Source of the DNA: an uncultured Nitratifractor sp.
Lineage (GTDB): Bacteria > Campylobacterota > Campylobacteria > Campylobacterales > Sulfurovaceae
Reading direction: 5' to 3'
DNA length: 64,000 nt
NCBI GenBank assembly: GCA_947311565.1
Contig: CAMZLH010000012.1
Location: forward strand, 3,173-67,172
This document shows positions 1 to 64,000 of the stretch, piece after piece; the stretch's first letter is position 1, and each line of letters starts with the position of its first letter. Below the pieces are notes generated by a model. That model did not search any database, was not told the DNA's origin, and saw nothing but the letters and a program-made list of their open reading frames with translations. Position numbers and translations under genes: made by a program.

Positions 1-78
1 CAAGCTTTAGCTTCGGCAAATATTATGTGTGATTTAGATGAAAGTTTAGGTCTGCCTACAGTTGCATATGTCCCTTAA
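1..78 (+). CDS. 3' end of an unidentified upstream gene (partial, runs off the window start)
   Basis: Frame 1 is open from base 1 to a TAA at 76-78 (..QALASANIMCDLDESLGLPTVAYVP*). It is too short to identify. Confidence 0.3.
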   Translation, partial: QALASANIMCDLDESLGLPTVAYVP

Positions 79-748
79 AATAGTAGATGGTGCAATCTTT
101 ATTGCTGATGTACACTATCCTAATCACTCTAAAGAGTTTATATATTTTCTAGAGGATATTTTATCATCAAAAATAGATACTAAACAGCTATTTTTGATGG
201 GTGATATATTTGATCTTTTAGTAGGAGAGAATAAATTTTTAATAGAGTATAACTCTAAAGCTATAGATCTAATTAATAAAATATCACAAATAGTAGATGT
301 TATATATCTAGAGGGTAATCACGATTTTAACATATGTAGACTATTTAAAGATGTAAAAGTTTTCAAAATAGAACAACAACCATCAACTTTTAAAGCTAAT
401 GGTAAAACCATTTCTATTGCTCATGGAGATATATCTGTTGCAGATTTTAAATATAAACTTTACTCTAAAATTATTAGAAATAGATTCCTATTAAAGCTTA
501 TACCCACATCTTATGCTAAAAGTAAATTAAAAAAATTATCAAAGAAAAATATATGTAAAAAGATAGATAATTTTAAAGAGATTGCTAAAAAGATAATCGA
601 TAAAAGAGATAGTGATTTAATAATTGAGGGTCATTTTCATCAAGGTGTTATAATTAATAGCTATATCTCGTTGCCATCATTTGCATGTACTTTAGAGTAT
701 GGTATATATAGAAGTGGCACTGTTAATTTTAAAAAATATATCTATTAG
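68..748 (+). CDS. lpxH: UDP-2,3-diacylglucosamine diphosphatase-like metallophosphoesterase (LpxH-like)
   Basis: Calcineurin-like phosphoesterase motifs appear in order: ADVHY, GDIFDLL, EGNHDF, AHGD, GHFHQG. Length is about 226 aa. I prefer the ATG at 68 over the TTG at 62 given in the ORF track. Confidence 0.6.
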   Translation: MSLKIVDGAIFIADVHYPNHSKEFIYFLEDILSSKIDTKQLFLMGDIFDLLVGENKFLIEYNSKAIDLINKISQIVDVIYLEGNHDFNICRLFKDVKVFKIEQQPSTFKANGKTISIAHGDISVADFKYKLYSKIIRNRFLLKLIPTSYAKSKLKKLSKKNICKKIDNFKEIAKKIIDKRDSDLIIEGHFHQGVIINSYISLPSFACTLEYGIYRSGTVNFKKYIY

Positions 749-853
749 TTATTATACTCTAAAGTGCTTTTGACTTTTATATAGTTTATAATTATTACTT
801 CTCCCTTATCAAAAGTATCAATAGTTATATAGAGGGAGATAGAAAAATTATTA

Positions 854-883
854 AACCAACTCTTGAAAGAATATGAGTTGGTT
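854..883. terminator. 9-bp stem hairpin between the convergent lpxH and lysS genes (candidate bidirectional terminator)
   Basis: aaccaactc (854-862) pairs with gagttggtt (875-883) across a 12-nt loop. It sits in the 157-bp convergent gap. There is no strong U-tract. Confidence 0.4.
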
Positions 884-905
884 AGTCTCTAGTATGGTTT
901 AAATA

Positions 906-2543
906 TTATTTATTGCTAGATCTTTTTTTACACTCTGATACATCTATACAGAAATACCCTTTACCTTTTTTAGCTGGTTTTAACTCTTCTTCATTTGTAT
1001 TACCACATTTTTTACAAGATTTTGTATCTTTTGTCTCACTAGATTGTTCTATAGCAGCTTCTGGTTTCATTGCAGGGAATAGAAGTATATCTCTAATAGA
1101 GTGTTGATTTGTTAGCATCATTACTAATCTATCTATTCCTATTCCTTGTCCAGCAGTTGGTGGCATTGCGTACGAAAGGGCTCTAACAAAGTCTAAATCC
1201 ATATGCATTGCTTCATCATCACTATCTTTTTGTGCAACTTGGGCTTTGAATCTATTTAGTTGGTCTATTGGGTCATTTAATTCATTAAAGCCGTTTGCAA
1301 TCTCTCTACCTGCTATAAAAAATTCGAATCTATCTGTAATTTCTGGATCTTCATCATTTCTTCTTGCTAGAGGGCTAATATCTACAGGATAGTGAGTTAA
1401 GAATGTTGGGTTTATTAACTCTTTTTCTATAAAGTTATCAAAAATCTCCTCTTGTAGCTTACCTATACTTAAGTTTTTATCTACCTCTATTTTATTAGAT
1501 ATTAAAAACTCTATAATTTTTTCTTTATCTCTTAAATCTTCTCTTGGAAGCCCTGCTATCTCTACAATTGCATCTTCCCATTTTACTCTTTTAAATGGTG
1601 TACTAAAGTCTATCTCTAAATCTCCATAATTCATTGTAGAATTAAGGTTTAACTCTGTAAAAAGTTTATCAAATAGTTTTTCAGTAAAATCCATTAAATC
1701 TTCGTATGTATGGTATGCCCAGTAGAACTCTAGCATTGTGAACTCAGGATTATGGGTATGGTCCATTCCTTCGTTTCTAAAGTTTCTATTGATTTCAAAT
1801 ACGGCATCCATACCACCTACAACTAATCTTTTAAGGTATAGTTCTGGTGCAACTCTTAAGTATCTATCTACACTTAGTGCATTGAAGTGAGTTATAAATG
1901 GTCTTGCATTAGCACCACCAGGTATTGGGTGCATCATAGGTGTTTCTACTTCTAAGAAGCCATTATCTTCGAAGAATCTTCTAATTATTCTTACAATTTT
2001 AGAGCGAAGTTTAAATAGGTTTTTAACTTCTGGATTTACAATCATATCTAGGTATCTTTGACGATATCTTATCTCTTGATCTTGTAAACCATGAAATTTT
2101 TCTGGTAGTGGACTAATAGCTTTTGTAACAATTTTAATATCTTTACAGTGTAGGGTTAACTCTCCTGTTTGAGTTATAAATGGGTGTCCTGTTGCCTGTA
2201 CTATATCGCCAACTTCAAATAACTTTTTAACTACAGAGTTGTAGTAGCCTTCTGGTAGCTCATCTCTATTGTAGTAAATTTGTATAAGTCCATCTTCATC
2301 TTCTACCTTTGCAAAGGCAGCTTTACCCATAACTCTTACAAATTTAATTCTACCAGTTAGCGTAACTTCTTGAGTTCTATCCTCTTTTACCTCTGCATCT
2401 AAGTTCTTTAGTGTCTCAAACTGTTCTAAAAATTTTTTTGAACTTATACCTTTTTTAATATTTTGAGGGTAGGGGTTAATACCACTCTCTCTTAGTGCAT
2501 CTGCTTTTTTAATTCTCTCTTGAATATACTGGTTGTTAAACAT
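906..2543 (-). CDS. lysS: Lysine--tRNA ligase (class II) with an extra C-terminal Cys4 tail of about 50 aa
   Basis: Full-length class II LysRS pattern: an OB-fold N-domain, class II motifs (FRNEG, ELNDP.., GIGIDRL) and a canonical ..LLFPAMKPE end, followed by an extension containing CKKCG..GKGYFCIDVSEC. Confidence 0.93.
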   Translation of the reverse strand: MFNNQYIQERIKKADALRESGINPYPQNIKKGISSKKFLEQFETLKNLDAEVKEDRTQEVTLTGRIKFVRVMGKAAFAKVEDEDGLIQIYYNRDELPEGYYNSVVKKLFEVGDIVQATGHPFITQTGELTLHCKDIKIVTKAISPLPEKFHGLQDQEIRYRQRYLDMIVNPEVKNLFKLRSKIVRIIRRFFEDNGFLEVETPMMHPIPGGANARPFITHFNALSVDRYLRVAPELYLKRLVVGGMDAVFEINRNFRNEGMDHTHNPEFTMLEFYWAYHTYEDLMDFTEKLFDKLFTELNLNSTMNYGDLEIDFSTPFKRVKWEDAIVEIAGLPREDLRDKEKIIEFLISNKIEVDKNLSIGKLQEEIFDNFIEKELINPTFLTHYPVDISPLARRNDEDPEITDRFEFFIAGREIANGFNELNDPIDQLNRFKAQVAQKDSDDEAMHMDLDFVRALSYAMPPTAGQGIGIDRLVMMLTNQHSIRDILLFPAMKPEAAIEQSSETKDTKSCKKCGNTNEEELKPAKKGKGYFCIDVSECKKRSSNK

Positions 2544-3001
2544 TAATTTTTATTCTCCTTAATTTTATAGCATATTTCACAGTAACCAACTATTTTCATA
2601 GAGTGATTAACCATGTAGAAGTTGTTTTTTTGGGCAACTATCTCTTGCTGTTTTTCGATTGTTTCATCAATAAATTCGATAATTTTACCACAACTTATGC
2701 AAATTAGATGGTCGTGATGGCTTTTATGACCAATTTCATACTTTTTCCCATCTTTACCAAAAGATATTGATTCTACTAATCTCTCCTCTTCAAATAGAGC
2801 AAGAGTTCTATATATTGTAGCAATTCCAATATTCTCCTCTGGAAAATCCCCTTTTAATAGAAGTAAAATCTCTTCTGGTGTGTGGTGCTCACTATTATTG
2901 TAGAGAGTTTTCAATATTATCTCTCTTTGTTTAGTGAACTTTAAATTGTTACTTTTTAGCACTCTTTTAAGTTCATCTAAAAGTAAATTATACTCTATCA
3001 T
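2543..3001 (-). CDS. Fur-family metalloregulator (Fur/PerR/Zur type)
   Basis: Winged-helix N-terminus (FTKQREIIL), an HHDHLIC motif and CxxC pairs (CISCG, CEIC). Its stop shares one nucleotide with the lysS ATG (TAATG). Confidence 0.85.
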   Translation of the reverse strand: MIEYNLLLDELKRVLKSNNLKFTKQREIILKTLYNNSEHHTPEEILLLLKGDFPEENIGIATIYRTLALFEEERLVESISFGKDGKKYEIGHKSHHDHLICISCGKIIEFIDETIEKQQEIVAQKNNFYMVNHSMKIVGYCEICYKIKENKN

Positions 3002-3016
3002 TATTTTCTATCTAAA

Positions 3017-3703
3017 TTAATTAGTACTATTATCTTCATCTATACTCTTATTTGTATCTATACTCTCATGTTTACTAGATTCGATATTAGATTTTTCATC
3101 TTTTGTATCGCTATTTGTTAAAGAGTCATTAGTATCGTTTATATCTACACTTTTAGATGACTCTTTTGTGCTGTTACTCTCTACTATATTATTACTCTCG
3201 CTGAATGTAGATGGGGCATTAAGTATAGATGCACCTGTTTGTGTTAGTAGTTTATATAGTTTACTACTATTTAGAGTATCTTCAAATTTTTTAGTAACTT
3301 GCGGTTTTGATGATAATCCGTATGTAATTAGTGAGAAGACAAAGAATAGTGTTATCATTTTAATTAACATACCAGCTAATCTACTTGTTGCAGATAGTTC
3401 GTCATCTAATAGTAAATTTGAAATTAGCTTGTAGATAAACTTAACAATAAAAAATATTGAGACAAATATCACTATAGTTGCTATTAGATCTAACAGTGGT
3501 GTAGATAAATCTAAATTAAAACTCTCTTTTGCATATTGCGATAGAGTGCTTTTATATAGCGTAGCTATAAATATAGCACCAATTAATGCAATAGTGTTAA
3601 AAAGCTCCTTAACAAAACCACTTATTAAACCTTTTATAGATAATAGAATTATTAATCCTATTACGATACCATCAAACATATTTATGTTTAGTAAATTATC
3701 CAT
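3017..3703 (-). CDS. cvpA: CvpA-family membrane protein with a Ser/Asp/Asn-rich C-terminal tail
   Basis: N-terminal NxxDxxxxxxxxxSxxxGxxxGFxxE-like pattern (MFDGIVIGLIILLSIKGLISGFVKELF) and four predicted TM helices. Confidence 0.7.
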   Translation of the reverse strand: MDNLLNINMFDGIVIGLIILLSIKGLISGFVKELFNTIALIGAIFIATLYKSTLSQYAKESFNLDLSTPLLDLIATIVIFVSIFFIVKFIYKLISNLLLDDELSATSRLAGMLIKMITLFFVFSLITYGLSSKPQVTKKFEDTLNSSKLYKLLTQTGASILNAPSTFSESNNIVESNSTKESSKSVDINDTNDSLTNSDTKDEKSNIESSKHESIDTNKSIDEDNSTN

Positions 3704-3712
3704 CTTTTCTCC

Positions 3713-4780
3713 TTAGCTTATTTGCAACTCTCTTTTAAGTTGCTCTGTATAAAATGCATAGTTAATTGCATCTGATAGCTCTATTATACCATCTTTTACT
3801 AATTTAACTAAATTTTTTGTTTGAGTTTGCATATGACTATCACTTTGACCTATCTGCATTGTAGAGTAGATTTGGTGTACTTTATTCTCTCTAATTAAGT
3901 TAGCTATTGCGTCGTTATTAGACATAATCTCCCAAGCAGCAACTCTACCACCACCAATTCTAGGTATTAAAGTTTGTGATATTACAGCTTTTAGTGAACT
4001 AGATAGCATTGCTCTAATTTGATTCTGTTCGGCAGCATTGAAACTATCAATAATACGGTTGATACTTTTTGGTGCAGAGTTTGTATGTAGTGTTCCAAAA
4101 ACTAAGTGTCCAGTCTCTGCAGCAGTTAAGGCTGCTGCAATTGTTTCTGAGTCTCTCATCTCTCCAATTAGTATAACATCTGGATCTTGCCTTAGTACAT
4201 ACTTTAATCCACTTTTAAAATCTTCTGTATCTCTCTCTACCTCTCTATGTGATATTGTTGATTTTATAGGTTTATGAATAAACTCTACAGGGTCTTCGAT
4301 AGTAACTATATGTTTATCTTGATTCATATTGATTTCATTAATCATAGAGGCTAAAGTAGTTGATTTACCTGAACCTGTTGGACCAGTTACTAATACTAAT
4401 CCACGATGTAATTTAGTTAAATTTTTGAAAAACTCTGGCGCATTTAAATCTTTTAATAGTGGTATTTTAGTAGGAATAATTCTAAATGCAGCAGCTATTC
4501 CACCTAAAGTTTTATATATATTAAAACGAAATCTAGCATCTTCATTATAAGCGAACATTCCATCTACTTCACCTTGAATATCTAATCTTTTTATCTGTTT
4601 GTCGCTTAGAATAGGATAGCATAACTCTTTTGTATCGTTATTAGTAAGCTTTGGATAGTTAAGCTTTTTTAACCCACCATCAATTCTTAGTGATGGGTGA
4701 TCATTTATATTTAGATGCAAATCAGAGGCTTTTGTACTTAAAAGAGCCTCTATTAGTGGCGCAATTTTTAATTCATTCAT
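3713..4780 (-). CDS. pilT: Type IV pilus retraction ATPase, PilT family
   Basis: Walker A GPTGSGKST, Walker B/Asp box DPDVILIGEMRD, His box GHLVFGTLHT and the AIANLIRE motif typical of PilT. Length is 355 aa. Confidence 0.85.
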   Translation of the reverse strand: MNELKIAPLIEALLSTKASDLHLNINDHPSLRIDGGLKKLNYPKLTNNDTKELCYPILSDKQIKRLDIQGEVDGMFAYNEDARFRFNIYKTLGGIAAAFRIIPTKIPLLKDLNAPEFFKNLTKLHRGLVLVTGPTGSGKSTTLASMINEINMNQDKHIVTIEDPVEFIHKPIKSTISHREVERDTEDFKSGLKYVLRQDPDVILIGEMRDSETIAAALTAAETGHLVFGTLHTNSAPKSINRIIDSFNAAEQNQIRAMLSSSLKAVISQTLIPRIGGGRVAAWEIMSNNDAIANLIRENKVHQIYSTMQIGQSDSHMQTQTKNLVKLVKDGIIELSDAINYAFYTEQLKRELQIS

Positions 4781-4785
4781 AATTA

Positions 4786-5076
4786 TTACTCTATTATTGC
4801 TGGTACAATAAATAGATTCTCTATACTATGTGGTGAGTTACCAATTATACTTTGAGAGATATCTGTAGAGATTGTAGGAGTATCTTCTCTAAGTGGTGTT
4901 CCGCCAGTTAGTGTAGAAAAATGGCTATCTATATTAGATGTATCTAGCTCGCTTAGACTATCTACATAATCTACAATATCTGATAGCTGAGACACCATCT
5001 CTTCTCTCTTGCTCTCATCTATTGTAAGATGTGACAACTTCTCTAACTTTTTAAGTAAAGTAATATCTATTTTCAC
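4786..5076 (-). CDS. gatC: Asp-tRNA(Asn)/Glu-tRNA(Gln) amidotransferase subunit C
   Basis: 96 aa. The pattern KLxxLSHLxIxExxxEExxxxLxxIVDYVxxLxELDTS is typical of GatC. Confidence 0.8.
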   Translation of the reverse strand: MKIDITLLKKLEKLSHLTIDESKREEMVSQLSDIVDYVDSLSELDTSNIDSHFSTLTGGTPLREDTPTISTDISQSIIGNSPHSIENLFIVPAIIE

Positions 5077-5184
5077 TATATTACACCTTTTAATATATTT
5101 TTTATAGATTATATTAAAAAAGGGTTTAAAGCTTTTAGTGTTATGTTATAATTCTCTATAAAATAGTAAAAAAAGGATTAATAT

Positions 5185-5529
5185 ATGCAACAATTAGATA
5201 TGAATTCAGAAGAATTTTTAGAAGAGTTAGAGAAGACTAAAAAATTTACAGATAAAGTTTGTAATAATTTTGGATGGGTTTACCACCCAATGGATGATGT
5301 TAATGAAGGTGTTACAATGGGTCTTGCTAGAAACAAGATGCTTTATGGTAAAAGATATTGTCCATGTTTTATGGTAGTAGAGGAGGAGGGTAAATTTAAG
5401 AGTGCTGATAATAGAGTATGTCCATGTAAACCAGCAATCGAAAAAGAGATACCTGAAGAGGGTAAGTGCCACTGTGGAATCTTTTGTACTCCAGAGTATG
5501 TAGAAGAGTATAATAAAGAGAATAACTAG
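5185..5529 (+). CDS. Ferredoxin:thioredoxin reductase catalytic-subunit-like protein
   Basis: CPC..(16)..CPC..(13)..CHC cysteine arrangement (RYCPCF, RVCPCKP, KCHCGIFC) in a 114-aa protein. Confidence 0.65.
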   Translation: MQQLDMNSEEFLEELEKTKKFTDKVCNNFGWVYHPMDDVNEGVTMGLARNKMLYGKRYCPCFMVVEEEGKFKSADNRVCPCKPAIEKEIPEEGKCHCGIFCTPEYVEEYNKENN

Positions 5530-5536
5530 GATTAAT

Positions 5537-6643
5537 ATGACAGAGGTTACAGATGTTGTTGATCTATTTATAAAGCTATTGAGTGCTAAGTCTATTACTC
5601 CAGATGACGCTGGATTAATGGAATTTATAGAGAGCTACTTAGATAATTTTGAAGCAACAAGAATAGATAAAAATGGTGTAAAAAATCTATTTTTAACAAA
5701 AAAATTTGATGATGGAGAGCATTTATGTTTTGCAGGGCATGTCGATGTTGTGCCAGAGGGTGATGGCTGGAGTAGCAGTGCTTTTGTACCTAAGATACAT
5801 AATGGAAAAATATATGCAAGAGGGGCACAAGATATGAAGAGTGGCTTAGCAGCTTTTCTTTATGCTTCTAAAAATATAGATAAGTTTAATGGAAGAGTTT
5901 CTATTCTATTAACATCTGATGAAGAGGGTGATGCTCACTTTGGAACAAAGATAGTTTTAGAATACTTAAAAGAGATTAACCTACTGCCAGATTATGCAAT
6001 TGTTGCAGAGCCAACTTGCGAAAATATATTTGGTGATGCAATAAAAATAGGGAGGAGAGGCTCTAATAATGGTATTGTAAAACTTTTTGGTAAGCAAGGA
6101 CATGCAGCATACCCTGCTAAATCAAAAAATGTAATTAATTTAGTATCTACAATACTACCTAAAATAGCAGGTAAAAACTTAGATAATGGTGATGAATTTT
6201 TTGAGCCAAGTCAGTTTGTAATTACAGATATAAGAGCTGGTATGGAGGTTACTAATGTAACACCTGGGCTCTTAAAATTAATGTTTAATGTTAGAAACTC
6301 TACTGCAACTACACCAGATGATATAAAGAGTTTTGTCGATAAAAACTTTGAAGGTTTAGATTATGAGCTTGAGTTTAAACCTTCAGCAAAACCATTTATG
6401 ACAAACCCAGAGTCTAAAGTTGTTGAAGTTATGAGAAAGTCGATTAAAAAGGTATGTAAAATAGATACTAAACTATCTACTGCTGGTGGAACAAGTGATG
6501 CTAGATTTTTTGGAGAGTATGGTGTAGACACTGTAGAGTTTGGTGTTATAAATGATACGATACATGCACCAAATGAGAGAACATCTATATCTGAAGTAGA
6601 GGCTCTTAAAAATGTATTTAAAAGAGTACTTGAAGAGTTTTAA
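5537..6643 (+). CDS. dapE: Succinyl-diaminopimelate desuccinylase (M20 peptidase)
   Basis: M20 metal-ligand motifs: GHVDVVP, GAQDMKSG, SDEEG, EPT, and a C-terminal HAPNE. Length is 368 aa. Confidence 0.85.
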   Translation: MTEVTDVVDLFIKLLSAKSITPDDAGLMEFIESYLDNFEATRIDKNGVKNLFLTKKFDDGEHLCFAGHVDVVPEGDGWSSSAFVPKIHNGKIYARGAQDMKSGLAAFLYASKNIDKFNGRVSILLTSDEEGDAHFGTKIVLEYLKEINLLPDYAIVAEPTCENIFGDAIKIGRRGSNNGIVKLFGKQGHAAYPAKSKNVINLVSTILPKIAGKNLDNGDEFFEPSQFVITDIRAGMEVTNVTPGLLKLMFNVRNSTATTPDDIKSFVDKNFEGLDYELEFKPSAKPFMTNPESKVVEVMRKSIKKVCKIDTKLSTAGGTSDARFFGEYGVDTVEFGVINDTIHAPNERTSISEVEALKNVFKRVLEEF

Positions 6644-7039
6644 TTGAATCTTCAAGAGTTAATTTTAGCTACATTTTTAGTAGAGGCTTTAGAGGCAGCA
6701 CTACAATATAGAGCAACGCTTAAAGAGTCTTTATTCATACTATATAGCTACTATAACAAAAGTAGTTTTCTTTTCTTTAGTACAAATATAGGGTATATAT
6801 GGTTAATTTATATAGCTTTATCTTATAATCAATTAAATTTTGCTATTATTCTAGCACTACTTTTAAAGAGTCTAGATATTATGACCAAGTTAATTTTAAT
6901 AGATAGACTCTTTGTAAAGCATGATATTGAATATATAGAAGAGCTTACGCCAATACTAAATAAGAAAGCACCATTTTGGTTCTATTTAGTAGGAGTATTT
7001 ACATATCCATATATTATATATATTGCATTTTTAAATTAA
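6644..7039 (+). CDS. Hypothetical small membrane protein
   Basis: The TTG start directly abuts the dapE stop. There are 3-4 hydrophobic segments and no recognisable motif. Confidence 0.4.
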   Translation: MNLQELILATFLVEALEAALQYRATLKESLFILYSYYNKSSFLFFSTNIGYIWLIYIALSYNQLNFAIILALLLKSLDIMTKLILIDRLFVKHDIEYIEELTPILNKKAPFWFYLVGVFTYPYIIYIAFLN

Positions 7040-7048
7040 AGGATTTAC

Positions 7049-7711
7049 TTGGAGTTAGTAATAGGCAATAGCCCTCTTCTAGAGGCTAATGGAATATCTA
7101 AAAGTTTTGATTATCAGCTATTTCAGGATTTATCAATTAGATTATACTCTAAGCAGAGTGTATCTGTAATGGGTAGAAGTGGTACTGGCAAGTCTACACT
7201 TCTACATATTCTCTCTACACTTCTTAAACCAGATAGTGGAAGTGTTAAAATTTTAGATAAAGATATATATAATTTAAGTAGTGCAGAGATTGAGCGTATT
7301 AGAAGAGATAATATTGGAATTATATTTCAATCTCACTATCTATTTAAAGGGATGAGTGTACTTGAGAATATAGAATCTGCTACTCTTTTGTCTAATACAG
7401 ATATAGATAGAGAACTTTTCAAAATGTTAGAGATAGAAGATATTATTAATAAAAAAGTAGGAGATATATCTGGAGGGCAACAGCAAAGGGTATCTATAGC
7501 TAGGGTTTTAAGTAAAAAACCCAAAATAATATTTGCAGATGAACCAACAGGTAATTTAGATAGAGCTACAGCAGATTTAGTTATGGAGGCATTAAACAAC
7601 TATATTATAGATAATAAAGCCGCACTATTTTTAGTTACACATGACGATGAGATTGCAAATAAGACACAAAAACTATATCAACTAGAGAGTAAAAAATTAA
7701 ATATAAGATAA
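7049..7711 (+). CDS. ABC transporter ATP-binding protein (LolD/FtsE-like size class)
   Basis: Walker A GRSGTGKST, ABC signature ISGGQQQRVSIAR, Walker B IIFADEPT and an H-loop THD. Confidence 0.85.
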   Translation: MELVIGNSPLLEANGISKSFDYQLFQDLSIRLYSKQSVSVMGRSGTGKSTLLHILSTLLKPDSGSVKILDKDIYNLSSAEIERIRRDNIGIIFQSHYLFKGMSVLENIESATLLSNTDIDRELFKMLEIEDIINKKVGDISGGQQQRVSIARVLSKKPKIIFADEPTGNLDRATADLVMEALNNYIIDNKAALFLVTHDDEIANKTQKLYQLESKKLNIR

Positions 7712-7841
7712 ATTTTTTTATTATATGATATAATATTAAACTTAGTTTATAGAGTGGATATGAATATAAAGTGTTAGATAAAATGAGCGCTTATCCATAA
7801 TATTATTAAAAATTAGGTAAACATTTAGAGAAGGTGTAATT

Positions 7842-8393
7842 ATGAAAAAATCAGTATTTTATCTCTTAACTATTCTAGAGATTTTTTTGTTCACTGGGTG
7901 TATGTCGATTAATAATCCTTTTCCTATTAATCAATCTAGTGAGGTCAAAGTAGGATATTTATCTATTAAAAGTATAAATATGAACTTATCTCAGCAGATG
8001 CCAAATAGTAAAAGAGTTGGTAGAAATGAGACAAATATTGTATCTATAACTCTCTTTCCTAGCAAAGATAGTAAACATCTAGTAGTAGAGTTAGAGTTAA
8101 TATTTAAAAGTTTTGAGATACCAGAAGGATTACCTGCTATAGCAAGAACTAAAGCATTGTTAGATTATAATAGTAAGAGTAGAGAGTTTAAATTGAGTAA
8201 AATTATGCCTATAGAGGTTAGATATTTAAGAGAATCTCTACTAGAGTATATTACACCTAAGCAGAAGAAGTTAATATCTAGAATGTTAACTCAACAGTTA
8301 AATAGCTTTGCAATACATAAATCTAAAAAATCATTAGGTACTATAAAAGAGTATAGTATAAAAGATGACACTATAAAGTTTATTTTTAATTAA
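7842..8393 (+). CDS. Hypothetical lipoprotein
   Basis: Signal peptide with lipobox LFTGC. No recognisable domain. Confidence 0.5.
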   Translation: MKKSVFYLLTILEIFLFTGCMSINNPFPINQSSEVKVGYLSIKSINMNLSQQMPNSKRVGRNETNIVSITLFPSKDSKHLVVELELIFKSFEIPEGLPAIARTKALLDYNSKSREFKLSKIMPIEVRYLRESLLEYITPKQKKLISRMLTQQLNSFAIHKSKKSLGTIKEYSIKDDTIKFIFN

Positions 8394-8482
8394 AGTTAAA
8401 ATATTAACCTGAGTTCGACGCTGTATCATAGTTATAGCTTTATAAGGTTAATTTTTGGCTAAATTAAATTTTTGAATTACCT

Positions 8483-8625
8483 GTGGGGAGTCCCAATGGC
8501 GTTAAGTTAAGCATTTTTATCTAATTTTATAAATTATTTTCAGATATTAAAGTCCCTACGTTAGGACAGGTTATATTTAGAAAAATTTATTATTTCCTTA
8601 ACTTAACGTCATTGGTGGGTAGTCC
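8483..8625. repeat. MITE-like element: 18-bp terminal inverted repeats (17/18 match) enclosing about 85 bp, flanked by an 11-bp direct repeat (10/11 match)
   Basis: Left half is gtggggagtcc|caatggcgttaagttaag (8483-8511). Right half is cttaacttaacgtcattg|gtgggtagtcc (8597-8625). Confidence 0.45.
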
Positions 8626-8934
8626 TATAAATTTGATATAAAAAATTTTAGCTCATTTTGACTTCTGTGGCTATTAGCTTATCCTTTGTGTTAAGCTAAT
8701 TTAAACATCATAAACTCTAATCTAACTACATATTTTATCAGAAAATATTATATTATCTAATTTAACTAGACAACTAGATATTTAAAACTATAAATTTTAA
8801 TATGCCTTCTATAGTATTTAGAAAATTTTCTATATTGAACTACTTATAATTAGAGTTAATAATAGTAATTTCATAACATTTTTATTAAAATTAGGATATA
8901 AATAGACTATTATTTTTAATTTTTAAGGAATTAC

Positions 8935-10185
8935 ATGAGTTACGAAATAGAGAAATTTGATCCAGAAATTTTTGAAGCTATAAATAGTGAATTAACAAGA
9001 CAGAATGATCATTTAGAGATGATTGCTAGTGAAAACTTTACTCTTCCTGCTGTTATGGAAGCTATGGGAAGTGTGTTTACAAATAAATATGCAGAAGGGT
9101 ATCCAAATAAAAGGTACTATGGTGGCTGTGAAAATGCTGATACAGTAGAGCAGATTGCTATAGATAGAGTATGTGAACTTTTTAATTGTAAATTTGCAAA
9201 TGTACAGCCTCACTCTGGTAGTCAAGCTAATGGTGCAGTATATGCAGCACTTCTTAAACCATACGATAAAATTTTAGGTATGGATTTAAGTCATGGTGGT
9301 CACTTAACACATGGTTCAAAGCCAAGTTTTTCTGGTAAGAATTATCAAAGCTTTACTTATGGTGTTGAGCTAGATGGTAGAATTAACTATGATAAAGTTA
9401 TGGAGATTGCAAAAATAACTAAACCAAAAATTATAGTTTGTGGTGCTAGTGCTTATGCTAGAGAGATAGACTTTAAGAAATTTAGAGATATAGCAGATGA
9501 AGTTGGAGCAATTTTATTTGCAGATGTTGCTCATATTGCAGGACTTGTAGTTGCAGATGAGCATATGAGTCCATTCCCTTATGCAGATGTTGTTACAACT
9601 ACAACACATAAAACACTTGCAGGTCCTAGAGGTGGAGCAATTATGACTAATGATGAGGATATTGCTAAAAAGATAAATTCTGCAATCTTCCCAGGTCTTC
9701 AAGGTGGACCTTTAGTTCATGTAATTGCAGCTAAAGCAGTTGGGTTTAAATATAATCTTTCATCAGAGTGGAAAGATTATGCTAAGAGTGTAAAAGCTAA
9801 TGCTTCTAAATTAGCAGAAGTTTTAGTGGCTCGTGGATATGATGTAGTAAGTGGTGGTACAGACAATCATCTTGTTTTAGTTAGTTTTTTAAATAAAGAG
9901 TTTAGTGGAAAAGATGCAGATGCTGCTTTAGGAAATGCTGGTATTACTGTAAATAAAAATACAGTTCCTGGCGAGAATAGAAGCCCATTTGTAACAAGTG
10001 GTATTAGAGTTGGATCACCTGCACTAACAAGTAGAGGTATGGGAGTAGCAGAGTTTGAAAAAATAGCAAATTGGATTGCTGATATTTTAGATGATATTAA
10101 TAATAGTGAGGTTCAATTAAAAATAAAAGCAGAGATAAAAGAGTTAACAAGTAACTTTATTATCTATGATAAAGCAATCTATTAA
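8935..10185 (+). CDS. glyA: Serine hydroxymethyltransferase
   Basis: Full-length SHMT pattern including the PLP-lysine motif [14 protein letters not shown]. Confidence 0.95.
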
Positions 10186-10687
10186 TCAGCTAGAGGCACT
10201 ACTAAAGCTTATAACTAGTAGTGTCAAAGGTTACTATATAGAGCAAAAAAACATTGCTACTAAAGTCGATATGGATGGTCATATATACTACTCTAAATAT
10301 AGATACTTTAGCGGCACTATTACAGATATACTTATAAAACAACATCTATCAAAGAATATAAATTTAGCAATATCTCTTGAAAATTATAGTGCTATAGTTT
10401 TTAAATATAGTGGAGAAGAGAGGAGAGCTTTTCTATCTTTAATTAAGTATTATATTACAAAAGATGAGAGAGATGGTATATATATAATATCTGATAGCAA
10501 TTTAAGTTTAGAACTCTATATTAGGCTAAAATGTGCTAATAAAGATAATTTTAATGATATTTTACAAAAAGTTACAACTAATTTAGATAGTAGAATATCG
10601 CAAGAGTGGATTGCTTTACCAAATAGTTTATATCCAGATATTGGAAATTTAATTAATTTACCTAGAGAATATATAAATATTGACTAA
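10166..10687 (+). CDS. Conserved hypothetical protein downstream of glyA (DUF1882-like by position)
   Basis: It overlaps the glyA end by 20 nt. The position matches the glyA-hypothetical-SPOR-aroE order I recall for Campylobacter and Helicobacter. The family assignment is from memory only. Confidence 0.4.
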
Positions 10688-10787
10688 CTAAATAAAGGAA
10701 AAAAATTAAATTTTAATATTGGTTAATATTATAATTTAATTTTTTGTGGTATAATAGCTTTAGAAACTAAATATTAGGAGTCTATTT

Positions 10788-11564
10788 ATGAGTAACACAT
10801 TAGATGATTTGATTTTACCAGAGGAAGAGCCTGAAGAGAAAAATTCGAAGAGTATACTAGCTCTACTAGCTTTAGTTGTTTTGTTGATAATTGTTGGTGC
10901 CATTTTAGCTAAAATGATTTTTGCAACATCTGATGATAATAGTACATTAGTTAAGAGTAATAAGTTAAAAGTATCTGAAGAGAGAAAAATTGTAAAACCT
11001 GAAACTAAAACTAAAGAAACTAGATTAAATAAGAGTGAAGATTTAGCACCTATTAATGATAATGATGTAGATTTAGCACCTATTGATAATGATAATGTTG
11101 ACTCATCTTTAAATGCTGAGACTATAGATATAGATGATAATAAAGTAGATAAAAAGAGTAAAGCAGAAGTTAATAGTAAAAATAGTGATAAAGAGAACTC
11201 AATTGCTAATGACTTAAATGTAGCACCAGTTAATAAAGATAAAGTAGTAGCTAGTAGAGAAGTAAAAGAGAAAAAGGTTGTACATCATAAGCCAAAACCA
11301 AAACCTAAGCCAAAACCAGATCCGAAACCTAAAAAACATATATATGGTGGAAGTGGAAATGTATATATTCAAGTTGGTTCATTTGCAAAAGGTCCAGAGA
11401 AGAGCTTTATAAACAAAATTAGAAGAGCAGGTTTTAAGTATAGAATTAAAACAGGTAATGGCTTAAGAAGAGTATTCGTTGGACCATTTGAGAGCCGAAG
11501 TGATGCTAAAAATATTTTAGGTATAGTAAGATCTAAAATATCATCTCAAGCATTTATAAAGTAA
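10788..11564 (+). CDS. SPOR-domain membrane protein (septal peptidoglycan binding)
   Basis: N-terminal TM helix, low-complexity linker (imperfect 30-nt duplication at 11040-11099 and a KP repeat at 11289-11336), and a C-terminal SPOR-like YIQVGSF....A......L....G pattern. Confidence 0.7.
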   Translation: MSNTLDDLILPEEEPEEKNSKSILALLALVVLLIIVGAILAKMIFATSDDNSTLVKSNKLKVSEERKIVKPETKTKETRLNKSEDLAPINDNDVDLAPIDNDNVDSSLNAETIDIDDNKVDKKSKAEVNSKNSDKENSIANDLNVAPVNKDKVVASREVKEKKVVHHKPKPKPKPKPDPKPKKHIYGGSGNVYIQVGSFAKGPEKSFINKIRRAGFKYRIKTGNGLRRVFVGPFESRSDAKNILGIVRSKISSQAFIK

Positions 11565-11569
11565 TATCA

Positions 11570-13000
11570 ATGGTTAAAGCTTATCTATTTGATCAATTAA
11601 GTGCTGTGGCACTCTATGGAGAAATAAAGAAAAAATTTACTAATGAAGTTACTATGCTCTTTGAGAGTGTAGTAACAAGTGAAAATGGAAACTTCAGTTT
11701 TATAGCTATTGGTGCACAAGAGAGAGTGACATATAAAGATAATATTAGCTACTACAACCAAGAACCAATAGATAGTGACCCATTTGAGTTTTTAAAAAAT
11801 TATTACAGTAATTTAGATAGTGAGTATTATAAAACTTTATCTAAAGAGATTGGCTTTAATTTTATAGATGGCTTTATTGGTTATATTGGATACGATATGG
11901 TAAAAGTTTTTGAGCCATCGCTTAAAGAGACAATGGATTCATTAACCGATACTCTAAATACTCCAGATTTAGATCTTATTCGTCCTAAAATTATTATTGC
12001 TTATTCTCATAAGAGTTCAAAACTATCAATATTAGATCTATCTGGTAGATATAGTGATATGTTTAATGAGGTAATAGATATTATCTCTATTTCTCATACA
12101 CCAGAGCCTATAAAAGCAGTAAAGTTAGATGGTGAGGGAGAGTTTTCAATATCGCAAGAGAGATATATGGAGATTGTAGATGAAGCAAAAGAGCATATTC
12201 GTTCTGGTGATGTATTTCAGATGTTGCCATCTAATAGATATACTCAAAAAGGTTATATTGATCCATTGAGTTTTTATAGAATACTTCGTTCTAAAAATCC
12301 ATCACCATATATGTTTTTATTAGAGTTCGAAGATTTTGTAATATGTGGTTCATCTCCAGAGGTAATGGTACGACTAACAGATAGAGATATACTACTTCGT
12401 CCAATTGCTGGTACAAGAAAAAGAGGTGATACTCCACAAAGAGATTACGAACTAGAGCAAGAGATGTTAAATGATCCTAAAGAGTGTGCAGAGCATCTAA
12501 TGTTAATTGACTTAGGAAGAAATGATGTAAGTCGTGTTGCAGAGGTTGGAACTGTAAAGGTACCAAGTATGATGAGAGTAGAAAAGTACTCTCATGTAAT
12601 GCATATGGTATCAGATGTTGCTGCAACAATAGAAGTTGAGAAGGATATGTTTGATCTCTTTGCAGCAACTTTTACAGCCGGAACAATGACTGGCGCACCA
12701 AAGATAAAAGCTATGGAGCTTATAGCAAAGTTTGAAGGGCTTAAGCGAGGCTTCTATAGTGGTAGTGTAGGGTACTTTAGTTTTACTGGTGATATGGATT
12801 CAGCTATTGTAATTAGAACTGCTTTAATTAACGAAGCTGGTATTATTTTACAAGCTGGTGCTGGAGTTGTAGCAGACTCTAAACCAGAATTAGAGGAACT
12901 AGAAGTTAGAAATAAACTAATGGCACTAATCACAACTCTTAAGGAGATGGAAGATTTAGATGAAGATAATAGCTTAGTTCTATTAAAAGAGATAAAATAA
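11570..13000 (+). CDS. trpE: Anthranilate synthase component I family (TrpE/PabB)
   Basis: Chorismate-binding core: SPE, RPIAGT, LIDLGRND, HLVS-like HMVSDV, GAPK, and RGFYSGSVGY. The N-terminal LFES..NFSF resembles the TrpE feedback motif. Confidence 0.7.
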   Translation: MVKAYLFDQLSAVALYGEIKKKFTNEVTMLFESVVTSENGNFSFIAIGAQERVTYKDNISYYNQEPIDSDPFEFLKNYYSNLDSEYYKTLSKEIGFNFIDGFIGYIGYDMVKVFEPSLKETMDSLTDTLNTPDLDLIRPKIIIAYSHKSSKLSILDLSGRYSDMFNEVIDIISISHTPEPIKAVKLDGEGEFSISQERYMEIVDEAKEHIRSGDVFQMLPSNRYTQKGYIDPLSFYRILRSKNPSPYMFLLEFEDFVICGSSPEVMVRLTDRDILLRPIAGTRKRGDTPQRDYELEQEMLNDPKECAEHLMLIDLGRNDVSRVAEVGTVKVPSMMRVEKYSHVMHMVSDVAATIEVEKDMFDLFAATFTAGTMTGAPKIKAMELIAKFEGLKRGFYSGSVGYFSFTGDMDSAIVIRTALINEAGIILQAGAGVVADSKPELEELEVRNKLMALITTLKEMEDLDEDNSLVLLKEIK

Positions 13001-13791
13001 TGGCTAAAAAATTTGCAATATTTGGTAATCCTGTAGAGCACTCTATGTCTCCAAAAATGCATAATTGTGCATTTGTAGAGTTAGGTTTTGGTGCTGTTTA
13101 TTCTAAAATTCTATTAGAAGATGGTAGTAAACTAAGAGATATATTTTTAGAAGAGAACTTAACAGGTGCTAATATTACTGTTCCACATAAAGAGGCAGCT
13201 TATGATGCGTGTGATGAATTAGATGAGTTTGCTAAGAGAGTTGGTGCTGTTAATACAATAGTAAAAGTTGGTGATAGATTAATAGGTTATAACACAGATG
13301 CACCAGGTTTTTTAAAAAGCTTAGATAACTTTAAAGATATTAAAACTATCCTAATTTTAGGCGCAGGTGGTACTGTGCAGTCAACGTCTGAGATATTAAG
13401 AGATAGTGGATATGATATTACTATATTAAATAGAGGTCAAAGTAGATTAGATTTTTTTAAAGAAAAAGGTTTTAAGACGTTTACCTATGACTTATTTAAT
13501 GAAGATAAATTTGATTTAATAGTTAACATGACAAGTGCTGGTTTAAGCGATAATAACTATCCTGCACCTAAAGATATTTTAGATAATATTTTACCAAATG
13601 CTAAAGCTGTTGTAGATATTATTTATGGTAAAAAGACCCCTTTTTTACTTTTAGCTAAAGAGTATAATTTACAAGTTATAGATGGAAAAGAGATGTTACT
13701 ACAGCAAGGTATTTTAGCTTTCGAGTACTTTACTAATAATAGATATAAATTTAAAGATATAGAGAGTATTATGAGAGATGCTTTAGATTGA
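13000..13791 (+). CDS. aroE: Shikimate dehydrogenase
   Basis: IFGNPVEHSMSP, TVPHK, NT(I/V)..DG..GYNTD and GAGG Rossmann motifs. The ATG overlaps the trpE stop. Confidence 0.9.
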   Translation: MAKKFAIFGNPVEHSMSPKMHNCAFVELGFGAVYSKILLEDGSKLRDIFLEENLTGANITVPHKEAAYDACDELDEFAKRVGAVNTIVKVGDRLIGYNTDAPGFLKSLDNFKDIKTILILGAGGTVQSTSEILRDSGYDITILNRGQSRLDFFKEKGFKTFTYDLFNEDKFDLIVNMTSAGLSDNNYPAPKDILDNILPNAKAVVDIIYGKKTPFLLLAKEYNLQVIDGKEMLLQQGILAFEYFTNNRYKFKDIESIMRDALD

Positions 13792-13911
13792 CAACTATTT
13801 TATAAACTTATAGTAACTATATTATTAAATTATTTAATTAATTGATTTTAATCAACTTTTATTTTAAACTTTATGCTAAAATAAATTAAAATTAAATAGG
13901 AGTAATTTAGT

Positions 13912-14244
13912 ATGGAAAAGCAAAAGATAGAAGTAGCAGGAGCTACTGTAGATTTTTTTACATATAAAGATGGAGATATAGAAGTTTACGAGTTTGATAC
14001 AAGTAAGTGTGGACCACCAGAGCCTATGGTAAATGCTATGTCTGGATTAAAACTTATAGACTCTGCAAATAAGAAGCTTGTAATGATAAATCATAAAAAA
14101 CCTATGGGACTTTTAGATAAAGTTGGTGTTAATTTTAATATTACAGATAGAAAACTAGAAGATGGAAGAGTAGCACTAGAGTTTACATATAAAGATGGAG
14201 AGAGTGAAAAGGCTAACTTGGACGATTCTAGCTGTGGTGGGTGA
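13912..14244 (+). CDS. DUF2249-like small protein
   Basis: D....PPEP.......L.......L....H..P..L pattern (FDTSKCGPPEPMVNAMSGLKL..LVMINHKKPMGLL). The family call is from memory. Confidence 0.45.
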   Translation: MEKQKIEVAGATVDFFTYKDGDIEVYEFDTSKCGPPEPMVNAMSGLKLIDSANKKLVMINHKKPMGLLDKVGVNFNITDRKLEDGRVALEFTYKDGESEKANLDDSSCGG

Positions 14245-15488
14245 TAATGTTTAGTATATCTAAAGATTATGCACCACCATTTAAAATGATAGAACCATTC
14301 TTTAAGTTTGGTGCTATTGCTTATTTAATATCTATTATTTCATTTCTTTTTTTTAACGTAGATGTATCTCTTTTAGATTTAAAAGTTGTTGGTTGGGTAC
14401 ATATGTTTTTATTAAGTTTTGTTATGATAGTTATTTTTGGGGCTATGGCACAGTTAATACCTGTAGCATTAGAGATTGGACACTATAATGTAGATTACTA
14501 TAAACCAATATTTTTAACATTATCTATAGGCTCTGTTTTAATGGTATTGGGCTTTTGGATAAATAGTTCTTTACTTCCTTATGGTGGTGCTATAGTTCTT
14601 GTATCTATGGTACTATTTTTATATGAGACACTAAAAACATTAAAAAAGACAGACTCTAATACATTAACAGTTAGGTGTATAAAGGGTGGCAATATATTTT
14701 TAACTGTAGCTATCGTAATAGGTTTTTTGATGGCACTATCTATCTCTTTAGGATTTAATATTGACTTTAATAGATTTTTGCCTATACATATTGTACTAGT
14801 TTTAGTTGGTTATGTGACAATAACTGTAATTGGTATGAGTATGATACTTCTACCAATGTTTGGCTTGGCTCATGGATATGATGGCAGCGACGTAGAACTA
14901 TCTTTTAAGATACTTGTTGGATCTATTATTCTATTTTCTATATTTAGATTACTAGCTTGGAATATGCTGTCATATATTGCCATAGTCTCAATGCTAGTTG
15001 GTATTGGGCTATATTTAAGACAACTACTAACACTCTATAAAGTTAGAGCAAGAAAGATAAATGATATCTGGTATATGCATATATATACAGCATTTATCTC
15101 TTTAGCAGCTGTTGTAGTTTTGGTGCTACTTTGGTTACTATTTGATAGTGATGCAATTTTAAAAACTGCTTTGTGGCTATTTTTAATAGGTTTTTTTGTT
15201 TTTGTTATTAATGGACACTTAATAAAAATTATACCTTTTTTAGTTTGGTTTGAGCGTTTTAGCCCACTTGTTGGTAAGAAAAAAGTACCTATGCTTCATG
15301 AGATGTTACCATCTAAAGAGGTAGATATTTCGTTTTGGCTTAGTTTAGCAGGTTTAGTATCGGGAGCACTTGGTTTGTTGTATAGTAGCGATACTCTATT
15401 TAAAGGTGGTGTTTCGTTACTTGTTTTTGGTGCTTTATTTATGCTTAAAACTGTCAATTTTATATTAGATTTTAAACCAGAGGAGTAG
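14241..15488 (+). CDS. Polytopic membrane protein (about 12 TM helices), function unknown
   Basis: Hydrophobic throughout. It overlaps the upstream stop by 4 nt. Confidence 0.55.
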   Translation: MIMFSISKDYAPPFKMIEPFFKFGAIAYLISIISFLFFNVDVSLLDLKVVGWVHMFLLSFVMIVIFGAMAQLIPVALEIGHYNVDYYKPIFLTLSIGSVLMVLGFWINSSLLPYGGAIVLVSMVLFLYETLKTLKKTDSNTLTVRCIKGGNIFLTVAIVIGFLMALSISLGFNIDFNRFLPIHIVLVLVGYVTITVIGMSMILLPMFGLAHGYDGSDVELSFKILVGSIILFSIFRLLAWNMLSYIAIVSMLVGIGLYLRQLLTLYKVRARKINDIWYMHIYTAFISLAAVVVLVLLWLLFDSDAILKTALWLFLIGFFVFVINGHLIKIIPFLVWFERFSPLVGKKKVPMLHEMLPSKEVDISFWLSLAGLVSGALGLLYSSDTLFKGGVSLLVFGALFMLKTVNFILDFKPEE

Positions 15489-15491
15489 ATA

Positions 15492-15800
15492 ATGTGTAGT
15501 GTAACAAAAGAGCAGGTTTATGATGAGCTAAGAACTATTATAGACCCAGAAGTTGGCTTTAATCTTGTAGAGATGGGATTAATTTATGATGTAGAGGTAG
15601 ATGATAGTTGTAATGTAGTTATTACTATGACACTATCAACAAAAGCTTGTCCACTACATCAGATGATTCACCAGTGGGTAGAGGATGCACCAAAGCGTAT
15701 AGATGAGGTAAATGAGGTAACAGCAAATATAGTATGGGAACCAGAGTGGAATATATCGATGGCAGAAGATAATGTAAAACAAGCATTAGGATCTTTGTAG
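15492..15800 (+). CDS. DUF59/MIP18-family Fe-S assembly-type protein
   Basis: L..IIDPEVGFNLVEMGLIYDV and a C-terminal W.P.W pattern. Confidence 0.7.
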   Translation: MCSVTKEQVYDELRTIIDPEVGFNLVEMGLIYDVEVDDSCNVVITMTLSTKACPLHQMIHQWVEDAPKRIDEVNEVTANIVWEPEWNISMAEDNVKQALGSL

Positions 15801-16037
15801 GTGTTATCTATTTTAAAAGATCTCTATGGAGCTGCAATTCTCTTTTTTTACTATATTAAGTGGTTAATTGTAATAGGTGTGCCACTACTTTACTTTCAAT
15901 TAGATTACAAACATAATATCATAATGGATATTTTATGGGTTTGGTGTATAATATTAATTATAAAAGATTTTATTTATAAATTTGTATTCAAAAAGAGTTA
16001 CTGCGATAGTAACAGTTGCTCTGCTAAAAAGGATTAA
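15801..16037 (+). CDS. Hypothetical small membrane protein with a Cys-rich tail
   Basis: The GTG start abuts the previous stop. Two TM segments. Ends ..SYCDSNSCSAKKD. Confidence 0.35.
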   Translation: MLSILKDLYGAAILFFYYIKWLIVIGVPLLYFQLDYKHNIIMDILWVWCIILIIKDFIYKFVFKKSYCDSNSCSAKKD

Positions 16038-16039
16038 TA

Positions 16040-17488
16040 TTGTTTGGACTATTTGATAGTAAAGAGAGTGTAGGAGAAGCAAAAGTATTTTTTGGTTCAC
16101 ACGAAGAGAGTAGAGATGAGCTACTAGAGATTAAAAATCCATTTACTAAAGAGGTGGTGTCTAAGTATCCAAAGTGTGATGAGTACGATGCTAAAAGAGC
16201 TTTAGAGGTAGCAAATAAAGCATCTATAGATGCAAAAAAAACACCACTACACCAAAGAATTAAGTGGTTAGAGGATGTTGCTAACTCTTTACGAGAACAC
16301 AAAGATGAATTTGCTAAATTAATTGTAGATGAGGTAGCAAAACCTTTAATGTTTGCTAAAATAGAGGTAGAAAGATGTGCAGAGACAATAGAGTTAACAG
16401 CAAAAGAGTTAATTAATCTACATGGTAAAACAATAGCTACAGATGCTATGCCAAGTGGAAGAGAAGCATTAGCTTACTATAAAAGAGTTCCTGTTGGAGT
16501 TGCCTCTTTAATTACACCTTTTAACTTTCCGTTAAATTTGATTGCACATAAGTTAGCACCAGCAATTGGTGCAGCAAATGCAGTTGTAATTAAACCAACG
16601 CCCGAAGCTCCTTTGTGTGCAAGTAAATTAGTAGAGCTATTTATAAATAGTGAGTATGCTATTAAAGATACAATCAGCTTAGTATATGGAGATGCAGATG
16701 TAGGTGGAGAGCTAGTTAAAAATCCAATTTCTAGAGTTGTTAGCTTTACTGGTTCTGCACAAGTTGGCAGAATTATTATGAAAAATGCAGGTATAAAAAA
16801 GGTTAGTCTAGAGCTTGGTGGAAATGCTGCAACATTTATAGATGAGAGTGCAGATATTGCTGATGCAGCTAAAAAGTGTGCATTTGGGTCATTTTATAAT
16901 AGTGGACAAGTTTGTATATCTCTTCAGAGAATCTATGTTCACGAGAAGGTTTATGACGGTTTTGCTAATATGCTTGCAAATGAGGCAAAAGTATTAAAGG
17001 TTGGTTCTCCATATGATGAAGATACATTTATGGGACCATTAATTAATGACGATGCAAAGCTAAGAGCTGCAAGATGGGTATCTAGTGCAATAGATGAGGG
17101 TGCTAAAGTTCTATATGGTGGTAAAGAGGTAGATGGAATTTTTCCTCCAACTGTAGTAGTTGATGTAAGAGATGATATGAAGATAGTCTGTGAAGAGGTC
17201 TTTGCACCAATTGTATCTTTAGTAAAGGTTAACTCTTATGAAGAGGCAATAGATAAGATTAATAACTCTCCATATGGACTACAATATAGTATTTTTACAA
17301 ACTCTCTTAAAAATACAAAATCTTTTATAGACGATGCCGAAGCTGGTGGAGTTGTAGTAAATGATATTCCAACAGTTAGATTTGATATTCAGCCATATGG
17401 AGGAATAAAACAATCTGGTATAGGTAAAGAGGGTCCACAGTTTGCACTAGAAGAGTTTACAGAGATTAAGTCGGTAGTTATTTTTTAA
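16040..17488 (+). CDS. NAD(P)-dependent aldehyde dehydrogenase family protein
   Basis: ALDH signatures: FTGS, catalytic Glu in LELGGNA and catalytic Cys in GQVCIS. Confidence 0.85.
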   Translation: MFGLFDSKESVGEAKVFFGSHEESRDELLEIKNPFTKEVVSKYPKCDEYDAKRALEVANKASIDAKKTPLHQRIKWLEDVANSLREHKDEFAKLIVDEVAKPLMFAKIEVERCAETIELTAKELINLHGKTIATDAMPSGREALAYYKRVPVGVASLITPFNFPLNLIAHKLAPAIGAANAVVIKPTPEAPLCASKLVELFINSEYAIKDTISLVYGDADVGGELVKNPISRVVSFTGSAQVGRIIMKNAGIKKVSLELGGNAATFIDESADIADAAKKCAFGSFYNSGQVCISLQRIYVHEKVYDGFANMLANEAKVLKVGSPYDEDTFMGPLINDDAKLRAARWVSSAIDEGAKVLYGGKEVDGIFPPTVVVDVRDDMKIVCEEVFAPIVSLVKVNSYEEAIDKINNSPYGLQYSIFTNSLKNTKSFIDDAEAGGVVVNDIPTVRFDIQPYGGIKQSGIGKEGPQFALEEFTEIKSVVIF

Positions 17489-17940
17489 TGAAAAAAGTCG
17501 CAATCTCTGCTTGTTTATTAGGTAGTAAATGTAGGTATGATGGTAGTGATAATTATGATCCAAAGATTTTGGGTCTACTAGAGTGCTATGAACTTGTACC
17601 ATTTTGTCCAGAAGATTTTTGTTATGGAACACCTAGACCTACAATGGACTTAATAGATAAAGGTAGAGAGATAAAAGTAATCTCTAATTTAACACAAGCA
17701 GATTTAACACCACCAATCAAAGAGTATGCAAAGGCTTTTTTTAATATGAACAAAGATTTAGAACTCTTTATTGGAAAAGATAGAAGCCCTAGTTGTGGTG
17801 TGTGTAGCTCTAAAGTATATAATATTAATAAAGAACTTATATCTACAAGTGGTAGTGGAGTAATGGCACAAATGGCAAAAAGTTTAGATATAGATTGTTT
17901 TGATGCTGAAGAGTATTTAAAATTAAAAAAGGGTATCTAG
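17488..17940 (+). CDS. DUF523 (TudS/YbbK-like) protein
   Basis: N-terminal ISACLLGSKCRYDG and a later SPSCG cysteine motif. Length is 150 aa. Confidence 0.65.
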   Translation: MKKVAISACLLGSKCRYDGSDNYDPKILGLLECYELVPFCPEDFCYGTPRPTMDLIDKGREIKVISNLTQADLTPPIKEYAKAFFNMNKDLELFIGKDRSPSCGVCSSKVYNINKELISTSGSGVMAQMAKSLDIDCFDAEEYLKLKKGI

Positions 17941-18140
17941 TTATACTTTCTAAATTTAAATAGCCAATCTTTCTGTTCATCATTTAAGCTTTTTTTTGAT
18001 TCTAATATTTTTAATTTTAAATTCTCTAAATCTTTAACATCTAAATACTCTAAAAGTTCAGGTGCAATATCGAAGTTTTCTATAGTTTCACTACTCCAAA
18101 GTAATTTAATCTCTTTTAATAGGCTCTCTTTGGCTTCCAT
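17937..18140 (-). CDS. Hypothetical small acidic protein
   Basis: 67-aa ORF convergent with the DUF523 gene. No recognisable motif. Confidence 0.3.
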   Translation of the reverse strand: MEAKESLLKEIKLLWSSETIENFDIAPELLEYLDVKDLENLKLKILESKKSLNDEQKDWLFKFRKYN

Positions 18141-18318
18141 TTAACACCTTTTTTGGTAGAATTATACCAAATAATAGTAAAAATATTTAATTTGTGTGGT
18201 AATAAGTTACGGTAGTTAGTTAAGTATGTTATCTAGCAAAACAGAACTTTAACAAAGTAGCCTTCTATATAGTTTTACTTTTGTTTATATAATATTACTT
18301 TTAAAATAAAGGTCTAAA

Positions 18319-19233
18319 TTGAAACTATTTATATTATTAATATCTATAATTATTACGTTTGTAACCTCTGCTAATATAAGTGTTGTAGAGGAGTTTGGTA
18401 ATAGCGAATATAAGAGCTCTATAGAATCAGTTAAAATTGCTGCACCAGAGTATAAAGTTAAGCAAATAAAAGTTGTAAAGAGAAAAGTATCAAATAAAAA
18501 AATAGTAAAAAATAAGAAAAAAACTACAAAAAAAGCTACTTATTTAAAAGAGACTGCAACTAAAAAACCACTAATAAAAAATAAAAAACATAGAGCTAAA
18601 TTAGTAATAGTAATAGATGATGTTTCACATAGATATCAGTTAAATAATATTAAATCTTTGCCGTTTAAAGTTACACCCTCTATATTTCCACCAAGTAAAA
18701 TGAATATGCATAGTCATAAGTTATCAGTTGGTTTAAAACACTTTATGGTACACTTACCACTACAATCTGGAAGTAAGACTCTAAATAGAATGCATAAAAC
18801 ACTTTTTATAACAGACTCGAATATAAAAATTAGATCTAGAGTTTTAGAGATTAGAAAGCTATTTCCTAATGCTAAATTTATAAATAATCATACAGGAAGT
18901 GTTTTTACTAGAAACTATTTAAAATCTAAAGTTTTATATAAAGCATTAAAAGATAGTAATTTTAAGTTTCTAGATAGTAGAACTACAATGAAAACTGTAT
19001 TCCCAAGATTATCTAAAGAGTTTAATAAAAAGTATTATAAAAATGACCTTTTTATAGATAATGTATTAAATACAAATACTATTTTAAAAAAAATCAAAAG
19101 AGGTATAAGCTTAGCTAAAAGAAGAGGTGTATCAGTTGTAATAGGGCATCCACATCCTCAAACATTTAAAGCACTAAAATTAGCTGCAAAATATTTGAAA
19201 AGTGTTGATGTTGTATATATGGATGAGATATGA
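18319..19233 (+). CDS. Divergent polysaccharide deacetylase family protein (YibQ-like)
   Basis: Signal/TM N-terminus, then LVIVIDDVS, NNHTGS and VIGHPHPQT motifs. Confidence 0.65.
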   Translation: MKLFILLISIIITFVTSANISVVEEFGNSEYKSSIESVKIAAPEYKVKQIKVVKRKVSNKKIVKNKKKTTKKATYLKETATKKPLIKNKKHRAKLVIVIDDVSHRYQLNNIKSLPFKVTPSIFPPSKMNMHSHKLSVGLKHFMVHLPLQSGSKTLNRMHKTLFITDSNIKIRSRVLEIRKLFPNAKFINNHTGSVFTRNYLKSKVLYKALKDSNFKFLDSRTTMKTVFPRLSKEFNKKYYKNDLFIDNVLNTNTILKKIKRGISLAKRRGVSVVIGHPHPQTFKALKLAAKYLKSVDVVYMDEI

Positions 19234-19997
19234 AACAGATAGATCCAAATAGTATTGAAGCAATAAACTATATGAAAAAAGTACCTAAAGAGCTTTTCTA
19301 TAAAGGGAATTTAGATCTTCTTAAAAGAAGATCAGTATCTATTGTTGGCACAAGAAGACCATCTGCATATACAAAAGATTTTACTTTTAAATTGGCAAAA
19401 GCTTTATCTAAAAGAGGTGTTGTTATAGTTAGTGGAGCTGCAATGGGTGTAGATGCTTTAGCTCATTTAGGGGCAGGGGAGTCTAATACAATAGCAGTTA
19501 TGCCTAATGGTTTAGATATTAAGTATCCAGCAGTAAATAGAAATTTAATTTCTCAAATAGAGGAGCAGGGTTTAGTTTTAAGTTTTTTTAAAGTAGGTTT
19601 TCGTGCAACTAAGTGGAGTTTTGTTGCACGAAATGAGTTAGTAGTAGCATTAGGAGAGCTACTAATAGTTACAGAAGCATACTTAAAGAGTGGCAGTTTA
19701 AGAAGTGTAGAGTATGCTTTAAGTATGGGCAAAAAGATATATGTATTACCACATAGATTAAACGAGAGTTTAGCCACAAATGAGTTATTAAAGAGTGGAA
19801 AAGCAGAGGTAATATATGACATAGAAGATTTTGCTAATAGATTTGGCATCTTAAATGAGAGTCTAGATAAATTTACTACATACTTAGAAAGTTCACCACC
19901 CCTAGATGATGCAATCATAAAATATGGAGATAAAATATATGAAGCAGAGTTAGAGGGCTTAATATCTATAGAGAATGGTTTTATAAAACTACTTTGA
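19230..19997 (+). CDS. dprA: DNA-processing protein DprA (short form)
   Basis: Rossmann-like core motifs: VSIVGTRRPS, VSGAAMGVDALAH. Confidence 0.85.
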   Translation: MKQIDPNSIEAINYMKKVPKELFYKGNLDLLKRRSVSIVGTRRPSAYTKDFTFKLAKALSKRGVVIVSGAAMGVDALAHLGAGESNTIAVMPNGLDIKYPAVNRNLISQIEEQGLVLSFFKVGFRATKWSFVARNELVVALGELLIVTEAYLKSGSLRSVEYALSMGKKIYVLPHRLNESLATNELLKSGKAEVIYDIEDFANRFGILNESLDKFTTYLESSPPLDDAIIKYGDKIYEAELEGLISIENGFIKLL

Positions 19998-20735
19998 TTT
20001 TATCTCTATTTTTTTAATCTATACTATCTAATTGAGATAAAATAGTTTAGCCAATTTTTATTTTAGATAATCATTAAACCCTATTATTAAACTAGCAAGA
20101 TTCATTGAACTATTGGTATTTATAAATAATCTTTTGCTCTTATAATCTCTTTTATAAACTCTTTACCAACTTATATAATTCTCTTTATAAATAGAGAACA
20201 TTACTACTTTAGTAAAAGCCAAAAAGCTATTGCACTAATTTATCATTAGAGTATCAGATATATCACAAAATGACATATATTAAGAGTTCAAGATTTTTAT
20301 AAACTATAATAAGAAGAAAGAAGGATTCACTATGTGTTAGTGTCTATTGTATAGGAGCATATCGAACCCATATTATGCAATAGATATAAGATCTCTTTTG
20401 CATAATATGGGTTTGAAGGTATATTTTGGAGTAAATATAGCTTGTTCCATTTTATGGAGAGTTTAAAGAGTTAACTATTTTTATAATTAAAGATAGTTAT
20501 TACTATATATACTATTATTTAATGGGGAAAACTATTATCTCTTATAGAGACTCCTAATATAGATAATTTTAAGGCATTATTGGTATATAAAACCAATATA
20601 TAAAGGCAATGAAACTATAGTAAAAGCATATGATTACTTATACTATTAAGATTTTGATATCCTAATCTTTATCTTGTATGCTTTCTAATATTTCACTATG
20701 CTTATTTAATTCTAATTATACGGAGGAAGAATAAA

Positions 20736-22442
20736 ATGATATCTAGAAGAAGTTTTTTTAAAATATCTATCTCATCTGCAGCGACATTGGCTCTCGGTGG
20801 ATGTAATTTAAATAATGAAAAATTAAAATATCACATCAACAGTAATTATAAATATAAAATGTTAATTCCAGAGCTATTTGAAATGCCACCTCAATTACCT
20901 AAACACATACCAATAGTTATTATAGGAAGTGGTTTTGGTGGCTCTGTTAGTGCTTTAAGATTAAGCGAAGCAGATAAAGATGTTGGAGTTATAGAAAGAG
21001 GAAATAGATGGCCTACATCTAAGCATAGAAAGATATTTGCACATGATATGTTCCCAGATGGTAGATCATTTTGGCATAGAAATAAATCTATTTTCCCAGC
21101 ACTTTCATATGATGTGAGTAATATTTTTGACCTAAAAATAACACATGTACCTATTACAAAATTTAGTGGAGTATTAGATATTATCGAGATGGATGGAGGA
21201 AGATCAAATGAAGTTGGAGGATACAATCTTCTTCTTGGTACAGGAGTTGGTGGTGGATCACTTATCTATACTGCTGTACATGCTATTCCAAAAAAAGAGT
21301 ATTTCGAATCTCTTTATCCTCCTGAAATAAATTATGAAGAGATGAGCAATGTCTACTTTCCAATAGTACAAAATATGCTAGGTTACTCTTATATGCCAAG
21401 TGATATTTTTAATAGTATACCTTTTAAACACTCGAGAGATTGGAATATAGAGGCAAGAAGAGCTGGCTATACTCCTAAACCTATATATTCTAATTTTAAC
21501 TGGGATATTGTAAGAGATGAACTATATTGGAGAGCATTACCTTCGGCAACACTTGGTTTAACTAATTTTGGTAATAGTAATGGTGTTAAGAACGACTTAA
21601 GACAAAATTATATTCCTGCTGCTGAAGCTACAGGTAAAACTACAATTTATCATAACCATGAAGTTACAGATATTATAGAAACAAGAAATGGCTTTAAACT
21701 CAAAATAGTACAATATGATCCATTTGGTAAAATTATTAAAAAAGAAGTAATTACATGTGATAAACTTATTATGGGTGCAGGGTCTTATCATACAACTAGA
21801 TTACTAGTTAAGGCAAAAGGTAAAAATAAAATTCATAACCTTAATGAGCATGTAGGTAAAAACTGGGGTGATAACCACTGTAAAATGTCATTTAGACAAG
21901 GTTTAGGGTGGGATGCCTTCCCAAGAGTAGGTACACAGGCATCGCCTTCTCCTACAGCAATAGAGGATAGAAATTTAGCTATACCTACATTTGCAGAAAA
22001 CTGGGCTAATGCATCTTTATTTGAAGTAGGTGTCTCTATGTGCCTATCTGTAGGTGCAGATACTGATAGAAATAATAGAGGTGAGTTTACATATGACCGA
22101 CATACAAGAGATGGAAAGCTTAGGTATCCGCCATCTTGTCGTGCAGAAGCTACAGAGTCTATGCGTACTATTAATAATAAATTAGCATATGCTAATAATC
22201 AAAGAACAGGAGCACCTGGATTTAATGATGTTATAGATACCGGCGCACACCCAATAGGTGGTATGGAGATTGGTAAAGCTACTGATATGTATGGTCGTGT
22301 TAAAGGTGTAGATAATCTTTATGTTATGGATGGCGCGCTACTTCCTGGTAATAATGCAGGTGCTAACCCTGTTTTAATGATTGCAGCCTTAGCAGAAAAA
22401 AATATCGCACACCTTATAAACGAAGGAGACTTCGACATATAA
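20736..22442 (+). CDS. GMC-family flavin oxidoreductase (cholesterol-oxidase-like) with a Tat signal and lipobox
   Basis: MISRRSFFK twin-arginine motif followed by LALGGC. FAD ADP-binding motif IIGSGFGGSV and a C-terminal GMC pattern (HP.GG....G.VD..L.V.DG...P...GANP). Confidence 0.8.
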   Translation: MISRRSFFKISISSAATLALGGCNLNNEKLKYHINSNYKYKMLIPELFEMPPQLPKHIPIVIIGSGFGGSVSALRLSEADKDVGVIERGNRWPTSKHRKIFAHDMFPDGRSFWHRNKSIFPALSYDVSNIFDLKITHVPITKFSGVLDIIEMDGGRSNEVGGYNLLLGTGVGGGSLIYTAVHAIPKKEYFESLYPPEINYEEMSNVYFPIVQNMLGYSYMPSDIFNSIPFKHSRDWNIEARRAGYTPKPIYSNFNWDIVRDELYWRALPSATLGLTNFGNSNGVKNDLRQNYIPAAEATGKTTIYHNHEVTDIIETRNGFKLKIVQYDPFGKIIKKEVITCDKLIMGAGSYHTTRLLVKAKGKNKIHNLNEHVGKNWGDNHCKMSFRQGLGWDAFPRVGTQASPSPTAIEDRNLAIPTFAENWANASLFEVGVSMCLSVGADTDRNNRGEFTYDRHTRDGKLRYPPSCRAEATESMRTINNKLAYANNQRTGAPGFNDVIDTGAHPIGGMEIGKATDMYGRVKGVDNLYVMDGALLPGNNAGANPVLMIAALAEKNIAHLINEGDFDI

Positions 22443-22485
22443 AATATCTATAAGCTATATCGAGTTAAATATTTATACAACAATA

Positions 22486-22507
22486 GGGCTTGCCAAAGCC
22501 CACTTTT
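22486..22507 (+). terminator. Rho-independent terminator candidate after the GMC oxidoreductase
   Basis: gggctt-gcca-aagccc hairpin (22486-22501) followed by acTTTT. Confidence 0.55.
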
Positions 22508-22921
22508 AGGTATTAGTAGTTTATATCTATGGTTTATGACTCTTTTAATTTAGATAAGTATAAAGTTTAAAATGAGTTCTTACTTTAGATAAAAACTATT
22601 TATATTGATAATGTTTATACCGTTTAGAAAGTTTTAATATATCATACAAACTAGTTACTATCAAGAAAAACCTGCTACCTACAAGCTACAATAGAGCTAA
22701 CCAGCACCCTAAAACAACTAGACCACCAAAGACCCCATTAAATACGACTTCGCAATATACAAAATTGAACAAGAGAAGCTGTTGGGTTAGTTATGCTTTT
22801 TTGATATAATTACTATTAACTACCCATATTTTAAAATAGTATATTGTTATCAAGTGTAAAAAGAGTTCATATTTAATAAGCCTCAAGGCTCATATAAACT
22901 TGTGAATAGTTTACAAATATC

Positions 22922-23341
22922 TCACCTAACCTTAATAACTCTACTCTGAGCTAATTTTAAAATTGTAGATGATTTACTATTTTGCAAGGGATAAACTACT
23001 ATATCTGCTTGGGTAGTGGCGTAGTTTAGGTTAAACTCTTCGTTACTTTTGTTTGCAGAGCTTGTATATGCCCAGCCAAGTCGATTTAGTAGTAGGTTGT
23101 GAGTTTTGCTTTTTACTACTCTAAATGAGTAGCCTTTAACTATATATGTGGTTTTATTAGAGCGTCTGACTCTGTTTTTATGTTTTCTTGGGACTCTATG
23201 TTTCAAGGCTTTTAGGCTTGGTAGGGCTGTAATGTATTGTTTATTGTTGGCTCTTTGCTTGGCTTTGTCTAGTGCGTTTTGCGATTTAGAGACAAAGCCA
23301 ATTGTTGTGTCGGTAGCTGTTAAGAATACACTTTTATGCAT
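22922..23341 (-). CDS. Sua5/YciO/YrdC-family domain protein (short)
   Basis: N-terminal [11 protein letters not shown] resembles the YrdC-fold motif. 139 aa. It overlaps the carB stop by 8 nt. Confidence 0.5.
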
Positions 23342-26300
23342 TCTTTAAGTAGTCTTGTATTGCTGTTGGTTCTATTAGTTCGTTGCTCTGCTTTAACGAT
23401 GTAATAGCATCGGCTGCTGCTTTTGCTGCGGCTATTGTTGTAAAGTATGCAACATTGTTTGCTAAAACGCTTCTTCTTATTAGTTTTGCATCGCTTTTAC
23501 TTGCTGTGTTGTCGCTTGTGTTAATTACAATCGAAATTTCTCCGTTTTTAATATTGTCGTCTATATTTGGGCGACCTTCGTTTATTTTTAGCACTAGCTC
23601 GCTCTCTAAGTTAGCCTCTTGTAACACTTTGTGTGTCCCTCTTGTTGCAACTACTTTAAAGCCTAAATCTAGATACAATTTTGCAACCTCTGCTGCATGA
23701 GGCTTGTCGTTTTGCGTTAGTGACAGAAAGAGTGTTCCATTTAGTGGTATTGTATTTTTAGATGCAAACTGGCTCTTTGCAAAGCTCATTCCAAAGTCGC
23801 TGCTTATTCCCATTACTTCACCTGTAGATTTCATCTCTGGTCCTAATATTAGGTCTGAACCTGGTAGTTTGTTAAATGGAAATACTGCCTCTTTTACTGC
23901 AATGTGGCTCATTGGTTTTGGCTTCATTGGTGTTATATTGTAATCTACTACTTTAAATATGTCGTAGAATTTAAGAGCCTCTTTAAGGTTGCCCTCTACC
24001 ATAACTTTTGTTGCAACTTTTGCAAGTGGTAAGCCTGTCGCTTTAGATACAAATGGCACTGTTCTGCTGGCTCTTGGGTTTACCTCGATTAGATATACAT
24101 CATCTTCGAATATTGCGTATTGTATGTTCATTAATCCTACAACGCCTAATCCTATTGCAATATCCATTGTCTGTTTTGCAATTTTCTCTTTTAGCTCTGC
24201 GCTAATTGATTGTGTTGGCAATATACAAGCACTATCACCAGAGTGTATTCCTGCCTCTTCTATGTGTTGCATTATTGAGCCAATATATACATCTTTACCA
24301 TCGCTAATTGCATCTACATCTAGCTCTATTGCGTTGTTTAAGAACTTATCTACAAGCACTGGAGATTCGTTTGAAACCTCTACTGCTTCGTCCATATACT
24401 CTTTTAACTCTGCATCGCTAAATACTGTTCTCATTGCTCTTCCACCAAGTACAAAACTTGGGCGAACAAGCACTGGGTAGCCAATTTTATTTGCAATTAT
24501 AAGGGCCTCTTCTTTAGTAAATGCTGTTCCATTTTCTGGTTGCTTTAATCCAAGTTTGTTTATAAAGTCAGAAAACTTCTCTCTATCTTCTGCCATATCG
24601 ATAACTTTTGCACTTGTACCAACAATTTTTGCACCAATCTCTGTTAGTTTTTTAGCTAACTTTAGAGGTGTTTGCCCACCAAAGTGAACAATAATACCAT
24701 CTGGATTTTCAGCCTCTAAGACATTTCTTACATGCTCAAAATCTATTGGTTCAAAGTATAGAATATCGCTTGTATCGTAGTCTGTAGATACTGTCTCTGG
24801 GTTACAGTTGTACATTATAGAGTCTATACCCATATCTTTTAGTGCAAATGCAGCGTGAACACAGCAGTAGTCAAACTCGATACCTTGACCAATTCTGTTT
24901 GGTCCACCACCAATTACTAGCACCTTTTTATTACCATCTTTTGTTGGTTTAGTTTGTGTTAGCTCGTCTGAAATGCTAATACTTGAGTATAGGTATGGCG
25001 TTAAGGCTTTAAACTCTGCTGCGCAAGTATCTACCTCGTTAAAGTGGTGTGTAATGCCTAGCTTTACTCTTGCATTGTAAACATCGTTTTCGCTAATAGA
25101 CGCTTTGTCTGCTTTGTTTATAAGAGTTGCTATCATAGCGTCGCTAAAGCCATCTGCTTTTAAGCTTCTTAGCTTCTCTTTGTTAGTTAGTGCAGATAGT
25201 TCTGTCTCTTTTTCTGCTTTTGCTATCTCTTCAAACTGATACAAGAACCATGGGTCAACTTTGCAAAGCTCAAAAACCTCTTCTACACTTTTACCTCTTC
25301 TGAAAGCCTCTACTATATATAAAAATCTATCTTCGTTTGGTCTAACTATCTCTTTTATTAGCTCATCTTCGTTGCAATCTATTGAGTCAAAGCCAATTAG
25401 TCCAGTCTCTAGCGATACAAGTGCTTTTTGAAACGACTCTTTAAATGTTCTACCAATACTCATAACCTCTCCAACACTCTTCATTGCTGTTGTAAGTGTA
25501 GAGTCTGCTTGAGGAAATTTTTCAAAAGTAAAGCGAGGTATTTTTGTTACTATATAGTCAATTACTGGCTCGAACGATGCTGGTGTTCCTGTAATATCGT
25601 TTGTAATTTCATCTAGTGTATAACCAACCGATAGAAGTGTTGCAACTTTTGCAATTGGGTAACCAGTTGCTTTAGATGCAAGTGCAGATGAACGACTAAC
25701 TCTTGGGTTCATCTCGATAACTATCATTCTACCTGTCTTGGGATTTATAGAGAATTGAACATTACTACCGCCAGTATCTACGCCTATCTCTCTTAATATC
25801 TTAAAAGAGGCGTCTCTCATTTTTTGATACTCTTTATCTGTAAGTGTAAGTGCTGGAGCAATTGTTACAGAGTCACCAGTATGAACACCCATTGGGTCAA
25901 CATTTTCAATAGAGCATACAATAATACAGTTGTCTGCTCTATCTCTAATAACTTCCATCTCGTACTCTTTCCAACCAAGTAGAGACTCTTCTATCAGAAT
26001 TTCGTTAATTGGGCTTGCCTCTAAGCCACCTTGAGCAATTTGTTTAAACTCGTCTATATTATATGCAACACCACTACCACCACCTGCAAGTGTGTAAGAG
26101 GCTCTAATAATTAGTGGAAAGCCTATCTCTTTTGCAGCAATTTGAGCCTCTTCCATATTGTATGCATATTTAGAGATTGGTAAATCCATACCTATCTTTA
26201 ACATTGCCTCTTTAAAGGCTTGTCTATCTTCGCCTTTTTTAATAGCCTCTGGGTTTGCACCTAAAAACTCCACGCCATCTAACATGCCTTGCTCATGCAT

Positions 26301-26603
26301 ACTCATAGCAACATTTAGTGCAGTCTGCCCACCCATTGTTGGTAAAATTGCATCAACTTTCTCTTTTTTGATAATTTTAGAAATAATCTCTTCATCTATT
26401 GGTTCTATATATGTTCTATCAGCAAACTCTGGGTCTGTCATGATTGTTGCAGGGTTTGAATTGATTAAAACAACACGGTAACCAAGCTCTTTTAGAGTCT
26501 TAGCAGCTTGTGTTCCAGAGTAGTCAAATTCGCAAGCTTGCCCAATAACAATTGGACCTGATCCTATAAGTAATATAGTTTTTATATCATCTCTTTTTGG
26601 CAT
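23334..26603 (-). CDS. carB: Carbamoyl-phosphate synthase large subunit
   Basis: 1089 aa with a duplicated ATP-grasp architecture and canonical CarB motifs throughout (e.g. [49 protein letters not shown]). Confidence 0.97.
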
Positions 26604-26611
26604 TAAAGTAG

Positions 26612-26647
26612 ACCTCTTTTTAGTTAAGTATTATACTAAAAAGAGGT
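26612..26647. promoter_or_regulatory. 10-bp perfect palindromic hairpin between the receiver-gene stop and the carB start. One arm contains the carB Shine-Dalgarno.
   Basis: acctcttttt (26612-26621) pairs with aaaaagaggt (26638-26647). On the minus strand the carB-proximal arm reads aaaaagaggt, 8 nt before the carB ATG, and the loop contains tataat. Confidence 0.4.
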
Positions 26648-26722
26648 TAAACTCGGATTATAGAGTAGAGATTAGGGAAGTTAGATAAAGCATTTATCTC
26701 TATATTAATCATAGGGTTCAAT

Positions 26723-27103
26723 TTATTGCTTCTCTTCAATCCAATATGCAATTTTTATTAGTAGATCATCTTCTTTGATTGGCTTGATTAAGATATCGTC
26801 TGCACCATGGTTTAAGGCTTCAGATACTCTACTGTCATCTGTAGTTAAAACAATGACAGGTATATTTGAATTAATTTTTTTACTTCTAAACTCTTTTAGA
26901 AACCCTTTACCATCTAATATTGGCATAACAAGATCTAACAGCACTAAATTTATATTCTCTCTCTCTGCGATAGCTAGTGCCTCTGCACCATTATTGGCTT
27001 CTACTATATTCTCTACAATATCTTGGTGATGATGTAACATAGCTTTAATAAGCATTCTATTTATATCATCATCATCAACTAAAAGAATAGTTAATTTTTT
27101 CAT
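26723..27103 (-). CDS. Single-domain response regulator (CheY-like receiver)
   Basis: DD pair (LLVDDDD), phospho-acceptor context VLLDLVMP, and T..(A) and K motifs (VIVLTT, IKP). Confidence 0.85.
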   Translation of the reverse strand: MKKLTILLVDDDDINRMLIKAMLHHHQDIVENIVEANNGAEALAIAERENINLVLLDLVMPILDGKGFLKEFRSKKINSNIPVIVLTTDDSRVSEALNHGADDILIKPIKEDDLLIKIAYWIEEKQ

Positions 27104-30100
27104 CTTATATTCCGAAAATCTTTAATTATAGAGATAATTTCATCTTTATTTGCTAATTTATTAATAGCCTTAACTGTTACTCCGTTGTAGTTTCGACTCT
27201 GCTGTTGCCCATCTGTTAATACTATATTTATATTATTATTTTTAATTAACTCTAATATCTCTTCGGTTAAATACTCTTCATCTGTAAATACTATATCATA
27301 ATTTTTGTTTTTAATCTTCTCTATTAGAGTCTCATTCTCATCTAATATATCATACTTTAAATTTGCTGATGCTATTATTGTTGATAATATTTTATTACTT
27401 AATAGAAACTTCTTAGCTATTAGTATAATCTTCTCTTCTAAATCTAAACTTTGGACTTTATTTTCAACTATAACAGTTTCATTATTATCAATATTGTAAC
27501 TATTATCTATTTTGTCAAAATTTAAAGTAGATTTATGACTTAAAAATTTATGCAATATGTATAGTAACTCAGACATCTCAATAGGCTTTGATATATACTC
27601 ATCTAACCCTTCTTGAAGTAATCTTTCTCTATCACCTTTTAGAGCATTAGCAGTTAATGCTATTATTGGAACCATATTGAGTCCATTTTCATTTTCATAT
27701 CTCTTAATTATTTTAGTAGCTTCAATACCATCCATTATTGGCATTTGAATATCCATAAAAATAAGATCATAATCATTTGAAGATTCTCTCTTTCTAACAG
27801 CCTCTTCACCATTACTAGCTACATCAACTTTTAATCCAAAACCTTTTAATATATTAATAATAAGTTTTTGGTTAATAATATTATCTTCAGCTACAAGAGC
27901 TTTACCAACATACTTAGCATGTATAGTTGCAGTATTTAACTTTTGTATATCTTCAAATTTTGTTAAGTACTTTAGTGTAGTTAGTAACTTTGTAAGTCCA
28001 ATAGGTTTAAATAAAACTCTCTCATTTGGTAGAGAGAATAGATTTAGATTGTTATTATTGGTAATTGTAGATATAACAACAAGCTCTTTTTGATATCTAT
28101 TTGAGAGTATCTCTTCTATATCTTTATCTGCACGATTTATATCTACAACTATAGCTCTAGTATCGTTATCATGTTTAGATATTTGCATCTCTAAATCATC
28201 TATATTACTAAATTTATAGTAGTGCACACCATAATATTTTAAATACTTAATAATATATTCTTCTAATTTATTCTCTTTATTATCCGTATAAAGATATAGA
28301 TCTAAATTTGCAAACTTATTTCTATAATCTATATATTCACTATCTACCTCTTCGATAGGTAGTGTATAGTAGAAAGTTGAACCAACTCCCTCTTTGCTCT
28401 CAACCTTTAACTCTCCACCCATTAACTCAACATACTGTTTTGTAATTGTTAGTCCTAATCCAGTACCGCCATACTTTCTATTTATAGATGAGTCCCCTTG
28501 CATAAATGGCTGGAATATTCTACTTTGCTGTTGTCGGCTCATGCCTATTCCATTATCACTAACAATAAACTCAATCCATATTCTATTATCCTCTTCAATC
28601 TTGAAGCTTTTTTTAATCTCAATATCAATTTTGCCATGTTTATTAGTAAATTTAATTGAATTATTTAGTAGATTAGTTAATATCTCTTTTAGTTTTGTTG
28701 GGTCACCTTTTAGTTTAGGTGTAATTTCAGGGTCTAGATAGTAGTTTAGCTCTATACCTTTTTCAGAGGCAATTACTGCAAATGTATCTATTGTACTATC
28801 AAACTCTTTTGCAGTGTCAAATATTATATGCTCTAGATCTACTTTGTTGCTCTCTAGTTTAGATAGATCTAATATATTATTAATAATATTTAAAAGGTTA
28901 TCTGAACTTTTTTCAATAATATCTATATACTCTTCTTGTTTATCATTTAACTTAGTATTTTTAAGTAGCTCTGCAAAACCTATAATACCATTCATTGGTG
29001 TTCTAATCTCATGAGACATATTTGCTAAGAAGTAAGATTTGGCTCTATTTGCCTCTATAGCTTCTACTTTATCCTCTTTTGCAGTCTCTACCATCTTCTC
29101 TAAAAAGTTATAACCTTTTCTTATACCTTTAGATGTCTCAAAATCTATTTTATCTATACCTTTTAATTCATCTTTTACTGAAGGGTCAGTCTCTTTAAGC
29201 TCTTTAACTGCTCTTTTTAGAGTAAGCTCAAGCTCTTTAGAGTTTGCTTCTAACTCTTTAGATATTTTATAACCAAACATTATTAAAATTAAAGATGCAA
29301 GTAGTAGTAGTCCAAATAGAGCAACTAGTTTTAAATGCTTATTCATATATATCTCTAGTTTAGTTTGAGCATCTTTATATATTATTGTAGATGTTTTATT
29401 GTGTAGACCTACATACTTACTAAGTACTGTAAATAGCCTTATAGTATCGGTTTTATATGATCCATTTGTAGAGTTATTAATTACATCGCTATATACAGAG
29501 ATAAACTTTCTTTCAATAGTCTCTTTGTAAGAGTTTTTTAAAAAATTATTAATATTTTCTGATAATATAGGGTCTTCAATAAGTTTTGGATCAAAAAGCA
29601 TAGATTTAGCATGATAATTAATCCATATAGATAGTTTCTCATTATCCATAGGAGTCTTATCTTCTATATTGAATATTAAAAAATCTCTAAGTAGCCCAGA
29701 GTACTCTTGACTTATATATAGCTTAGTTAAAGAGTTACTAATTTTATTTAAATCTATATTTAGAGAAAATCTATTTATTTGAAGTAGATTATTTAAAATA
29801 GGAGTAGTTAGTTTAGTTGTGTATAGTTTTACAATCTCTTTGCTACTCTCTTTAGAGGCTGAATTTATTTTTTCTCTTATGTTTGATATCTCATTTAGAT
29901 TTTGACTTAAATTATTATATAATTTTTTATCTAGTGATAAACTATATTTAGATAACAAACTTTTAGGTATTAGTGTAGAGTTTTCAATAATTAGATTATT
30001 TTTATACTCATTAATAGCAAGATTAGTCTTTTTAAATTGATTAGTTAGTAACTTTTTATATAGTCTCTTATTAGAAGCTAAATATAGAGATGATATACCT

Positions 30101-30285
30101 CTCTCTTTATCTATCTCAACAAGTAATCTATCTAATATAATATTATTTTTTGTAACTATTTTATATGATTTTATTTTTTCGTAATTAATATATGTATCAT
30201 AAAACAGGTAAGTAGCCGCAGCTACTAATATAAGTGTAGGTAGTATAGTTATTAATTTAAGTTTATTTTTAATTTTCATTATCAC
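27100..30285 (-). CDS. Hybrid sensor histidine kinase with an N-terminal NIT-like periplasmic sensor, HisKA/HATPase core and receiver domain(s)
   Basis: TM helix, then the NIT-type motif ERGISSLYLAS, then a second TM helix. H-box SHEIRTPMNGI, N/G boxes (NLLNNSIKFT, DNGIGM, GGTGLGL), and a receiver ALVAEDN..IFMDIQMPIMDG..ALTA. Confidence 0.85.
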   Translation of the reverse strand: MIMKIKNKLKLITILPTLILVAAATYLFYDTYINYEKIKSYKIVTKNNIILDRLLVEIDKERGISSLYLASNKRLYKKLLTNQFKKTNLAINEYKNNLIIENSTLIPKSLLSKYSLSLDKKLYNNLSQNLNEISNIREKINSASKESSKEIVKLYTTKLTTPILNNLLQINRFSLNIDLNKISNSLTKLYISQEYSGLLRDFLIFNIEDKTPMDNEKLSIWINYHAKSMLFDPKLIEDPILSENINNFLKNSYKETIERKFISVYSDVINNSTNGSYKTDTIRLFTVLSKYVGLHNKTSTIIYKDAQTKLEIYMNKHLKLVALFGLLLLASLILIMFGYKISKELEANSKELELTLKRAVKELKETDPSVKDELKGIDKIDFETSKGIRKGYNFLEKMVETAKEDKVEAIEANRAKSYFLANMSHEIRTPMNGIIGFAELLKNTKLNDKQEEYIDIIEKSSDNLLNIINNILDLSKLESNKVDLEHIIFDTAKEFDSTIDTFAVIASEKGIELNYYLDPEITPKLKGDPTKLKEILTNLLNNSIKFTNKHGKIDIEIKKSFKIEEDNRIWIEFIVSDNGIGMSRQQQSRIFQPFMQGDSSINRKYGGTGLGLTITKQYVELMGGELKVESKEGVGSTFYYTLPIEEVDSEYIDYRNKFANLDLYLYTDNKENKLEEYIIKYLKYYGVHYYKFSNIDDLEMQISKHDNDTRAIVVDINRADKDIEEILSNRYQKELVVISTITNNNNLNLFSLPNERVLFKPIGLTKLLTTLKYLTKFEDIQKLNTATIHAKYVGKALVAEDNIINQKLIINILKGFGLKVDVASNGEEAVRKRESSNDYDLIFMDIQMPIMDGIEATKIIKRYENENGLNMVPIIALTANALKGDRERLLQEGLDEYISKPIEMSELLYILHKFLSHKSTLNFDKIDNSYNIDNNETVIVENKVQSLDLEEKIILIAKKFLLSNKILSTIIASANLKYDILDENETLIEKIKNKNYDIVFTDEEYLTEEILELIKNNNINIVLTDGQQQSRNYNGVTVKAINKLANKDEIISIIKDFRNIR

Positions 30286-32254
30286 TACTCTCTATTTGTT
30301 CAATGGTTCTCTTTAATCCTTTTAGCGATGCTACAAACTCTTTAATATTCTCACCACTTACTTCGATATTATCCTCTTTTTGCATCTTATATAGTGTCTT
30401 TGACATAGAGTCTAATCTTAAGTTACTAGCAGCACCTTTTAGCATATGTCCAGTTGTTTTAATTGTTTTAATATCTCTCTTTTTATAGGCTTCTACTAGT
30501 ACAGGTAGATGCTCTTTAGATTGTGTGATAAAATCATTTATAAACTCTAGTATTAGTGGTTTTGGTAGATTTAACTCACTAGATGGTTTCTCTAAATCAA
30601 AATCAATATTTATACTCTCTATAACTTGTAGTAGCTGCTCAGCAGAGTCAATATCTATAGCTTTTGTAGGTATTATTGGTGGCTTTTTATCTTCAGTAGT
30701 TCTCTTCTCTTCTATATTAGTTATAGATCTAATTTGATCCTCAATTTCAGAATTTAATTTTGGAGTTTGAGTAGTTTTAATTTGATCAATTTCATCTTCT
30801 CTACTCTTAATAGTATCATAATTTATTGATTTATTTAATTTATTTTTTAATAGAGATTTAATTAAATTTATCTCTTTAACAACCTCTTCTTTGTTCTCCA
30901 ATTTTGTAATACTATCTAACTTTTTAGTTATAATATCTAGCGATAATAGACTACTTGCGTCAGACATCATCTCGACTGTTGCTTTATCTGCTTTTTTTAA
31001 CTCATTTTCATAGTTATCTAGCTCATCTAAATAGTTATCTAGAAGTAATCTGTAGCTATCTTCATCTATACTTAATTTATTTGCATTGTCACTAAAATTA
31101 ATATTATCAATTTGTTTCGTTGTTAGTTGAGAAAAGATATGACTCTTCTGCTTACTATTTTCTATATCATCACTCTGTGTAGTTTGTTCTTCGAGTATAT
31201 TTGTCACATTACTAGATGCAAGTTTCTCCATATCCTCTTTTTTAGAGGTAGTCTCTCTAAGAATCTCTAACTCTTGCTCCTCTAATGTTATATCAGTATT
31301 AGAAGTTATTAAGTCTAAATCACTATCTTTACTCTTCTTTGAACCCCAAGGAAATAATTTAGAGAGTTTTAATCCACCTTTTTTCTCTCTTTTCTCTTTA
31401 TCATCCATTAATATTTCTAGTTCATCAGAGATATCATCACTTTTGTTACTCTTTTTAAGATCACTATTAATATCTTCATGACTAGTTAATGATACTATTT
31501 CATCTACCTCTTTACCACTATTTTCTAATGATAAAGTAATATCTTCAGGTGTTGTATCTTGTAAGTTTGCACTATCTTTACTATTCTCTATATTTTTAAT
31601 TGACTCTATTAAATCTTGACTCTCTTTAGTTACTTTATTATCAACAACTTCATCTTCTGTAATTATTTTATCATCAATTATATCGTAATACTTAACAGTT
31701 ACTTTCTCTGTTTCTTGAGTCTCGTCTAGATGTAACTCTTGTGTTTTTGGTTTATGCTCTAAAGTAACTTCATCTTTAGGATTAATATCCTCTAACTCTT
31801 TAAGTAGTAGATCTTCAGTAGTAGAAGTTGTACTTTTTTCTTCAGCAGTTATCTCATCTTGTAGATGTAACTCTGGAAGGGTAGATTTATCTACATCTTC
31901 AGTAATCTCTTTTTTGGAGATATCTGGTATATCATAGTTAAAATCTCTCTTTTTAATAGTTCCTTCTTTAATTTTTTTAAGATACTCTATATTATCATCT
32001 TCTCTATTACTAGAACTACTGTTTGTATCTGATAATTTATATAGTTTTAAATTACCAAGTACAGATGATATATCTGTAGTAGTGTAGTAACTAGTTTTAT
32101 TATTTACTGTTAATGTAGATTCATTACTCTTAATTAATACTCTTTCATCTTTTATGGCATTAGATAAGTTGCATATATCGCTAGCGCCAACTGCTTTTAA
32201 AAATTTTTTACTTGATGCAACAATATAGTTGCTATCATTTGTAATAAAATACAT
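30269..32254 (-). CDS. Acidic low-complexity protein with a C-terminal Hpt phosphotransfer domain
   Basis: C-terminal TTGHMLKGAASNLRL (Hpt HxxKG motif). It overlaps the kinase start by 17 nt. Confidence 0.7.
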   Translation of the reverse strand: MYFITNDSNYIVASSKKFLKAVGASDICNLSNAIKDERVLIKSNESTLTVNNKTSYYTTTDISSVLGNLKLYKLSDTNSSSSNREDDNIEYLKKIKEGTIKKRDFNYDIPDISKKEITEDVDKSTLPELHLQDEITAEEKSTTSTTEDLLLKELEDINPKDEVTLEHKPKTQELHLDETQETEKVTVKYYDIIDDKIITEDEVVDNKVTKESQDLIESIKNIENSKDSANLQDTTPEDITLSLENSGKEVDEIVSLTSHEDINSDLKKSNKSDDISDELEILMDDKEKREKKGGLKLSKLFPWGSKKSKDSDLDLITSNTDITLEEQELEILRETTSKKEDMEKLASSNVTNILEEQTTQSDDIENSKQKSHIFSQLTTKQIDNINFSDNANKLSIDEDSYRLLLDNYLDELDNYENELKKADKATVEMMSDASSLLSLDIITKKLDSITKLENKEEVVKEINLIKSLLKNKLNKSINYDTIKSREDEIDQIKTTQTPKLNSEIEDQIRSITNIEEKRTTEDKKPPIIPTKAIDIDSAEQLLQVIESINIDFDLEKPSSELNLPKPLILEFINDFITQSKEHLPVLVEAYKKRDIKTIKTTGHMLKGAASNLRLDSMSKTLYKMQKEDNIEVSGENIKEFVASLKGLKRTIEQIESSDNEN

Positions 32255-32322
32255 AAATAATCCTTGATTTAGTCTAAAATAACTTTTTATTTATAATAAT
32301 ACAATAGTTATTAAAATTTGAT

Positions 32323-34149
32323 TTAATTTATGACACTTTTTACACTTTTAGGTTTTTTTAGTGCAAAAGCCACTTTTTTATTGGTAATTTGTGCAATTTC
32401 TTCATAGCTTGCACTCTCAATTGCCTCGAAAGTACCGAAGTAATTTAATAATTTTATTACAATTTGCTTTCCAATGCCTTTATGTTCATAAATAGTTAAA
32501 TTCATATCATTTTTTTGCTTTTTTTGTCTATGGTAGCTAATAGCAAATCTATGGGCTTCATCTCTTAATTTTTGTAAAAAATTGAGTCTTTTATCTGTGG
32601 TTTTAAGTTCAAATATCTCTCCGTTTTGTGTATAAATTATATCTCTTGCTGCTCCCTTTGCACGATGTGCTTTATTATCTAACTTCTCTTTTGCAATTGC
32701 TACTACATCTAAATTTACTTTAGCATTCTCTAAAATTTCAATGGCTAGTTTTAAAAGTGTTGCTCCTCCATCAATAAGCCAAAGATCAGGTGGAGATACT
32801 TTTTTAAAGCTTTGCACTCTTCTAGTTAGTGTCTCTCTCATTTGTGCATACTCATCTTTCGCTTCTAATTCATATTTTCGATAAGAGCTTTTATCAAACT
32901 TTTTACTATCCCAAACTATCATTGCACCTACTGTTGCTTCTCCCATCATATGAGAGTTATCAAAACACTCAACTCTATATGGTGCTAGCTCTAAAGATAA
33001 AAGCTCTTTAAGCTCATTTTCAATAGATATATCATCACTATTTTGATTTTGTTTAAGTAGCTCATTTATATTTTTTATAGCTAAATCTGTTAATTTTGCT
33101 TTATTACCCACTTTTGGGTATTGTAGATATATCTTTTTATCTGCTATTTTAGATATTACGTCAGCTATAAGCTCTCTATCTTCAAACTCATGTGCAACCA
33201 AAATAGTATTTAGATCTAGAGTAATTAAGTTTTTATAGTGATCTATTAGTGCTTGTTTATAAGCTTCATCTCTGTTAAAATTATCTATATTTTTAAATAG
33301 TTTATGTGTAGAAGATATAATTTTACCTTCACGCATAAATATTTTTACTAAGATTGCTCTGCTACTATTAGAGTCAATTGCAAATATATCATAATTTGCT
33401 CTACTTGCAATATCTATTGTAGATTTCATCTGAAGAGCTCTAATCTTCTCTATAGAGTCTCTTAAGTTTGCTGCCTCTTCAAAGCGTTCATTAGATGCAA
33501 GTTTTAACATTCTTTCACTCATTTTATCTATTAATACTTTTCTATTACTTATTGCATACTTTGCATCCTTTATAATTGTGGCATACTCTTTTTTTGATAT
33601 TTTACCTTCACATGGTGCTAAACACTTTTTAATTTCATAAAAAAGGCACGCCTTTTTACCATTTATGCAACTTTTTTTCTGTACTAGTGGAAAAAAATCA
33701 TAAATTGCATCTAAGAGAGCTTTTGCACCTGTTGGAAATGGTCCATAGTATTTAACTTTAGGAGATTTTACAACTTTTCTTGTTATCTCAAATCTTGGAA
33801 AATCTTGCATCTCATCTATATAAATATATGGGTAGGTTTTATCATCTCTAAGTAAAATATTATATTTTGGCTTAAGTTGCTTAATAAGAGAGTTTTCTAA
33901 AATTAGTGCATCCTCTTCGCTAGATACTACAATATAGTCTAAATATTTAGCTTCTGCTAACATTTTGCCTATTCTAGTTGTTGGTAGATGCTTTGCTCTA
34001 ATACATGGTGTTAGTAGCCAATAGCTTTTAACTCTATTAGATAAAACTTTCGCTTTACCTATATATAAAAGTTTTCCTTCTCTATTGAAATATTGGTAAA
34101 CACCTGCATTATTTGGTAGCTTTTTAATAATATCTTCTATCTTATGCAC
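32323..34149 (-). CDS. uvrC: Excinuclease ABC subunit C
   Basis: GIY-YIG N-terminus (GVYQYF..LYIGKA), a UVR domain, an Endo V-like nuclease region and a C-terminal HhH. Confidence 0.93.
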   Translation of the reverse strand: MHKIEDIIKKLPNNAGVYQYFNREGKLLYIGKAKVLSNRVKSYWLLTPCIRAKHLPTTRIGKMLAEAKYLDYIVVSSEEDALILENSLIKQLKPKYNILLRDDKTYPYIYIDEMQDFPRFEITRKVVKSPKVKYYGPFPTGAKALLDAIYDFFPLVQKKSCINGKKACLFYEIKKCLAPCEGKISKKEYATIIKDAKYAISNRKVLIDKMSERMLKLASNERFEEAANLRDSIEKIRALQMKSTIDIASRANYDIFAIDSNSSRAILVKIFMREGKIISSTHKLFKNIDNFNRDEAYKQALIDHYKNLITLDLNTILVAHEFEDRELIADVISKIADKKIYLQYPKVGNKAKLTDLAIKNINELLKQNQNSDDISIENELKELLSLELAPYRVECFDNSHMMGEATVGAMIVWDSKKFDKSSYRKYELEAKDEYAQMRETLTRRVQSFKKVSPPDLWLIDGGATLLKLAIEILENAKVNLDVVAIAKEKLDNKAHRAKGAARDIIYTQNGEIFELKTTDKRLNFLQKLRDEAHRFAISYHRQKKQKNDMNLTIYEHKGIGKQIVIKLLNYFGTFEAIESASYEEIAQITNKKVAFALKKPKSVKSVIN

Positions 34150-34594
34150 GGTTTTGCTCTATATTTTCTTTTATTCTTTTAAAAATCTCTAGCAGTTCAC
34201 TATTTTCTATATCTAATATAAAATCTCCTGTTGCTAATTCACTATATTTGGGGTCTGTATCTGTTACTATAACTGGTGCTGGTGTATGATATTTAGATAC
34301 AAAAAACTCTACTTGTTTTATATCTTTAAATATATCTCTACACTCATAATCAATTTTTATAATCTCTTTTAATAGACCTTTTACTAAATCTTTATTATAA
34401 TTAAGTTCCATTTTGTAACCAGGATGTGACAATCCACCAAAAAGTGTATTGTTTTTGATATAAAAAAAAGCAATTGCCTTTTGAAACCTAGGTGGTAAAA
34501 AGAGCATTAGCTTATTAAAACAGGAGTATTTATGTATAGATTTAAAATAGGGTCTACTCGTAACACTATTAAGAATTTCGTTAGCTTTTTTCAT
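34142..34594 (-). CDS. Hypothetical protein (possibly DUF721/DciA-like)
   Basis: 150 aa, overlaps the uvrC start by 8 nt. The resemblance to the DUF721 pattern is weak. Confidence 0.35.
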   Translation of the reverse strand: MKKANEILNSVTSRPYFKSIHKYSCFNKLMLFLPPRFQKAIAFFYIKNNTLFGGLSHPGYKMELNYNKDLVKGLLKEIIKIDYECRDIFKDIKQVEFFVSKYHTPAPVIVTDTDPKYSELATGDFILDIENSELLEIFKRIKENIEQNRA

Positions 34595-34693
34595 ATTGGA
34601 ATTATAGCATTATTTTTACTAAGTTTTAGCTTTAGTGGATGTGGGTATAAAACACCACCTAAATGGGTAGATAAAACTCTAAAGGTAAAATAG

Positions 34694-36154
34694 GTGTCTG
34701 CTTGTAAAAAATATGATACTATAGTAATAGGTGCAGGAATTGCTGGACTATATTTAGCTAATAAATTGCCAAAGAGTATGAATACAATAGTTCTATGTAA
34801 AGATATACCTTGGGAGTGTAATACATTTTATGCACAAGGTGGTATAGTAACAGCACTTGATGAAAATGATATTCCACTACATATAGAAGATACATTAAGT
34901 GCTGGAGCGTACCATAACAAGGTAGAAGCTGTAGAGGTTTTGTCTCGTGAATCTATAGAGGTTAGAGAAGATTTTGTAACTAGAGGAATGAAGTTTGATT
35001 TAGATAAAGATGGTAATTTGCTATATACAAAAGAGGCAGCACACTCTAGAAGTAGAATTTTACATGCTGGTGGTGATGCAACTGGTAGATATATGCATAA
35101 GTTTTTAATGGAGCAAAACCATCATAAATTGCAAAAAAACTCTTTAGTATATGATCTTTTAATAGAAGATGGAAGATGTTATGGTGTTAGGTTAATGGTA
35201 AATTATAAACCATATACGCTATATGCAAACTCTGTAGTAATTGCAAGTGGTGGTATAGGCTCTTTATATCAGTTTAATACAAACTCTAGAACAGTAAGTG
35301 CTGATATACATGGTATATGTGTAGAGAAAGGTATAGAGCTTAGAGATATGGAGTTTATGCAGTTTCATCCAACTGTATTTGTTAATACACCATTTGCTAG
35401 AAAACTTCTATTAACTGAAGCACTAAGAGGTGAGGGCGCTTGGATCGTTGATGATGAAGGAAATAGGTTTCTATTCGATTATGATGAGCGTGGAGAGTTA
35501 GCAAGTAGAGATATTGTATCTCGCTCTATATTTTTATATAAGAGAGAAAGAGGTAAAAAAGCATATTTAGACTTTAGTATGTTTGAGCCAAAGTGGTTTA
35601 AGCAGAGGTTCCCAAATATAGATAAAACTTTTGCAAATATAGGATACGATTTACCAAAAGATAGAGTAGAGATTTCACCAGCATTTCACTATGCAAATGG
35701 AGGAATTAGTTGTGATATAGATGGTAGAGTACCAGGTATTAAAGGTCTTTATGTAGTAGGAGAGGCTGCAAGAACAGGAGTACATGGTGCTAATAGACTT
35801 GCTTCTAACTCTTTATTAGAGGGTGCAGTGTTTGCTAAAAAATGTGCAGAGGCAATTGTAGAAGATGATAATCATATAGAAAAAGAGCCTAATTTTGAGA
35901 AAGATTACGATACACTTCTGCATCAAGAAAATGATAAAGAGTATAAGCATCAATTAAGAGGTATAATGTGGAAAGATGTAGGAATTGTCAGAACACAAAG
36001 CTCTTTATTAGAGGCTAAAAACTTTATATATGATACAAAGAGTAAAAACATAGGTAGGCTATTAGAGCTTAGATTAAACACAGCTGCAGAGATTGTAAGA
36101 GCAGCCTTAAGGCGTGAAGAGTCTTTAGGTTCGCACTATATAGAAAAAGATTAA
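34694..36154 (+). CDS. nadB: L-aspartate oxidase
   Basis: FAD motif IGAGIAGL, plus AQGGI, HPT and GE...TGVHGANRLASNSLLE motifs. Confidence 0.9.
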   Translation: MSACKKYDTIVIGAGIAGLYLANKLPKSMNTIVLCKDIPWECNTFYAQGGIVTALDENDIPLHIEDTLSAGAYHNKVEAVEVLSRESIEVREDFVTRGMKFDLDKDGNLLYTKEAAHSRSRILHAGGDATGRYMHKFLMEQNHHKLQKNSLVYDLLIEDGRCYGVRLMVNYKPYTLYANSVVIASGGIGSLYQFNTNSRTVSADIHGICVEKGIELRDMEFMQFHPTVFVNTPFARKLLLTEALRGEGAWIVDDEGNRFLFDYDERGELASRDIVSRSIFLYKRERGKKAYLDFSMFEPKWFKQRFPNIDKTFANIGYDLPKDRVEISPAFHYANGGISCDIDGRVPGIKGLYVVGEAARTGVHGANRLASNSLLEGAVFAKKCAEAIVEDDNHIEKEPNFEKDYDTLLHQENDKEYKHQLRGIMWKDVGIVRTQSSLLEAKNFIYDTKSKNIGRLLELRLNTAAEIVRAALRREESLGSHYIEKD

Positions 36155-36163
36155 AGGATATTA

Positions 36164-37705
36164 ATGAAGCATGTTCCAATAGTAGTTTTAGATTTTGGTT
36201 CGCAATATACGCAACTAATTGCAAGAAAGTTAAGAGAGAGTGGTGTATATACAGAAGTTGTTCCATATCGTGAAGATATAGAGGCTATTAAAGCAAGAAG
36301 CCCAAAAGGGATTATACTATCTGGAGGACCAGCATCTGTATATGCTGAAGATGCTTACCATCCAAGCGAAGAGATTTGGAATTTGGGCTTACCAATACTT
36401 GGAATTTGTTATGGAATGCAGCTAATTACTCAGCACTTTGGTGGAGAGGTAGTAGCAGCAGACCACCAAGAGTATGGAAAAGCAAAACTAAACATTACAG
36501 ATGAAAACTCACCAATTTTTAAAGATATTGCGCAAGATAGTATTGTCTGGATGAGCCATGGAGATAAGGCAGAAAGACTACCAGATAGCTTTAGAGTAGT
36601 TGCAACTAGCGAAAACTCACCATATGCTGCAATAGCAAATGAGGATAAAAATATATATGCATTTCAGTTTCACCCAGAGGTTCACCACTCGGTAGAGGGA
36701 ACAAAACTACTTAAAAACTTTGCTAAGCACATTTGTGGATGTGATAGCACTTGGAATATGGGAAGCTTTGCAAAAGAGAAGATTGCCGAAATTAAAAGCC
36801 AAGTTGGTGACAAAAAGGTTCTTTGTGGTGTAAGTGGCGGGGTAGATAGCTCTGTTGTTGCCGCAATGCTAAACGAAGCTTTACCAAAAGAGCAGTTAGT
36901 TTGTGTATTTGTTGATCAAGGATTATTAAGAAAAGATGAAGCAGGACAAGTACAAGATATGTTTAAACTGCTTGATATTCCACTAATTACAATAAACGCG
37001 CAAGATGAGTTTTTAAGTGCTTTAAAAGGCGTAACAGATCCAGAGAGAAAACGAAAGATTATAGGCGAAAAGTTTATAGAGGTTTTTGATAAAGAGGCGA
37101 ATAAACACACCGATGTAAGCTTTTTAGCGCAAGGAACACTATATACAGATGTAATAGAGTCAGTTTCGGTTAAAGGACCTAGCAAAACTATAAAATCGCA
37201 TCACAATGTTGGTGGGCTTCCAGATTGGATGACATTTGAGCTTGTAGAGCCACTAAGAGAGATATTTAAAGATGAGGTAAGAAAGCTAGGATTAGAGCTT
37301 GGCTTACCAAAACATATGATAGAGCGACACCCATTCCCAGGACCAGGACTTGCTATTAGAGTAATGGGCGAGGTTAACGATGAGGCTTTAAGGCTTCTTA
37401 GAGAGAGTGATGCAATTATGCAAGAGGAGCTAAGAGCAACAGGCTACTACACAAAGGTTTGGCAAGCATTTACAGTTCTTTTAAATGTACAATCTGTTGG
37501 TGTAATGGGAGATAACAGAACTTACGATAATACAGTTTGCGTTAGAATGGTAGAGTCAGTAGATGGTATGACAGCAACATTTGCGCATGTTCCGCATGAT
37601 GTATTAGAGAATATTAGCCGAAGAATAATAAACGAGATAGATGGAATTAACAGAGTAGTTTATGACATCTCAAGCAAACCACCAGCAACTATTGAGTGGG
37701 AGTAG
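36164..37705 (+). CDS. guaA: GMP synthase (glutamine-hydrolysing)
   Basis: GATase triad context GICYGMQ, PP-loop SGGVDSSV and the canonical C-terminal PPATIEWE. Confidence 0.97.
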
Positions 37706-37739
37706 AGTAGGGTGCAACAAGTTGCACCAGCAATAATCT

Positions 37740-37797
37740 TAAGGCTAAAAGCAGAAAGATTTTTATAAGGATGTTCGGCATTAGCCTTACTTTTTGC
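37740..37797 (+). terminator. Long-loop hairpin plus T-tract between guaA and the LysE-family gene
   Basis: taaggctaa (37740-37748) pairs with ttagcctta (37781-37789), followed by cTTTTTg. A tighter hairpin, ggtgcaac/gttgcacc, sits at 37711-37728. Confidence 0.4.
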
Positions 37798-37810
37798 AGA
37801 AGGAGAATAG

Positions 37811-38446
37811 ATGGATTTACATAATTATTTGGCTTATATTGTTATTACTATCATAACAATTACAAGCCCTGGAGCTGCTATATTGTTAGCAATCAGTAAT
37901 GGTATGAGATATAATTTTAAAGCCGTTGTTTTAGGAACATTAGCAAATGCATTGGGGTTGTTTATTTTATCTAGTGTAGCGTTTTTAGGTGTTGGTGCAG
38001 TTTTGAAAACATTCTCTTTTATGTTTATAATACTAAAGATAGCTGGAGCTTTGTATCTTATATATCTTGGCATAAAACTAATCTTAAAAAAAGAGTTAGA
38101 GTTGAATATTAATAAGGAAGCTAAACAAGAAGATATAAACTACTTAAAAGTAGCAAAAACAGCCTTTTTAGTAGCAGTTACCAACCCAAAACCAATACTC
38201 TTTTTTACTGCAGTATTTCCACTATTTATGTCTCCAAAATACTCTCTTGTAGGGCAGTTTTTTATAATGACAGGAACATTTTTGGCAATACCGATTGTAA
38301 GTTTAATAACTTATGGATATATTGCAAACAGATTTAAAAGCTACTTTAGCAGTGCAAAGAGCCTTACACTTTTTAATAAAGTTACAGGCTCTTTATTTGT
38401 TATAATGGGTTTAGCGATGGGACTATATAGTAAAAAGGCAAACTAA
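37811..38446 (+). CDS. LysE/RhtB-family amino-acid exporter
   Basis: About 210 aa with 6 TM helices. N-terminal ..ITSPGAA and a central NPKPILFF motif. Confidence 0.8.
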   Translation: MDLHNYLAYIVITIITITSPGAAILLAISNGMRYNFKAVVLGTLANALGLFILSSVAFLGVGAVLKTFSFMFIILKIAGALYLIYLGIKLILKKELELNINKEAKQEDINYLKVAKTAFLVAVTNPKPILFFTAVFPLFMSPKYSLVGQFFIMTGTFLAIPIVSLITYGYIANRFKSYFSSAKSLTLFNKVTGSLFVIMGLAMGLYSKKAN

Positions 38447-38455
38447 AGGAGTTCA

Positions 38456-38827
38456 ATGAACAGCACAAATAAACCAAAATTTAGTCTATTTAAAAATGTA
38501 ATGTATGCTCTAAATGGAGCAAGGTGGGTATTAAAAAGTGAGACATCTTTTAAGACGCAGCTTTTAGTAATTGTAATAATTGGAGTAGCACTATATTTTG
38601 TTAATATAAGTTTTCTAACTAAGTTAATTCTATTTTTTTCTACATGGCTTATACTAGTTGCCGAGGCTTTTAATAGTGCAATAGAGAGAGTAGTAGATTT
38701 AGTTACTAAAGATTACCATCAGTTAGCTAAAGAGGCAAAAGATATTGGATCTTTTGCAGTACTACTAACTTTTATATTTATAGCTTCTATTTGGGGAGTC
38801 ACAATATATATAGAGATTAACTCTTAG
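38456..38827 (+). CDS. dgkA: Diacylglycerol kinase (DgkA family)
   Basis: 123 aa with 3 TM helices and the E.FNSAIE motif. Confidence 0.8.
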   Translation: MNSTNKPKFSLFKNVMYALNGARWVLKSETSFKTQLLVIVIIGVALYFVNISFLTKLILFFSTWLILVAEAFNSAIERVVDLVTKDYHQLAKEAKDIGSFAVLLTFIFIASIWGVTIYIEINS

Positions 38828-38866
38828 TAGCATTGACATAAAGTTACTTATTTATCTATACAGAGC

Positions 38867-39760
38867 CTACTTAATAGCTTTAATATATACTCTTTTAGGT
38901 GCTGGATACCCCTCTACTGTAAGGTTAGGATCTGCTGGATTTAAAAAATCATTTAGACTTTGAGAATCTATCCAGTCAGTTTTTCTCTGCTCTGTTAGGT
39001 CAGTTTTTTTAATTTCTAACACCTCTATACTCTTAAAACCTGCCCTAAAGCACCAATTTTCTAAAGCACTTATAGTTGGAATAAAGTATATATTTGGAAT
39101 TTTAGAGTATCTAGCTTTTGGTGTTAAGCATATATCATCTTTTCCATCTATCATAAAAGTATCTAGAATTAGTTCGCCACCACTATTTAGTGATTTATAT
39201 AGAGATTTAAGAGAACCAACTGGGTCACTACGGTGGTATAGCACACCTAAACAGAAGATGGTATCAAATTTATACTCATAAAATTCAATATGCTCAATAC
39301 CTAGCATTTCATAAGTAATATCTGATTTTATAAATCTATCTATAAAATTAAACTGCAAATAGTTTAGTGCCGATGGATCAAAACCAACTATTTTTTTTGG
39401 TTTATGGTTTAACATTCTAAACATATAGTATCCATTATTGCATCCAACATCTGCTACTATTTTTCCTTTTAAATCAAAATAAGGCTCTAAAAGATTATAT
39501 TTTATAAAGCTTTTCCACTCACTATCTATATGTAAAGATCCAATTTTAAATGGACCTTTTCTCCATGGTTTCATTAATTTTGCACACTCTGTTATAGCTT
39601 CTATATTTTGATTATCTTTTACAACAATCTCTATATTATCGGAAAGTACTATATCTACTACATCATCTTGAGAGAGTGAGTCTAATGCTATTTTTATAGG
39701 AGTTATATTTTTCCAAGAGAGCCATTTTTGGCGCTCTTGTCGTAGGTTATCTAAGTTCAT
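38867..39760 (-). CDS. cmoB: tRNA U34 carboxymethyltransferase CmoB
   Basis: L.PWRKGPF..G..IDSEW.S and the SAM motif DVGCNNGYY. Confidence 0.85.
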   Translation of the reverse strand: MNLDNLRQERQKWLSWKNITPIKIALDSLSQDDVVDIVLSDNIEIVVKDNQNIEAITECAKLMKPWRKGPFKIGSLHIDSEWKSFIKYNLLEPYFDLKGKIVADVGCNNGYYMFRMLNHKPKKIVGFDPSALNYLQFNFIDRFIKSDITYEMLGIEHIEFYEYKFDTIFCLGVLYHRSDPVGSLKSLYKSLNSGGELILDTFMIDGKDDICLTPKARYSKIPNIYFIPTISALENWCFRAGFKSIEVLEIKKTDLTEQRKTDWIDSQSLNDFLNPADPNLTVEGYPAPKRVYIKAIK

Positions 39761-40279
39761 CTATTTTGTAATATAAGCTTTGTTAATTATAACTTTTTTA
39801 ACTGGTCTATCACCTGGTTTTACAGTCTCTACATGACTAATTTTATCTACAATCTTCTTACCTTTAATAACTTTTCCAAATATTGTGTAGTGACCATTTA
39901 ACCAAGGAGTAGATGCTACTGTAATAAAAAATTGGCTACCATTTGTATTTGGACCTCTATTTGCCATAGCGAGTAGATATGGCTGATCAAATACTAGGTT
40001 TGGAGCATACTCATTTTTAAACTCTTTATTCCATATAGAGCTTCCACCAGTTCCTGTACCAGTTGGATCACCACCTTGTATCATAAAGTTTTTTATTACT
40101 CTATGAAATATAATACCATCATAATATTTTTTTTCGGTTAACTTTGTAAAGTTTTCAACTGCTAATGGTGCAGCTTTTTTAAATAGTTTTAACTCTATTT
40201 TTCCATAGTTAGTATCTAGAATTATGTTTGAACTAGCAAGTGTAGCTAGAAGTGATAGTACAGTTATTACTCGTTTCAT
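39761..40279 (-). CDS. Cyclophilin-type peptidyl-prolyl cis-trans isomerase, secreted
   Basis: Signal peptide, then FHRVIKNFMIQGGDP and GSQFFI motifs. Confidence 0.9.
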   Translation of the reverse strand: MKRVITVLSLLATLASSNIILDTNYGKIELKLFKKAAPLAVENFTKLTEKKYYDGIIFHRVIKNFMIQGGDPTGTGTGGSSIWNKEFKNEYAPNLVFDQPYLLAMANRGPNTNGSQFFITVASTPWLNGHYTIFGKVIKGKKIVDKISHVETVKPGDRPVKKVIINKAYITK

Positions 40280-40305
40280 TCTTGTCCTTTAATTTAAATT
40301 TATTA

Positions 40306-41772
40306 CTATTTTGCAAACTCTATAGCTCGTGTTTGTCTTATAGCATTTACTTTTATAGTTCCTGGAAATTGCAATTTTTTCTCTATATCTTTTGCAATAT
40401 TATGAGTTAGAAGTGTTAGTTCATTATCATCAACCTCCATAGAGTCGATAAAGACTCTGATCTCTCTACCTGCATTAATTGCATATGCTTGCATTACACC
40501 ATTAAAACTTAGTGCAATTTTTTCTAACTCTTTAACTCTTTTAGTAAAGCTCTCTAGTACTTCTCTCCTAGCACCAGGTCTTGCAGCACTTAGTACATCG
40601 GCCGTACAAACTGCTGCGCTCTCTACTGTGAGTGGTTCCTCATGCCCATGGTGTGCATAAATTGCATTAATTACTATTGGGTGTTCATTATACTTTCTGC
40701 ATAAATCAGCACCTAAATCTACATGATTTCCATCGAAATCTTGTGTTAAAGCTTTACCTATATCGTGCAGTAAACCAGCTCTTAGTGCAAGTTTTTCATC
40801 TCCACCCATTTCAGCTGCTAATGACTTAGATAGTCTAGCTACCTCTAAAGAGTGAAGTAGAGTATTTTGCCCATAACTTGCTCTATATTTTAGTTTACCT
40901 AGCAACTTAATTAGCTCTTCATGCATTGGGTATAATCCTAAGTCTAAAATAACTCTTTCACCCTCTTCAAAGATTTTTTGTTCGAACTCAATTTGTACTT
41001 TTTGATGTATCTCTTCTATCTTACCTGGATGTATTCTTCCATCTTCGACTAACCTTTTTATTACTTCTGTTGCAATAGCCCTACGATAGAGATTGAAATT
41101 ACTAACTAAAATTACACCAGGTGTATCATCTACAATAATATCTACACCAAGTAACTGCTCTAGTGCTTTTATATTTCTACCCTCTTTGCCAATTATTCTA
41201 CCTTTGTGTTCATCACTTGGTAGATTAATTGTGTTAACTAATCTCTCACCTGCAAAGTCTCCAGCATATCTTGCAACAGCTTGTGCTAACATATAATTAG
41301 CACTCTTCTCTTGCTCTACTTTTGCATGTTTAATCATTTTTCTAGACTCTTTAGCTAAATCAGATTTTATCTCCTCTTTATGAATCTTTAAGAGTTCATC
41401 TTTTGCCTCTTGTTTTGTCATAGATGATACAGCAGATAGTTTATTAGATAGTTTAGTTATCAATTGACTTTTTTCAATATTTAACTCGTTTAATCTAGAC
41501 TCTCTTTCATTTATTGCTCTTATTTGTCTTTCGAGAGAGTTCTCTCTATCTTTAAGTTGTAACTCTAGTTGCTGAAGTTTTAGCTCCTCTTCTTTTAGCT
41601 TCTCTCTATTATTTAGTAAAAGTTTATCTGCTTCATTTTTTATAACATTTGCTTTAGCTTTTGCCTCTAGCTCATACACTTTAAATCTATTTCGAGCATA
41701 TAGTTTAGAAATAAGCCATCCAATAGCTATACCAACATTAATAAGTATTAAACCAATGATAATGGGTGTCAA
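40306..41772 (-). CDS. rny: Ribonuclease Y
   Basis: N-terminal TM helix, coiled coil, KH domain (GRIIGKEGRNI) and HD domain (LLHDIGKA). TTG start. Confidence 0.9.
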   Translation of the reverse strand: MTPIIIGLILINVGIAIGWLISKLYARNRFKVYELEAKAKANVIKNEADKLLLNNREKLKEEELKLQQLELQLKDRENSLERQIRAINERESRLNELNIEKSQLITKLSNKLSAVSSMTKQEAKDELLKIHKEEIKSDLAKESRKMIKHAKVEQEKSANYMLAQAVARYAGDFAGERLVNTINLPSDEHKGRIIGKEGRNIKALEQLLGVDIIVDDTPGVILVSNFNLYRRAIATEVIKRLVEDGRIHPGKIEEIHQKVQIEFEQKIFEEGERVILDLGLYPMHEELIKLLGKLKYRASYGQNTLLHSLEVARLSKSLAAEMGGDEKLALRAGLLHDIGKALTQDFDGNHVDLGADLCRKYNEHPIVINAIYAHHGHEEPLTVESAAVCTADVLSAARPGARREVLESFTKRVKELEKIALSFNGVMQAYAINAGREIRVFIDSMEVDDNELTLLTHNIAKDIEKKLQFPGTIKVNAIRQTRAIEFAK

Positions 41773-41781
41773 GTTAATCCT

Positions 41782-42360
41782 TTATATTTTAGAGTCTCTA
41801 ATATATTTTATTTCAATAAATGATTTTGCAATCATAGCATCTGCAGCTATGTCATAATTGTTTGTTATTAAGCTATTGGTGTAATATATATATCTTTGCA
41901 AAAATATAGTATATCCTATTTTTTTATTATTTTTTGCATAAAATCTATCATACATTCCCTTGCCAAAACCTACTCTTCTATAGCTTCTATCTACGCCAAG
42001 TAGTGGAACAATTGCAATATCTATTTTATCTATTTCTCTTAATGAATAGTTTGGTTCTTTTATTCCAAATTTTTTTATTTTTATTGGTAATCTATATTTT
42101 ACCAGTTTAAAACTGTCACCTTTTATAAAAGGAACATACACATTATACCCTTTTTCTCTTAATAGCTTTATTAGGGGCTTAATGTTGGGTTCACTTTTTA
42201 GTGGTATAAAGAGCATTATATCTTTGTATTTCTCTCTTTTTATTAAATTTAATAGATTAAAGTTTAATATTTTATCTATTTTATAGTTATTAACTCTTCT
42301 TTTTTTTAGTTTTAATAGAGCTTCTTTTCTAAAAGAGTTTTTTTTCTCTGTTTTATTCAT
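41782..42360 (-). CDS. 5-formyltetrahydrofolate cyclo-ligase family protein
   Basis: VPLLGVDRSYRRVGFGKGMYDRF matches the MTHFS G.G.GYYDR-type motif. Confidence 0.7.
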   Translation of the reverse strand: MNKTEKKNSFRKEALLKLKKRRVNNYKIDKILNFNLLNLIKREKYKDIMLFIPLKSEPNIKPLIKLLREKGYNVYVPFIKGDSFKLVKYRLPIKIKKFGIKEPNYSLREIDKIDIAIVPLLGVDRSYRRVGFGKGMYDRFYAKNNKKIGYTIFLQRYIYYTNSLITNNYDIAADAMIAKSFIEIKYIRDSKI

Positions 42361-42448
42361 TTAATGTAACCTTATATTTGGTATAATCTTTTACTTAATT
42401 AGTACGGTAATGGAGTTACCTTAAAGTATTATAACAATAAGGATATTA

Positions 42449-43312
42449 ATGTTTGGCTTTATAAAAAAGGCATTTGGCAGATCAGAAGATGATTCTGTTA
42501 AAAAAAGAAAGAAAGAAAAAATAGATAAAGATGAGTTAGAAGATCTACTATTAGAGGCTGATGTTGGATATGAATTAATAGAGAATCTTTTAGAACAACT
42601 GCCAGATCAAATTAGTAGAGTTCAACTATATAACTCTTTAGTTGCTGTATTTGATTATAAGGCAAATTGGATATATCCAGAGAATCAAAAGCCATTTGTT
42701 GAGATGATTATTGGTGTAAATGGTGCTGGAAAGACTACAACAATATCTAAATTAGCAAATCTATATAAGCAAGATGGGAAGAGAGTTATGCTTGGAGCTG
42801 GTGATACATTTAGAGCAGCAGCAATAGAACAACTTAGTCGTTGGGCTAAAAAGATAGATATTCCAATTGTTGCAACAAGACAAGGACATGATCCATCAGC
42901 AGTAGTATTTGATACTATAAAGTCTGCAATAGCAAAAGATATAGATAATGTAATTATAGATACGGCAGGGAGACTACATACACAAGTTAATCTCTCAGAA
43001 GAGCTTAAAAAAATGGTAAGAGTTGCAGATAAAGCTTTAAGTGGAACACCTCATAGAAAGATACTTATTTTAGATGGTACACAAGGGAGTTCTACTATTA
43101 ATCAGGCTAAAGCATTTGATGAGATGATAGGTATAGATGGAATTATTATAACTAAGCTTGATGGTACAGCAAAGGGTGGGGCTCTTTTAACAATTGCTAA
43201 TGAGTTAAAGATGCCACTCTATTATATAGGGGTAGGTGAAAAGCCAGAAGATCTATTAAAATTTGATGTTAAGTGGTATATAAACTCTATATTAGATGAG
43301 ATTTTTAGTTAA
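42449..43312 (+). CDS. ftsY: Signal-recognition-particle receptor FtsY
   Basis: SRP GTPase motifs: GVNGAGKTTT, DTFRAAA, DTAGR, TKLDGTAKGG. Confidence 0.93.
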   Translation: MFGFIKKAFGRSEDDSVKKRKKEKIDKDELEDLLLEADVGYELIENLLEQLPDQISRVQLYNSLVAVFDYKANWIYPENQKPFVEMIIGVNGAGKTTTISKLANLYKQDGKRVMLGAGDTFRAAAIEQLSRWAKKIDIPIVATRQGHDPSAVVFDTIKSAIAKDIDNVIIDTAGRLHTQVNLSEELKKMVRVADKALSGTPHRKILILDGTQGSSTINQAKAFDEMIGIDGIIITKLDGTAKGGALLTIANELKMPLYYIGVGEKPEDLLKFDVKWYINSILDEIFS

Positions 43313-43393
43313 CTTAAACCTAATCTATACAAAGTATTAACAAGAGTTAGTAGATATAGAAAATAGCTTAACTTTTTATATTAATAGATAACT

Positions 43394-45391
43394 TTAAGCG
43401 CTAAGTTCTTTAATAATATTACTCTTAAGAAGCTGTAATCTATTTGACATTGAGTATATTAGTGAGTTATCAAATATACTATTATCATTAATTGCACTCT
43501 CGATATCTATTAGAGAGCTAACTAACTCATTGGCATCTATATCTCTTGCAATACTCTTTAAGTCTTGCAAAAGAGATAGTGCCTGAGTCTCCCTATGCTC
43601 TTTAATATACTTTTCAAGCATCTTATCGCTCTCACCATAAATAACTATAAACTCTTTTAAACTATCTCGATCTCTATGTTTTAATAAACTCTTTTTTGTG
43701 TTACTATTTATCTCTATAGAGAGGTATCTCTTTAGAAGTTTATCTAGTTCAGAACTATCAAATGGCTTAGGTAGATAAGAGTCAAAACCTATCTTAAATA
43801 TACTATCCATACTACTTTTATTTGTTGAAAATGATGTATGTATTATTACAGGAATTGCATTATACTCTTCATCTTCTCTAATTTTTTTAATTGTCTCGTA
43901 GCCATCTAGTCTAGGCATTATACTATCTAATAAAACCATATCAAACCTCTCCTTTTTTAGAGAGGTTAATACATCTACACCATTAGTATGCGTAACTACA
44001 TCTATATCATATTTTTTGAGCATATACTCTAAAATATGTAAATTTGTTCTATCATCGTCTGCAATTAAAATCTTAACTCTTTTTGATAGTTTATTGGTTT
44101 TTTTAGGTATGTTGTTATCTACTAATTTATGAGAATCTTTATCTACCATTTCACTATCATAAATATTCTCTATCTTATTATATAGTTCTTGATCAATTTT
44201 TTCTATTTCCACTCTCTCTTCAACTAGGTTTGATGGATATAGTTTATTTTCATCACTTAATAAAGCTATAACTTTTAACTCAGAGTATTTTTTTATTGTA
44301 ATTAGATATTCAGTTAATATTGGTTCAAAATAGCTACCATCTATAAAGGCAATATCATAATCCATAAAGTTTGGTATCTCTTTATTTAGTTTTTTTGTAG
44401 AGTCTATTTTTACATTAAAATTTAAACTCTTTAAGTGTTCTGATAATATATAACCACTCTCATAATCTGAAATAATAAGAGCTTTTTTTGTTCTATTTAG
44501 TACTCTATTTGGTATGGTCTTAACTACACTATTGTATTTAATATCTATAGGAATCGATATAGAGACTCTATATGTATCTTCTTTATCACTATTGATTATT
44601 AGTTTAGCATTAATTTGATTAGCTAATTTTTTAACTAGATATAGATATACTCCATAATATTTATGAGACTTTTTAGAGTATATTGGCTCTATTTCATTAG
44701 AAAATAGTGTCTCAATATGTCTATTTAATTTTAACTCTCTATCTATATCTATAGTTAAAGAGTTAGGGTCCTCTTCTAGATAGATATCAAATTTTGACTC
44801 TTTGTAGCTATGCTCTGTAGTTTGGTGCTTGTTTAGTAAAAAGATTATATTTAAAATAGCATCTTTATTTGCAAATAGTTTGCTATTGGTTGAAACTATA
44901 TTTGGTTGATTAGTAATATTAAATTCAGATAAGCCTTTTAATAAACTATTAAGCTTAAACTCTTCTGCTGTACCAATTTTTTCATCATTAATAATATTTA
45001 AAAAAATCTCCTCTTCTTTATTACTTAAAAAAATCTCTTTATATCTCCTCTTTAATCTCTCTATCCCTTCAATGTCATCTAGCTCCTTAGATAGAGTATC
45101 AATATCATCTTTTAACTCTTTAGTAGAGTTTATCCGACTATTATTTATGTCATTAATATAGCTACGATTAGAGATATCTTTAGATTTTTTTTGCATTATT
45201 GAGTTTTTATTTTTATTTTTATTACTTCTTATATCTTTCATAACAGAGAAAATAAGTAGTAAAAAGAGTATCGCTAAGACTATAACTGTTATCCAATTCC
45301 AACTTAGAGTTTTAAACTTTAAAATATTTTCAGCGCTAAGATAAGTGGTAAAATATGTAAATAATAGTGCCATTTTTAGGTTTATCTTCAC
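43394..45391 (-). CDS. Membrane-anchored protein with a receiver domain, plus degenerate kinase-like and Hpt-like regions
   Basis: Signal/TM N-terminus. Canonical receiver ILIADDD..VLLDSIMPRLDG..HTS..KP at about aa 440-555. The upstream region resembles a decayed HATPase/receiver, and the C-terminal helical region reads LLQDLKS where Hpt has HxxKG. Confidence 0.6.
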   Translation of the reverse strand: MKINLKMALLFTYFTTYLSAENILKFKTLSWNWITVIVLAILFLLLIFSVMKDIRSNKNKNKNSIMQKKSKDISNRSYINDINNSRINSTKELKDDIDTLSKELDDIEGIERLKRRYKEIFLSNKEEEIFLNIINDEKIGTAEEFKLNSLLKGLSEFNITNQPNIVSTNSKLFANKDAILNIIFLLNKHQTTEHSYKESKFDIYLEEDPNSLTIDIDRELKLNRHIETLFSNEIEPIYSKKSHKYYGVYLYLVKKLANQINAKLIINSDKEDTYRVSISIPIDIKYNSVVKTIPNRVLNRTKKALIISDYESGYILSEHLKSLNFNVKIDSTKKLNKEIPNFMDYDIAFIDGSYFEPILTEYLITIKKYSELKVIALLSDENKLYPSNLVEERVEIEKIDQELYNKIENIYDSEMVDKDSHKLVDNNIPKKTNKLSKRVKILIADDDRTNLHILEYMLKKYDIDVVTHTNGVDVLTSLKKERFDMVLLDSIMPRLDGYETIKKIREDEEYNAIPVIIHTSFSTNKSSMDSIFKIGFDSYLPKPFDSSELDKLLKRYLSIEINSNTKKSLLKHRDRDSLKEFIVIYGESDKMLEKYIKEHRETQALSLLQDLKSIARDIDANELVSSLIDIESAINDNSIFDNSLIYSMSNRLQLLKSNIIKELSA

Positions 45392-45526
45392 TATAATTCC
45401 CCTTTTGTAATCTTTATATTGATTATATCATAAATATAAAAAAATCACTATATCTATTTCATTTTTTAGTTAATTAATGCGAGAAATTAGTTATTTATTA
45501 TATAATTAACTAAAAAGTGGGTTCTA

Positions 45527-46870
45527 ATGGCAAAAAAGAAAGTGGTTTACGAGTGTCAAAATTGTGGCTTTCAATCTCCAAGATGGACAGGTAAATGTCC
45601 GGGTTGTAACTCCTGGGATTCACTTTTAGAGTTAAATCAAGAGCAGATTGATTATCTAAAAAAGAGTTCAAAAGTAAAAGTATCTAACTCTAAAGCTATA
45701 TCTATTACTAAAATTAAAGCAGAAGATATTAAGAGGTTTAGTAGCAACTCTAAAGAGTTAGATCTAGTTTTAGGTGGTGGTATAGTAAATGGATCATTAA
45801 CTTTAATAGGTGGAAGTCCTGGTATTGGTAAATCTACACTTCTTTTAAAAATAGCTGGAAATCTAGCAAAAGATAACTATGATGTATTATATGTATCTGG
45901 TGAAGAGTCTGCATCTCAAATAAAGCTTAGAGGTGATAGATTAGGATCAAATATAGATACATTATATCTTTTGGCAGAAATAAATATGGGTAGTATTTTA
46001 GATGAGATAGAGAGTAAAGAGTACTCCTTTATAGTTATAGACTCTATTCAGACAATATATAACAGTGAAGTACCATCGGCTCCAGGCTCGGTAACACAAG
46101 TTAGAGCAGTAACTTTTGAGCTTATGCGTATTGCCAAATCTAAAAATATTCCAATATTCATAATAGGACATATTACTAAAGATGGATCAATCGCAGGTCC
46201 TAGAGTATTAGAGCATATGGTAGATACAGTTCTCTATTTTGAGGGCGATACAAATAGTGATTTAAGACTACTTAGAAGCTTTAAAAATCGTTTTGGCTCT
46301 ACTAACGAGGTTGGTATTTTTGAAATGGATAGTAGTGGACTTAGAGATGCAAAGAGTATGAGTGAGAGGTTTTTTAATAAAGAGTCATTAATGCCAGGTT
46401 CTGCACTAACTATAATTATGGAAGGGTCTAGACCAATTGTTATTGAGGTACAAGCTCTTGTAACATCAGCTTATGCAAATCCTAAACGCAGCTCTACAGG
46501 CTTTGATAGTAATAGATTAAATATGCTATTAGCTCTTTTAGAGAAAAAATTAGATCTACCACTAGGTACATATGATATTTTTGTAAATGTAGTTGGTGGT
46601 ATTAAAATTCAAGAGACAAGTGCAGATTTGGCTATAATTGCAGCAATTTTAAGCAGTTTTAGGGAGAGAGAACTTAGTAGTAAAACTCTGTTTATTGGAG
46701 AAGTTAGCTTAACAGGTGAGGTAAGAGATGTACCAAATATGCTGCAGCGTTTAAAAGAAGCAAAGACACAAGGATTTGCAAATGCAGTAGTACCTAGTAA
46801 TCCTATAGAGAAGAGTGAGCTAAAAACTTATATAGCTAATAGTGTAGAAAAAATTATAGAGTGGATGTAA
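45527..46870 (+). CDS. radA: DNA repair protein RadA/Sms
   Basis: N-terminal Zn finger CQNCG..CPGC, Walker A GGSPGIGKST, a KNRFG motif and a Lon-like C-terminal domain. Confidence 0.95.
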   Translation: MAKKKVVYECQNCGFQSPRWTGKCPGCNSWDSLLELNQEQIDYLKKSSKVKVSNSKAISITKIKAEDIKRFSSNSKELDLVLGGGIVNGSLTLIGGSPGIGKSTLLLKIAGNLAKDNYDVLYVSGEESASQIKLRGDRLGSNIDTLYLLAEINMGSILDEIESKEYSFIVIDSIQTIYNSEVPSAPGSVTQVRAVTFELMRIAKSKNIPIFIIGHITKDGSIAGPRVLEHMVDTVLYFEGDTNSDLRLLRSFKNRFGSTNEVGIFEMDSSGLRDAKSMSERFFNKESLMPGSALTIIMEGSRPIVIEVQALVTSAYANPKRSSTGFDSNRLNMLLALLEKKLDLPLGTYDIFVNVVGGIKIQETSADLAIIAAILSSFRERELSSKTLFIGEVSLTGEVRDVPNMLQRLKEAKTQGFANAVVPSNPIEKSELKTYIANSVEKIIEWM

Positions 46871-47217
46871 TGGGCATTAAAATTGGAACGGATATTGTAA
46901 GTATTGATAGAGTAAAAAACTCTATAGATAAGTTTGGAGATAGATTTTTAAATAGATTTTTAACAGAATATGAAATTAAAAGTGTTAAAAAAGTAGAATC
47001 AATTGCAGGTTATTGGGCTGCAAAAGAGGCTATCTCTAAAGCTTTAGGTTGTGGTATTGGTAAAGAGTTAGATTTTAAAGATATTGAGATTAAAAAAGAT
47101 AGTTATGGTGCACCACACTTTTATATTACAAATAAGAGATTTACTATTTTAGACTCATCTATATCTATCTCTCATGATAAAGGCTTTGCTATTGCTGTAG
47201 TGGTCATAACTATTTAA
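46870..47217 (+). CDS. acpS: Holo-[acyl-carrier-protein] synthase
   Basis: GTDIV...R and A.KEA..KA motifs. I prefer the ATG at 46870, which shares one nucleotide with the radA TAA, over the GTG at 46861 in the ORF track. Confidence 0.85.
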   Translation: MGIKIGTDIVSIDRVKNSIDKFGDRFLNRFLTEYEIKSVKKVESIAGYWAAKEAISKALGCGIGKELDFKDIEIKKDSYGAPHFYITNKRFTILDSSISISHDKGFAIAVVVITI

Positions 47218-47275
47218 CTAAAATTAATATCTAGTAATATATAATAATAATAATAGTTACACATAAGGGATATAT

Positions 47276-47704
47276 ATGAATATAAAAATAATACTGTCGG
47301 TTGCTTTGATCTCTGTTGTTATGAATGGATGTTTAATTGATAAAATAAAGCAAAAAATTTACCATAAAAGTCAAAAGGATAGAGATATTAATAGAAAAAG
47401 TAAAAAGCTATATAAACCAACACCATCTACGTTAAAAGTAGAAGAGAAGTTTATTGAGAATAAAACTATAGCTCCAAGTAGAAGAGAGAAAAGTAAAAAA
47501 AGTAAAAATAGTGTCTATAAAAGTAGTAAAAAAGTATTAAAAAAGAGTAAAACAAAACATATAAAAAAGAAGATTAAACCAGAGCCTTATAGCATAGAGA
47601 AAGATGAAACAGACCCAGAACTATTAGGACCACAATCTACACTAGACTCTAACCCTCTAAAGAAATCAAAAGAGAAAGTTAAAGAGAAAGTTAAAAAAAA
47701 TTAA
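47276..47704 (+). CDS. Lysine-rich lipoprotein with a C-terminal KPEPYS..DPELLGPQSTLD motif
   Basis: Lipobox VMNGC. The motif is shared with the ORF at 47989-48321. Confidence 0.55.
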   Translation: MNIKIILSVALISVVMNGCLIDKIKQKIYHKSQKDRDINRKSKKLYKPTPSTLKVEEKFIENKTIAPSRREKSKKSKNSVYKSSKKVLKKSKTKHIKKKIKPEPYSIEKDETDPELLGPQSTLDSNPLKKSKEKVKEKVKKN

Positions 47705-47901
47705 CCACCTCCAACAAAGTGAAGTAGCTCTACTTTACTTTTATCTTTAATATTAAAACTTCTCCACTTCTCTTTTTTAACAATATTCATATCTATAGCA
47801 GCTGCCATAACTTTATCCTCTATTTTTAAATAATTTAATAGCTCCTCTATAGTTAACTCTTTTTCAAAACTTAACTCTTCACCATTTACTACTATATTCA
47901 T
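47701..47901 (-). CDS. thiS: ThiS/MoaD-family sulfur-carrier protein
   Basis: 66 aa with a beta-grasp pattern (VNGE.....TI..LL) and a C-terminal GG. Its stop overlaps the convergent lipoprotein stop (TTAA). Confidence 0.75.
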   Translation of the reverse strand: MNIVVNGEELSFEKELTIEELLNYLKIEDKVMAAAIDMNIVKKEKWRSFNIKDKSKVELLHFVGGG

Positions 47902-47988
47902 AATAATCCTACTTTTTTAGATGGATTTTATCAAAATTTTAACAAAAGTCAAGTAAAATCAATTAATCATATACATAAGGAGAGCTAG

Positions 47989-48321
47989 ATGTACTTAAAG
48001 GTAGCATTAGTTACATCAATATCACTACTATTTATTGGTTGTTCAGTAACTTCCCAACCAAAACCTAAAGATCAAAATAAAGATGGTAATCTAACAGTTA
48101 TTGTACCTACTGTTGCAGAAGAGACTAGTGAAGAGAGTAGAGTTACTCCTATAAAAAAAGATAAGGTAGTTGTAAGAGATAAGAAGTACAACTTAAAACC
48201 AGAACCATTTAGTTTAGAGGGTAATGAAGATGATCCTGAACTACTAGGACCACAATCTACACTTGATAAAAATGTAGATAATAATGATACTAAAAGTAAA
48301 GAAAACGACGAAAGTATCTAA
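47989..48321 (+). CDS. Lipoprotein, paralogue of 47276-47704 (KPEPFS..DPELLGPQSTLD)
   Basis: Lipobox LFIGC and the shared C-terminal motif. Confidence 0.55.
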   Translation: MYLKVALVTSISLLFIGCSVTSQPKPKDQNKDGNLTVIVPTVAEETSEESRVTPIKKDKVVVRDKKYNLKPEPFSLEGNEDDPELLGPQSTLDKNVDNNDTKSKENDESI

Positions 48322-48345
48322 CCATAAATAGTAGAAGTAAGAGCC

Positions 48346-49278
48346 TTAAAGTGTAGATATTTTACTTGCATCTATCATAGAGTCGATACTATTTTCTATA
48401 TTTATGGCTAAGGCATCAATATTATAACCTCCCTCTAAAAATAGTATTTTAGGTATATTGGGATTCTGTGATAGTATTATATTCATCATTTTTTTTATTC
48501 CATTAAAAGTTATATCTAACATAGCTAATGGGTCACTCTCATGTAGATCATATCCCGCAGATATTAATATAATATCTGGGTTAAATGTTTTAATTAAAGG
48601 TGGTAACTCTTCTCTATAAGCCTCTATCAACTCTTTATCTGTAGAGTTTGGCATGAGTGGATAGTTAAATGTATATCCCTTTGCATCTTTAGCTCCTGTT
48701 TCGCTTGGGTCTCCACTGCCTGGATATGTAAAGGCTTGGTGTGTACTAAAGTAAAAAACAGAACTATCACTATAGAAAGTATCTTGTGTTCCATTTCCAT
48801 GGTGAACATCAAAATCTATAATAAATACTCGTTTATAACCAATAGATTGGGCATATTTAGCAGAAATAGCAATATTATTAAAGAGACAAAACCCCATAGA
48901 TTTGTTAGGTGTTGCATGGTGACCTGGTGGCCTAACAAGACAAAAAGCTAATCTGTATTTCCCCAAGTTTATTAAGTTTAATGCCTTTATACCAGCACCG
49001 ACTGCATATTTAGCTGCTATAAAGCTATCTTTAGATGTTGGAGTATCCATATCTAAATAGTCACTATTTTTAGATGCCTCTTCTACTCTATTATAGTGTT
49101 TGATTGTATGAACAGTTAATATTTGCTCTTTAGATGCCTCAATAGAAGATAAAATATCTATTTTATCACCAAACTTATTTAACTTTTTATAGATAGCTAC
49201 TAACCTGCTAATTGATTCAGGATGATCAATTGTATAGTGTTGTAGATATATATCATCTATTATAATTAGTGGTTTCAT
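48346..49278 (-). CDS. Histone-deacetylase-family (arginase fold) deacetylase, AcuC/acetylpolyamine-amidohydrolase-like
   Basis: RPPGHHA, FDVHHGNGTQ and GGY motifs. I prefer the start MKPLIIID at 49278, which forms an ATGA overlap with the upstream stop, over 49332 in the ORF track. Confidence 0.85.
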   Translation of the reverse strand: MKPLIIIDDIYLQHYTIDHPESISRLVAIYKKLNKFGDKIDILSSIEASKEQILTVHTIKHYNRVEEASKNSDYLDMDTPTSKDSFIAAKYAVGAGIKALNLINLGKYRLAFCLVRPPGHHATPNKSMGFCLFNNIAISAKYAQSIGYKRVFIIDFDVHHGNGTQDTFYSDSSVFYFSTHQAFTYPGSGDPSETGAKDAKGYTFNYPLMPNSTDKELIEAYREELPPLIKTFNPDIILISAGYDLHESDPLAMLDITFNGIKKMMNIILSQNPNIPKILFLEGGYNIDALAINIENSIDSMIDASKISTL

Positions 49279-50144
49279 TCGAAATCTACTAAATCTATAA
49301 TTTTTATCCAATCTTTTAATCCCTCTCTCCATATGTAACTATTAGGTTTAAGTTTTGAGTTATCAATAAGATTAGTAATATCTTTTTTGCTATATGCTCC
49401 ATCTACTTGAGAGTTATTAATAATAAAGTATTTTTTAATATTCTCATCTTTAGTACTAACTATACTCTCTCTTCCTTTTTTTTCAATTCTAAATATACTT
49501 TTTCTTATATCTATAGATGTAGCATACAGACCAATTTCACTTATCCTACTATTACAAGAGTTAACTAAAAATTTATTTAACTCTATCTTATTTTGTAAGA
49601 GTTCAAAGAGTGGTATTGTTCTGTTGGCAATAATATCTGGAAGTATTGCGAGAGATAGTCTCTCTAAATATTTAACTATCCTTTTATTAGATAATTTTAT
49701 ACCTTTTCTTAATATATGAGTTAAAAATTTATAAGGATTAGATATAGATATCTCTATACTCCCTTCCATATTAACTCTTATTATATTATTTTTTAAATCT
49801 TTTATTAAAAACGGAGATTTGTTTGACAAACGTAAATTAAAACTATCTAGCTTTATATAGTAAATATCAGCATTAAATACACCATCTCTAATACTCTGCC
49901 AATTTAACTCTTTAGCTATATTTGGTAGGGTATCTATATTTAGTATATGTTCACCTTTATCTATAATATCATATATTTCATGGTTTAAATTGATAATAAG
50001 AGCATAATTGTTAGCTATTTTGACTCTACAATTATATATAATATCTCTACCATCTATAGGAACTTTGTAGATAATTTTATCTAAATTTCCATTATGGTTA
50101 ATTGTATTTATAAAATCACTAAATAACCAGCTAAATATTTTCAT
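49275..50144 (-). CDS. SPFH-like (COG4260/YdjI-type) protein with a C-terminal GYF_2-like domain
   Basis: The N-terminal roughly 230 aa resemble the YdjI-type pattern (from memory). The C-terminus ..KLKPNSYIWREGLKDWIKIIDL fits the GYF_2 W..G...W pattern. Confidence 0.5.
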   Translation of the reverse strand: MKIFSWLFSDFINTINHNGNLDKIIYKVPIDGRDIIYNCRVKIANNYALIINLNHEIYDIIDKGEHILNIDTLPNIAKELNWQSIRDGVFNADIYYIKLDSFNLRLSNKSPFLIKDLKNNIIRVNMEGSIEISISNPYKFLTHILRKGIKLSNKRIVKYLERLSLAILPDIIANRTIPLFELLQNKIELNKFLVNSCNSRISEIGLYATSIDIRKSIFRIEKKGRESIVSTKDENIKKYFIINNSQVDGAYSKKDITNLIDNSKLKPNSYIWREGLKDWIKIIDLVDFE

Positions 50145-50171
50145 TAAATTCCCTTGCTTATCTCCTATAAA

Positions 50172-51302
50172 TTATATAGTTACTTTTTCGCCTTGTGCTA
50201 GTGCTTCTTGTTTTGCCTTGGTAGCAAGAAGAGCCTCCTTTAGTGCTATCTCTGTACTCTCTAGCTCTACTTCTGCTTTTTCTCTTGCCTCTTTACCATT
50301 TTGTGCAATTTTTATAGAGTCATTAAGAGTATCTATAAGTGTTTGATTTGCTTTTTTAATACTATCAATATCAAATACACCTCTCTCCATCTGCTCTCTT
50401 ACCTCTTTATTCGCTTCTCGTAATCCTTCGGCACTCTGCTCTAGTAGATCATTAGTTAAATCATTTGCATTTTTTATAGCTTTTGCAGCATCATGACTTC
50501 TAAATATTGTAACAGTTTGCGCTAACTGATTACGCCATAAAGGAATAGTATTTACTAAAGTAGAGCTAATCTTATTAATTAGAGATTTATCATTCTCTTG
50601 TATTAGTCTAATGCTTGGTAGTGCCTGCATAGCAACTTGACGAGATAGTTTTAAATCGTGTACTCTACGCTCTAGATCATCTCTAAAGCCTCTTATCTCT
50701 TTTAGATTTTGTATATCTATCATCTCTCCAGCTTCTGTCTTAACTTCAAACTCTGGAATAATACTACTCTCTAACTCTTTTAACTTTATATCTCCAGCTT
50801 TTATATATAGCTCTAGTTGTCTAAAGTAGTCTAAGTTTGCATCATATAGTTTATCTAAAGAAACTATATCTGTTTGAAGTTTAGCTTTATGCTTCTCTAA
50901 GCTATTAGATATTGCATCTATCTGCTCTTTTACATCTTCATACTTTTGAATAAATTTAGTAATAGGCTTTGTAAAACCAACCAGTTTTTGCCACCAAGCT
51001 AATTTATTGTTTGGATTAAACTCCTCCATATCAAAGCCACGAAGAGTTGCTACCATCTCGTTTAATAGTGCTCCACTTTTTCCAGTATCTTTATTCTTTA
51101 CTCCATCTAGCATTCTATTTGATATATCATCTAGTCTCTCTTGTGCCTTAGAACCAAAGTATATTACTGAATTTCTATTTGAATAATCTATCTCTTCTAA
51201 AGCCTCTTTTAGCTTATCTTCCTCTTGTGGTATTGGCGCTGGAGGATTTGCCTCTTGGTATTTAACTGTTGCTTCAATTAAATCTCTAACTTTTTTATCC
51301 AT
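50172..51302 (-). CDS. telA: TelA/YaaN-family toxic-anion-resistance protein
   Basis: 376 aa, all-helical, with a family-typical layout (..YFGSKAQ.., ..L.K.Y.......L..YI.AG..). It sits adjacent to an XpaC-like gene, as in the Bacillus xpaC-yaaN pair. Confidence 0.7.
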   Translation of the reverse strand: MDKKVRDLIEATVKYQEANPPAPIPQEEDKLKEALEEIDYSNRNSVIYFGSKAQERLDDISNRMLDGVKNKDTGKSGALLNEMVATLRGFDMEEFNPNNKLAWWQKLVGFTKPITKFIQKYEDVKEQIDAISNSLEKHKAKLQTDIVSLDKLYDANLDYFRQLELYIKAGDIKLKELESSIIPEFEVKTEAGEMIDIQNLKEIRGFRDDLERRVHDLKLSRQVAMQALPSIRLIQENDKSLINKISSTLVNTIPLWRNQLAQTVTIFRSHDAAKAIKNANDLTNDLLEQSAEGLREANKEVREQMERGVFDIDSIKKANQTLIDTLNDSIKIAQNGKEAREKAEVELESTEIALKEALLATKAKQEALAQGEKVTI

Positions 51303-51316
51303 AATTATCCTTTATT

Positions 51317-52141
51317 TTAATTTTTAAGTTGCTCTTTTAGTGCATCTATTTGTACATCTAAATCAAATATCTCGTTAGATTTTAATCTCTCTAATTCACT
51401 ATCAAAACGAGTTGTAGCGTCTTTTAAAAGATTAATCAATCTTAATCTATATTCACTATCTAATAGCTCTTTATCAATAGAGTTATATTGTGCAATAACA
51501 TCTTTAACACCATCTAAATATACAACCATAAATTTTCTAACTATAGTTATATCTTTAGGATCATCTTCTATCGTTTTTAGTATCTCGTGTGCTTTTGCTG
51601 TAGTACTTTTAATTGCACTCTTTAGCTCGATATCCTCTATTTTCTCTTGCTCTTTATCGATATAGTTCAATTTATCTTTCGCCTTACTTAATGAGTCTAA
51701 AATTTTTTGATAGTTTACTCCCTTATCTTTAGGTAGTTTATCAATAGTTGGGTCTTTACCATAATATAAAAAAGCTCCTACTCCACCAATTATAGAGCTA
51801 AATATAGAATTTATAGGGTTAATATTGGTTGTTAATATAGAGATAAAGATTAGTGCAATAACTAAAGATATTGATCCAATTAGCTTATATTTAATTTTTG
51901 GTGCTATAGCTAAGTTTGCACTATTATATATAAATTCATTGTTTAGACCTCTATCTATAAGTTTTGCAGATCCAACTAATAGAGCAAAACCTACTAATTT
52001 AGTTAAAAAAGGTAAATAGTTACTATTAAAGAGCTCCAGAATTGTAGATACAAACATTGGTAATAAAAAGATATAAATAAGAGTAGCTCTTTTTGCTTTG
52101 GGTTTAAATATAGCTTGTTTCATCTTTTTAGCTTTAGCCAT
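51317..52141 (-). CDS. xpaC: XpaC-like (5-bromo-4-chloroindolyl phosphate hydrolysis protein family) membrane protein
   Basis: Hydrophobic N-terminal half (multiple TM segments) followed by a helical cytoplasmic domain. Classic pairing with telA/yaaN. Confidence 0.55.
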   Translation of the reverse strand: MAKAKKMKQAIFKPKAKRATLIYIFLLPMFVSTILELFNSNYLPFLTKLVGFALLVGSAKLIDRGLNNEFIYNSANLAIAPKIKYKLIGSISLVIALIFISILTTNINPINSIFSSIIGGVGAFLYYGKDPTIDKLPKDKGVNYQKILDSLSKAKDKLNYIDKEQEKIEDIELKSAIKSTTAKAHEILKTIEDDPKDITIVRKFMVVYLDGVKDVIAQYNSIDKELLDSEYRLRLINLLKDATTRFDSELERLKSNEIFDLDVQIDALKEQLKN

Positions 52142-52215
52142 TAAAAACTCCCACTAACTACTGTACTTAATGCATATATCATAAATAAGATACCAAAAAT
52201 TTTATAGTAATTCAT
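52141..52215 (-). CDS. 24-codon hydrophobic micro-ORF translationally coupled to xpaC
   Basis: MNYYKIFGILFMIYALSTVVSGSF*. AAGGA lies 6 nt upstream of the ATG. Its TAA shares one nucleotide with the xpaC ATG (TAATG). Confidence 0.4.
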   Translation of the reverse strand: MNYYKIFGILFMIYALSTVVSGSF

Positions 52216-52299
52216 TTTTTTCCTTTGCACATTTAATTCTATTACTGTATTATATCAAAAAAATATATACTATTATAAAAATATTTACAGGAGCAAAGT

Positions 52300-53571
52300 T
52301 TGAACCCGATAGTAAAGAGATTTTTAGAGATTATAAACATATCTAGATGTAGCTTTAAAACTAAGAAAATGAGAGATTATATTATAGAGTTCTCAAAGAG
52401 TAGAGGATACAAAATTACTATAGATAGTTTTGATAATATTTTAGTTTTTAAAGATAATCCAAAATTATCCCTACAAGCACACTATGATATGGTATGTGTT
52501 GGAGATGCACCAAATATAGAGCCAGTAATAGAAGGAGATACACTTAGAGCTAAAAACTCTTCACTAGGCGCAGATAATGGCATAGCAATTGCTATGATGC
52601 TAGAGTTGATAGATAGAGGCGTAGATGCAGAGTATCTATTTACAAATGATGAAGAGGTCGGTTTAATAGGTGCAAAAAATTTAGAGCTAAATATAAAGAG
52701 TAAATATATTTTAAATTTAGATAGCGAAGATGAAGCAGAAGTCTATATTGGTTGTGCTGGTGGTGCAGATATTGTTGCGACTATAGAAGATGAGCTTATA
52801 GAAGTTGATGGTAAATGCTATGAAGTTTCTATAAAAGGATTACCAGGTGGACACTCTGGTGTAGATATTGATAAAGCTATTCCTAATGCAATTAAAGAGT
52901 TATTTACTTTTATAAATAGTTTAGATGAGGTCTATATATCAGCAATATATGCAGGAGAGCGTAGAAACTCTATACCATCAAATGCAGTAGCTATTATTGT
53001 TACTACTAGCAAGATAGTATCAAATAAAATGGTAGAGATAAGAGAGCTAAACGAGTCACCAAAAGTATTTAAAAAGAGTCAAGCTATTTTAGATTTAGTA
53101 GATATATTTCCTCATGGAGTTGTAGATGATAATAGAGAGTTTAAGATACCAAATATTAGTATTAATTTAGCACAAATTAACTCAGTAAAGAGTAATAAAC
53201 TAGAGTTAATTGCAACAACAAGAGCAATGGATTCAGAAGGTTTAGAGAGCATAAATAGTGAAACAATAAGTATATTAAATAGTTTTAATTTTATCACAAA
53301 AATAGAAGACAACTACCCAGCATGGAGACCAGATATAAATAGCTTTACTAAAATTGTTAAAAAAGTAGTAGAGAAAGAGTTTGGCAAGTGCGAACTAAAA
53401 GCAATACATGCAGGACTAGAGTGTGGAGTACTATCTAAAAAGTTTTCTAATATAGATTTTGTATCAATAGGACCAAATATTAGATATCCACACTCTAAAA
53501 GAGAGTATGTAGAGATAAACTCTGTAACTAAGACCTTTAAAGTTGTAGAAGAGCTAATATCTATACTTTAG
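52300..53571 (+). CDS. M20-family aminoacyl-histidine dipeptidase-like (PepD-like)
   Basis: QAHYDMV, GADNG, NDEEVG, GGHSG and a C-terminal HAGLECG motif. Confidence 0.75.
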   Translation: MNPIVKRFLEIINISRCSFKTKKMRDYIIEFSKSRGYKITIDSFDNILVFKDNPKLSLQAHYDMVCVGDAPNIEPVIEGDTLRAKNSSLGADNGIAIAMMLELIDRGVDAEYLFTNDEEVGLIGAKNLELNIKSKYILNLDSEDEAEVYIGCAGGADIVATIEDELIEVDGKCYEVSIKGLPGGHSGVDIDKAIPNAIKELFTFINSLDEVYISAIYAGERRNSIPSNAVAIIVTTSKIVSNKMVEIRELNESPKVFKKSQAILDLVDIFPHGVVDDNREFKIPNISINLAQINSVKSNKLELIATTRAMDSEGLESINSETISILNSFNFITKIEDNYPAWRPDINSFTKIVKKVVEKEFGKCELKAIHAGLECGVLSKKFSNIDFVSIGPNIRYPHSKREYVEINSVTKTFKVVEELISIL

Positions 53572-53715
53572 AGTTGGCTCTTTTAAGAGATAAGTATATA
53601 TGTATGCCAAAAGTTCTATCTTTGTAAGAAGAAAAATATTGCATAAAAAGCTTTATTTTCAAGGAAGTTTTTTGTTATTAGAAAATAATCCTTTTAATTT
53701 CTAATATTATTACAT

Positions 53716-53735
53716 ACTGTTACTTACTGTTACTT
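53716..53735 (+). repeat. Perfect tandem 10-mer (actgttactt x2) next to a 9-bp hairpin upstream of hamA
   Basis: actgttactt occurs at 53716-53725 and again at 53726-53735. The hairpin is agtaagaca/tgtcttact at 53745-53769. Confidence 0.5.
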
Positions 53736-53905
53736 ATACCAATTAGTAAGACAAAAGGTGTGTCTTACTATTATACTATTATTAATAGAATTGGTGTATA
53801 ATATCTTCTAATAAATAGTTAGTAGAGCATTGAAATATAAATTTGTATTAAGACTATTTAATTCAAATTTAGCTAAAATTAATAAAATAATTAAGGAAGT
53901 TTATA

Positions 53906-54793
53906 TTGAGGGAATCATTAAAAAAATTAATTGATAAAACAATTATTTATAAATATTCACTTCCCAATAATACAGATAAAATCGACCAAGTAAATTTAAG
54001 TAACCACAAAGATGATTGCTATGATTACAGTAATGATAATGACTTAATTAAACTTATCTATAATTCAATAATTGAATACTCTTTTAATGAATTTGATTTA
54101 ACTAAAAAAGACTATTTACCTATTGCCTTACAAACTAAAATTAGATACGATGAACGTGACGAGCCATTAACAAAATTAAAATATGGATTTTTTGGTGAAG
54201 TTTTACTTTATTCATTTTTACATCATATTTATAGAGCCAATCCACTTATATCAAGGGGATATTTTTTTAATCCTTTAGAAAACTCAGAAACAAAAGGTTA
54301 TGATTCATATCATTTAATTGAAAATGATGGTGTTGTTGAATTATGGTTTGGTGAAGTAAAATTTAGAGATACATTATATAGCGGTGCAAAAAGTGCTATT
54401 GATGGCTTAGATAAAGCCTTTACCGATGATTATTTAAAAAATAATATTGTAGCTATGAATAATTTTAGAAATAATTTTGCTATAAAAGATAGTAAAATTG
54501 AAGAAATTTTAAACAAATGGGATGGCACACCTATTCAAATAATTAATGAAGTAAAAAAGCACAATATGACTTTGGTTTATCCTATTTTGCTAGTTTATCC
54601 AGATAGCAATCCCAACTACCATGAAAGAATTAAAAAAGCCGTAGATAAAATAAATGAAAAATTTGCACTAAAAACATACAATTTATCAATTAATTATAAA
54701 CTATTTTTTATATTTTTACCAATAAGTGAAGTTAAAAAAGTCAAACAGGAGGTACTTAAATGGATAGAATTAAAGAAGCCTCTATTGTCGTAA
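53906..54793 (+). CDS. hamA: HamA-like DUF1837 protein with a PD-(D/E)xK-type motif (Hachiman effector candidate)
   Basis: YGFFGEVLLYSFL, then GYD(133)SYHL..LWFGE(150)VK(152)F. 295 aa. The TTG start is preceded by AAGGAAG. A Ski2-like helicase follows immediately and overlaps it, which is the Hachiman gene pair architecture. Confidence 0.6.
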   Translation: MRESLKKLIDKTIIYKYSLPNNTDKIDQVNLSNHKDDCYDYSNDNDLIKLIYNSIIEYSFNEFDLTKKDYLPIALQTKIRYDERDEPLTKLKYGFFGEVLLYSFLHHIYRANPLISRGYFFNPLENSETKGYDSYHLIENDGVVELWFGEVKFRDTLYSGAKSAIDGLDKAFTDDYLKNNIVAMNNFRNNFAIKDSKIEEILNKWDGTPIQIINEVKKHNMTLVYPILLVYPDSNPNYHERIKKAVDKINEKFALKTYNLSINYKLFFIFLPISEVKKVKQEVLKWIELKKPLLS

Positions 54794-57063
54794 AAGCATT
54801 AAATAAATATTTTCGAGAGGAAATACCTAATTATGAATTTATTACTATAGTTTGTGGATATTTTGATAAGATTAAAGATATTGAATTAACCCCATCAGAT
54901 TTAAAGTTTTTAAAATATATTTCAAATATAGCAGGAATCCCACATTATTATGATTTACTTTCTGATAAATTTAATCATAATTTAGAGTTTAACGAATATG
55001 ATTTAAATACTTTATCATCAATAATTTATGAAAGTACCCTTCATATTGATAAAGATATCAAAATACATAAATATCAAAAAGAAGTTTTAAACCTTTTTGA
55101 TATTGATAAACAAAATAGATTTTTTTTATCTGCTAGTACTTCATTTGGTAAAACATTTCTTATTTATGAAATAATTAAAAAAATGCAATATAAAAATATT
55201 GTTCTTATTTTTCCAACTATTGCTTTATTATCAGAAAACTATGAAAAATTACTAACTAATGACTTATGTAGTGATTTTCAAGAAAATTTCACTATTCATA
55301 CATTAAGTGATGTAGAAAATATCGGTGAGAATAATATTTTCATATATACACCTGAAAGATTCTTATCGTTTATGGATAAGAGCATTGATATTAGTATTGA
55401 TTTTGTTTTTATAGATGAAATATATAAAATTGATAACGAGTATCTTATTGATAGTGTAAATAAGGAAAATGAAAGGGACACGGCTTATAGAGTTGCTCTA
55501 CACAATCTCTTACTTAACAGTAATGATATTTTATTGGTCGGACCGTATATTAACTTTCCTAATAGAAACAATGAGGAAAAGAATCAGTCATTTAATAACT
55601 TTTTAGATAAAAACAATTTTGAATTAGTCGATTATAATAAATTTGAAATTGTTAATAAAAGTTTTAATATTATTAGAAATGGTGGTAAACAAGTAATTGA
55701 TGATAAGTTGATAATAGATTTATCAGGATACAGCAGTAAAAAAACTGGTGAGAGACTAGGTAAAATTATTAAAGATATTAGAAATATTGATGAAAATACA
55801 ATAGTTTATACTAGTGGACCGTCAAGAGCTGAAACTAAAACTAAAGAAATTATTAATTTCAATACTTCTAATGAAGAAAATAGTACCAGACTTAATGAAC
55901 TAATAGAACATTTAGAAAATACTTTTCGATTACCTGATTGGAGTATAATCTTAGGATTAAAAAATAAAATTGGTATTCATCATGGGCTAGTTCCTAAATA
56001 TATTCAAAAAGAAATCATTAACTTATTTAATAATGGCGATATTAATGTTCTAATATCAACTACTACTATTACGGAAGGTGTAAATACATCTGCAAAAAAT
56101 CTTCTTGTATTAAGTGCAAATAAAGGAAATAAACCTTTAAAAACTTTTGATGCAAAAAATATTGCTGGAAGAGCAGGAAGGTTCTTGTATCATTATAGTG
56201 GCAGAGTTTTAATAATTAATAAAGAATTCAAAGAAATAATAGATGGTTCAGATGATGAAATTAAACACAAAAATTATGATGAAAGTTCAATTAAAGATGA
56301 AATTGATTATTTTATAACAGATGATGAGTTTTTAACTAATAATGATAAGTTAAAGAAAGAAGAAGTTATAAAACAATATAGAGAAAAAAATATACCAGAT
56401 GAAATAATGAATATGTATAAGGTAATTTCTTATAGTGATAAAATCGATGTGTATGACAATTTAAAAATATTATCTATCAATTATCCTGCTAACTACAAAG
56501 CTATTCAAGAGTTTATAAGAAAAATTGCTTATAACTTAACTCTTGATTATAATGGATTTAATAATTTTTTATGGGTTATTAGACCAATTATTAAAAATGA
56601 ACAACTACAAAGACTATCAAGACCAAATGAAGATGGTTCAGCATCAATTTTAACTCATCTTTTATATTTTTATTTAAAAGATGGTTTTATTGGTTCGGTT
56701 AGATACAAGATTGACAAACAAAGTAAATCAACAGATGAAGCAATAAGGGAGTCATCACAGTTTGTATATAATGTACTAAAATATCAGTTAGTAAAATATC
56801 TTGGTGTTTTTAACTTGATGTATAAATTTTTAGAATCTCAAAGATTAAATAAATCTCTTGATGATATTACTGGAATAGATAAATTACTTGTAAAGTTAGA
56901 ATATAATTCAACCTCAGAAAAAGGAAAATTAGCAAGTGATTATGGAGTACCAAATAAAATAATAGAATATTATGATAACGAAGAAGATAGAGATATAAAA
57001 GCAAGTTTTGATGATTATGAAATGAATAAATTTGAACAAATTGAAAATATTATAAATGGATGA
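54760..57063 (+). CDS. hamB: HamB-like superfamily-2 (Ski2/Hel308-like) helicase
   Basis: Walker A STSFGKT (55147-55155), motif II DEIY (55414-55425), TTTITEGVN and AGRAGRF. AGGAGG lies 8 nt upstream of the ATG. The gene overlaps hamA by 34 nt. Confidence 0.65.
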   Translation: MDRIKEASIVVKALNKYFREEIPNYEFITIVCGYFDKIKDIELTPSDLKFLKYISNIAGIPHYYDLLSDKFNHNLEFNEYDLNTLSSIIYESTLHIDKDIKIHKYQKEVLNLFDIDKQNRFFLSASTSFGKTFLIYEIIKKMQYKNIVLIFPTIALLSENYEKLLTNDLCSDFQENFTIHTLSDVENIGENNIFIYTPERFLSFMDKSIDISIDFVFIDEIYKIDNEYLIDSVNKENERDTAYRVALHNLLLNSNDILLVGPYINFPNRNNEEKNQSFNNFLDKNNFELVDYNKFEIVNKSFNIIRNGGKQVIDDKLIIDLSGYSSKKTGERLGKIIKDIRNIDENTIVYTSGPSRAETKTKEIINFNTSNEENSTRLNELIEHLENTFRLPDWSIILGLKNKIGIHHGLVPKYIQKEIINLFNNGDINVLISTTTITEGVNTSAKNLLVLSANKGNKPLKTFDAKNIAGRAGRFLYHYSGRVLIINKEFKEIIDGSDDEIKHKNYDESSIKDEIDYFITDDEFLTNNDKLKKEEVIKQYREKNIPDEIMNMYKVISYSDKIDVYDNLKILSINYPANYKAIQEFIRKIAYNLTLDYNGFNNFLWVIRPIIKNEQLQRLSRPNEDGSASILTHLLYFYLKDGFIGSVRYKIDKQSKSTDEAIRESSQFVYNVLKYQLVKYLGVFNLMYKFLESQRLNKSLDDITGIDKLLVKLEYNSTSEKGKLASDYGVPNKIIEYYDNEEDRDIKASFDDYEMNKFEQIENIING

Positions 57064-57073
57064 ATTTTGAGTC

Positions 57074-58879
57074 ATGATACAAGGAAAAATGATTAATAAA
57101 TATAATGTAGTAGAATTATTTGCAGGTGCTGGAGGATTAGCACTAGGTTTAGAACAAGCAGGATTTAAAACAAAAGCAGTTTTAGAGATTGATAAGTGGG
57201 CTTGTGAAACTTTGAAAAAAAATAGACCAAATTGGAATATTATAAAGGGTGATATTACTAAAATATCTCAAATTGGAATTAAACAATATTTAAAAGATAA
57301 TGAAGAGATAGATTTACTATCAGGTGGATATCCATGTCAATCTTTTAGTTATGCTGGAAATAGACTAGGTATCGATGATACTAGAGGAACTTTATTTTAT
57401 GATTTTGCATTGATTTTGGATGAGTTAAAACCAAAAATGTTTTTTGCTGAAAATGTAAAGGGCTTAGTTACTCATGATAAAGGTAAAACATTTAAAACTA
57501 TGATAAATGTATTTGAAGATGTTGGTTATGATGTAACCTATAAAGTTTTGAATGCTCTTGATTATAGTGTAGCTCAAAAAAGGCAAAGAGTTGTTATTGT
57601 AGGGATAAGAAAAGATATAAAAGAAAAAATAGGAGAAGAGTTTAAATTTCCAAAACCACATACTAAAAAACTAACTTTAAAAGATGTCTTAAAAAATGTT
57701 CCAAAGTCTGAATGCGCAACATACAATGAGGCTAAAAAAGCAGTATTAAAACATGTTAAGCCCGGTGGATGTTGGAGGGATTTACCTGATGATATTGCAA
57801 GGGAATATATGAAAACTACTTATTTTATGGGTGGTGGAAGAACGGGAATAGCAAGACGATTATCTTGGGATGAACCAGGTCTTACTGTTTTGTGTTCTCC
57901 AGCTCAAAAACAAACAGAAAGATGTCATCCAGATGAGCTTAGACCATTTAGTGTAAGGGAAAATGCAAGAATTCAATCATTCCCGGATGATTGGGTATTT
58001 GAAGGACCTATTACACAACAATACAAACAAATTGGTAATGCAGTACCAGTCAATTTAGCAAAAGAAGTTGGATTGTCAATTACTAATTATTTAGATAAAT
58101 TAAAGGAGAAAGAATATATGAGAAACTACAATTTAAGCTTTATAAGAGATGAAGACTTATTTAATCATGTAAAAGAAACTATACTAAAATATAGGTTCAA
58201 AATAACATTAAAAGAGTTTAATAAAAATTTAATAGACCCTATTAAATTGACATTTGATTCCAAAGTTTACGGTAAAACTATTGAAGAAATAATTGAATCT
58301 GAATCAATTAGACAAATGGATAAAACAAATAGTAATAACATAGGATATTTTCAGCAAAATATTTTTAAATATATTTATCATAAAGATACAAAAAAAACAA
58401 ACTGGACTGTTCCTCAACAAGGTTTTGATGTTGTGAACGAAATAGAAAAGATTTATGTAGAGATGAAAAATAAACATAATACTATGAACTCATCTTCATC
58501 ACAAAAAACATATATGAGAATGTCTAGTAAAATAAATAATGAACCAGAGGCAATATGTATGCTTGTTGAAGTAATAGCAAAAAAATCACAAAATATACCT
58601 TGGCAAATTTCATTAGATGGTGAATCTATTTCTCATGATAAAATAAGAAGAGTTTCTATTGATAAATTTTATGAGTTAGTAACTGGAGAAAAAGAAGGCT
58701 TTAAACAGTTAGTGGAAGCTTTGCCAAAAGTTATGGATGATGTATTGGAAGATATCCAACAAAATGGCATAGAAAACAGTGTTTTTCAAGAACTTCAAGA
58801 AATAGATAGTAATATGTTGAAAAGTTTATATTTATTATCATTTAAAAGATATGAAGGTTTTGACAGTATTGATATATAA
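57074..58879 (+). CDS. Fusion protein: cytosine-5 DNA methyltransferase (aa 1 to about 345) plus a PD-(D/E)xK nuclease-like C-terminal domain (aa about 349-601, Eco47II-like from memory)
   Basis: m5C MTase motifs in order: ELFAGAGG, GGYPCQSFS (Cys88), ENV, QRQRV, RPFSVRENARIQSFPDDW, GNAVP. The frame then continues without a stop into a domain with GFD(452)-x10-E(463)MK(465)NKHNT. AAGGAG (58103-58108) and an in-frame ATG (58118) sit at the junction. Confidence 0.8.
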   Translation: MIQGKMINKYNVVELFAGAGGLALGLEQAGFKTKAVLEIDKWACETLKKNRPNWNIIKGDITKISQIGIKQYLKDNEEIDLLSGGYPCQSFSYAGNRLGIDDTRGTLFYDFALILDELKPKMFFAENVKGLVTHDKGKTFKTMINVFEDVGYDVTYKVLNALDYSVAQKRQRVVIVGIRKDIKEKIGEEFKFPKPHTKKLTLKDVLKNVPKSECATYNEAKKAVLKHVKPGGCWRDLPDDIAREYMKTTYFMGGGRTGIARRLSWDEPGLTVLCSPAQKQTERCHPDELRPFSVRENARIQSFPDDWVFEGPITQQYKQIGNAVPVNLAKEVGLSITNYLDKLKEKEYMRNYNLSFIRDEDLFNHVKETILKYRFKITLKEFNKNLIDPIKLTFDSKVYGKTIEEIIESESIRQMDKTNSNNIGYFQQNIFKYIYHKDTKKTNWTVPQQGFDVVNEIEKIYVEMKNKHNTMNSSSSQKTYMRMSSKINNEPEAICMLVEVIAKKSQNIPWQISLDGESISHDKIRRVSIDKFYELVTGEKEGFKQLVEALPKVMDDVLEDIQQNGIENSVFQELQEIDSNMLKSLYLLSFKRYEGFDSIDI

Positions 58880-59080
58880 TCTACTAACAAAACCTTGGAA
58901 CTAATAAATTTTCTATCGAAAATTTACAGTTCAAGTCAACCGTTAGGAAATAATAAAATGTTAACACAATAAGAATTTGAAAAAATTAGAGAAAAATATG
59001 GTGATTGATTATGCAAAACCTTGAAGAGAAACAAGTGAAAAGTGCTATTTTCGAGCTTTTTAATCTATTAAAAAAATATT

Positions 59081-59938
59081 TTAATCATTTACTAATTTAA
59101 CTATTTTTTTATCTTTTAATATATATCCATATGGCGATATTTTGTAGGGTAGTTCACTATACCCTTTTTTAGAGATAGTAGATGCAACTTTTAATGCGAC
59201 TTTATCTTTGCTATCTACAATCATTACAGCATCTCTTGCAGGAATAAATATTACAATATCTCCTTCTATTTTAATGCCTTTATCTATCAAAAACTTTTTA
59301 TTAACAATTATAGATGCTTCGTAATTATGTTTTGCTGATAAAATATATACTCCTTTGCTATTTTTAATATCTTTATGAATAATTGTAGCACCAATATTGT
59401 TATAATATTTAGTTAAATTTTCAACTGCTATCTCTTTTATATTTTCAAGTTTTAGCCTCTTGATATCGATATTTGTAACATATTTCATACTTTCAGGAGT
59501 GTCGAATACATAAAGTAGATAAAGATTGTCTGAAATTTTACGATGATAAATATCGTTAACTTTATTTAACTTTTTAAATGCTAACTTAAGCTCTTGTATA
59601 TACTCTTTAGATTTAACTACGGGCAGTATTTCATCTTTCTTGCCACTTTTAAATAGATTTTTACTATTTTTTAAAGAGTAAGTATGTCTTGAAAAGATAT
59701 TATTAAAGCTATCTTTACTTAATGTATACTCTTTATAGGCATTATCTAAATATATAATGTCATCATCGCTATTTATGCATAACTCTCCACATAGTTTAAA
59801 GGATTGTTTTGTATATTTTTTAGTTAAATTATCTTTAAAAAGTATAGTAAACTCTTGTTTAGATAGAGTATTTGCAGATAGAGTAGTTAAAGTAAATATT
59901 AGTATGAAAAATAGTTTTATGTATATGTTTTTTTTCAT
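59081..59938 (-). CDS. Hypothetical secreted protein (weak DUF1444-like resemblance)
   Basis: Signal peptide. No catalytic motif recognised. Confidence 0.45.
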   Translation of the reverse strand: MKKNIYIKLFFILIFTLTTLSANTLSKQEFTILFKDNLTKKYTKQSFKLCGELCINSDDDIIYLDNAYKEYTLSKDSFNNIFSRHTYSLKNSKNLFKSGKKDEILPVVKSKEYIQELKLAFKKLNKVNDIYHRKISDNLYLLYVFDTPESMKYVTNIDIKRLKLENIKEIAVENLTKYYNNIGATIIHKDIKNSKGVYILSAKHNYEASIIVNKKFLIDKGIKIEGDIVIFIPARDAVMIVDSKDKVALKVASTISKKGYSELPYKISPYGYILKDKKIVKLVND

Positions 59939-60107
59939 TATTAATCTTTTTTATATTATAGCTCTTGCATAACTTAATAAATATAATCTTTAAAATATAT
60001 ATCTATTAAAGAACTCTATTATAACAATATTTTGCTATACTCTTGTTAAGTTTTTTAAGGAGTCTAATATATTAGAAGGTAAAAAAAGGTCAGATATTGA
60101 GTGTGGT

Positions 60108-60266
60108 ATGGATGTTGCAATTGTTTTAAAAGAGGATCAGGCTAGTGGGTACTTAACCTATGGCAAGGTTGTGCAGATTTTGACAAAGTCGGCTACTCAT
60201 CCGCATGGTATTAAAGTAAGGTTATCAACTGGCGAGGTTGGTAGGGTTAAAGAGTTTGTAAAATGA
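60108..60266 (+). CDS. YwbE-family (DUF2196) small protein. The homologous region seems to extend upstream of the first ATG.
   Basis: ..DVAIVLKEDQASGYLTYGKVVQILTKSATHPHGIKVRLSTGEVGRVKEF. Not in the ORF track because it is under 60 aa from the ATG. The frame is open from 59994, and AAGGAG lies at 60057-60062. Confidence 0.6.
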   Translation: MDVAIVLKEDQASGYLTYGKVVQILTKSATHPHGIKVRLSTGEVGRVKEFVK

Positions 60267-60715
60267 GACTATTTATAGATGGCGATGCTTTTCCTAATTT
60301 GTTAAAGACTATTGTTTTTAGAGCAATAGAGAGGCTGAGTATTGAGACAAAGGTGGTATCTAATAAAAAAATTTCTATTGGTAACAGTAGCAAATTTATA
60401 GAGTATATTATAGTAGAGCAGGGTGCTGATGTTGCAGATAAAAAGATTGTAGAGCTATGTAGTGGAGGCGACTTTGTTATTACAGCTGATATTCCACTTG
60501 CAGATGCTATTATATCTTTAGATGCATATGCACTAGACCATAGAGGTGAACTTTATACTAAAGAGAATATAAAACAGTTATTAGCAATGAGAAATTTAAT
60601 GGAGAGTATTAGAGAGAGTGGAGAGATAACAAAAGGTCCTAAAGCATTTAGTCAAAAAGATGCACACCATTTTGCTAATTCATTTAATAGCCTTCTTGTA
60701 AAACTTGTAAATTAA
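60263..60715 (+). CDS. YaiI/YqxD-family (UPF0178, DUF188) protein
   Basis: N-terminal M.LFIDGDA.P and a central ITADIPLA motif. ATGA overlap with the ywbE-like stop. Confidence 0.7.
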   Translation: MRLFIDGDAFPNLLKTIVFRAIERLSIETKVVSNKKISIGNSSKFIEYIIVEQGADVADKKIVELCSGGDFVITADIPLADAIISLDAYALDHRGELYTKENIKQLLAMRNLMESIRESGEITKGPKAFSQKDAHHFANSFNSLLVKLVN

Positions 60716-60782
60716 ATATTTTTTTTGAGTAAATATTTTAAAAGTTTTAATATGTTAAATTAGTTTGTAAGCAGAAAAGAGA

Positions 60783-61823
60783 TTAATCTCTTTTGCTAGC
60801 TTCTTGGCACAGTTTTACAAAATATTTTGCATTTTCTACTGGTACATCTGGCAATATTCCGTGACCTAAGTTAAAGATGTGTCTTCCATCTTTCATAAGC
60901 TCTGCAAGAGACTCTACACACTCTTTTGTTGCCTCTTTGCTATATAGTCTTGTTGGCTCCATATTTCCTTGCAGTACGTATTTGTCGCCAAGTTTCTCTT
61001 TTGCAAGTGCCATTGGAGTTGACCAATCTACCCCAAATACATCAAAGTTTCCATATACTAAATCTTGCTCTATAAATGATGCTACGCCTTTAGGGAACAT
61101 TATTATTGGAGTATCTGGGAATTTACTCTTTAAGTAGTCTGCAATCTCTACCATATATTTCCAGCTAAACTCATCATATTTACTTGGCTCTATTGCGCTT
61201 GCCCAGCTATCGAAAATTTGAACAACATCTATACCTGCTTCTATCTGTTTTTCCATATATAGCTTAACAACTTCGGTAACTTTTGCTAAGATATTGTGTA
61301 GTAACTCTGGGTTAGAGTACATCATCTTTTTACATATATTATATGTCTTTGTACCTTGCCCCTCTATCATATATGTTGCAAGTGTCCATGGTGCTCCACA
61401 AAAGCCAATTAGAGCTTTGTCATCTGATAATCTCTCTTTGATTAGCTTAATTGTATCGTAAACATAAGTTAATTTACTAGCAGCCTCTTCACCACCTATT
61501 AATCTATCTAAATCTTCTTGACTCTCAAGAGGGTCTGAAAATTTTGGTCCTTCGCCCTTTACAAAGCTTAAGTCCATGCCCATCTCGTCTGGAATTACTA
61601 AAATATCACTAAATAAAATTGCTGCATCTACACCAACAATATCGATAGGTTGCAAAGTTACCTCACAAGCCATTTCAGGGTTATGGCATAGTGATAAAAA
61701 GTCTCCAGCTTTTGCTCTTACTTCCATATACTCAGGAAGGTATCTTCCTGCTTGTCTCATCATCCAAACTGGAGTGTATGGTGTCTCTTTTCCAAGACAC
61801 GCGTCTATAAAAATTTTACTCAT
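60783..61823 (-). CDS. hemE: Uroporphyrinogen decarboxylase
   Basis: [15 protein letters not shown] plus full-length similarity. I prefer the ATG at 61823 (MSKIF..), giving an 8-nt overlap with the upstream gene. Confidence 0.93.
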
Positions 61824-62388
61824 GTGAACCACCACCTTTATGCATAAAATAAAAAGCTAATGCTATTAAAAATATTGATGCTGCAAGAGCTAACATCTCT
61901 GTTGCATCACTATAAGTTGTATTCATAGCTCTCTTGAAAAACCCAACCATTAAAACCATAATAATAACTTTTGCCAATTTGTCTTTAAGCTCATCTAAAG
62001 AGTGTATCTCTAAAATTTTAGAAGCAGGGCTTTTTTGGGCAATATCGATCTGTGAAATAAATAGCTCATATAGACCAAATCCAAATAGAAACAAAACTAT
62101 AGCAATTAAATATAGGTCTACTGCTCCAATTAAATCACTAACCAATACTTCATGGAAATTTTCTGGGTGTGCATGGTTTACATAAACATTAAATACCAAT
62201 TTAGCAACACCCACAACATCTACACTTGCTACAATAAATAGTAAAATACCACCTATCATACTAAATATAACGGCCAAAATTACAAAAAATCTTGTACTCC
62301 ATAAAACAGTCTCAAAACTACTCTCTATCATAGATTGATTTTTTAAATCCATCTCTAAATGCTCTTTGTCTGTATGCTTCTCTTTCAT
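61816..62388 (-). CDS. YqhA-family (UPF0114) membrane protein
   Basis: [24 protein letters not shown] and SLDELKDKL motifs. I prefer the ATG at 62388 (TAATG junction with asd). The alternative start is 62412. Confidence 0.6.
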
Positions 62389-63428
62389 TAAATATCCTCT
62401 AACTCTATCCACTTTTGTGCAATTCTAACAGCATTTGTTGCTGCTCCTACTCTAACTTGGTCTGCTACTACCCACATATGTAAAATATTATCTTGGAATA
62501 TATCTTTTCTAACTCTACCAACATAAGTAATATCTGTATCTGTTGCAATAATTGGCATTGGGTAGATACCTTGTTCTAGATTATCCATAACCTCTACATT
62601 TTCAAAATTATTCAATGCTAATCTAGCTTGTTCAAGATCTACTTTTACGCTATTAGCAAATGTAACTGTAACAGCTTCACTATGGCTTCTCAGTACTGGC
62701 ACTCTTACACAAGTTGCACTAACAGGTATATTTGTACCCATTATTTTTGTAGTTTCGTTTGTCATTTTCATCTCTTCTTTTGTGTATCCATTATCTATAG
62801 GTACATCTATCTGAGGTATAACATTTAGTGCAATTTGGTGAGAAAAAGCTTTATGTTCGCTCTCATCTAATTTAAATGCAAAGAAGTCTTGCATTTGGCG
62901 AACAAGCTCCTCCATACCACTTTTACCAGCACCACTTGTTGCTTGATAAGTGCTAACATCAACTCTTTTTATATCTCCATATAGGTTTAAAAGAGGCTTA
63001 AGAGCTAATACCATCTGAATAGTAGAGCAGTTAGGGTTTGCAATAACTCCTGTTTCTCTCCAAGCTGCTATATCTTCTGGATTAACCTCTGGCACTACTA
63101 ATGGAACATTTGAGTCCATTCTAAAGTGACTAGTATTATCAATTACTACTGCGCCAGATTCGACAGCATATTTAGCATATTTTGCCGAAATACTACCACC
63201 CGCACTAAAGAAAGCAATATCTATATCTCTACCATCAAATACACTCTCTGTAAGCTCTTCGACTTTTACTCTTTTTCCATTAAACTCTATCTCACTACCT
63301 GCACTTTTAGCACTTGCTAGTGGTAATAGCTCTCCTACTGGAAAGTTTTGCTCTTCTAATATTCTAAAAAGCTCCTCTCCAACAGCACCAGTTGCTCCAA
63401 CAACTGCTACATTAAATTTTCTACTCAT
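62388..63428 (-). CDS. asd: Aspartate-semialdehyde dehydrogenase
   Basis: VAVVGATGAVG, active-site NPNCSTI and a C-terminal DQ.R.GAA. The start is probably MSRKF at 63428; the ORF track extends it to 63446. Confidence 0.92.
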   Translation of the reverse strand: MSRKFNVAVVGATGAVGEELFRILEEQNFPVGELLPLASAKSAGSEIEFNGKRVKVEELTESVFDGRDIDIAFFSAGGSISAKYAKYAVESGAVVIDNTSHFRMDSNVPLVVPEVNPEDIAAWRETGVIANPNCSTIQMVLALKPLLNLYGDIKRVDVSTYQATSGAGKSGMEELVRQMQDFFAFKLDESEHKAFSHQIALNVIPQIDVPIDNGYTKEEMKMTNETTKIMGTNIPVSATCVRVPVLRSHSEAVTVTFANSVKVDLEQARLALNNFENVEVMDNLEQGIYPMPIIATDTDITYVGRVRKDIFQDNILHMWVVADQVRVGAATNAVRIAQKWIELEDI

Positions 63429-64000
63429 TACTCTCATCTCCGTCATTATTTTCTATTTCAGTATCATCTTCTACTTTATCTTTTGGGCACTTTGCTACAC
63501 TTACTACACTATCGCCCTTATCAACATTTACTATAATAACACCACTAGTATTTCTACCAGCTTTTCTTATAGTTTGCATATCTACTCTAATCATCTTACC
63601 TGTACTTGTTAATGCCATTAAATCTTGCTCTTCATCGACAAGTACACTACCTACAACTTTTTTGCCTGTTTTATTACTAAGTTTCATAGATATAACACCA
63701 CTACCTGCTCTATTAGTTAAACGATACTCTTCAACATTTGTTCGTTTACCAACACCTTTTTCGCTAACAGTTAGTAACTCTTGGCTCTCACTATCAATTA
63801 CACTAGCATCTACAACATAATCTTCATCACTTTTAAATTTAATTCCTCTTACACCTCTTGTATTTCTACCTTGAGTTCTTGTCTTATCTAAATCAAATCT
63901 AATTACTTGCCCATAAGCTGTAAAGATCATTAAATATTGAGAGTTAGTATCTGCAATTTGAGCTGTTACAATTTCATCTTCTTCATCTAGAACAATTGCT
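63421..64000 (-). CDS. gyrA: DNA gyrase subunit A, C-terminal beta-pinwheel domain plus acidic tail (partial, continues past the window end)
   Basis: Repeated GyrA CTD blades (..TRGVRGI.., ..AGSGVI.., ..GRNTSGV..). The frame is open to base 64000. Confidence 0.85.
   Translation of the reverse strand, partial: AIVLDEEDEIVTAQIADTNSQYLMIFTAYGQVIRFDLDKTRTQGRNTRGVRGIKFKSDEDYVVDASVIDSESQELLTVSEKGVGKRTNVEEYRLTNRAGSGVISMKLSNKTGKKVVGSVLVDEEQDLMALTSTGKMIRVDMQTIRKAGRNTSGVIIVNVDKGDSVVSVAKCPKDKVEDDTEIENNDGDESNE

Follow-up and report, generated by a model that had tools for sequence, protein, structure and literature searches.

A mobile Hachiman cassette with a predicted Type II restriction-modification fusion gene in an uncultured Nitratifractor sp., probably a case of two stacked defence systems

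In the 64,000-nucleotide stretch of DNA from an uncultured Nitratifractor sp. that was analysed here (the window), the three genes hamA, hamB and gene 3 are best explained as a compact, horizontally mobile cassette of two mechanistically autonomous anti-phage systems that share one operon and are transferred together, a reading to which we assign a probability of about 0.7. The two systems would be Hachiman type I and a Type II restriction-modification (R-M) enzyme with methyltransferase (M) and endonuclease (R) on one polypeptide. A first-pass annotation of the sequence had offered two options for this arrangement, namely two stacked defence systems or a variant in which methylation status feeds the helicase-nuclease; the former fits best, with the two systems presumably kept together by selection.

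hamA (53906-54793, 295 aa), hamB (54760-57063, 767 aa) and gene 3 (57074-58879, 601 aa) all lie on the plus strand, and their positions and spacing are as previously claimed, with a 34-nt overlap between hamA and hamB and a gap of 10 nt between hamB and gene 3. The start codon of hamA is TTG, and it is preceded by a conserved 5' leader (53818-53905, plus strand) with a promoter-like TTCAAA-18-AATAAT (53862-53891) and the ribosome-binding site (RBS) AAGGAAG (53893-53899). Domain searches confirmed that the neighbouring genes encode a pepD-like M20 dipeptidase and a DUF1444 protein whose N-terminus resembles a signal sequence. The island had been delimited as 53572-59080; its left limit is merely the end of the pepD-like gene, and 53572-53905 is intergenic. 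The island has a G+C content of 25.3%, compared with 30.1% for the window, and is the lowest in G+C among all 5.5-kb windows (mean 29.9%, sd 2.3%). The direction of the low-G+C claim thus stands, but its size, given as 18-27% versus 32-38%, overstates the contrast, which is genuine yet small: the DUF1444 flank gene has 24%, the methyltransferase part of gene 3 has 31%, 500-nt windows within the island reach 34%, and in GC3 the island genes (12.5-16%) are close to their neighbours (15.5-28%).

The first two products had been taken for a Hachiman pair, and profile searches matched them end to end. HamA matched the Pfam family HamA/DUF1837 (PF08878, E=7.5e-26) and, over its full length (residues 1-293), the PADLOC model HamA1 (PDLC00167, E=7e-121); HamB matched HamB1 (PDLC00191, 1024 bits), also over its full length (residues 1-766), and contains the Pfam domains DEAD, Helicase_C and ResIII. 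Residues D133, E150 and K152 of HamA were invariant in 17 clade members and are of the same motif type as the D-E(X)K motif described for HamA (PMC12278908), while the invariant motifs of HamB include Walker A (G130-K131-T132), DE (219-220) and motif VI (G470-R-A-G-R474). Against PDB sequences, HamA gave no match at E<=1; the best solved relative of HamB was AbpB (8zue_B, E=2e-31), and HamB 8vx9_B matched too. By domain content, motifs and gene adjacency, the pair is assigned to Hachiman type I, with a DUF1837 PD-(D/E)xK protein as the predicted effector nuclease and a Ski2-like SF2 helicase as the predicted sensor. These domains, the overlapping genes in hamA-hamB order and the full-length HamA1 and HamB1 matches are common to the type I systems E. 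coli ECOR31 HamAB (PDB 8vx9) and AbpAB (PDB 8zue). Unlike in those systems, an R-M gene directly adjoins the pair in the same apparent operon, and the sequences here are distant from the solved ones, with HamB aligning in the helicase core alone. Hachiman type II (HamA-HamB-HamC) was considered and rejected, as HamA1 and HamB1 were the best models, HamA2 and HamB2 scored far lower, and the third gene is predicted to encode an R-M enzyme. Relative to the PADLOC models, no extra domains were found on HamA or HamB.

The description of gene 3 as a fused m5C methyltransferase and nuclease that apparently shares a transcription unit with hamAB was borne out, whereas a role as an additional Hachiman component was not, the product being a predicted self-contained Type II R-M enzyme. 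Its N-terminal domain (57074-58108, plus strand, residues 1-345) matched Pfam DNA_methylase (PF00145) at residues 10-336 (E=9e-93) as well as NCBIfam dcm, and the conserved motifs I, IV (PCQ), VI (ENV), VIII and X of m5C DNA methyltransferases are all present. Across 32 homologues, the invariant positions were those of FAGxGG (F16, A17, G18, G20, G21), P87-C88-Q89, E126-N127-V128, Q168-x-R170-x-R172 and G321-N-A-V-P325. This domain was confidently modelled by AF2, and a Foldseek search with the whole gene 3 model, which reported the methyltransferase domain alone, gave M.HaeIII (1dct, E=5e-24) as its top match, with the M.HhaI fold also matched. The C-terminal domain (58118-58879, plus strand, residues 349-601) matched Pfam RE_Eco47II (PF09553) at residues 354-558 (E=2e-81, profile positions 1-201 of 202), a family assigned to PD-(D/E)XK (PMC3424549), and D452, E463 and K465 were invariant in 32 fused homologues and 9 stand-alone R proteins. 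By its domains and catalytic motifs, gene 3 is predicted to be a complete Type II R-M system of the Eco47II family and, as a single 601-aa ORF, to represent the Type IIC form. It resembles other Eco47II/Sau96I-type systems in the full-length match of both domains and the invariance of the catalytic motifs, but differs in being one polypeptide, whereas M and R are encoded separately at 61 of the 62 genome loci from species representatives (a count that proved correct when ORFs were listed in three loci). In addition, many methyltransferases of this family carry an N-terminal HTH (L037, L047 and L150), which gene 3 lacks.

The prototype site of Eco47II/Sau96I-type enzymes in REBASE is GGNCC. The window contains 29 such sites against 32.9 +/- 5.1 expected, i.e., no avoidance, and thus gives no in-sequence sign of an active enzyme or of GGNCC specificity. 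The methyltransferase also matched the PADLOC models DrmMII and DruM and a helicase adjoins it, as in DISARM and Druantia. These systems were rejected because the matches represent general m5C methyltransferase homology, the best methyltransferase models were MTase_II, no DrmA/B/C or DruE was present, and the flanking genes (dipeptidase and DUF1444 protein) are housekeeping neighbours. Homology between Eco47II-type and EcoO109I-type endonucleases beyond the PD-(D/E)xK superfamily was rejected as well, since profile-profile comparison gave a probability of 1.4% and aligned the catalytic core alone.

The fusion of M and R appears to have arisen when the purine-rich tract at their junction changed in length by +/-1 nt (58096-58120, plus strand), which sets the frame through its length. 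In alignments, +/-1 nt in this tract toggles the genes between the separate state (L082, L168 and L172) and the fused state (L165 and L167). The junction in the window keeps an internal RBS, AAGGAG (58103-58108), and an ATG (58118-58120, Met349), the ancestral start of R, which may still be used, and at the protein level (...KLKEKEY-M-RNYNLSF) its layout is that of other fused forms. A frame error in assembly or sequencing, or a recent inactivating mutation, would instead imply that the true locus is the four-gene array hamA-hamB-M-R; such an explanation could draw on the single nucleotide that separates the two states, on the hamAB-linked closest relatives, all of which carry M and R as two separate, overlapping genes, and on the predominance of separate genes in species-representative loci. 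We nevertheless consider it improbable: the longest homopolymer in the window junction is 3 nt, the same 601-aa protein is called in the deposited record, and fusions with this junction layout recur commonly and reproducibly (P0117 on 111 contigs, P0090 on 30 and P0001 on two independent assemblies), while inactivation is at odds with the intactness of every catalytic residue. An engineered m5C Type IIC fusion, RM.Eco29kI, likewise joins the overlapping genes of an m5C methyltransferase and its cognate Type II endonuclease; it kept both activities, with phage protection ~100-fold weaker (PMC3039593). That fusion is laboratory-made and in R-M order, whereas the one described here is in M-R order, natural and recurring in nature.

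The three genes are most likely co-transcribed, and their promoter most likely lies in the ~90-nt leader before hamA. A single read-through transcript is suggested by the 10-nt gap, by a scan that found no terminator between the genes, including the hamB/gene 3 interval, and by a methyltransferase without a regulatory HTH of its own. A consensus scan for promoter-like sites (41, compared with 45.5 +/- 5.9 in shuffles) was uninformative in DNA as AT-rich as this.

Horizontal acquisition, as proposed in the first-pass annotation, is supported by the presence of the same block elsewhere in unrelated genomic contexts. From 53818/53855 to 58900/58937, the locus shows 80-86% nucleotide identity to hamA-hamB-M-R cassettes on Sulfurimonas-like contigs with unrelated flanks, and in each of L082 and L168-L174 one blastn HSP at this identity extends from hamA to R, which argues that the cassette moves as a unit. 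At the left edge, the HSPs begin at 53854-53856, and a three-way alignment with L168 and L172 is alignable from GTTAGTA on, with unrelated sequence upstream. At the right edge, a conserved 3' tail (58880-58937, plus strand) retains homology to ~58895-58900 in L168-L174 and to 58937 in L082. The motif CAACCGTTAG (58937-58946, plus strand) is located at the right homology breakpoint and a degenerate copy of it, TAGTTAGTAG (53816-53825), at the left one; L168-L170 also carry the CAACCGTTAG 10-mer at their left breakpoint, and L094 has two copies of it around hamAB. Across the dereplicated hamAB loci (552 kb), AACCGTTAG occurred 8 times on the plus strand and once on the minus strand, compared with 1 and 2 occurrences, respectively, in 1.16 Mb of control loci.

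The closest relatives of the pepD-like gene (L161-L164; 66% and 59% identity) keep the upstream order HDAC / GYF / TelA / halogen-hydrolase-like / pepD, while downstream of pepD they carry other genes, with neither hamAB nor DUF1444. The island is absent there, but the comparison yielded no precise empty site, the region past pepD being a synteny break. An integrase- or tRNA-associated genomic island was rejected, as no recombinase genes were found among the neighbours, no tRNA, tmRNA or Rfam elements in the window, and no long direct or inverted repeats flanking the island, with nothing convincing beyond a short GTTAG-type motif.

Of the HamB clusters in this clade, 18 could be fully evaluated, and 9 of these have an m5C R-M module within ~1.5 kb of hamAB, with none further out; among the HamB-anchored clusters overall, such a module lies beside hamAB in 14 of 46, all these counts being for hamAB loci alone. 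Fourteen m5C methyltransferase genes were counted at distances of up to 2.5 kb from hamAB, against zero in 200 kb of more distal flank. The linked loci show at least four gene orders (M-R-hamAB, hamAB-M-R, hamAB with R and M convergent, and divergent) and four endonuclease families (Eco47II, EcoO109I, SinI and NgoFVII-like), and the Eco47II, EcoO109I and SinI prototypes recognise GGNCC-type sites. Every hamAB-adjacent methyltransferase adjoins a cognate endonuclease gene, the weakest case being L155, with an NgoFVII_C-like candidate alone (E=5e-4, below the Pfam threshold). The linked loci are spread over several branches of the HamB tree, pointing to independent assembly, as does L078, whose HamB shares only ~23% identity with the rest although the M proteins of L078 and L047 share 71%. 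One ancient cassette as the sole explanation was rejected in view of the weak Mantel correlation between HamB and M (r=0.34, equalled or exceeded in 127 of 5000 permutations) and their incongruent trees. The adjacency pattern was also present in IMG/VR contigs; among plasmids, HamB had five distant Bacillus matches alone. In the literature searched, we found no description of a recurrent adjacency between a HamAB clade and m5C R-M across taxa.

Compared with what a loose defence island would produce, the linkage is much closer and recurs more often, which leaves room for functional coupling.

Both systems also occur without each other. According to the first-pass annotation, coupling of the three genes would be refuted if homologues of gene 3 never co-occurred with hamAB, but they do so repeatedly and in varied arrangements; an independent distribution of gene 3, also named there as counting against the proposal, is largely what was seen. 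Members of the gene 3 family occur on at least 587 contigs of GTDB species representatives, and of 80 loci retrieved, 75 have no hamAB. The fused relatives P0001 and P0004, with identities of 80% and 79%, are each inserted as a lone gene among housekeeping genes, again without hamAB. Together, this argues for autonomy of the R-M enzyme. Likewise, many same-clade HamAB clusters have no methyltransferase nearby, which argues for autonomy of HamAB. According to the published model, the HamB helicase would restrain the HamA nuclease on intact DNA and free it on damaged, nicked or ended DNA. The methyltransferase domain of gene 3 would mark host cytosines and its PD-(D/E)xK domain would cut unmarked incoming DNA, some free R possibly also being made where the ancestral RBS and ATG persist. 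With transcription from the conserved leader reading through all three genes, the pair could be transferred, expressed and selected together as a layered defence, in which restriction would act first and Hachiman would form a sequence-independent second line against phages that escape by methylation or by having few sites. A 7.2-kb 'Hachiman + RM II' island of S. thermophilus DGCC8849, which protected far better than plasmid-borne Hachiman alone, is likewise a small unit of Hachiman and type II R-M that moved together, and in the passages on this island its authors treat the two as separate systems (PMC12322248).

The recurrent linkage might instead reflect a functional relay, in which the endonuclease first makes double-strand breaks in unmethylated phage DNA and these then load HamB and unleash HamA ('cut then shred'), so that adjacency means synergy. 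We regard this as unlikely. In its favour, nicks and DNA ends trigger both the ATPase and the nuclease of HamAB, and HamB can unwind DNA with 3' overhangs, 5' overhangs or blunt ends (PMC12278908). The frequency of directly adjacent m5C R-M, the variety of gene orders and endonuclease families, the scatter over HamB branches and the occurrence in IMG/VR contigs would all suit a relay; the evaluable clade members lacking an adjacent R-M, about half of them, would not, and Hachiman works alone in published assays (PMC12278908 and, in its account of the plasmid-borne system, PMC12322248). Furthermore, the breaks could come in trans from any R-M in the cell, so that synergy does not depend on adjacency, and the superior protection by the S. 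thermophilus island, as a comparison of a chromosomal island with plasmid-borne Hachiman, cannot separate additive from synergistic effects. That this HamAB clade has been repeatedly wired into m5C Type II R-M operons, mostly of GGNCC-type families, with restriction breaks activating the HamB sensor, is accordingly a tentative and rather doubtful generalisation.

A selfish role of the R-M, as an addiction element that retains a costly abortive-infection hamAB through post-segregational killing, seems quite improbable, although it has a precedent in Pez-Ham of Streptococcus, where a type II TA (PezAT) joined to Hachiman modulates the Hachiman fitness cost (PMC13064477). There too, a Hachiman clade acquired a linked accessory module that is dispensable for defence itself; the partner in that case is a TA pair shown to tune fitness cost, whereas here it is an R-M. 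A MazEF-like pair just after the cassette in L082 and a PIN-type pair after hamAB in L094 point the same way, and the several families of linked R-M suggest that being R-M in general may matter. Such a role would leave unexplained the predominance of m5C and GGNCC-type systems among the linked modules, and it is compatible with two stacked systems rather than exclusive of them. Least of all do we favour methylation coupling, in which the methyltransferase would provide a self mark read by HamAB and the three genes would form one methylation-dependent system. The tight operon structure and the recurrence of m5C methyltransferases near hamAB would agree with this very improbable scheme. However, the consistent endonuclease partners (weakest in L155) mean that an ordinary R-M pair accounts for the methyltransferase, HamAB members without one are common in the clade, HamA and HamB carry no added domain, and published HamA cleavage is independent of sequence and modification (PMC12278908).

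Each part of the locus is routine, as Hachiman type I and Eco47II-type R-M are both catalogued already, and an annotation pipeline would list them as two systems. Less routine are the natural toggling of an m5C R-M between two-gene and fused (Type IIC) forms via +/-1 nt, and the tight, repeatedly re-created adjacency of one HamAB clade with m5C R-M across phyla. The same can be said of a conserved hamAB-M-R operon cassette that shifts as one unit among genomic sites in Campylobacterota. If a relay were true, the M::R fusion and the lost methyltransferase regulator would indicate that the R-M has come under the control of the hamAB promoter, and there would be a concrete mechanism for synergy between first-line and abortive defence that explains early-infection Hachiman activation. 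If there is no relay, the locus would still illustrate clearly how defence modules stack and could serve as a practical unit when phage resistance is engineered.

The three tightly packed ORFs that the first-pass annotation had placed on one strand were confirmed on the plus strand by an ORF listing: hamA (53906-54793), whose TTG start codon stands just after AAGGAAG; hamB (54760-57063), which overlaps hamA by 34 nt; and gene 3 (57074-58879), which begins 10 nt past hamB and encodes a 601-aa fusion of an m5C methyltransferase (M) and a restriction endonuclease (R). The island had been said to begin at 53572, but 53572-53905 is an intergenic spacer of 334 nt between hamA and the left flank, a pepD-like gene for an M20-family dipeptidase (52300-53571). 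The right flank is a minus-strand gene for a DUF1444 protein (59081-59938), and the other genes at this end of the window are housekeeping genes (RNase Y, FtsY, RadA, deacetylase, TelA and HemE). No tRNA or tmRNA was found in the window, no Rfam family reached its gathering score there, and no recombinase was seen among the ORFs at 40-62 kb. The spacer that separates pepD from the leader of the cassette is not conserved and contains a tandem repeat at 53710-53736 (TTACTTACTG, 2.7 copies).

HamA matched the Pfam family HamA (DUF1837) and, over its whole length, the PADLOC profile HamA1 PDLC00167 (E=7e-121), while HamB matched HamB1 PDLC00191 end to end (1024 bits), in agreement with the initial recognition of a Hachiman hamA/hamB pair. 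The closest solved structures to HamB are AbpB (8zue_B, E=2e-31) and HamB (8vx9_B), and its Walker A, DE box and motif VI are all invariant. In HamA, D133, E150 and K152 are invariant in 17 members of the HamAB clade to which the window pair belongs, and they correspond to D-E(X)K, the motif described for this nuclease (PMC12278908). By these matches, the window hamAB is a type I Hachiman, a known system.

In gene 3, both domains of the proposed methyltransferase-nuclease fusion were found: an m5C methyltransferase at residues 10-336 (Pfam, E=9e-93) and an Eco47II-family endonuclease at residues 354-558 (E=2e-81). The methyltransferase motifs FAGxGG (F16, A17, G18, G20, G21), PCQ, ENV, QxRxR and GNAVP are invariant, as is the triad D452...E463-x-K465 of the endonuclease, whose family belongs, according to Steczkiewicz et al. 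(PMC3424549), to the PD-(D/E)XK superfamily. The AlphaFold2 model (mean pLDDT 84.8, pTM 0.58) contains two confident domains and a low-confidence linker (346-349), with M.HaeIII and M.HhaI as the top structural matches. With both domains present, gene 3 is a complete restriction-modification (R-M) system in a single polypeptide, an Eco47II-family R-M in Type IIC form and again a known system. It is thus no accessory part of Hachiman.

At least 587 GTDB species-representative contigs contain a member of the gene 3 family. In the best 62 loci with both parts, M and R are separate adjacent or overlapping genes in 61 and fused in one; in the protein collection, proteins with both domains are common and form more than 100 clusters among the matches listed, from Campylobacterota, Bacillota, Fusobacteriota and others, and some fused clusters are recurrent (P0117 on 111 contigs, P0090 on 30). 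The M/R junction of the window (58096-58120, plus strand) is a purine-rich tract, and its alignment with the comparison loci L082, L165, L167, L168 and L172 gave the pattern ...AAATTAAA[A/G]..GA[A/G]GAA..AAAATG for the end of M and start of R. The tract is of equal length in the window, L165 and L167, with M and R in frame, while it is one base shorter in L168 and L172 and one base longer in L082, all three of which have separate M and R genes. The fused and two-gene forms thus result from differences in tract length, a change of +/-1 nt among close relatives converting two overlapping genes into one fused gene or the reverse. The junctions of L082, L168 and L172 lie approximately at 3300-3325, 5225-5245 and 9030-9050, respectively. 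A7-A8 runs occur at the junction of some relatives, where slippage might be possible. The window tract is interrupted (AAAGGAGAAAGAATATATG) and has no homopolymer above three bases, evidence against a read error; the same 601-aa product is called in the deposited record. The ancestral R start is kept as Met349 (58118-58120), nine bases past AAGGAG, and a free R could also be produced from it. The m5C system Eco29kI retained both activities after it had been engineered into a fusion (PMC3039593).

The methyltransferases nearest to gene 3 are unfused and placed directly 3' of hamA-hamB. They include P0243, in the 90% cluster of gene 3 (seven contigs, L168-L171), and P0086 of Sulfurimonas sp. GCA_035514795.1 (L172-L174); the metagenome contig L082 has the same arrangement. 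All of these loci read hamA-hamB-M-R(Eco47II), with a hamB-M gap of 8-10 nt and an M/R overlap of 4-14 nt. The window matches L168-L174 in a single HSP from 53854-53856 to 58895-58900 (80-81% nucleotide identity), and L082, whose contig begins inside hamB, from 54808 to 58937 (85.7%). The encoded proteins are 71% (HamA), 77-87% (HamB), 84-90% (M) and 82-83% (R) identical to those of the window. These hamAB-linked relatives are closer to the window than the solitary fused ones, P0001 and P0004 (79-80%), which indicates that the window fusion arose within the hamAB-linked lineage.

The flanks of the cassette are unrelated in every case compared, being pepD-like and DUF1444 in the window and a ModE-like regulator and a periplasmic binding protein in L172, which is direct evidence that the cassette has moved horizontally as a whole block. 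In L168, the same hamAB-M-R cassette is the core of a larger defence island: downstream of it (6212-9776) come an OLD-family ATPase-TOPRIM nuclease and another m5C R-M, whose endonuclease is R-HinP1I. In L082, the cassette is followed by a MazEF-like pair (4269-4836), with one ORF for a MazF/PemK-like toxin and a small one that is antitoxin-like; this arrangement resembles the published PezAT-Hachiman pairing (PMC13064477). The pepD-like relatives on record are only 59-66% identical; upstream synteny is kept in L161-L164, which match window 48346-53571 (deacetylase, GYF-domain protein, TelA, halogen-hydrolase-like and pepD-like genes), while hamAB is absent downstream of their pepD-like gene and different genes stand there. 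As these genes differ in each lineage, the site is a recurrent synteny break, now occupied by the cassette.

The low G+C content reported initially was upheld in that no 5.5-kb window has less G+C than the island (25.3%, versus 30.1% for the window and a mean of 29.9%, sd 2.3%, over all 5.5-kb windows), but the contrast with the surroundings is modest, as the flanking DUF1444 gene has 24%. The methyltransferase half of gene 3 reaches 31%, some 500-nt windows within the island reach 34%, and GC3 is 12.5-16% in the island genes versus 15.5-28% in their neighbours. A donor close to the host in composition would fit with the cassette relatives.

A short motif, CAACCGTTAG (core AACCGTTAG), lies at the breakpoints of cassette homology (window 58937-58946 and 53816-53825) and may act as a site of recombination or in regulation. 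In other lineages, it recurs in the orientation of hamAB, some 75-93 nt ahead of hamA in L090 (6061), L168 (919-928) and L172 (4714) and on both sides of the hamAB block in L094 (3061-3070 and 7986-7995). The dereplicated hamAB loci (552 kb) contain 8 copies on the plus strand and one on the minus strand, versus 1 and 2 copies in 1.16 Mb of control loci; in a post hoc test, 0.7% of permuted 9-mers reached its count in the hamAB loci.

Anchored on gene 3 in species-representative genomes, hamA and hamB adjoin an R-M in 5/80 loci, in the order M-R-hamA-hamB in L037 and L044 (R-hamA gap of 10 nt), hamA-hamB-M-R in L047 and L054, and with hamAB divergent from M-R in L078. Anchored on HamB in metagenome contigs (alignment A2), an m5C methyltransferase stands beside hamAB in 34/80 loci. 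When the HamB-anchored loci, the window and the five gene-3-anchored loci were dereplicated at 80% HamB identity, 14 of the resulting 46 clusters had an m5C methyltransferase within about 1.5 kb of hamAB, a count of 9/18 for HamB-anchored clusters with at least 3 kb on each side. Each of the 14 methyltransferase genes is at most 2.5 kb away from hamAB, and none was found in 200 kb of more distal flank (binomial p=1.4e-5). In an independent sample, four IMG/VR contigs with close, full-length HamB, a methyltransferase stands no more than 1 kb upstream of hamA in two, once as M-R(Eco47II)-hamAB, and a third has a weaker match about 3 kb upstream. The linkage is not symmetric: the R-M family is widespread and for the most part occurs on its own, with hamAB absent in 75/80 gene-3-family loci and the nearest fused relatives standing as lone single-gene insertions between housekeeping genes, while the HamAB clade is very often R-M-linked. 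In full-text searches, with coverage short of all journals, no publication was found that describes Hachiman and m5C R-M as systematically linked.

The endonuclease accompanying the linked M is of Eco47II type in the window, L082, L150, L037, L047 and L078, of EcoO109I type in L097, L111, L117, L122, L133 and L157, of SinI type in L096, and in L155 an NgoFVII_C-like candidate under the Pfam threshold. In a profile comparison, the Eco47II and EcoO109I families showed no homology outside the catalytic core. The REBASE prototypes, as distinct from the homologues here, recognize GGNCC (Eco47II), RGGNCCY (EcoO109I) and GGWCC (SinI). The window contains 29 GGNCC sites (28 GGWCC and 1 GGGCC), with no depletion against shuffles, and the skew towards GGWCC is expected from AT-richness.

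Gene order and orientation vary between the hamAB-R-M loci, which spread over several HamB tree branches; the HamB of L078 shares only about 23% identity with the rest but its methyltransferase 71% with that of L047, and the correlation between the distance matrices of HamB and M is weak (Mantel r=0.34). Taken together, these observations indicate that the pairing was assembled more than once. Other R-M types also adjoin hamAB: a type I operon surrounds it in L095 (1913-12465: hsdM, hsdS, two small ORFs, hamA, hamB, hsdR), hsdS ends 3 nt before hamA in L104, where a DUF262/GmrSD-like gene follows hamB, and a DpnII-type R-M (two methyltransferases and an endonuclease) lies directly upstream of hamA in L159. 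In the human-gut hamAB group, the linked EcoO109I-type R-M has a small HTH (C-protein-like) ORF in front of it, and L117 and L122 also have a Vsr-like very-short-patch repair endonuclease upstream (HTH or Vsr-like ORFs at L117 3440-3916, L122 3235-3912 and 3938-4171, and L157 3798-4025), so that these modules retain accessory and control genes of their own. Clade members that lack an m5C module occur in typical defence-island or mobile-element surroundings, with AAA_21 and AAA_15 ATPases, GmrSD, DarT, Abi_2, integrases and resolvases as neighbours.

Type II R-M systems cut incoming DNA that is unmethylated. The simplest account of the cassette is a layered defence from one promoter, in which the R-M would act as a first, sequence-specific line of restriction and Hachiman as a second, abortive and sequence-independent line, and in which co-location would allow both to be transferred and expressed together. 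Where M heads its operon or is set apart, as in L037, L150 and L047, it carries an N-terminal HTH; M of the window lineage has none and starts 8-10 nt past hamB, which fits its probable dependence on the hamAB promoter. A precedent for both the pairing and recombinase-free transfer is the 7.2-kb Hachiman and type II RM island of S. thermophilus, which moved by natural transformation and gave far better protection than Hachiman alone on a plasmid vector (PMC12322248).

A closer coupling would be a relay in which restriction breaks activate HamAB. In the published system, HamB keeps HamA restrained on intact DNA, the ATPase is triggered by nicked DNA and DNA ends, and HamA once triggered degrades DNA without sequence preference; DNA-damaging drugs also activate Hachiman, with no phage needed (PMC12278908). 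The hamAB/R-M adjacency, tight and repeatedly re-created, speaks for such a relay; however, synergy of this kind is possible without adjacency, and half of the clade has no neighbouring R-M, so we consider the relay rather unlikely. The suggestion of the first-pass annotation that methylation status feeds the helicase-nuclease found no support, since a clear cognate endonuclease gene stands beside nearly every hamAB-adjacent methyltransferase examined, the below-threshold candidate of L155 being the one less clear case. The finding itself is real and its domains were correctly identified, its parts being known systems; of interest are the conserved operon cassette, the M/R frame toggle and the recurrent Hachiman-R-M adjacency, the last of which leads to a testable hypothesis of synergy.

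Follow-up and report, generated by a model that had tools for sequence, protein, structure and literature searches.

To our knowledge, the textbook single-chain restriction-modification (R-M) enzymes all use N6-adenine methylases together with a shared recognition module. Endonuclease and methyltransferase in one polypeptide is the defining criterion of the Type IIC enzymes (MmeI, Eco57I, BcgI and BtgZI), and those described have one recognition module for both activities and cut away from the site. Their methyltransferases are gamma-class amino-methyltransferases, or alpha-class in BtgZI, which has an N-terminal methyltransferase and a C-terminal PD-(D/E)xK variant (PMC4081073). There is no m5C example among the proven IIC enzymes (PMC3039593), and reviews list only m6A-type single-chain R-M enzymes (PMC4081073, PMC3039593). 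Among the papers searched, none described a natural fusion of an m5C methyltransferase and a restriction endonuclease (REase).

One-chain working of a classical two-enzyme Type IIP system has so far been shown by engineering alone, in RM.Eco29kI, a fusion of a GIY-YIG REase with an m5C methyltransferase (Mokrishcheva et al. 2011, PMC3039593). In vitro it had both activities, with methylation at a low level, and in vivo it gave 100-fold phage restriction and was expressed without a separate methylase. Its authors predicted natural equivalents and placed Sau96I among their head-to-tail candidates (PMC3039593). The Eco47II/Sau96I Type IIP systems consist of a C5 methyltransferase (M) and a PF09553 endonuclease (R) with the target GGNCC, the same two protein families that we describe here. 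The head-to-tail order M then R is common to many members and to our locus, whereas other branches of the family have the reverse order, R then M (58 of 165 loci).

Eco47II/Sau96I systems consist of two genes, as in the relatives L170, L001-L004 and L085, whereas in the window (the whole 64,000-nt stretch of DNA that was analysed) the two form one ORF. At the sequence level this ORF shares the one-polypeptide organization of Type IIC, but it departs from the IIC pattern in its M-then-R order, its m5C class and a nuclease that also exists as a free protein. The typical IIC architecture, namely an N-terminal PD-(D/E)xK domain, a gamma-class N6-adenine methyltransferase, a shared specificity module and distant cleavage, was not found in this ORF. 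Unlike IIC enzymes, the window protein combines an m5C methyltransferase that has its own recognition domain with a complete, independently specific Type IIP-type endonuclease, predicted to cut within the palindrome as a dimer. The design resembles RM.Eco29kI, likewise a single chain, in which removal of a stop/start overlap joined a Type IIP REase to an m5C methyltransferase. However, RM.Eco29kI is artificial, R-to-M, of the GIY-YIG type and without an internal start, whereas the window fusion is natural, M-to-R, of the PD-(D/E)xK type and retains an internal Shine-Dalgarno (SD)-ATG. We consider it quite probable that the locus is an Eco47II/Sau96I-kind Type II R-M system on a Hachiman cassette, fused by a one-base junction change and yielding an M-R chain and probably also free R.

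The fused frame and its split relatives

The ORF listing of the window contains one uninterrupted ORF at 57074..58879 (plus strand, as for all features below; stop codon included), encoding 601 aa. The M gene and the R gene are merged here in one reading frame with no stop at the seam, as the earlier note had described. An alternative start, ATG 57089 (M6), is preceded by AAGGAA and may be the real one, given that alignments to homologues start at query residues 5-7.

In L170, the nearest relative, M (348 aa) and R (253 aa) are separate genes with an ATGA overlap. L170 shares 87% nucleotide identity with the window, and protein identity is 96.5% for M and 94.5% for R. The dN/dS between the two is about 0.07 in M and 0.07-0.08 in R; judged by their sequences, neither half is damaged and purifying selection acts on both. 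A single extra base, compared with L170, brings M into frame with R. L085 and L173 read AAA AAA TAA ATG where the window reads AAA GAA TAT ATG, so that TAT (Tyr348, 58115..58117) stands in the place of their M stop. The seam lies in an A-rich stretch, in which AAAGAATAT aligns with AAA-AATAT or AAAAAATAA. A neighbour-joining tree of M domains places the window protein as the only fused leaf in a clade of split systems. Because the closest relatives are split and differ by one base at the junction, the fusion here is recent. These comparisons agree with the proposal in the earlier note that the gene arose by fusion of M and R through loss of the M stop codon: M and R are separate in the nearest relatives, TAT replaces TAA, and the stop codon looked for at the seam of homologues was found in L085 and L173. 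Among 40 distinct split seams, the M stop abuts the R ATG in frame in 13, which are thus one substitution away from fusion.

In the reading that we prefer, a one-base change at the M/R junction would have removed the separation of the two genes, either as a single-base insertion (compared with the ATGA-overlap relatives) or as TAA to TAT (compared with the in-frame relatives). Ribosomes initiating at the M start would then read through to produce the 601-aa M-R polypeptide.

The internal start at the seam

The near-ideal ribosome-binding site and in-frame ATG reported earlier at the seam are both there: the SD sequence AAGGAG (58103..58108) precedes ATG 58118..58120 (codon 349, Met349) by 9 nt, and this ATG is homologous to the start codon of stand-alone R genes. 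The SD is not a chance occurrence, because its anti-SD duplex (-8.7 kcal/mol) is the strongest among the 12 internal in-frame ATGs of the ORF. The mean anti-SD energy was -7.4 kcal/mol at 17 distinct fused seams and -7.0 kcal/mol at 40 real R starts, whereas 205 other internal in-frame ATGs averaged -1.4 kcal/mol (Mann-Whitney p 3e-9). Additionally, a Met lies within 8 aa of the R domain in 76 of 88 fused proteins against 17% expected, and some fused proteins without a seam Met carry GTG or a displaced SD-ATG. In an old fused Campylobacterota clade, whose four-fold degenerate sites are near saturation (0.43-0.65 identity), GAGG and ATG/GTG were kept in six of eight lineages. Merged genes thus keep the cutter's own start signal inside, with few lineages excepted. 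Since the SD and ATG survive inside the ORF, the free 253-aa R is probably still made; that internal initiation yields free R alongside M-R is plausible, and these signals support it without proving it. The free R could form R:R or R:M-R dimers.

The exceptions include L167, in which the internal start is gone (ATA), and P0026/L166, in which R is truncated. The few fused lineages without an internal start indicate that this start is dispensable, and some fusions, in few lineages, may be heading toward decay. A rival reading would extend this to the fused gene of the window: the fusion would be a neutral or slightly harmful accident toward decay, with a long chain that only methylates and with restriction coming from free R or already lost. 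We give this a small but real chance. The very recent fusion in the window lineage would fit, as would the fused genes with a truncated R or no internal start and the finding that phage restriction by RM.Eco29kI was 100-fold weaker than that by the two-gene system (PMC3039593). Moreover, the 64-kb window has 29 GGNCC sites where 18.6-32 would be expected; the site is not depleted and so bears no genomic mark of long-term restriction. However, old, diversified fused clades retain every nuclease catalytic residue, and they include about six lineages whose protein sequence lacks both Met and Val near the seam. The low dN/dS in the R half also speaks against decay, as do fused genes such as P0117, which have no further R or M gene within 4 kb.

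Some smaller observations concern the seam. P0071, the one lineage lacking seam Met and Val that was viewed as DNA, has an SD-ATG further upstream. A seam Val was considered as a sign of selected GTG starts and dropped; it carries no weight, because GTG is the only Val codon one step from ATG. Part of the SD and ATG retention could stem from many fusions being young, or from a protein-level constraint on the linker. Promoter and terminator scans did not exceed chance (41 promoter-like sites, with 45.9 expected), and a promoter-like site just before the seam (58073-58101) was not significant.

Distribution of the fused form

Among the 120 best homologue clusters, 88 were fused, so that this architecture is present in at least 88 distinct protein clusters, which come from Campylobacterota, Firmicutes and other groups; cultivable carriers include Clostridioides difficile and Faecalibacillus intestinalis. 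Some of the fused ORFs are named 'Eco47II family restriction endonuclease' by NCBI. One fused protein, P0117, recurs unchanged in 221 indexed blocks of the assembly collection and another, P0090, in 59; because both recur identically, the architecture is not a sequencing artefact. Elsewhere in the M-domain tree, large clades consist wholly or mainly of fused members, and parsimony gives a minimum of about 15 fused/split changes. The merger of M and R in the Eco47II family has thus occurred many times. As a rough indication of prevalence only, 2 fused loci were found among the 80 closest species-level genome loci. L007 was rejected as a third: on this low-coverage contig an acetyltransferase domain is joined to a truncated R. 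Searches with the R domain only, meant to give an unbiased fused fraction, listed zero fused proteins, also with the 50% representative library. These lists were not used for prevalence, since the same collection does contain fused proteins whose R domains are 79-87% identical.

The window locus itself might still owe its fused state to a sequencing or assembly error, the genome being truly two-gene like L170 or L085 and the seam base an artefact. That state hangs on one nucleotide in an A-rich stretch, all seven relatives with the HamAB cassette have split M and R, and the exact window protein occurs in no other assembly of the collection, where the best fused match is 80%. On the other side, the seam differs by an inserted G or by A changed to T rather than by a homopolymer length error, and the same architecture occurs in at least 88 independent clusters, some of them identical across hundreds of samples. 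Given this recurrence, a real fusion needs no special pleading, and we regard an error as improbable.

The fused gene that we favour is an uncharacterised natural m5C variant and is moderately surprising at most. The earlier note had called such an m5C single chain unusual; this stands for the literature, where reviews have only the m6A type, but not for the databases, with their fused clusters. The fused gene of the window is a recent and probably functional member of a widespread, unstudied variant, as far as sequence comparison can tell, and in that respect a modest finding. A wider reading, which we put forward tentatively and hold to be somewhat doubtful, is that the Eco47II family includes a natural, recurrent and as yet uncharacterised single-chain class that pairs an m5C methyltransferase with an autonomous Type IIP nuclease. 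Its internal SD/ATG would yield M-R and free R, the fused and split states would switch by single bases at the in-frame 'stop-ATG' seam, and the M-R:R ratio together with R-domain dimerisation would set the onset of restriction in a new host.

The Eco47II family offers many natural one-chain examples, with matched split and fused relatives one base apart. It could serve as a test bed for the effect of fusion on the timing and balance of methylation versus cleavage, for the tuning of the M-R/R balance by internal initiation, and for the ease with which defence-gene architecture changes. The fused genes could also serve as practical one-gene R-M modules.

The two domains, the predicted target and the Hachiman cassette

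Matching the ORF to Pfam profiles gave PF00145 and then PF09553. The C5-cytosine DNA methyltransferase domain (57101..58081, aa 10-336) matches PF00145 with E 9e-93 over model positions 1-322 of 324, and TIGR00675 with 292 bits against a cut-off of 100.65. Assignment to the C5 class was based on the ten conserved motifs in canonical order, of which motifs I (FxGxG), IV (PCQ), VI (ENV), VIII (QxRxR), IX and X were located. The corresponding segments include ELFAGAGG (aa 14-21), PCQ (87-89), ENV (126-128), QKRQRV (168-173), RENARIQSFPDDW (295-307) and GNAVP (321-325). The motif set listed in the earlier note is present, except that its 'QRQRV' is not literal and the sequence reads QKRQRV. In the AF2 model (pLDDT 88.6) this part has the two-lobed methyltransferase fold, and Foldseek gave matches to M.HaeIII and M.HhaI (E 1e-25; for 3ubt, M.HaeIII, E 9e-26 and target TM 0.75). 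The long chain is expected to methylate via this N-terminal m5C domain.

The seam/linker (58082..58132, aa 337-353) comprises the end of a long C-terminal methyltransferase helix (326-348 in the AF2 model) and a short coil, and varies in sequence and length among homologues. The pLDDT is lower in the block aa 341-350, and with a pTM of 0.63 the model leaves the relative orientation of the M and R domains undefined.

The endonuclease domain (58133..58747, aa 354-558), identified by Pfam, AF2 and Foldseek, is followed by a helical C-terminal tail extending to aa 601. It matches PF09553 (RE_Eco47II) with E 2e-81 and 272.8 bits against a curated cut-off of 25.9, over model positions 1-201 of 202. 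The Eco47II family was placed in PD-(D/E)XK by Steczkiewicz et al. 2012 (PMC3424549). A fold search with the full-length AF2 model returned methyltransferases only and no nuclease, and the R domain was therefore modelled separately (pLDDT 85). The best PDB match of this model was EcoO109I (1wtd; E 6e-5, probability 1.00, TM ~0.5), a Type IIP enzyme that recognises RGGNCCY, with a GGNCC core, and shares the PD-(D/E)xK fold with the R-domain model, but differs in being a separate polypeptide with 13% identity. The R-domain profile gave no sequence match in the PDB, EcoO109I included, so that the fold search alone was informative. Two adjacent beta strands (453-455 and 460-465) carry the D...(D/E)xK catalytic site, D452 ... 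E463-x-K465 (58427..58468), and the GFD-x10-EMK-NKHNT motif places these three residues where the earlier note had them. They and all methyltransferase motif residues are invariant in 65 fused homologues. The earlier assignment of the C-terminal half to an Eco47II-type PD-(D/E)xK nuclease is borne out by these matches. It is very unlikely that this half is a DNA-binding or regulatory module of the methyltransferase, as in the HTH-methyltransferase fusions of SsoII and EcoRII. C5 methyltransferases with a regulatory domain fused at the N-terminus do exist (PMC12707154), but here the endonuclease model is matched over its full length, D...ExK is invariant, the fold is that of an REase, and the domain is 94% identical to a stand-alone R of two-gene systems (P0121, 253 aa).

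GGNCC is the predicted target. The prediction leans on the family name and on the fold match to an enzyme with a GGNCC core. Avoidance of GGNCC was considered as a specificity footprint and dropped, because the counts are not depleted and so are uninformative on the target. Homodimeric Type IIP enzymes cleave after dimerising, and by analogy the long chain may form dimers through its C-terminal PD-(D/E)xK domain and then cut unmethylated sites.

Upstream of the fused gene lie hamA (53906-54793; PADLOC HamA1 E 7e-121, with Pfam support) and hamB (54760-57063; PADLOC HamB1 E 0, likewise with Pfam support), the latter ending 10 nt before the M-R start. The adjacent hamA (DUF1837) and hamB (helicase), both with full-length PADLOC matches, identify a type I Hachiman system. 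Homology to the L170 contig starts and stops at the limits of the HamA-HamB-M-R cassette (53818..58946, 5.1 kb), with 87% identity over 5173 nt by blastn. The same gene order was found in L001-L004, L006, L170 and L171, and M-R rides with Hachiman on a 5.1-kb mobile defence cassette.

The fused reading frame and its domains

The reading frame at 57074..58879 (forward strand) encodes 601 aa and runs without an internal stop through a C5 methyltransferase (M) half and a nuclease (R) half, as the earlier note had claimed. The M domain (aa 10-336) matched Pfam PF00145 (E 9e-93) and was also recognised by NCBIfam. All C5-methyltransferase motifs named in the earlier note were present, but the one given as QRQRV actually reads QKRQRV. 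The R domain (aa 354-558) matched PF09553 RE_Eco47II (E 2e-81) over model positions 1-201 of 202, bearing out the Eco47II-type assignment, and the proposed D..ExK residues D452, E463 and K465 were found at those positions in the signature GFD-x10-EMK-NKHNT. The Shine-Dalgarno (SD) sequence and in-frame ATG reported at the M/R seam were likewise recovered, as AAGGAG at 58103-58108 and codon 349 at 58118-58120. Two start codons are candidates within 57074-57091: ATG 57074, with a weak GAG upstream, and ATG 57089, preceded by AAGGAA. Because homologues begin at query residues 5-7, near ATG 57089, the latter may be the true start.

An AlphaFold model of the fused protein, with 65 fused homologues as input, had a mean pLDDT of 88.6, and in a fold search its N-terminal half resembled M.HaeIII and M.HhaI (E about 1e-25). 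Modelled separately, aa 349-601 reached a pLDDT of 85 and had EcoO109I as the sole significant PDB match (E 6e-5, TM about 0.5); a PDB search by sequence alone found nothing. EcoO109I is a homodimeric PD-(D/E)xK Type IIP enzyme recognising RGGNCCY, in keeping with the specificity of Eco47II and Sau96I for GGNCC. In the model, D452 is on one strand and E463-x-K465 on the strand next to it; these residues, together with PCQ, ENV, QxRxR and GNAVP, were invariant in 65/65 fused homologues. The Eco47II family was placed in the PD-(D/E)XK superfamily by Steczkiewicz et al. (PMC3424549).

Origin and recurrence of the fusion

The nearest relative, on contig L170, is 96.5% (M) and 94.5% (R) identical, with a dN/dS of 0.07-0.08 in both halves alike. 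There the M stop overlaps the R start (ATGA, in GAG AAA AAT ATA TGA), and the window seam has one additional base (AAAGAATAT vs AAA-AATAT), bringing M into the R frame. In two other close relatives, L085 and L173, the seam reads AAA AAA TAA ATG, and the window TAT codon at 58115-58117 aligns exactly with their stop codon. These relatives carry a stop at the seam (TAA in L085/L173, TGA in L170) and are split, which upholds the proposal that M and R genes were fused by loss of the M stop. A neighbor-joining (NJ) tree built on M-domain sequences placed the window as a single fused leaf within a split clade; therefore, the fusion in this genome is recent, and one or two point changes would have been enough. 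The fused state of the locus hangs on one base, and no protein identical to it was found elsewhere in the collection searched.

The earlier note had called an m5C single chain unusual. This held for the literature, where our search of papers (REBASE being outside its scope) turned up none on an m5C methyltransferase-REase fusion occurring in nature, but not for the family, in which 88 of the best 120 90%-identity clusters from a full-length search were fused, with identity down to 50% and sources including Sulfurovum, Clostridioides difficile, Faecalibacillus and Pseudoleptotrichia. Of 165 loci classified from genome and metagenome scans, 15 were fused, 84 had split genes in the order M-to-R and 58 had the opposite order, R-to-M. 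Fused and split states were intermingled on the tree, with at least 15 changes by Fitch parsimony (NJ tree, M-only proteins taken as split). In the assembly collection, identical copies of the 627-aa fused protein P0117 were indexed in 221 blocks and those of fused P0090 in 59; therefore, the fused architecture is no artefact. P0117 stands alone, without another methyltransferase or nuclease gene within 4 kb. Unexpectedly, R-domain queries brought up exclusively stand-alone R proteins (≤356 aa) and nothing fused, yet a full-length query of the same collection returned fused proteins whose R domains are 79-87% identical; the way candidates are selected or clustered may account for this lack. 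As a rough figure only, 2/80 of the closest species-level genome loci were fused.

In 13 of 40 distinct split seams, M and R share a frame and the M stop is followed directly by the R ATG, so that a single substitution would fuse them. Such seams, for example GGG GTA AAA TAA ATG, were seen in L096-L142 (human gut metagenome), L168 (2430-2443) and L169 (2415-2419). Their ancestors may have been fused genes; alternatively, read-through of the stop at a low level could produce some M-R chain even from split genes. In annotated plasmids, M and R are two adjacent genes, 12 nt apart in Lactococcus garvieae and 3 nt apart in the same frame in Lactobacillus iners. Most distant members of the family (L017-L084) have R then M, with an N-terminal extension of 75-100 aa on M. 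P0054 (680 aa) is an M-then-R fusion, although its M domain groups with the R-then-M clade, implying that rearrangement, besides point mutation, is a putative route to fusion.

The predicted protein, which combines R and M in a single chain, would be Type IIC by definition, but it lacks the usual IIC architecture, which is an N-terminal PD-(D/E)xK domain with a gamma-class methyltransferase according to a 2014 review, BtgZI being an exception with an alpha-class methyltransferase at its N-terminus (PMC4081073). A 2011 paper stated that every proven IIC enzyme has an m6A methyltransferase and predicted that head-to-tail systems would have fused counterparts in nature, with Sau96I listed as one candidate (PMC3039593). 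A study of M. hominis made brief mention of a protein that combines DNA-methylase and Eco47II domains (PMC12075135), and some fused proteins already carry the NCBI label 'Eco47II family restriction endonuclease'. The original observation was confirmed and its interpretation supported. The locus is probably a recent addition to a natural and widespread but experimentally uncharacterised m5C/Type IIP single-chain variant of R-M systems, and is moderately interesting rather than surprising.

Possible internal initiation and the proposed mechanism

SD/anti-SD pairing averaged -7.4 kcal/mol at 17 distinct fused seams, whereas other internal in-frame ATGs in these ORFs (n = 205) averaged -1.4 kcal/mol (Mann-Whitney p 3e-9); 40 genuine R starts of split systems gave -7.0 kcal/mol. 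Another three abundant fused genes also have GGAGG, GAGGAG or GAGGT followed by ATG or GTG, in one case 14 codons upstream of the domain. A Met is retained at most 8 residues from the R domain in 76/88 fused proteins, against 17% predicted from composition. Moreover, a monophyletic fused Campylobacterota clade retained GAGG plus ATG/GTG in 6/8 sampled lineages, although its four-fold degenerate sites are near saturation (identity 0.43-0.65). Selection for internal initiation is therefore supported but unproven. Many of the fusions are of recent date, and constraint at the protein level could act on the linker residues. D...ExK is still present in about six fused clusters that lack Met or Val near the seam (one of them, P0071, has an SD-ATG farther upstream), suggesting that the nuclease can persist within the long chain. 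Of the other two sampled lineages of the Campylobacterota clade, fused P0014 (L167, 1501-3243) has ATA instead of the seam ATG, so that the start is lost, and fused P0026 (L166, 1501-2790) has a weakened SD and an R domain cut short after about 75 aa. In both, the R side is in decay.

We propose that the N-terminal domain of the 601-aa chain would methylate GGNCC and that unmethylated sites would be cleaved upon dimerisation of the C-terminal domain, with a probable contribution of free R made from the internal start. This mechanism agrees with the view that Type IIC polypeptides should be M+R- as monomers and gain restriction on assembly (PMC12707154), and with RM.Eco29kI, an engineered m5C/Type IIP fusion that kept both activities, with phage restriction 100-fold below the two-gene system (PMC3039593). 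No GGNCC depletion was found in the 64-kb window. GGCC was strongly rarer than expected across 1-64000 (5 observed vs about 29), and so was GATC (87 vs about 201), a pattern suggesting that HaeIII-like and MboI/DpnII-like restriction acts, or once acted, on this genome.

The Hachiman cassette

The M-R ORF is the final gene of a four-gene block with the Hachiman genes hamA (53906-54793; PADLOC HamA1, E 7e-121) and hamB (54760-57063; HamB1, E 0). Together, Hachiman and the R-M system form a tight same-strand 5.1-kb unit (53818-58946), with 10 nt between hamB and M. This unit is 87% identical in nucleotides to contig L170, and the homology ends at both borders; therefore, it looks like a mobile defence cassette. 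The HamA-HamB-M-R order also occurs in L001-L004, L006, L170 and L171, in all of which M and R are separate. Hachiman and the R-M system might cooperate, for example through restriction breaks activating Hachiman. The L006 cassette (JALUWO010000273.1), which shares 77-80% identity with the window, is assigned to a Candidatus Gracilibacteria MAG, and the fused locus L016 (DZAX01000015.1) to a cave MAG labelled 'Helicobacter cetorum'; the alternatives are that the cassette crosses phyla or that these contigs are mis-binned. Additional defence genes near the R-M systems on related contigs include a second C5 methyltransferase with an LlaMI/MvaI-BcnI-type REase and an HTH controller (L170, 8449-10479), a Vsr mismatch endonuclease with another C5 methyltransferase (L174, 6733-8616), and SMODS and S_4TM (CBASS-like) genes (L178).
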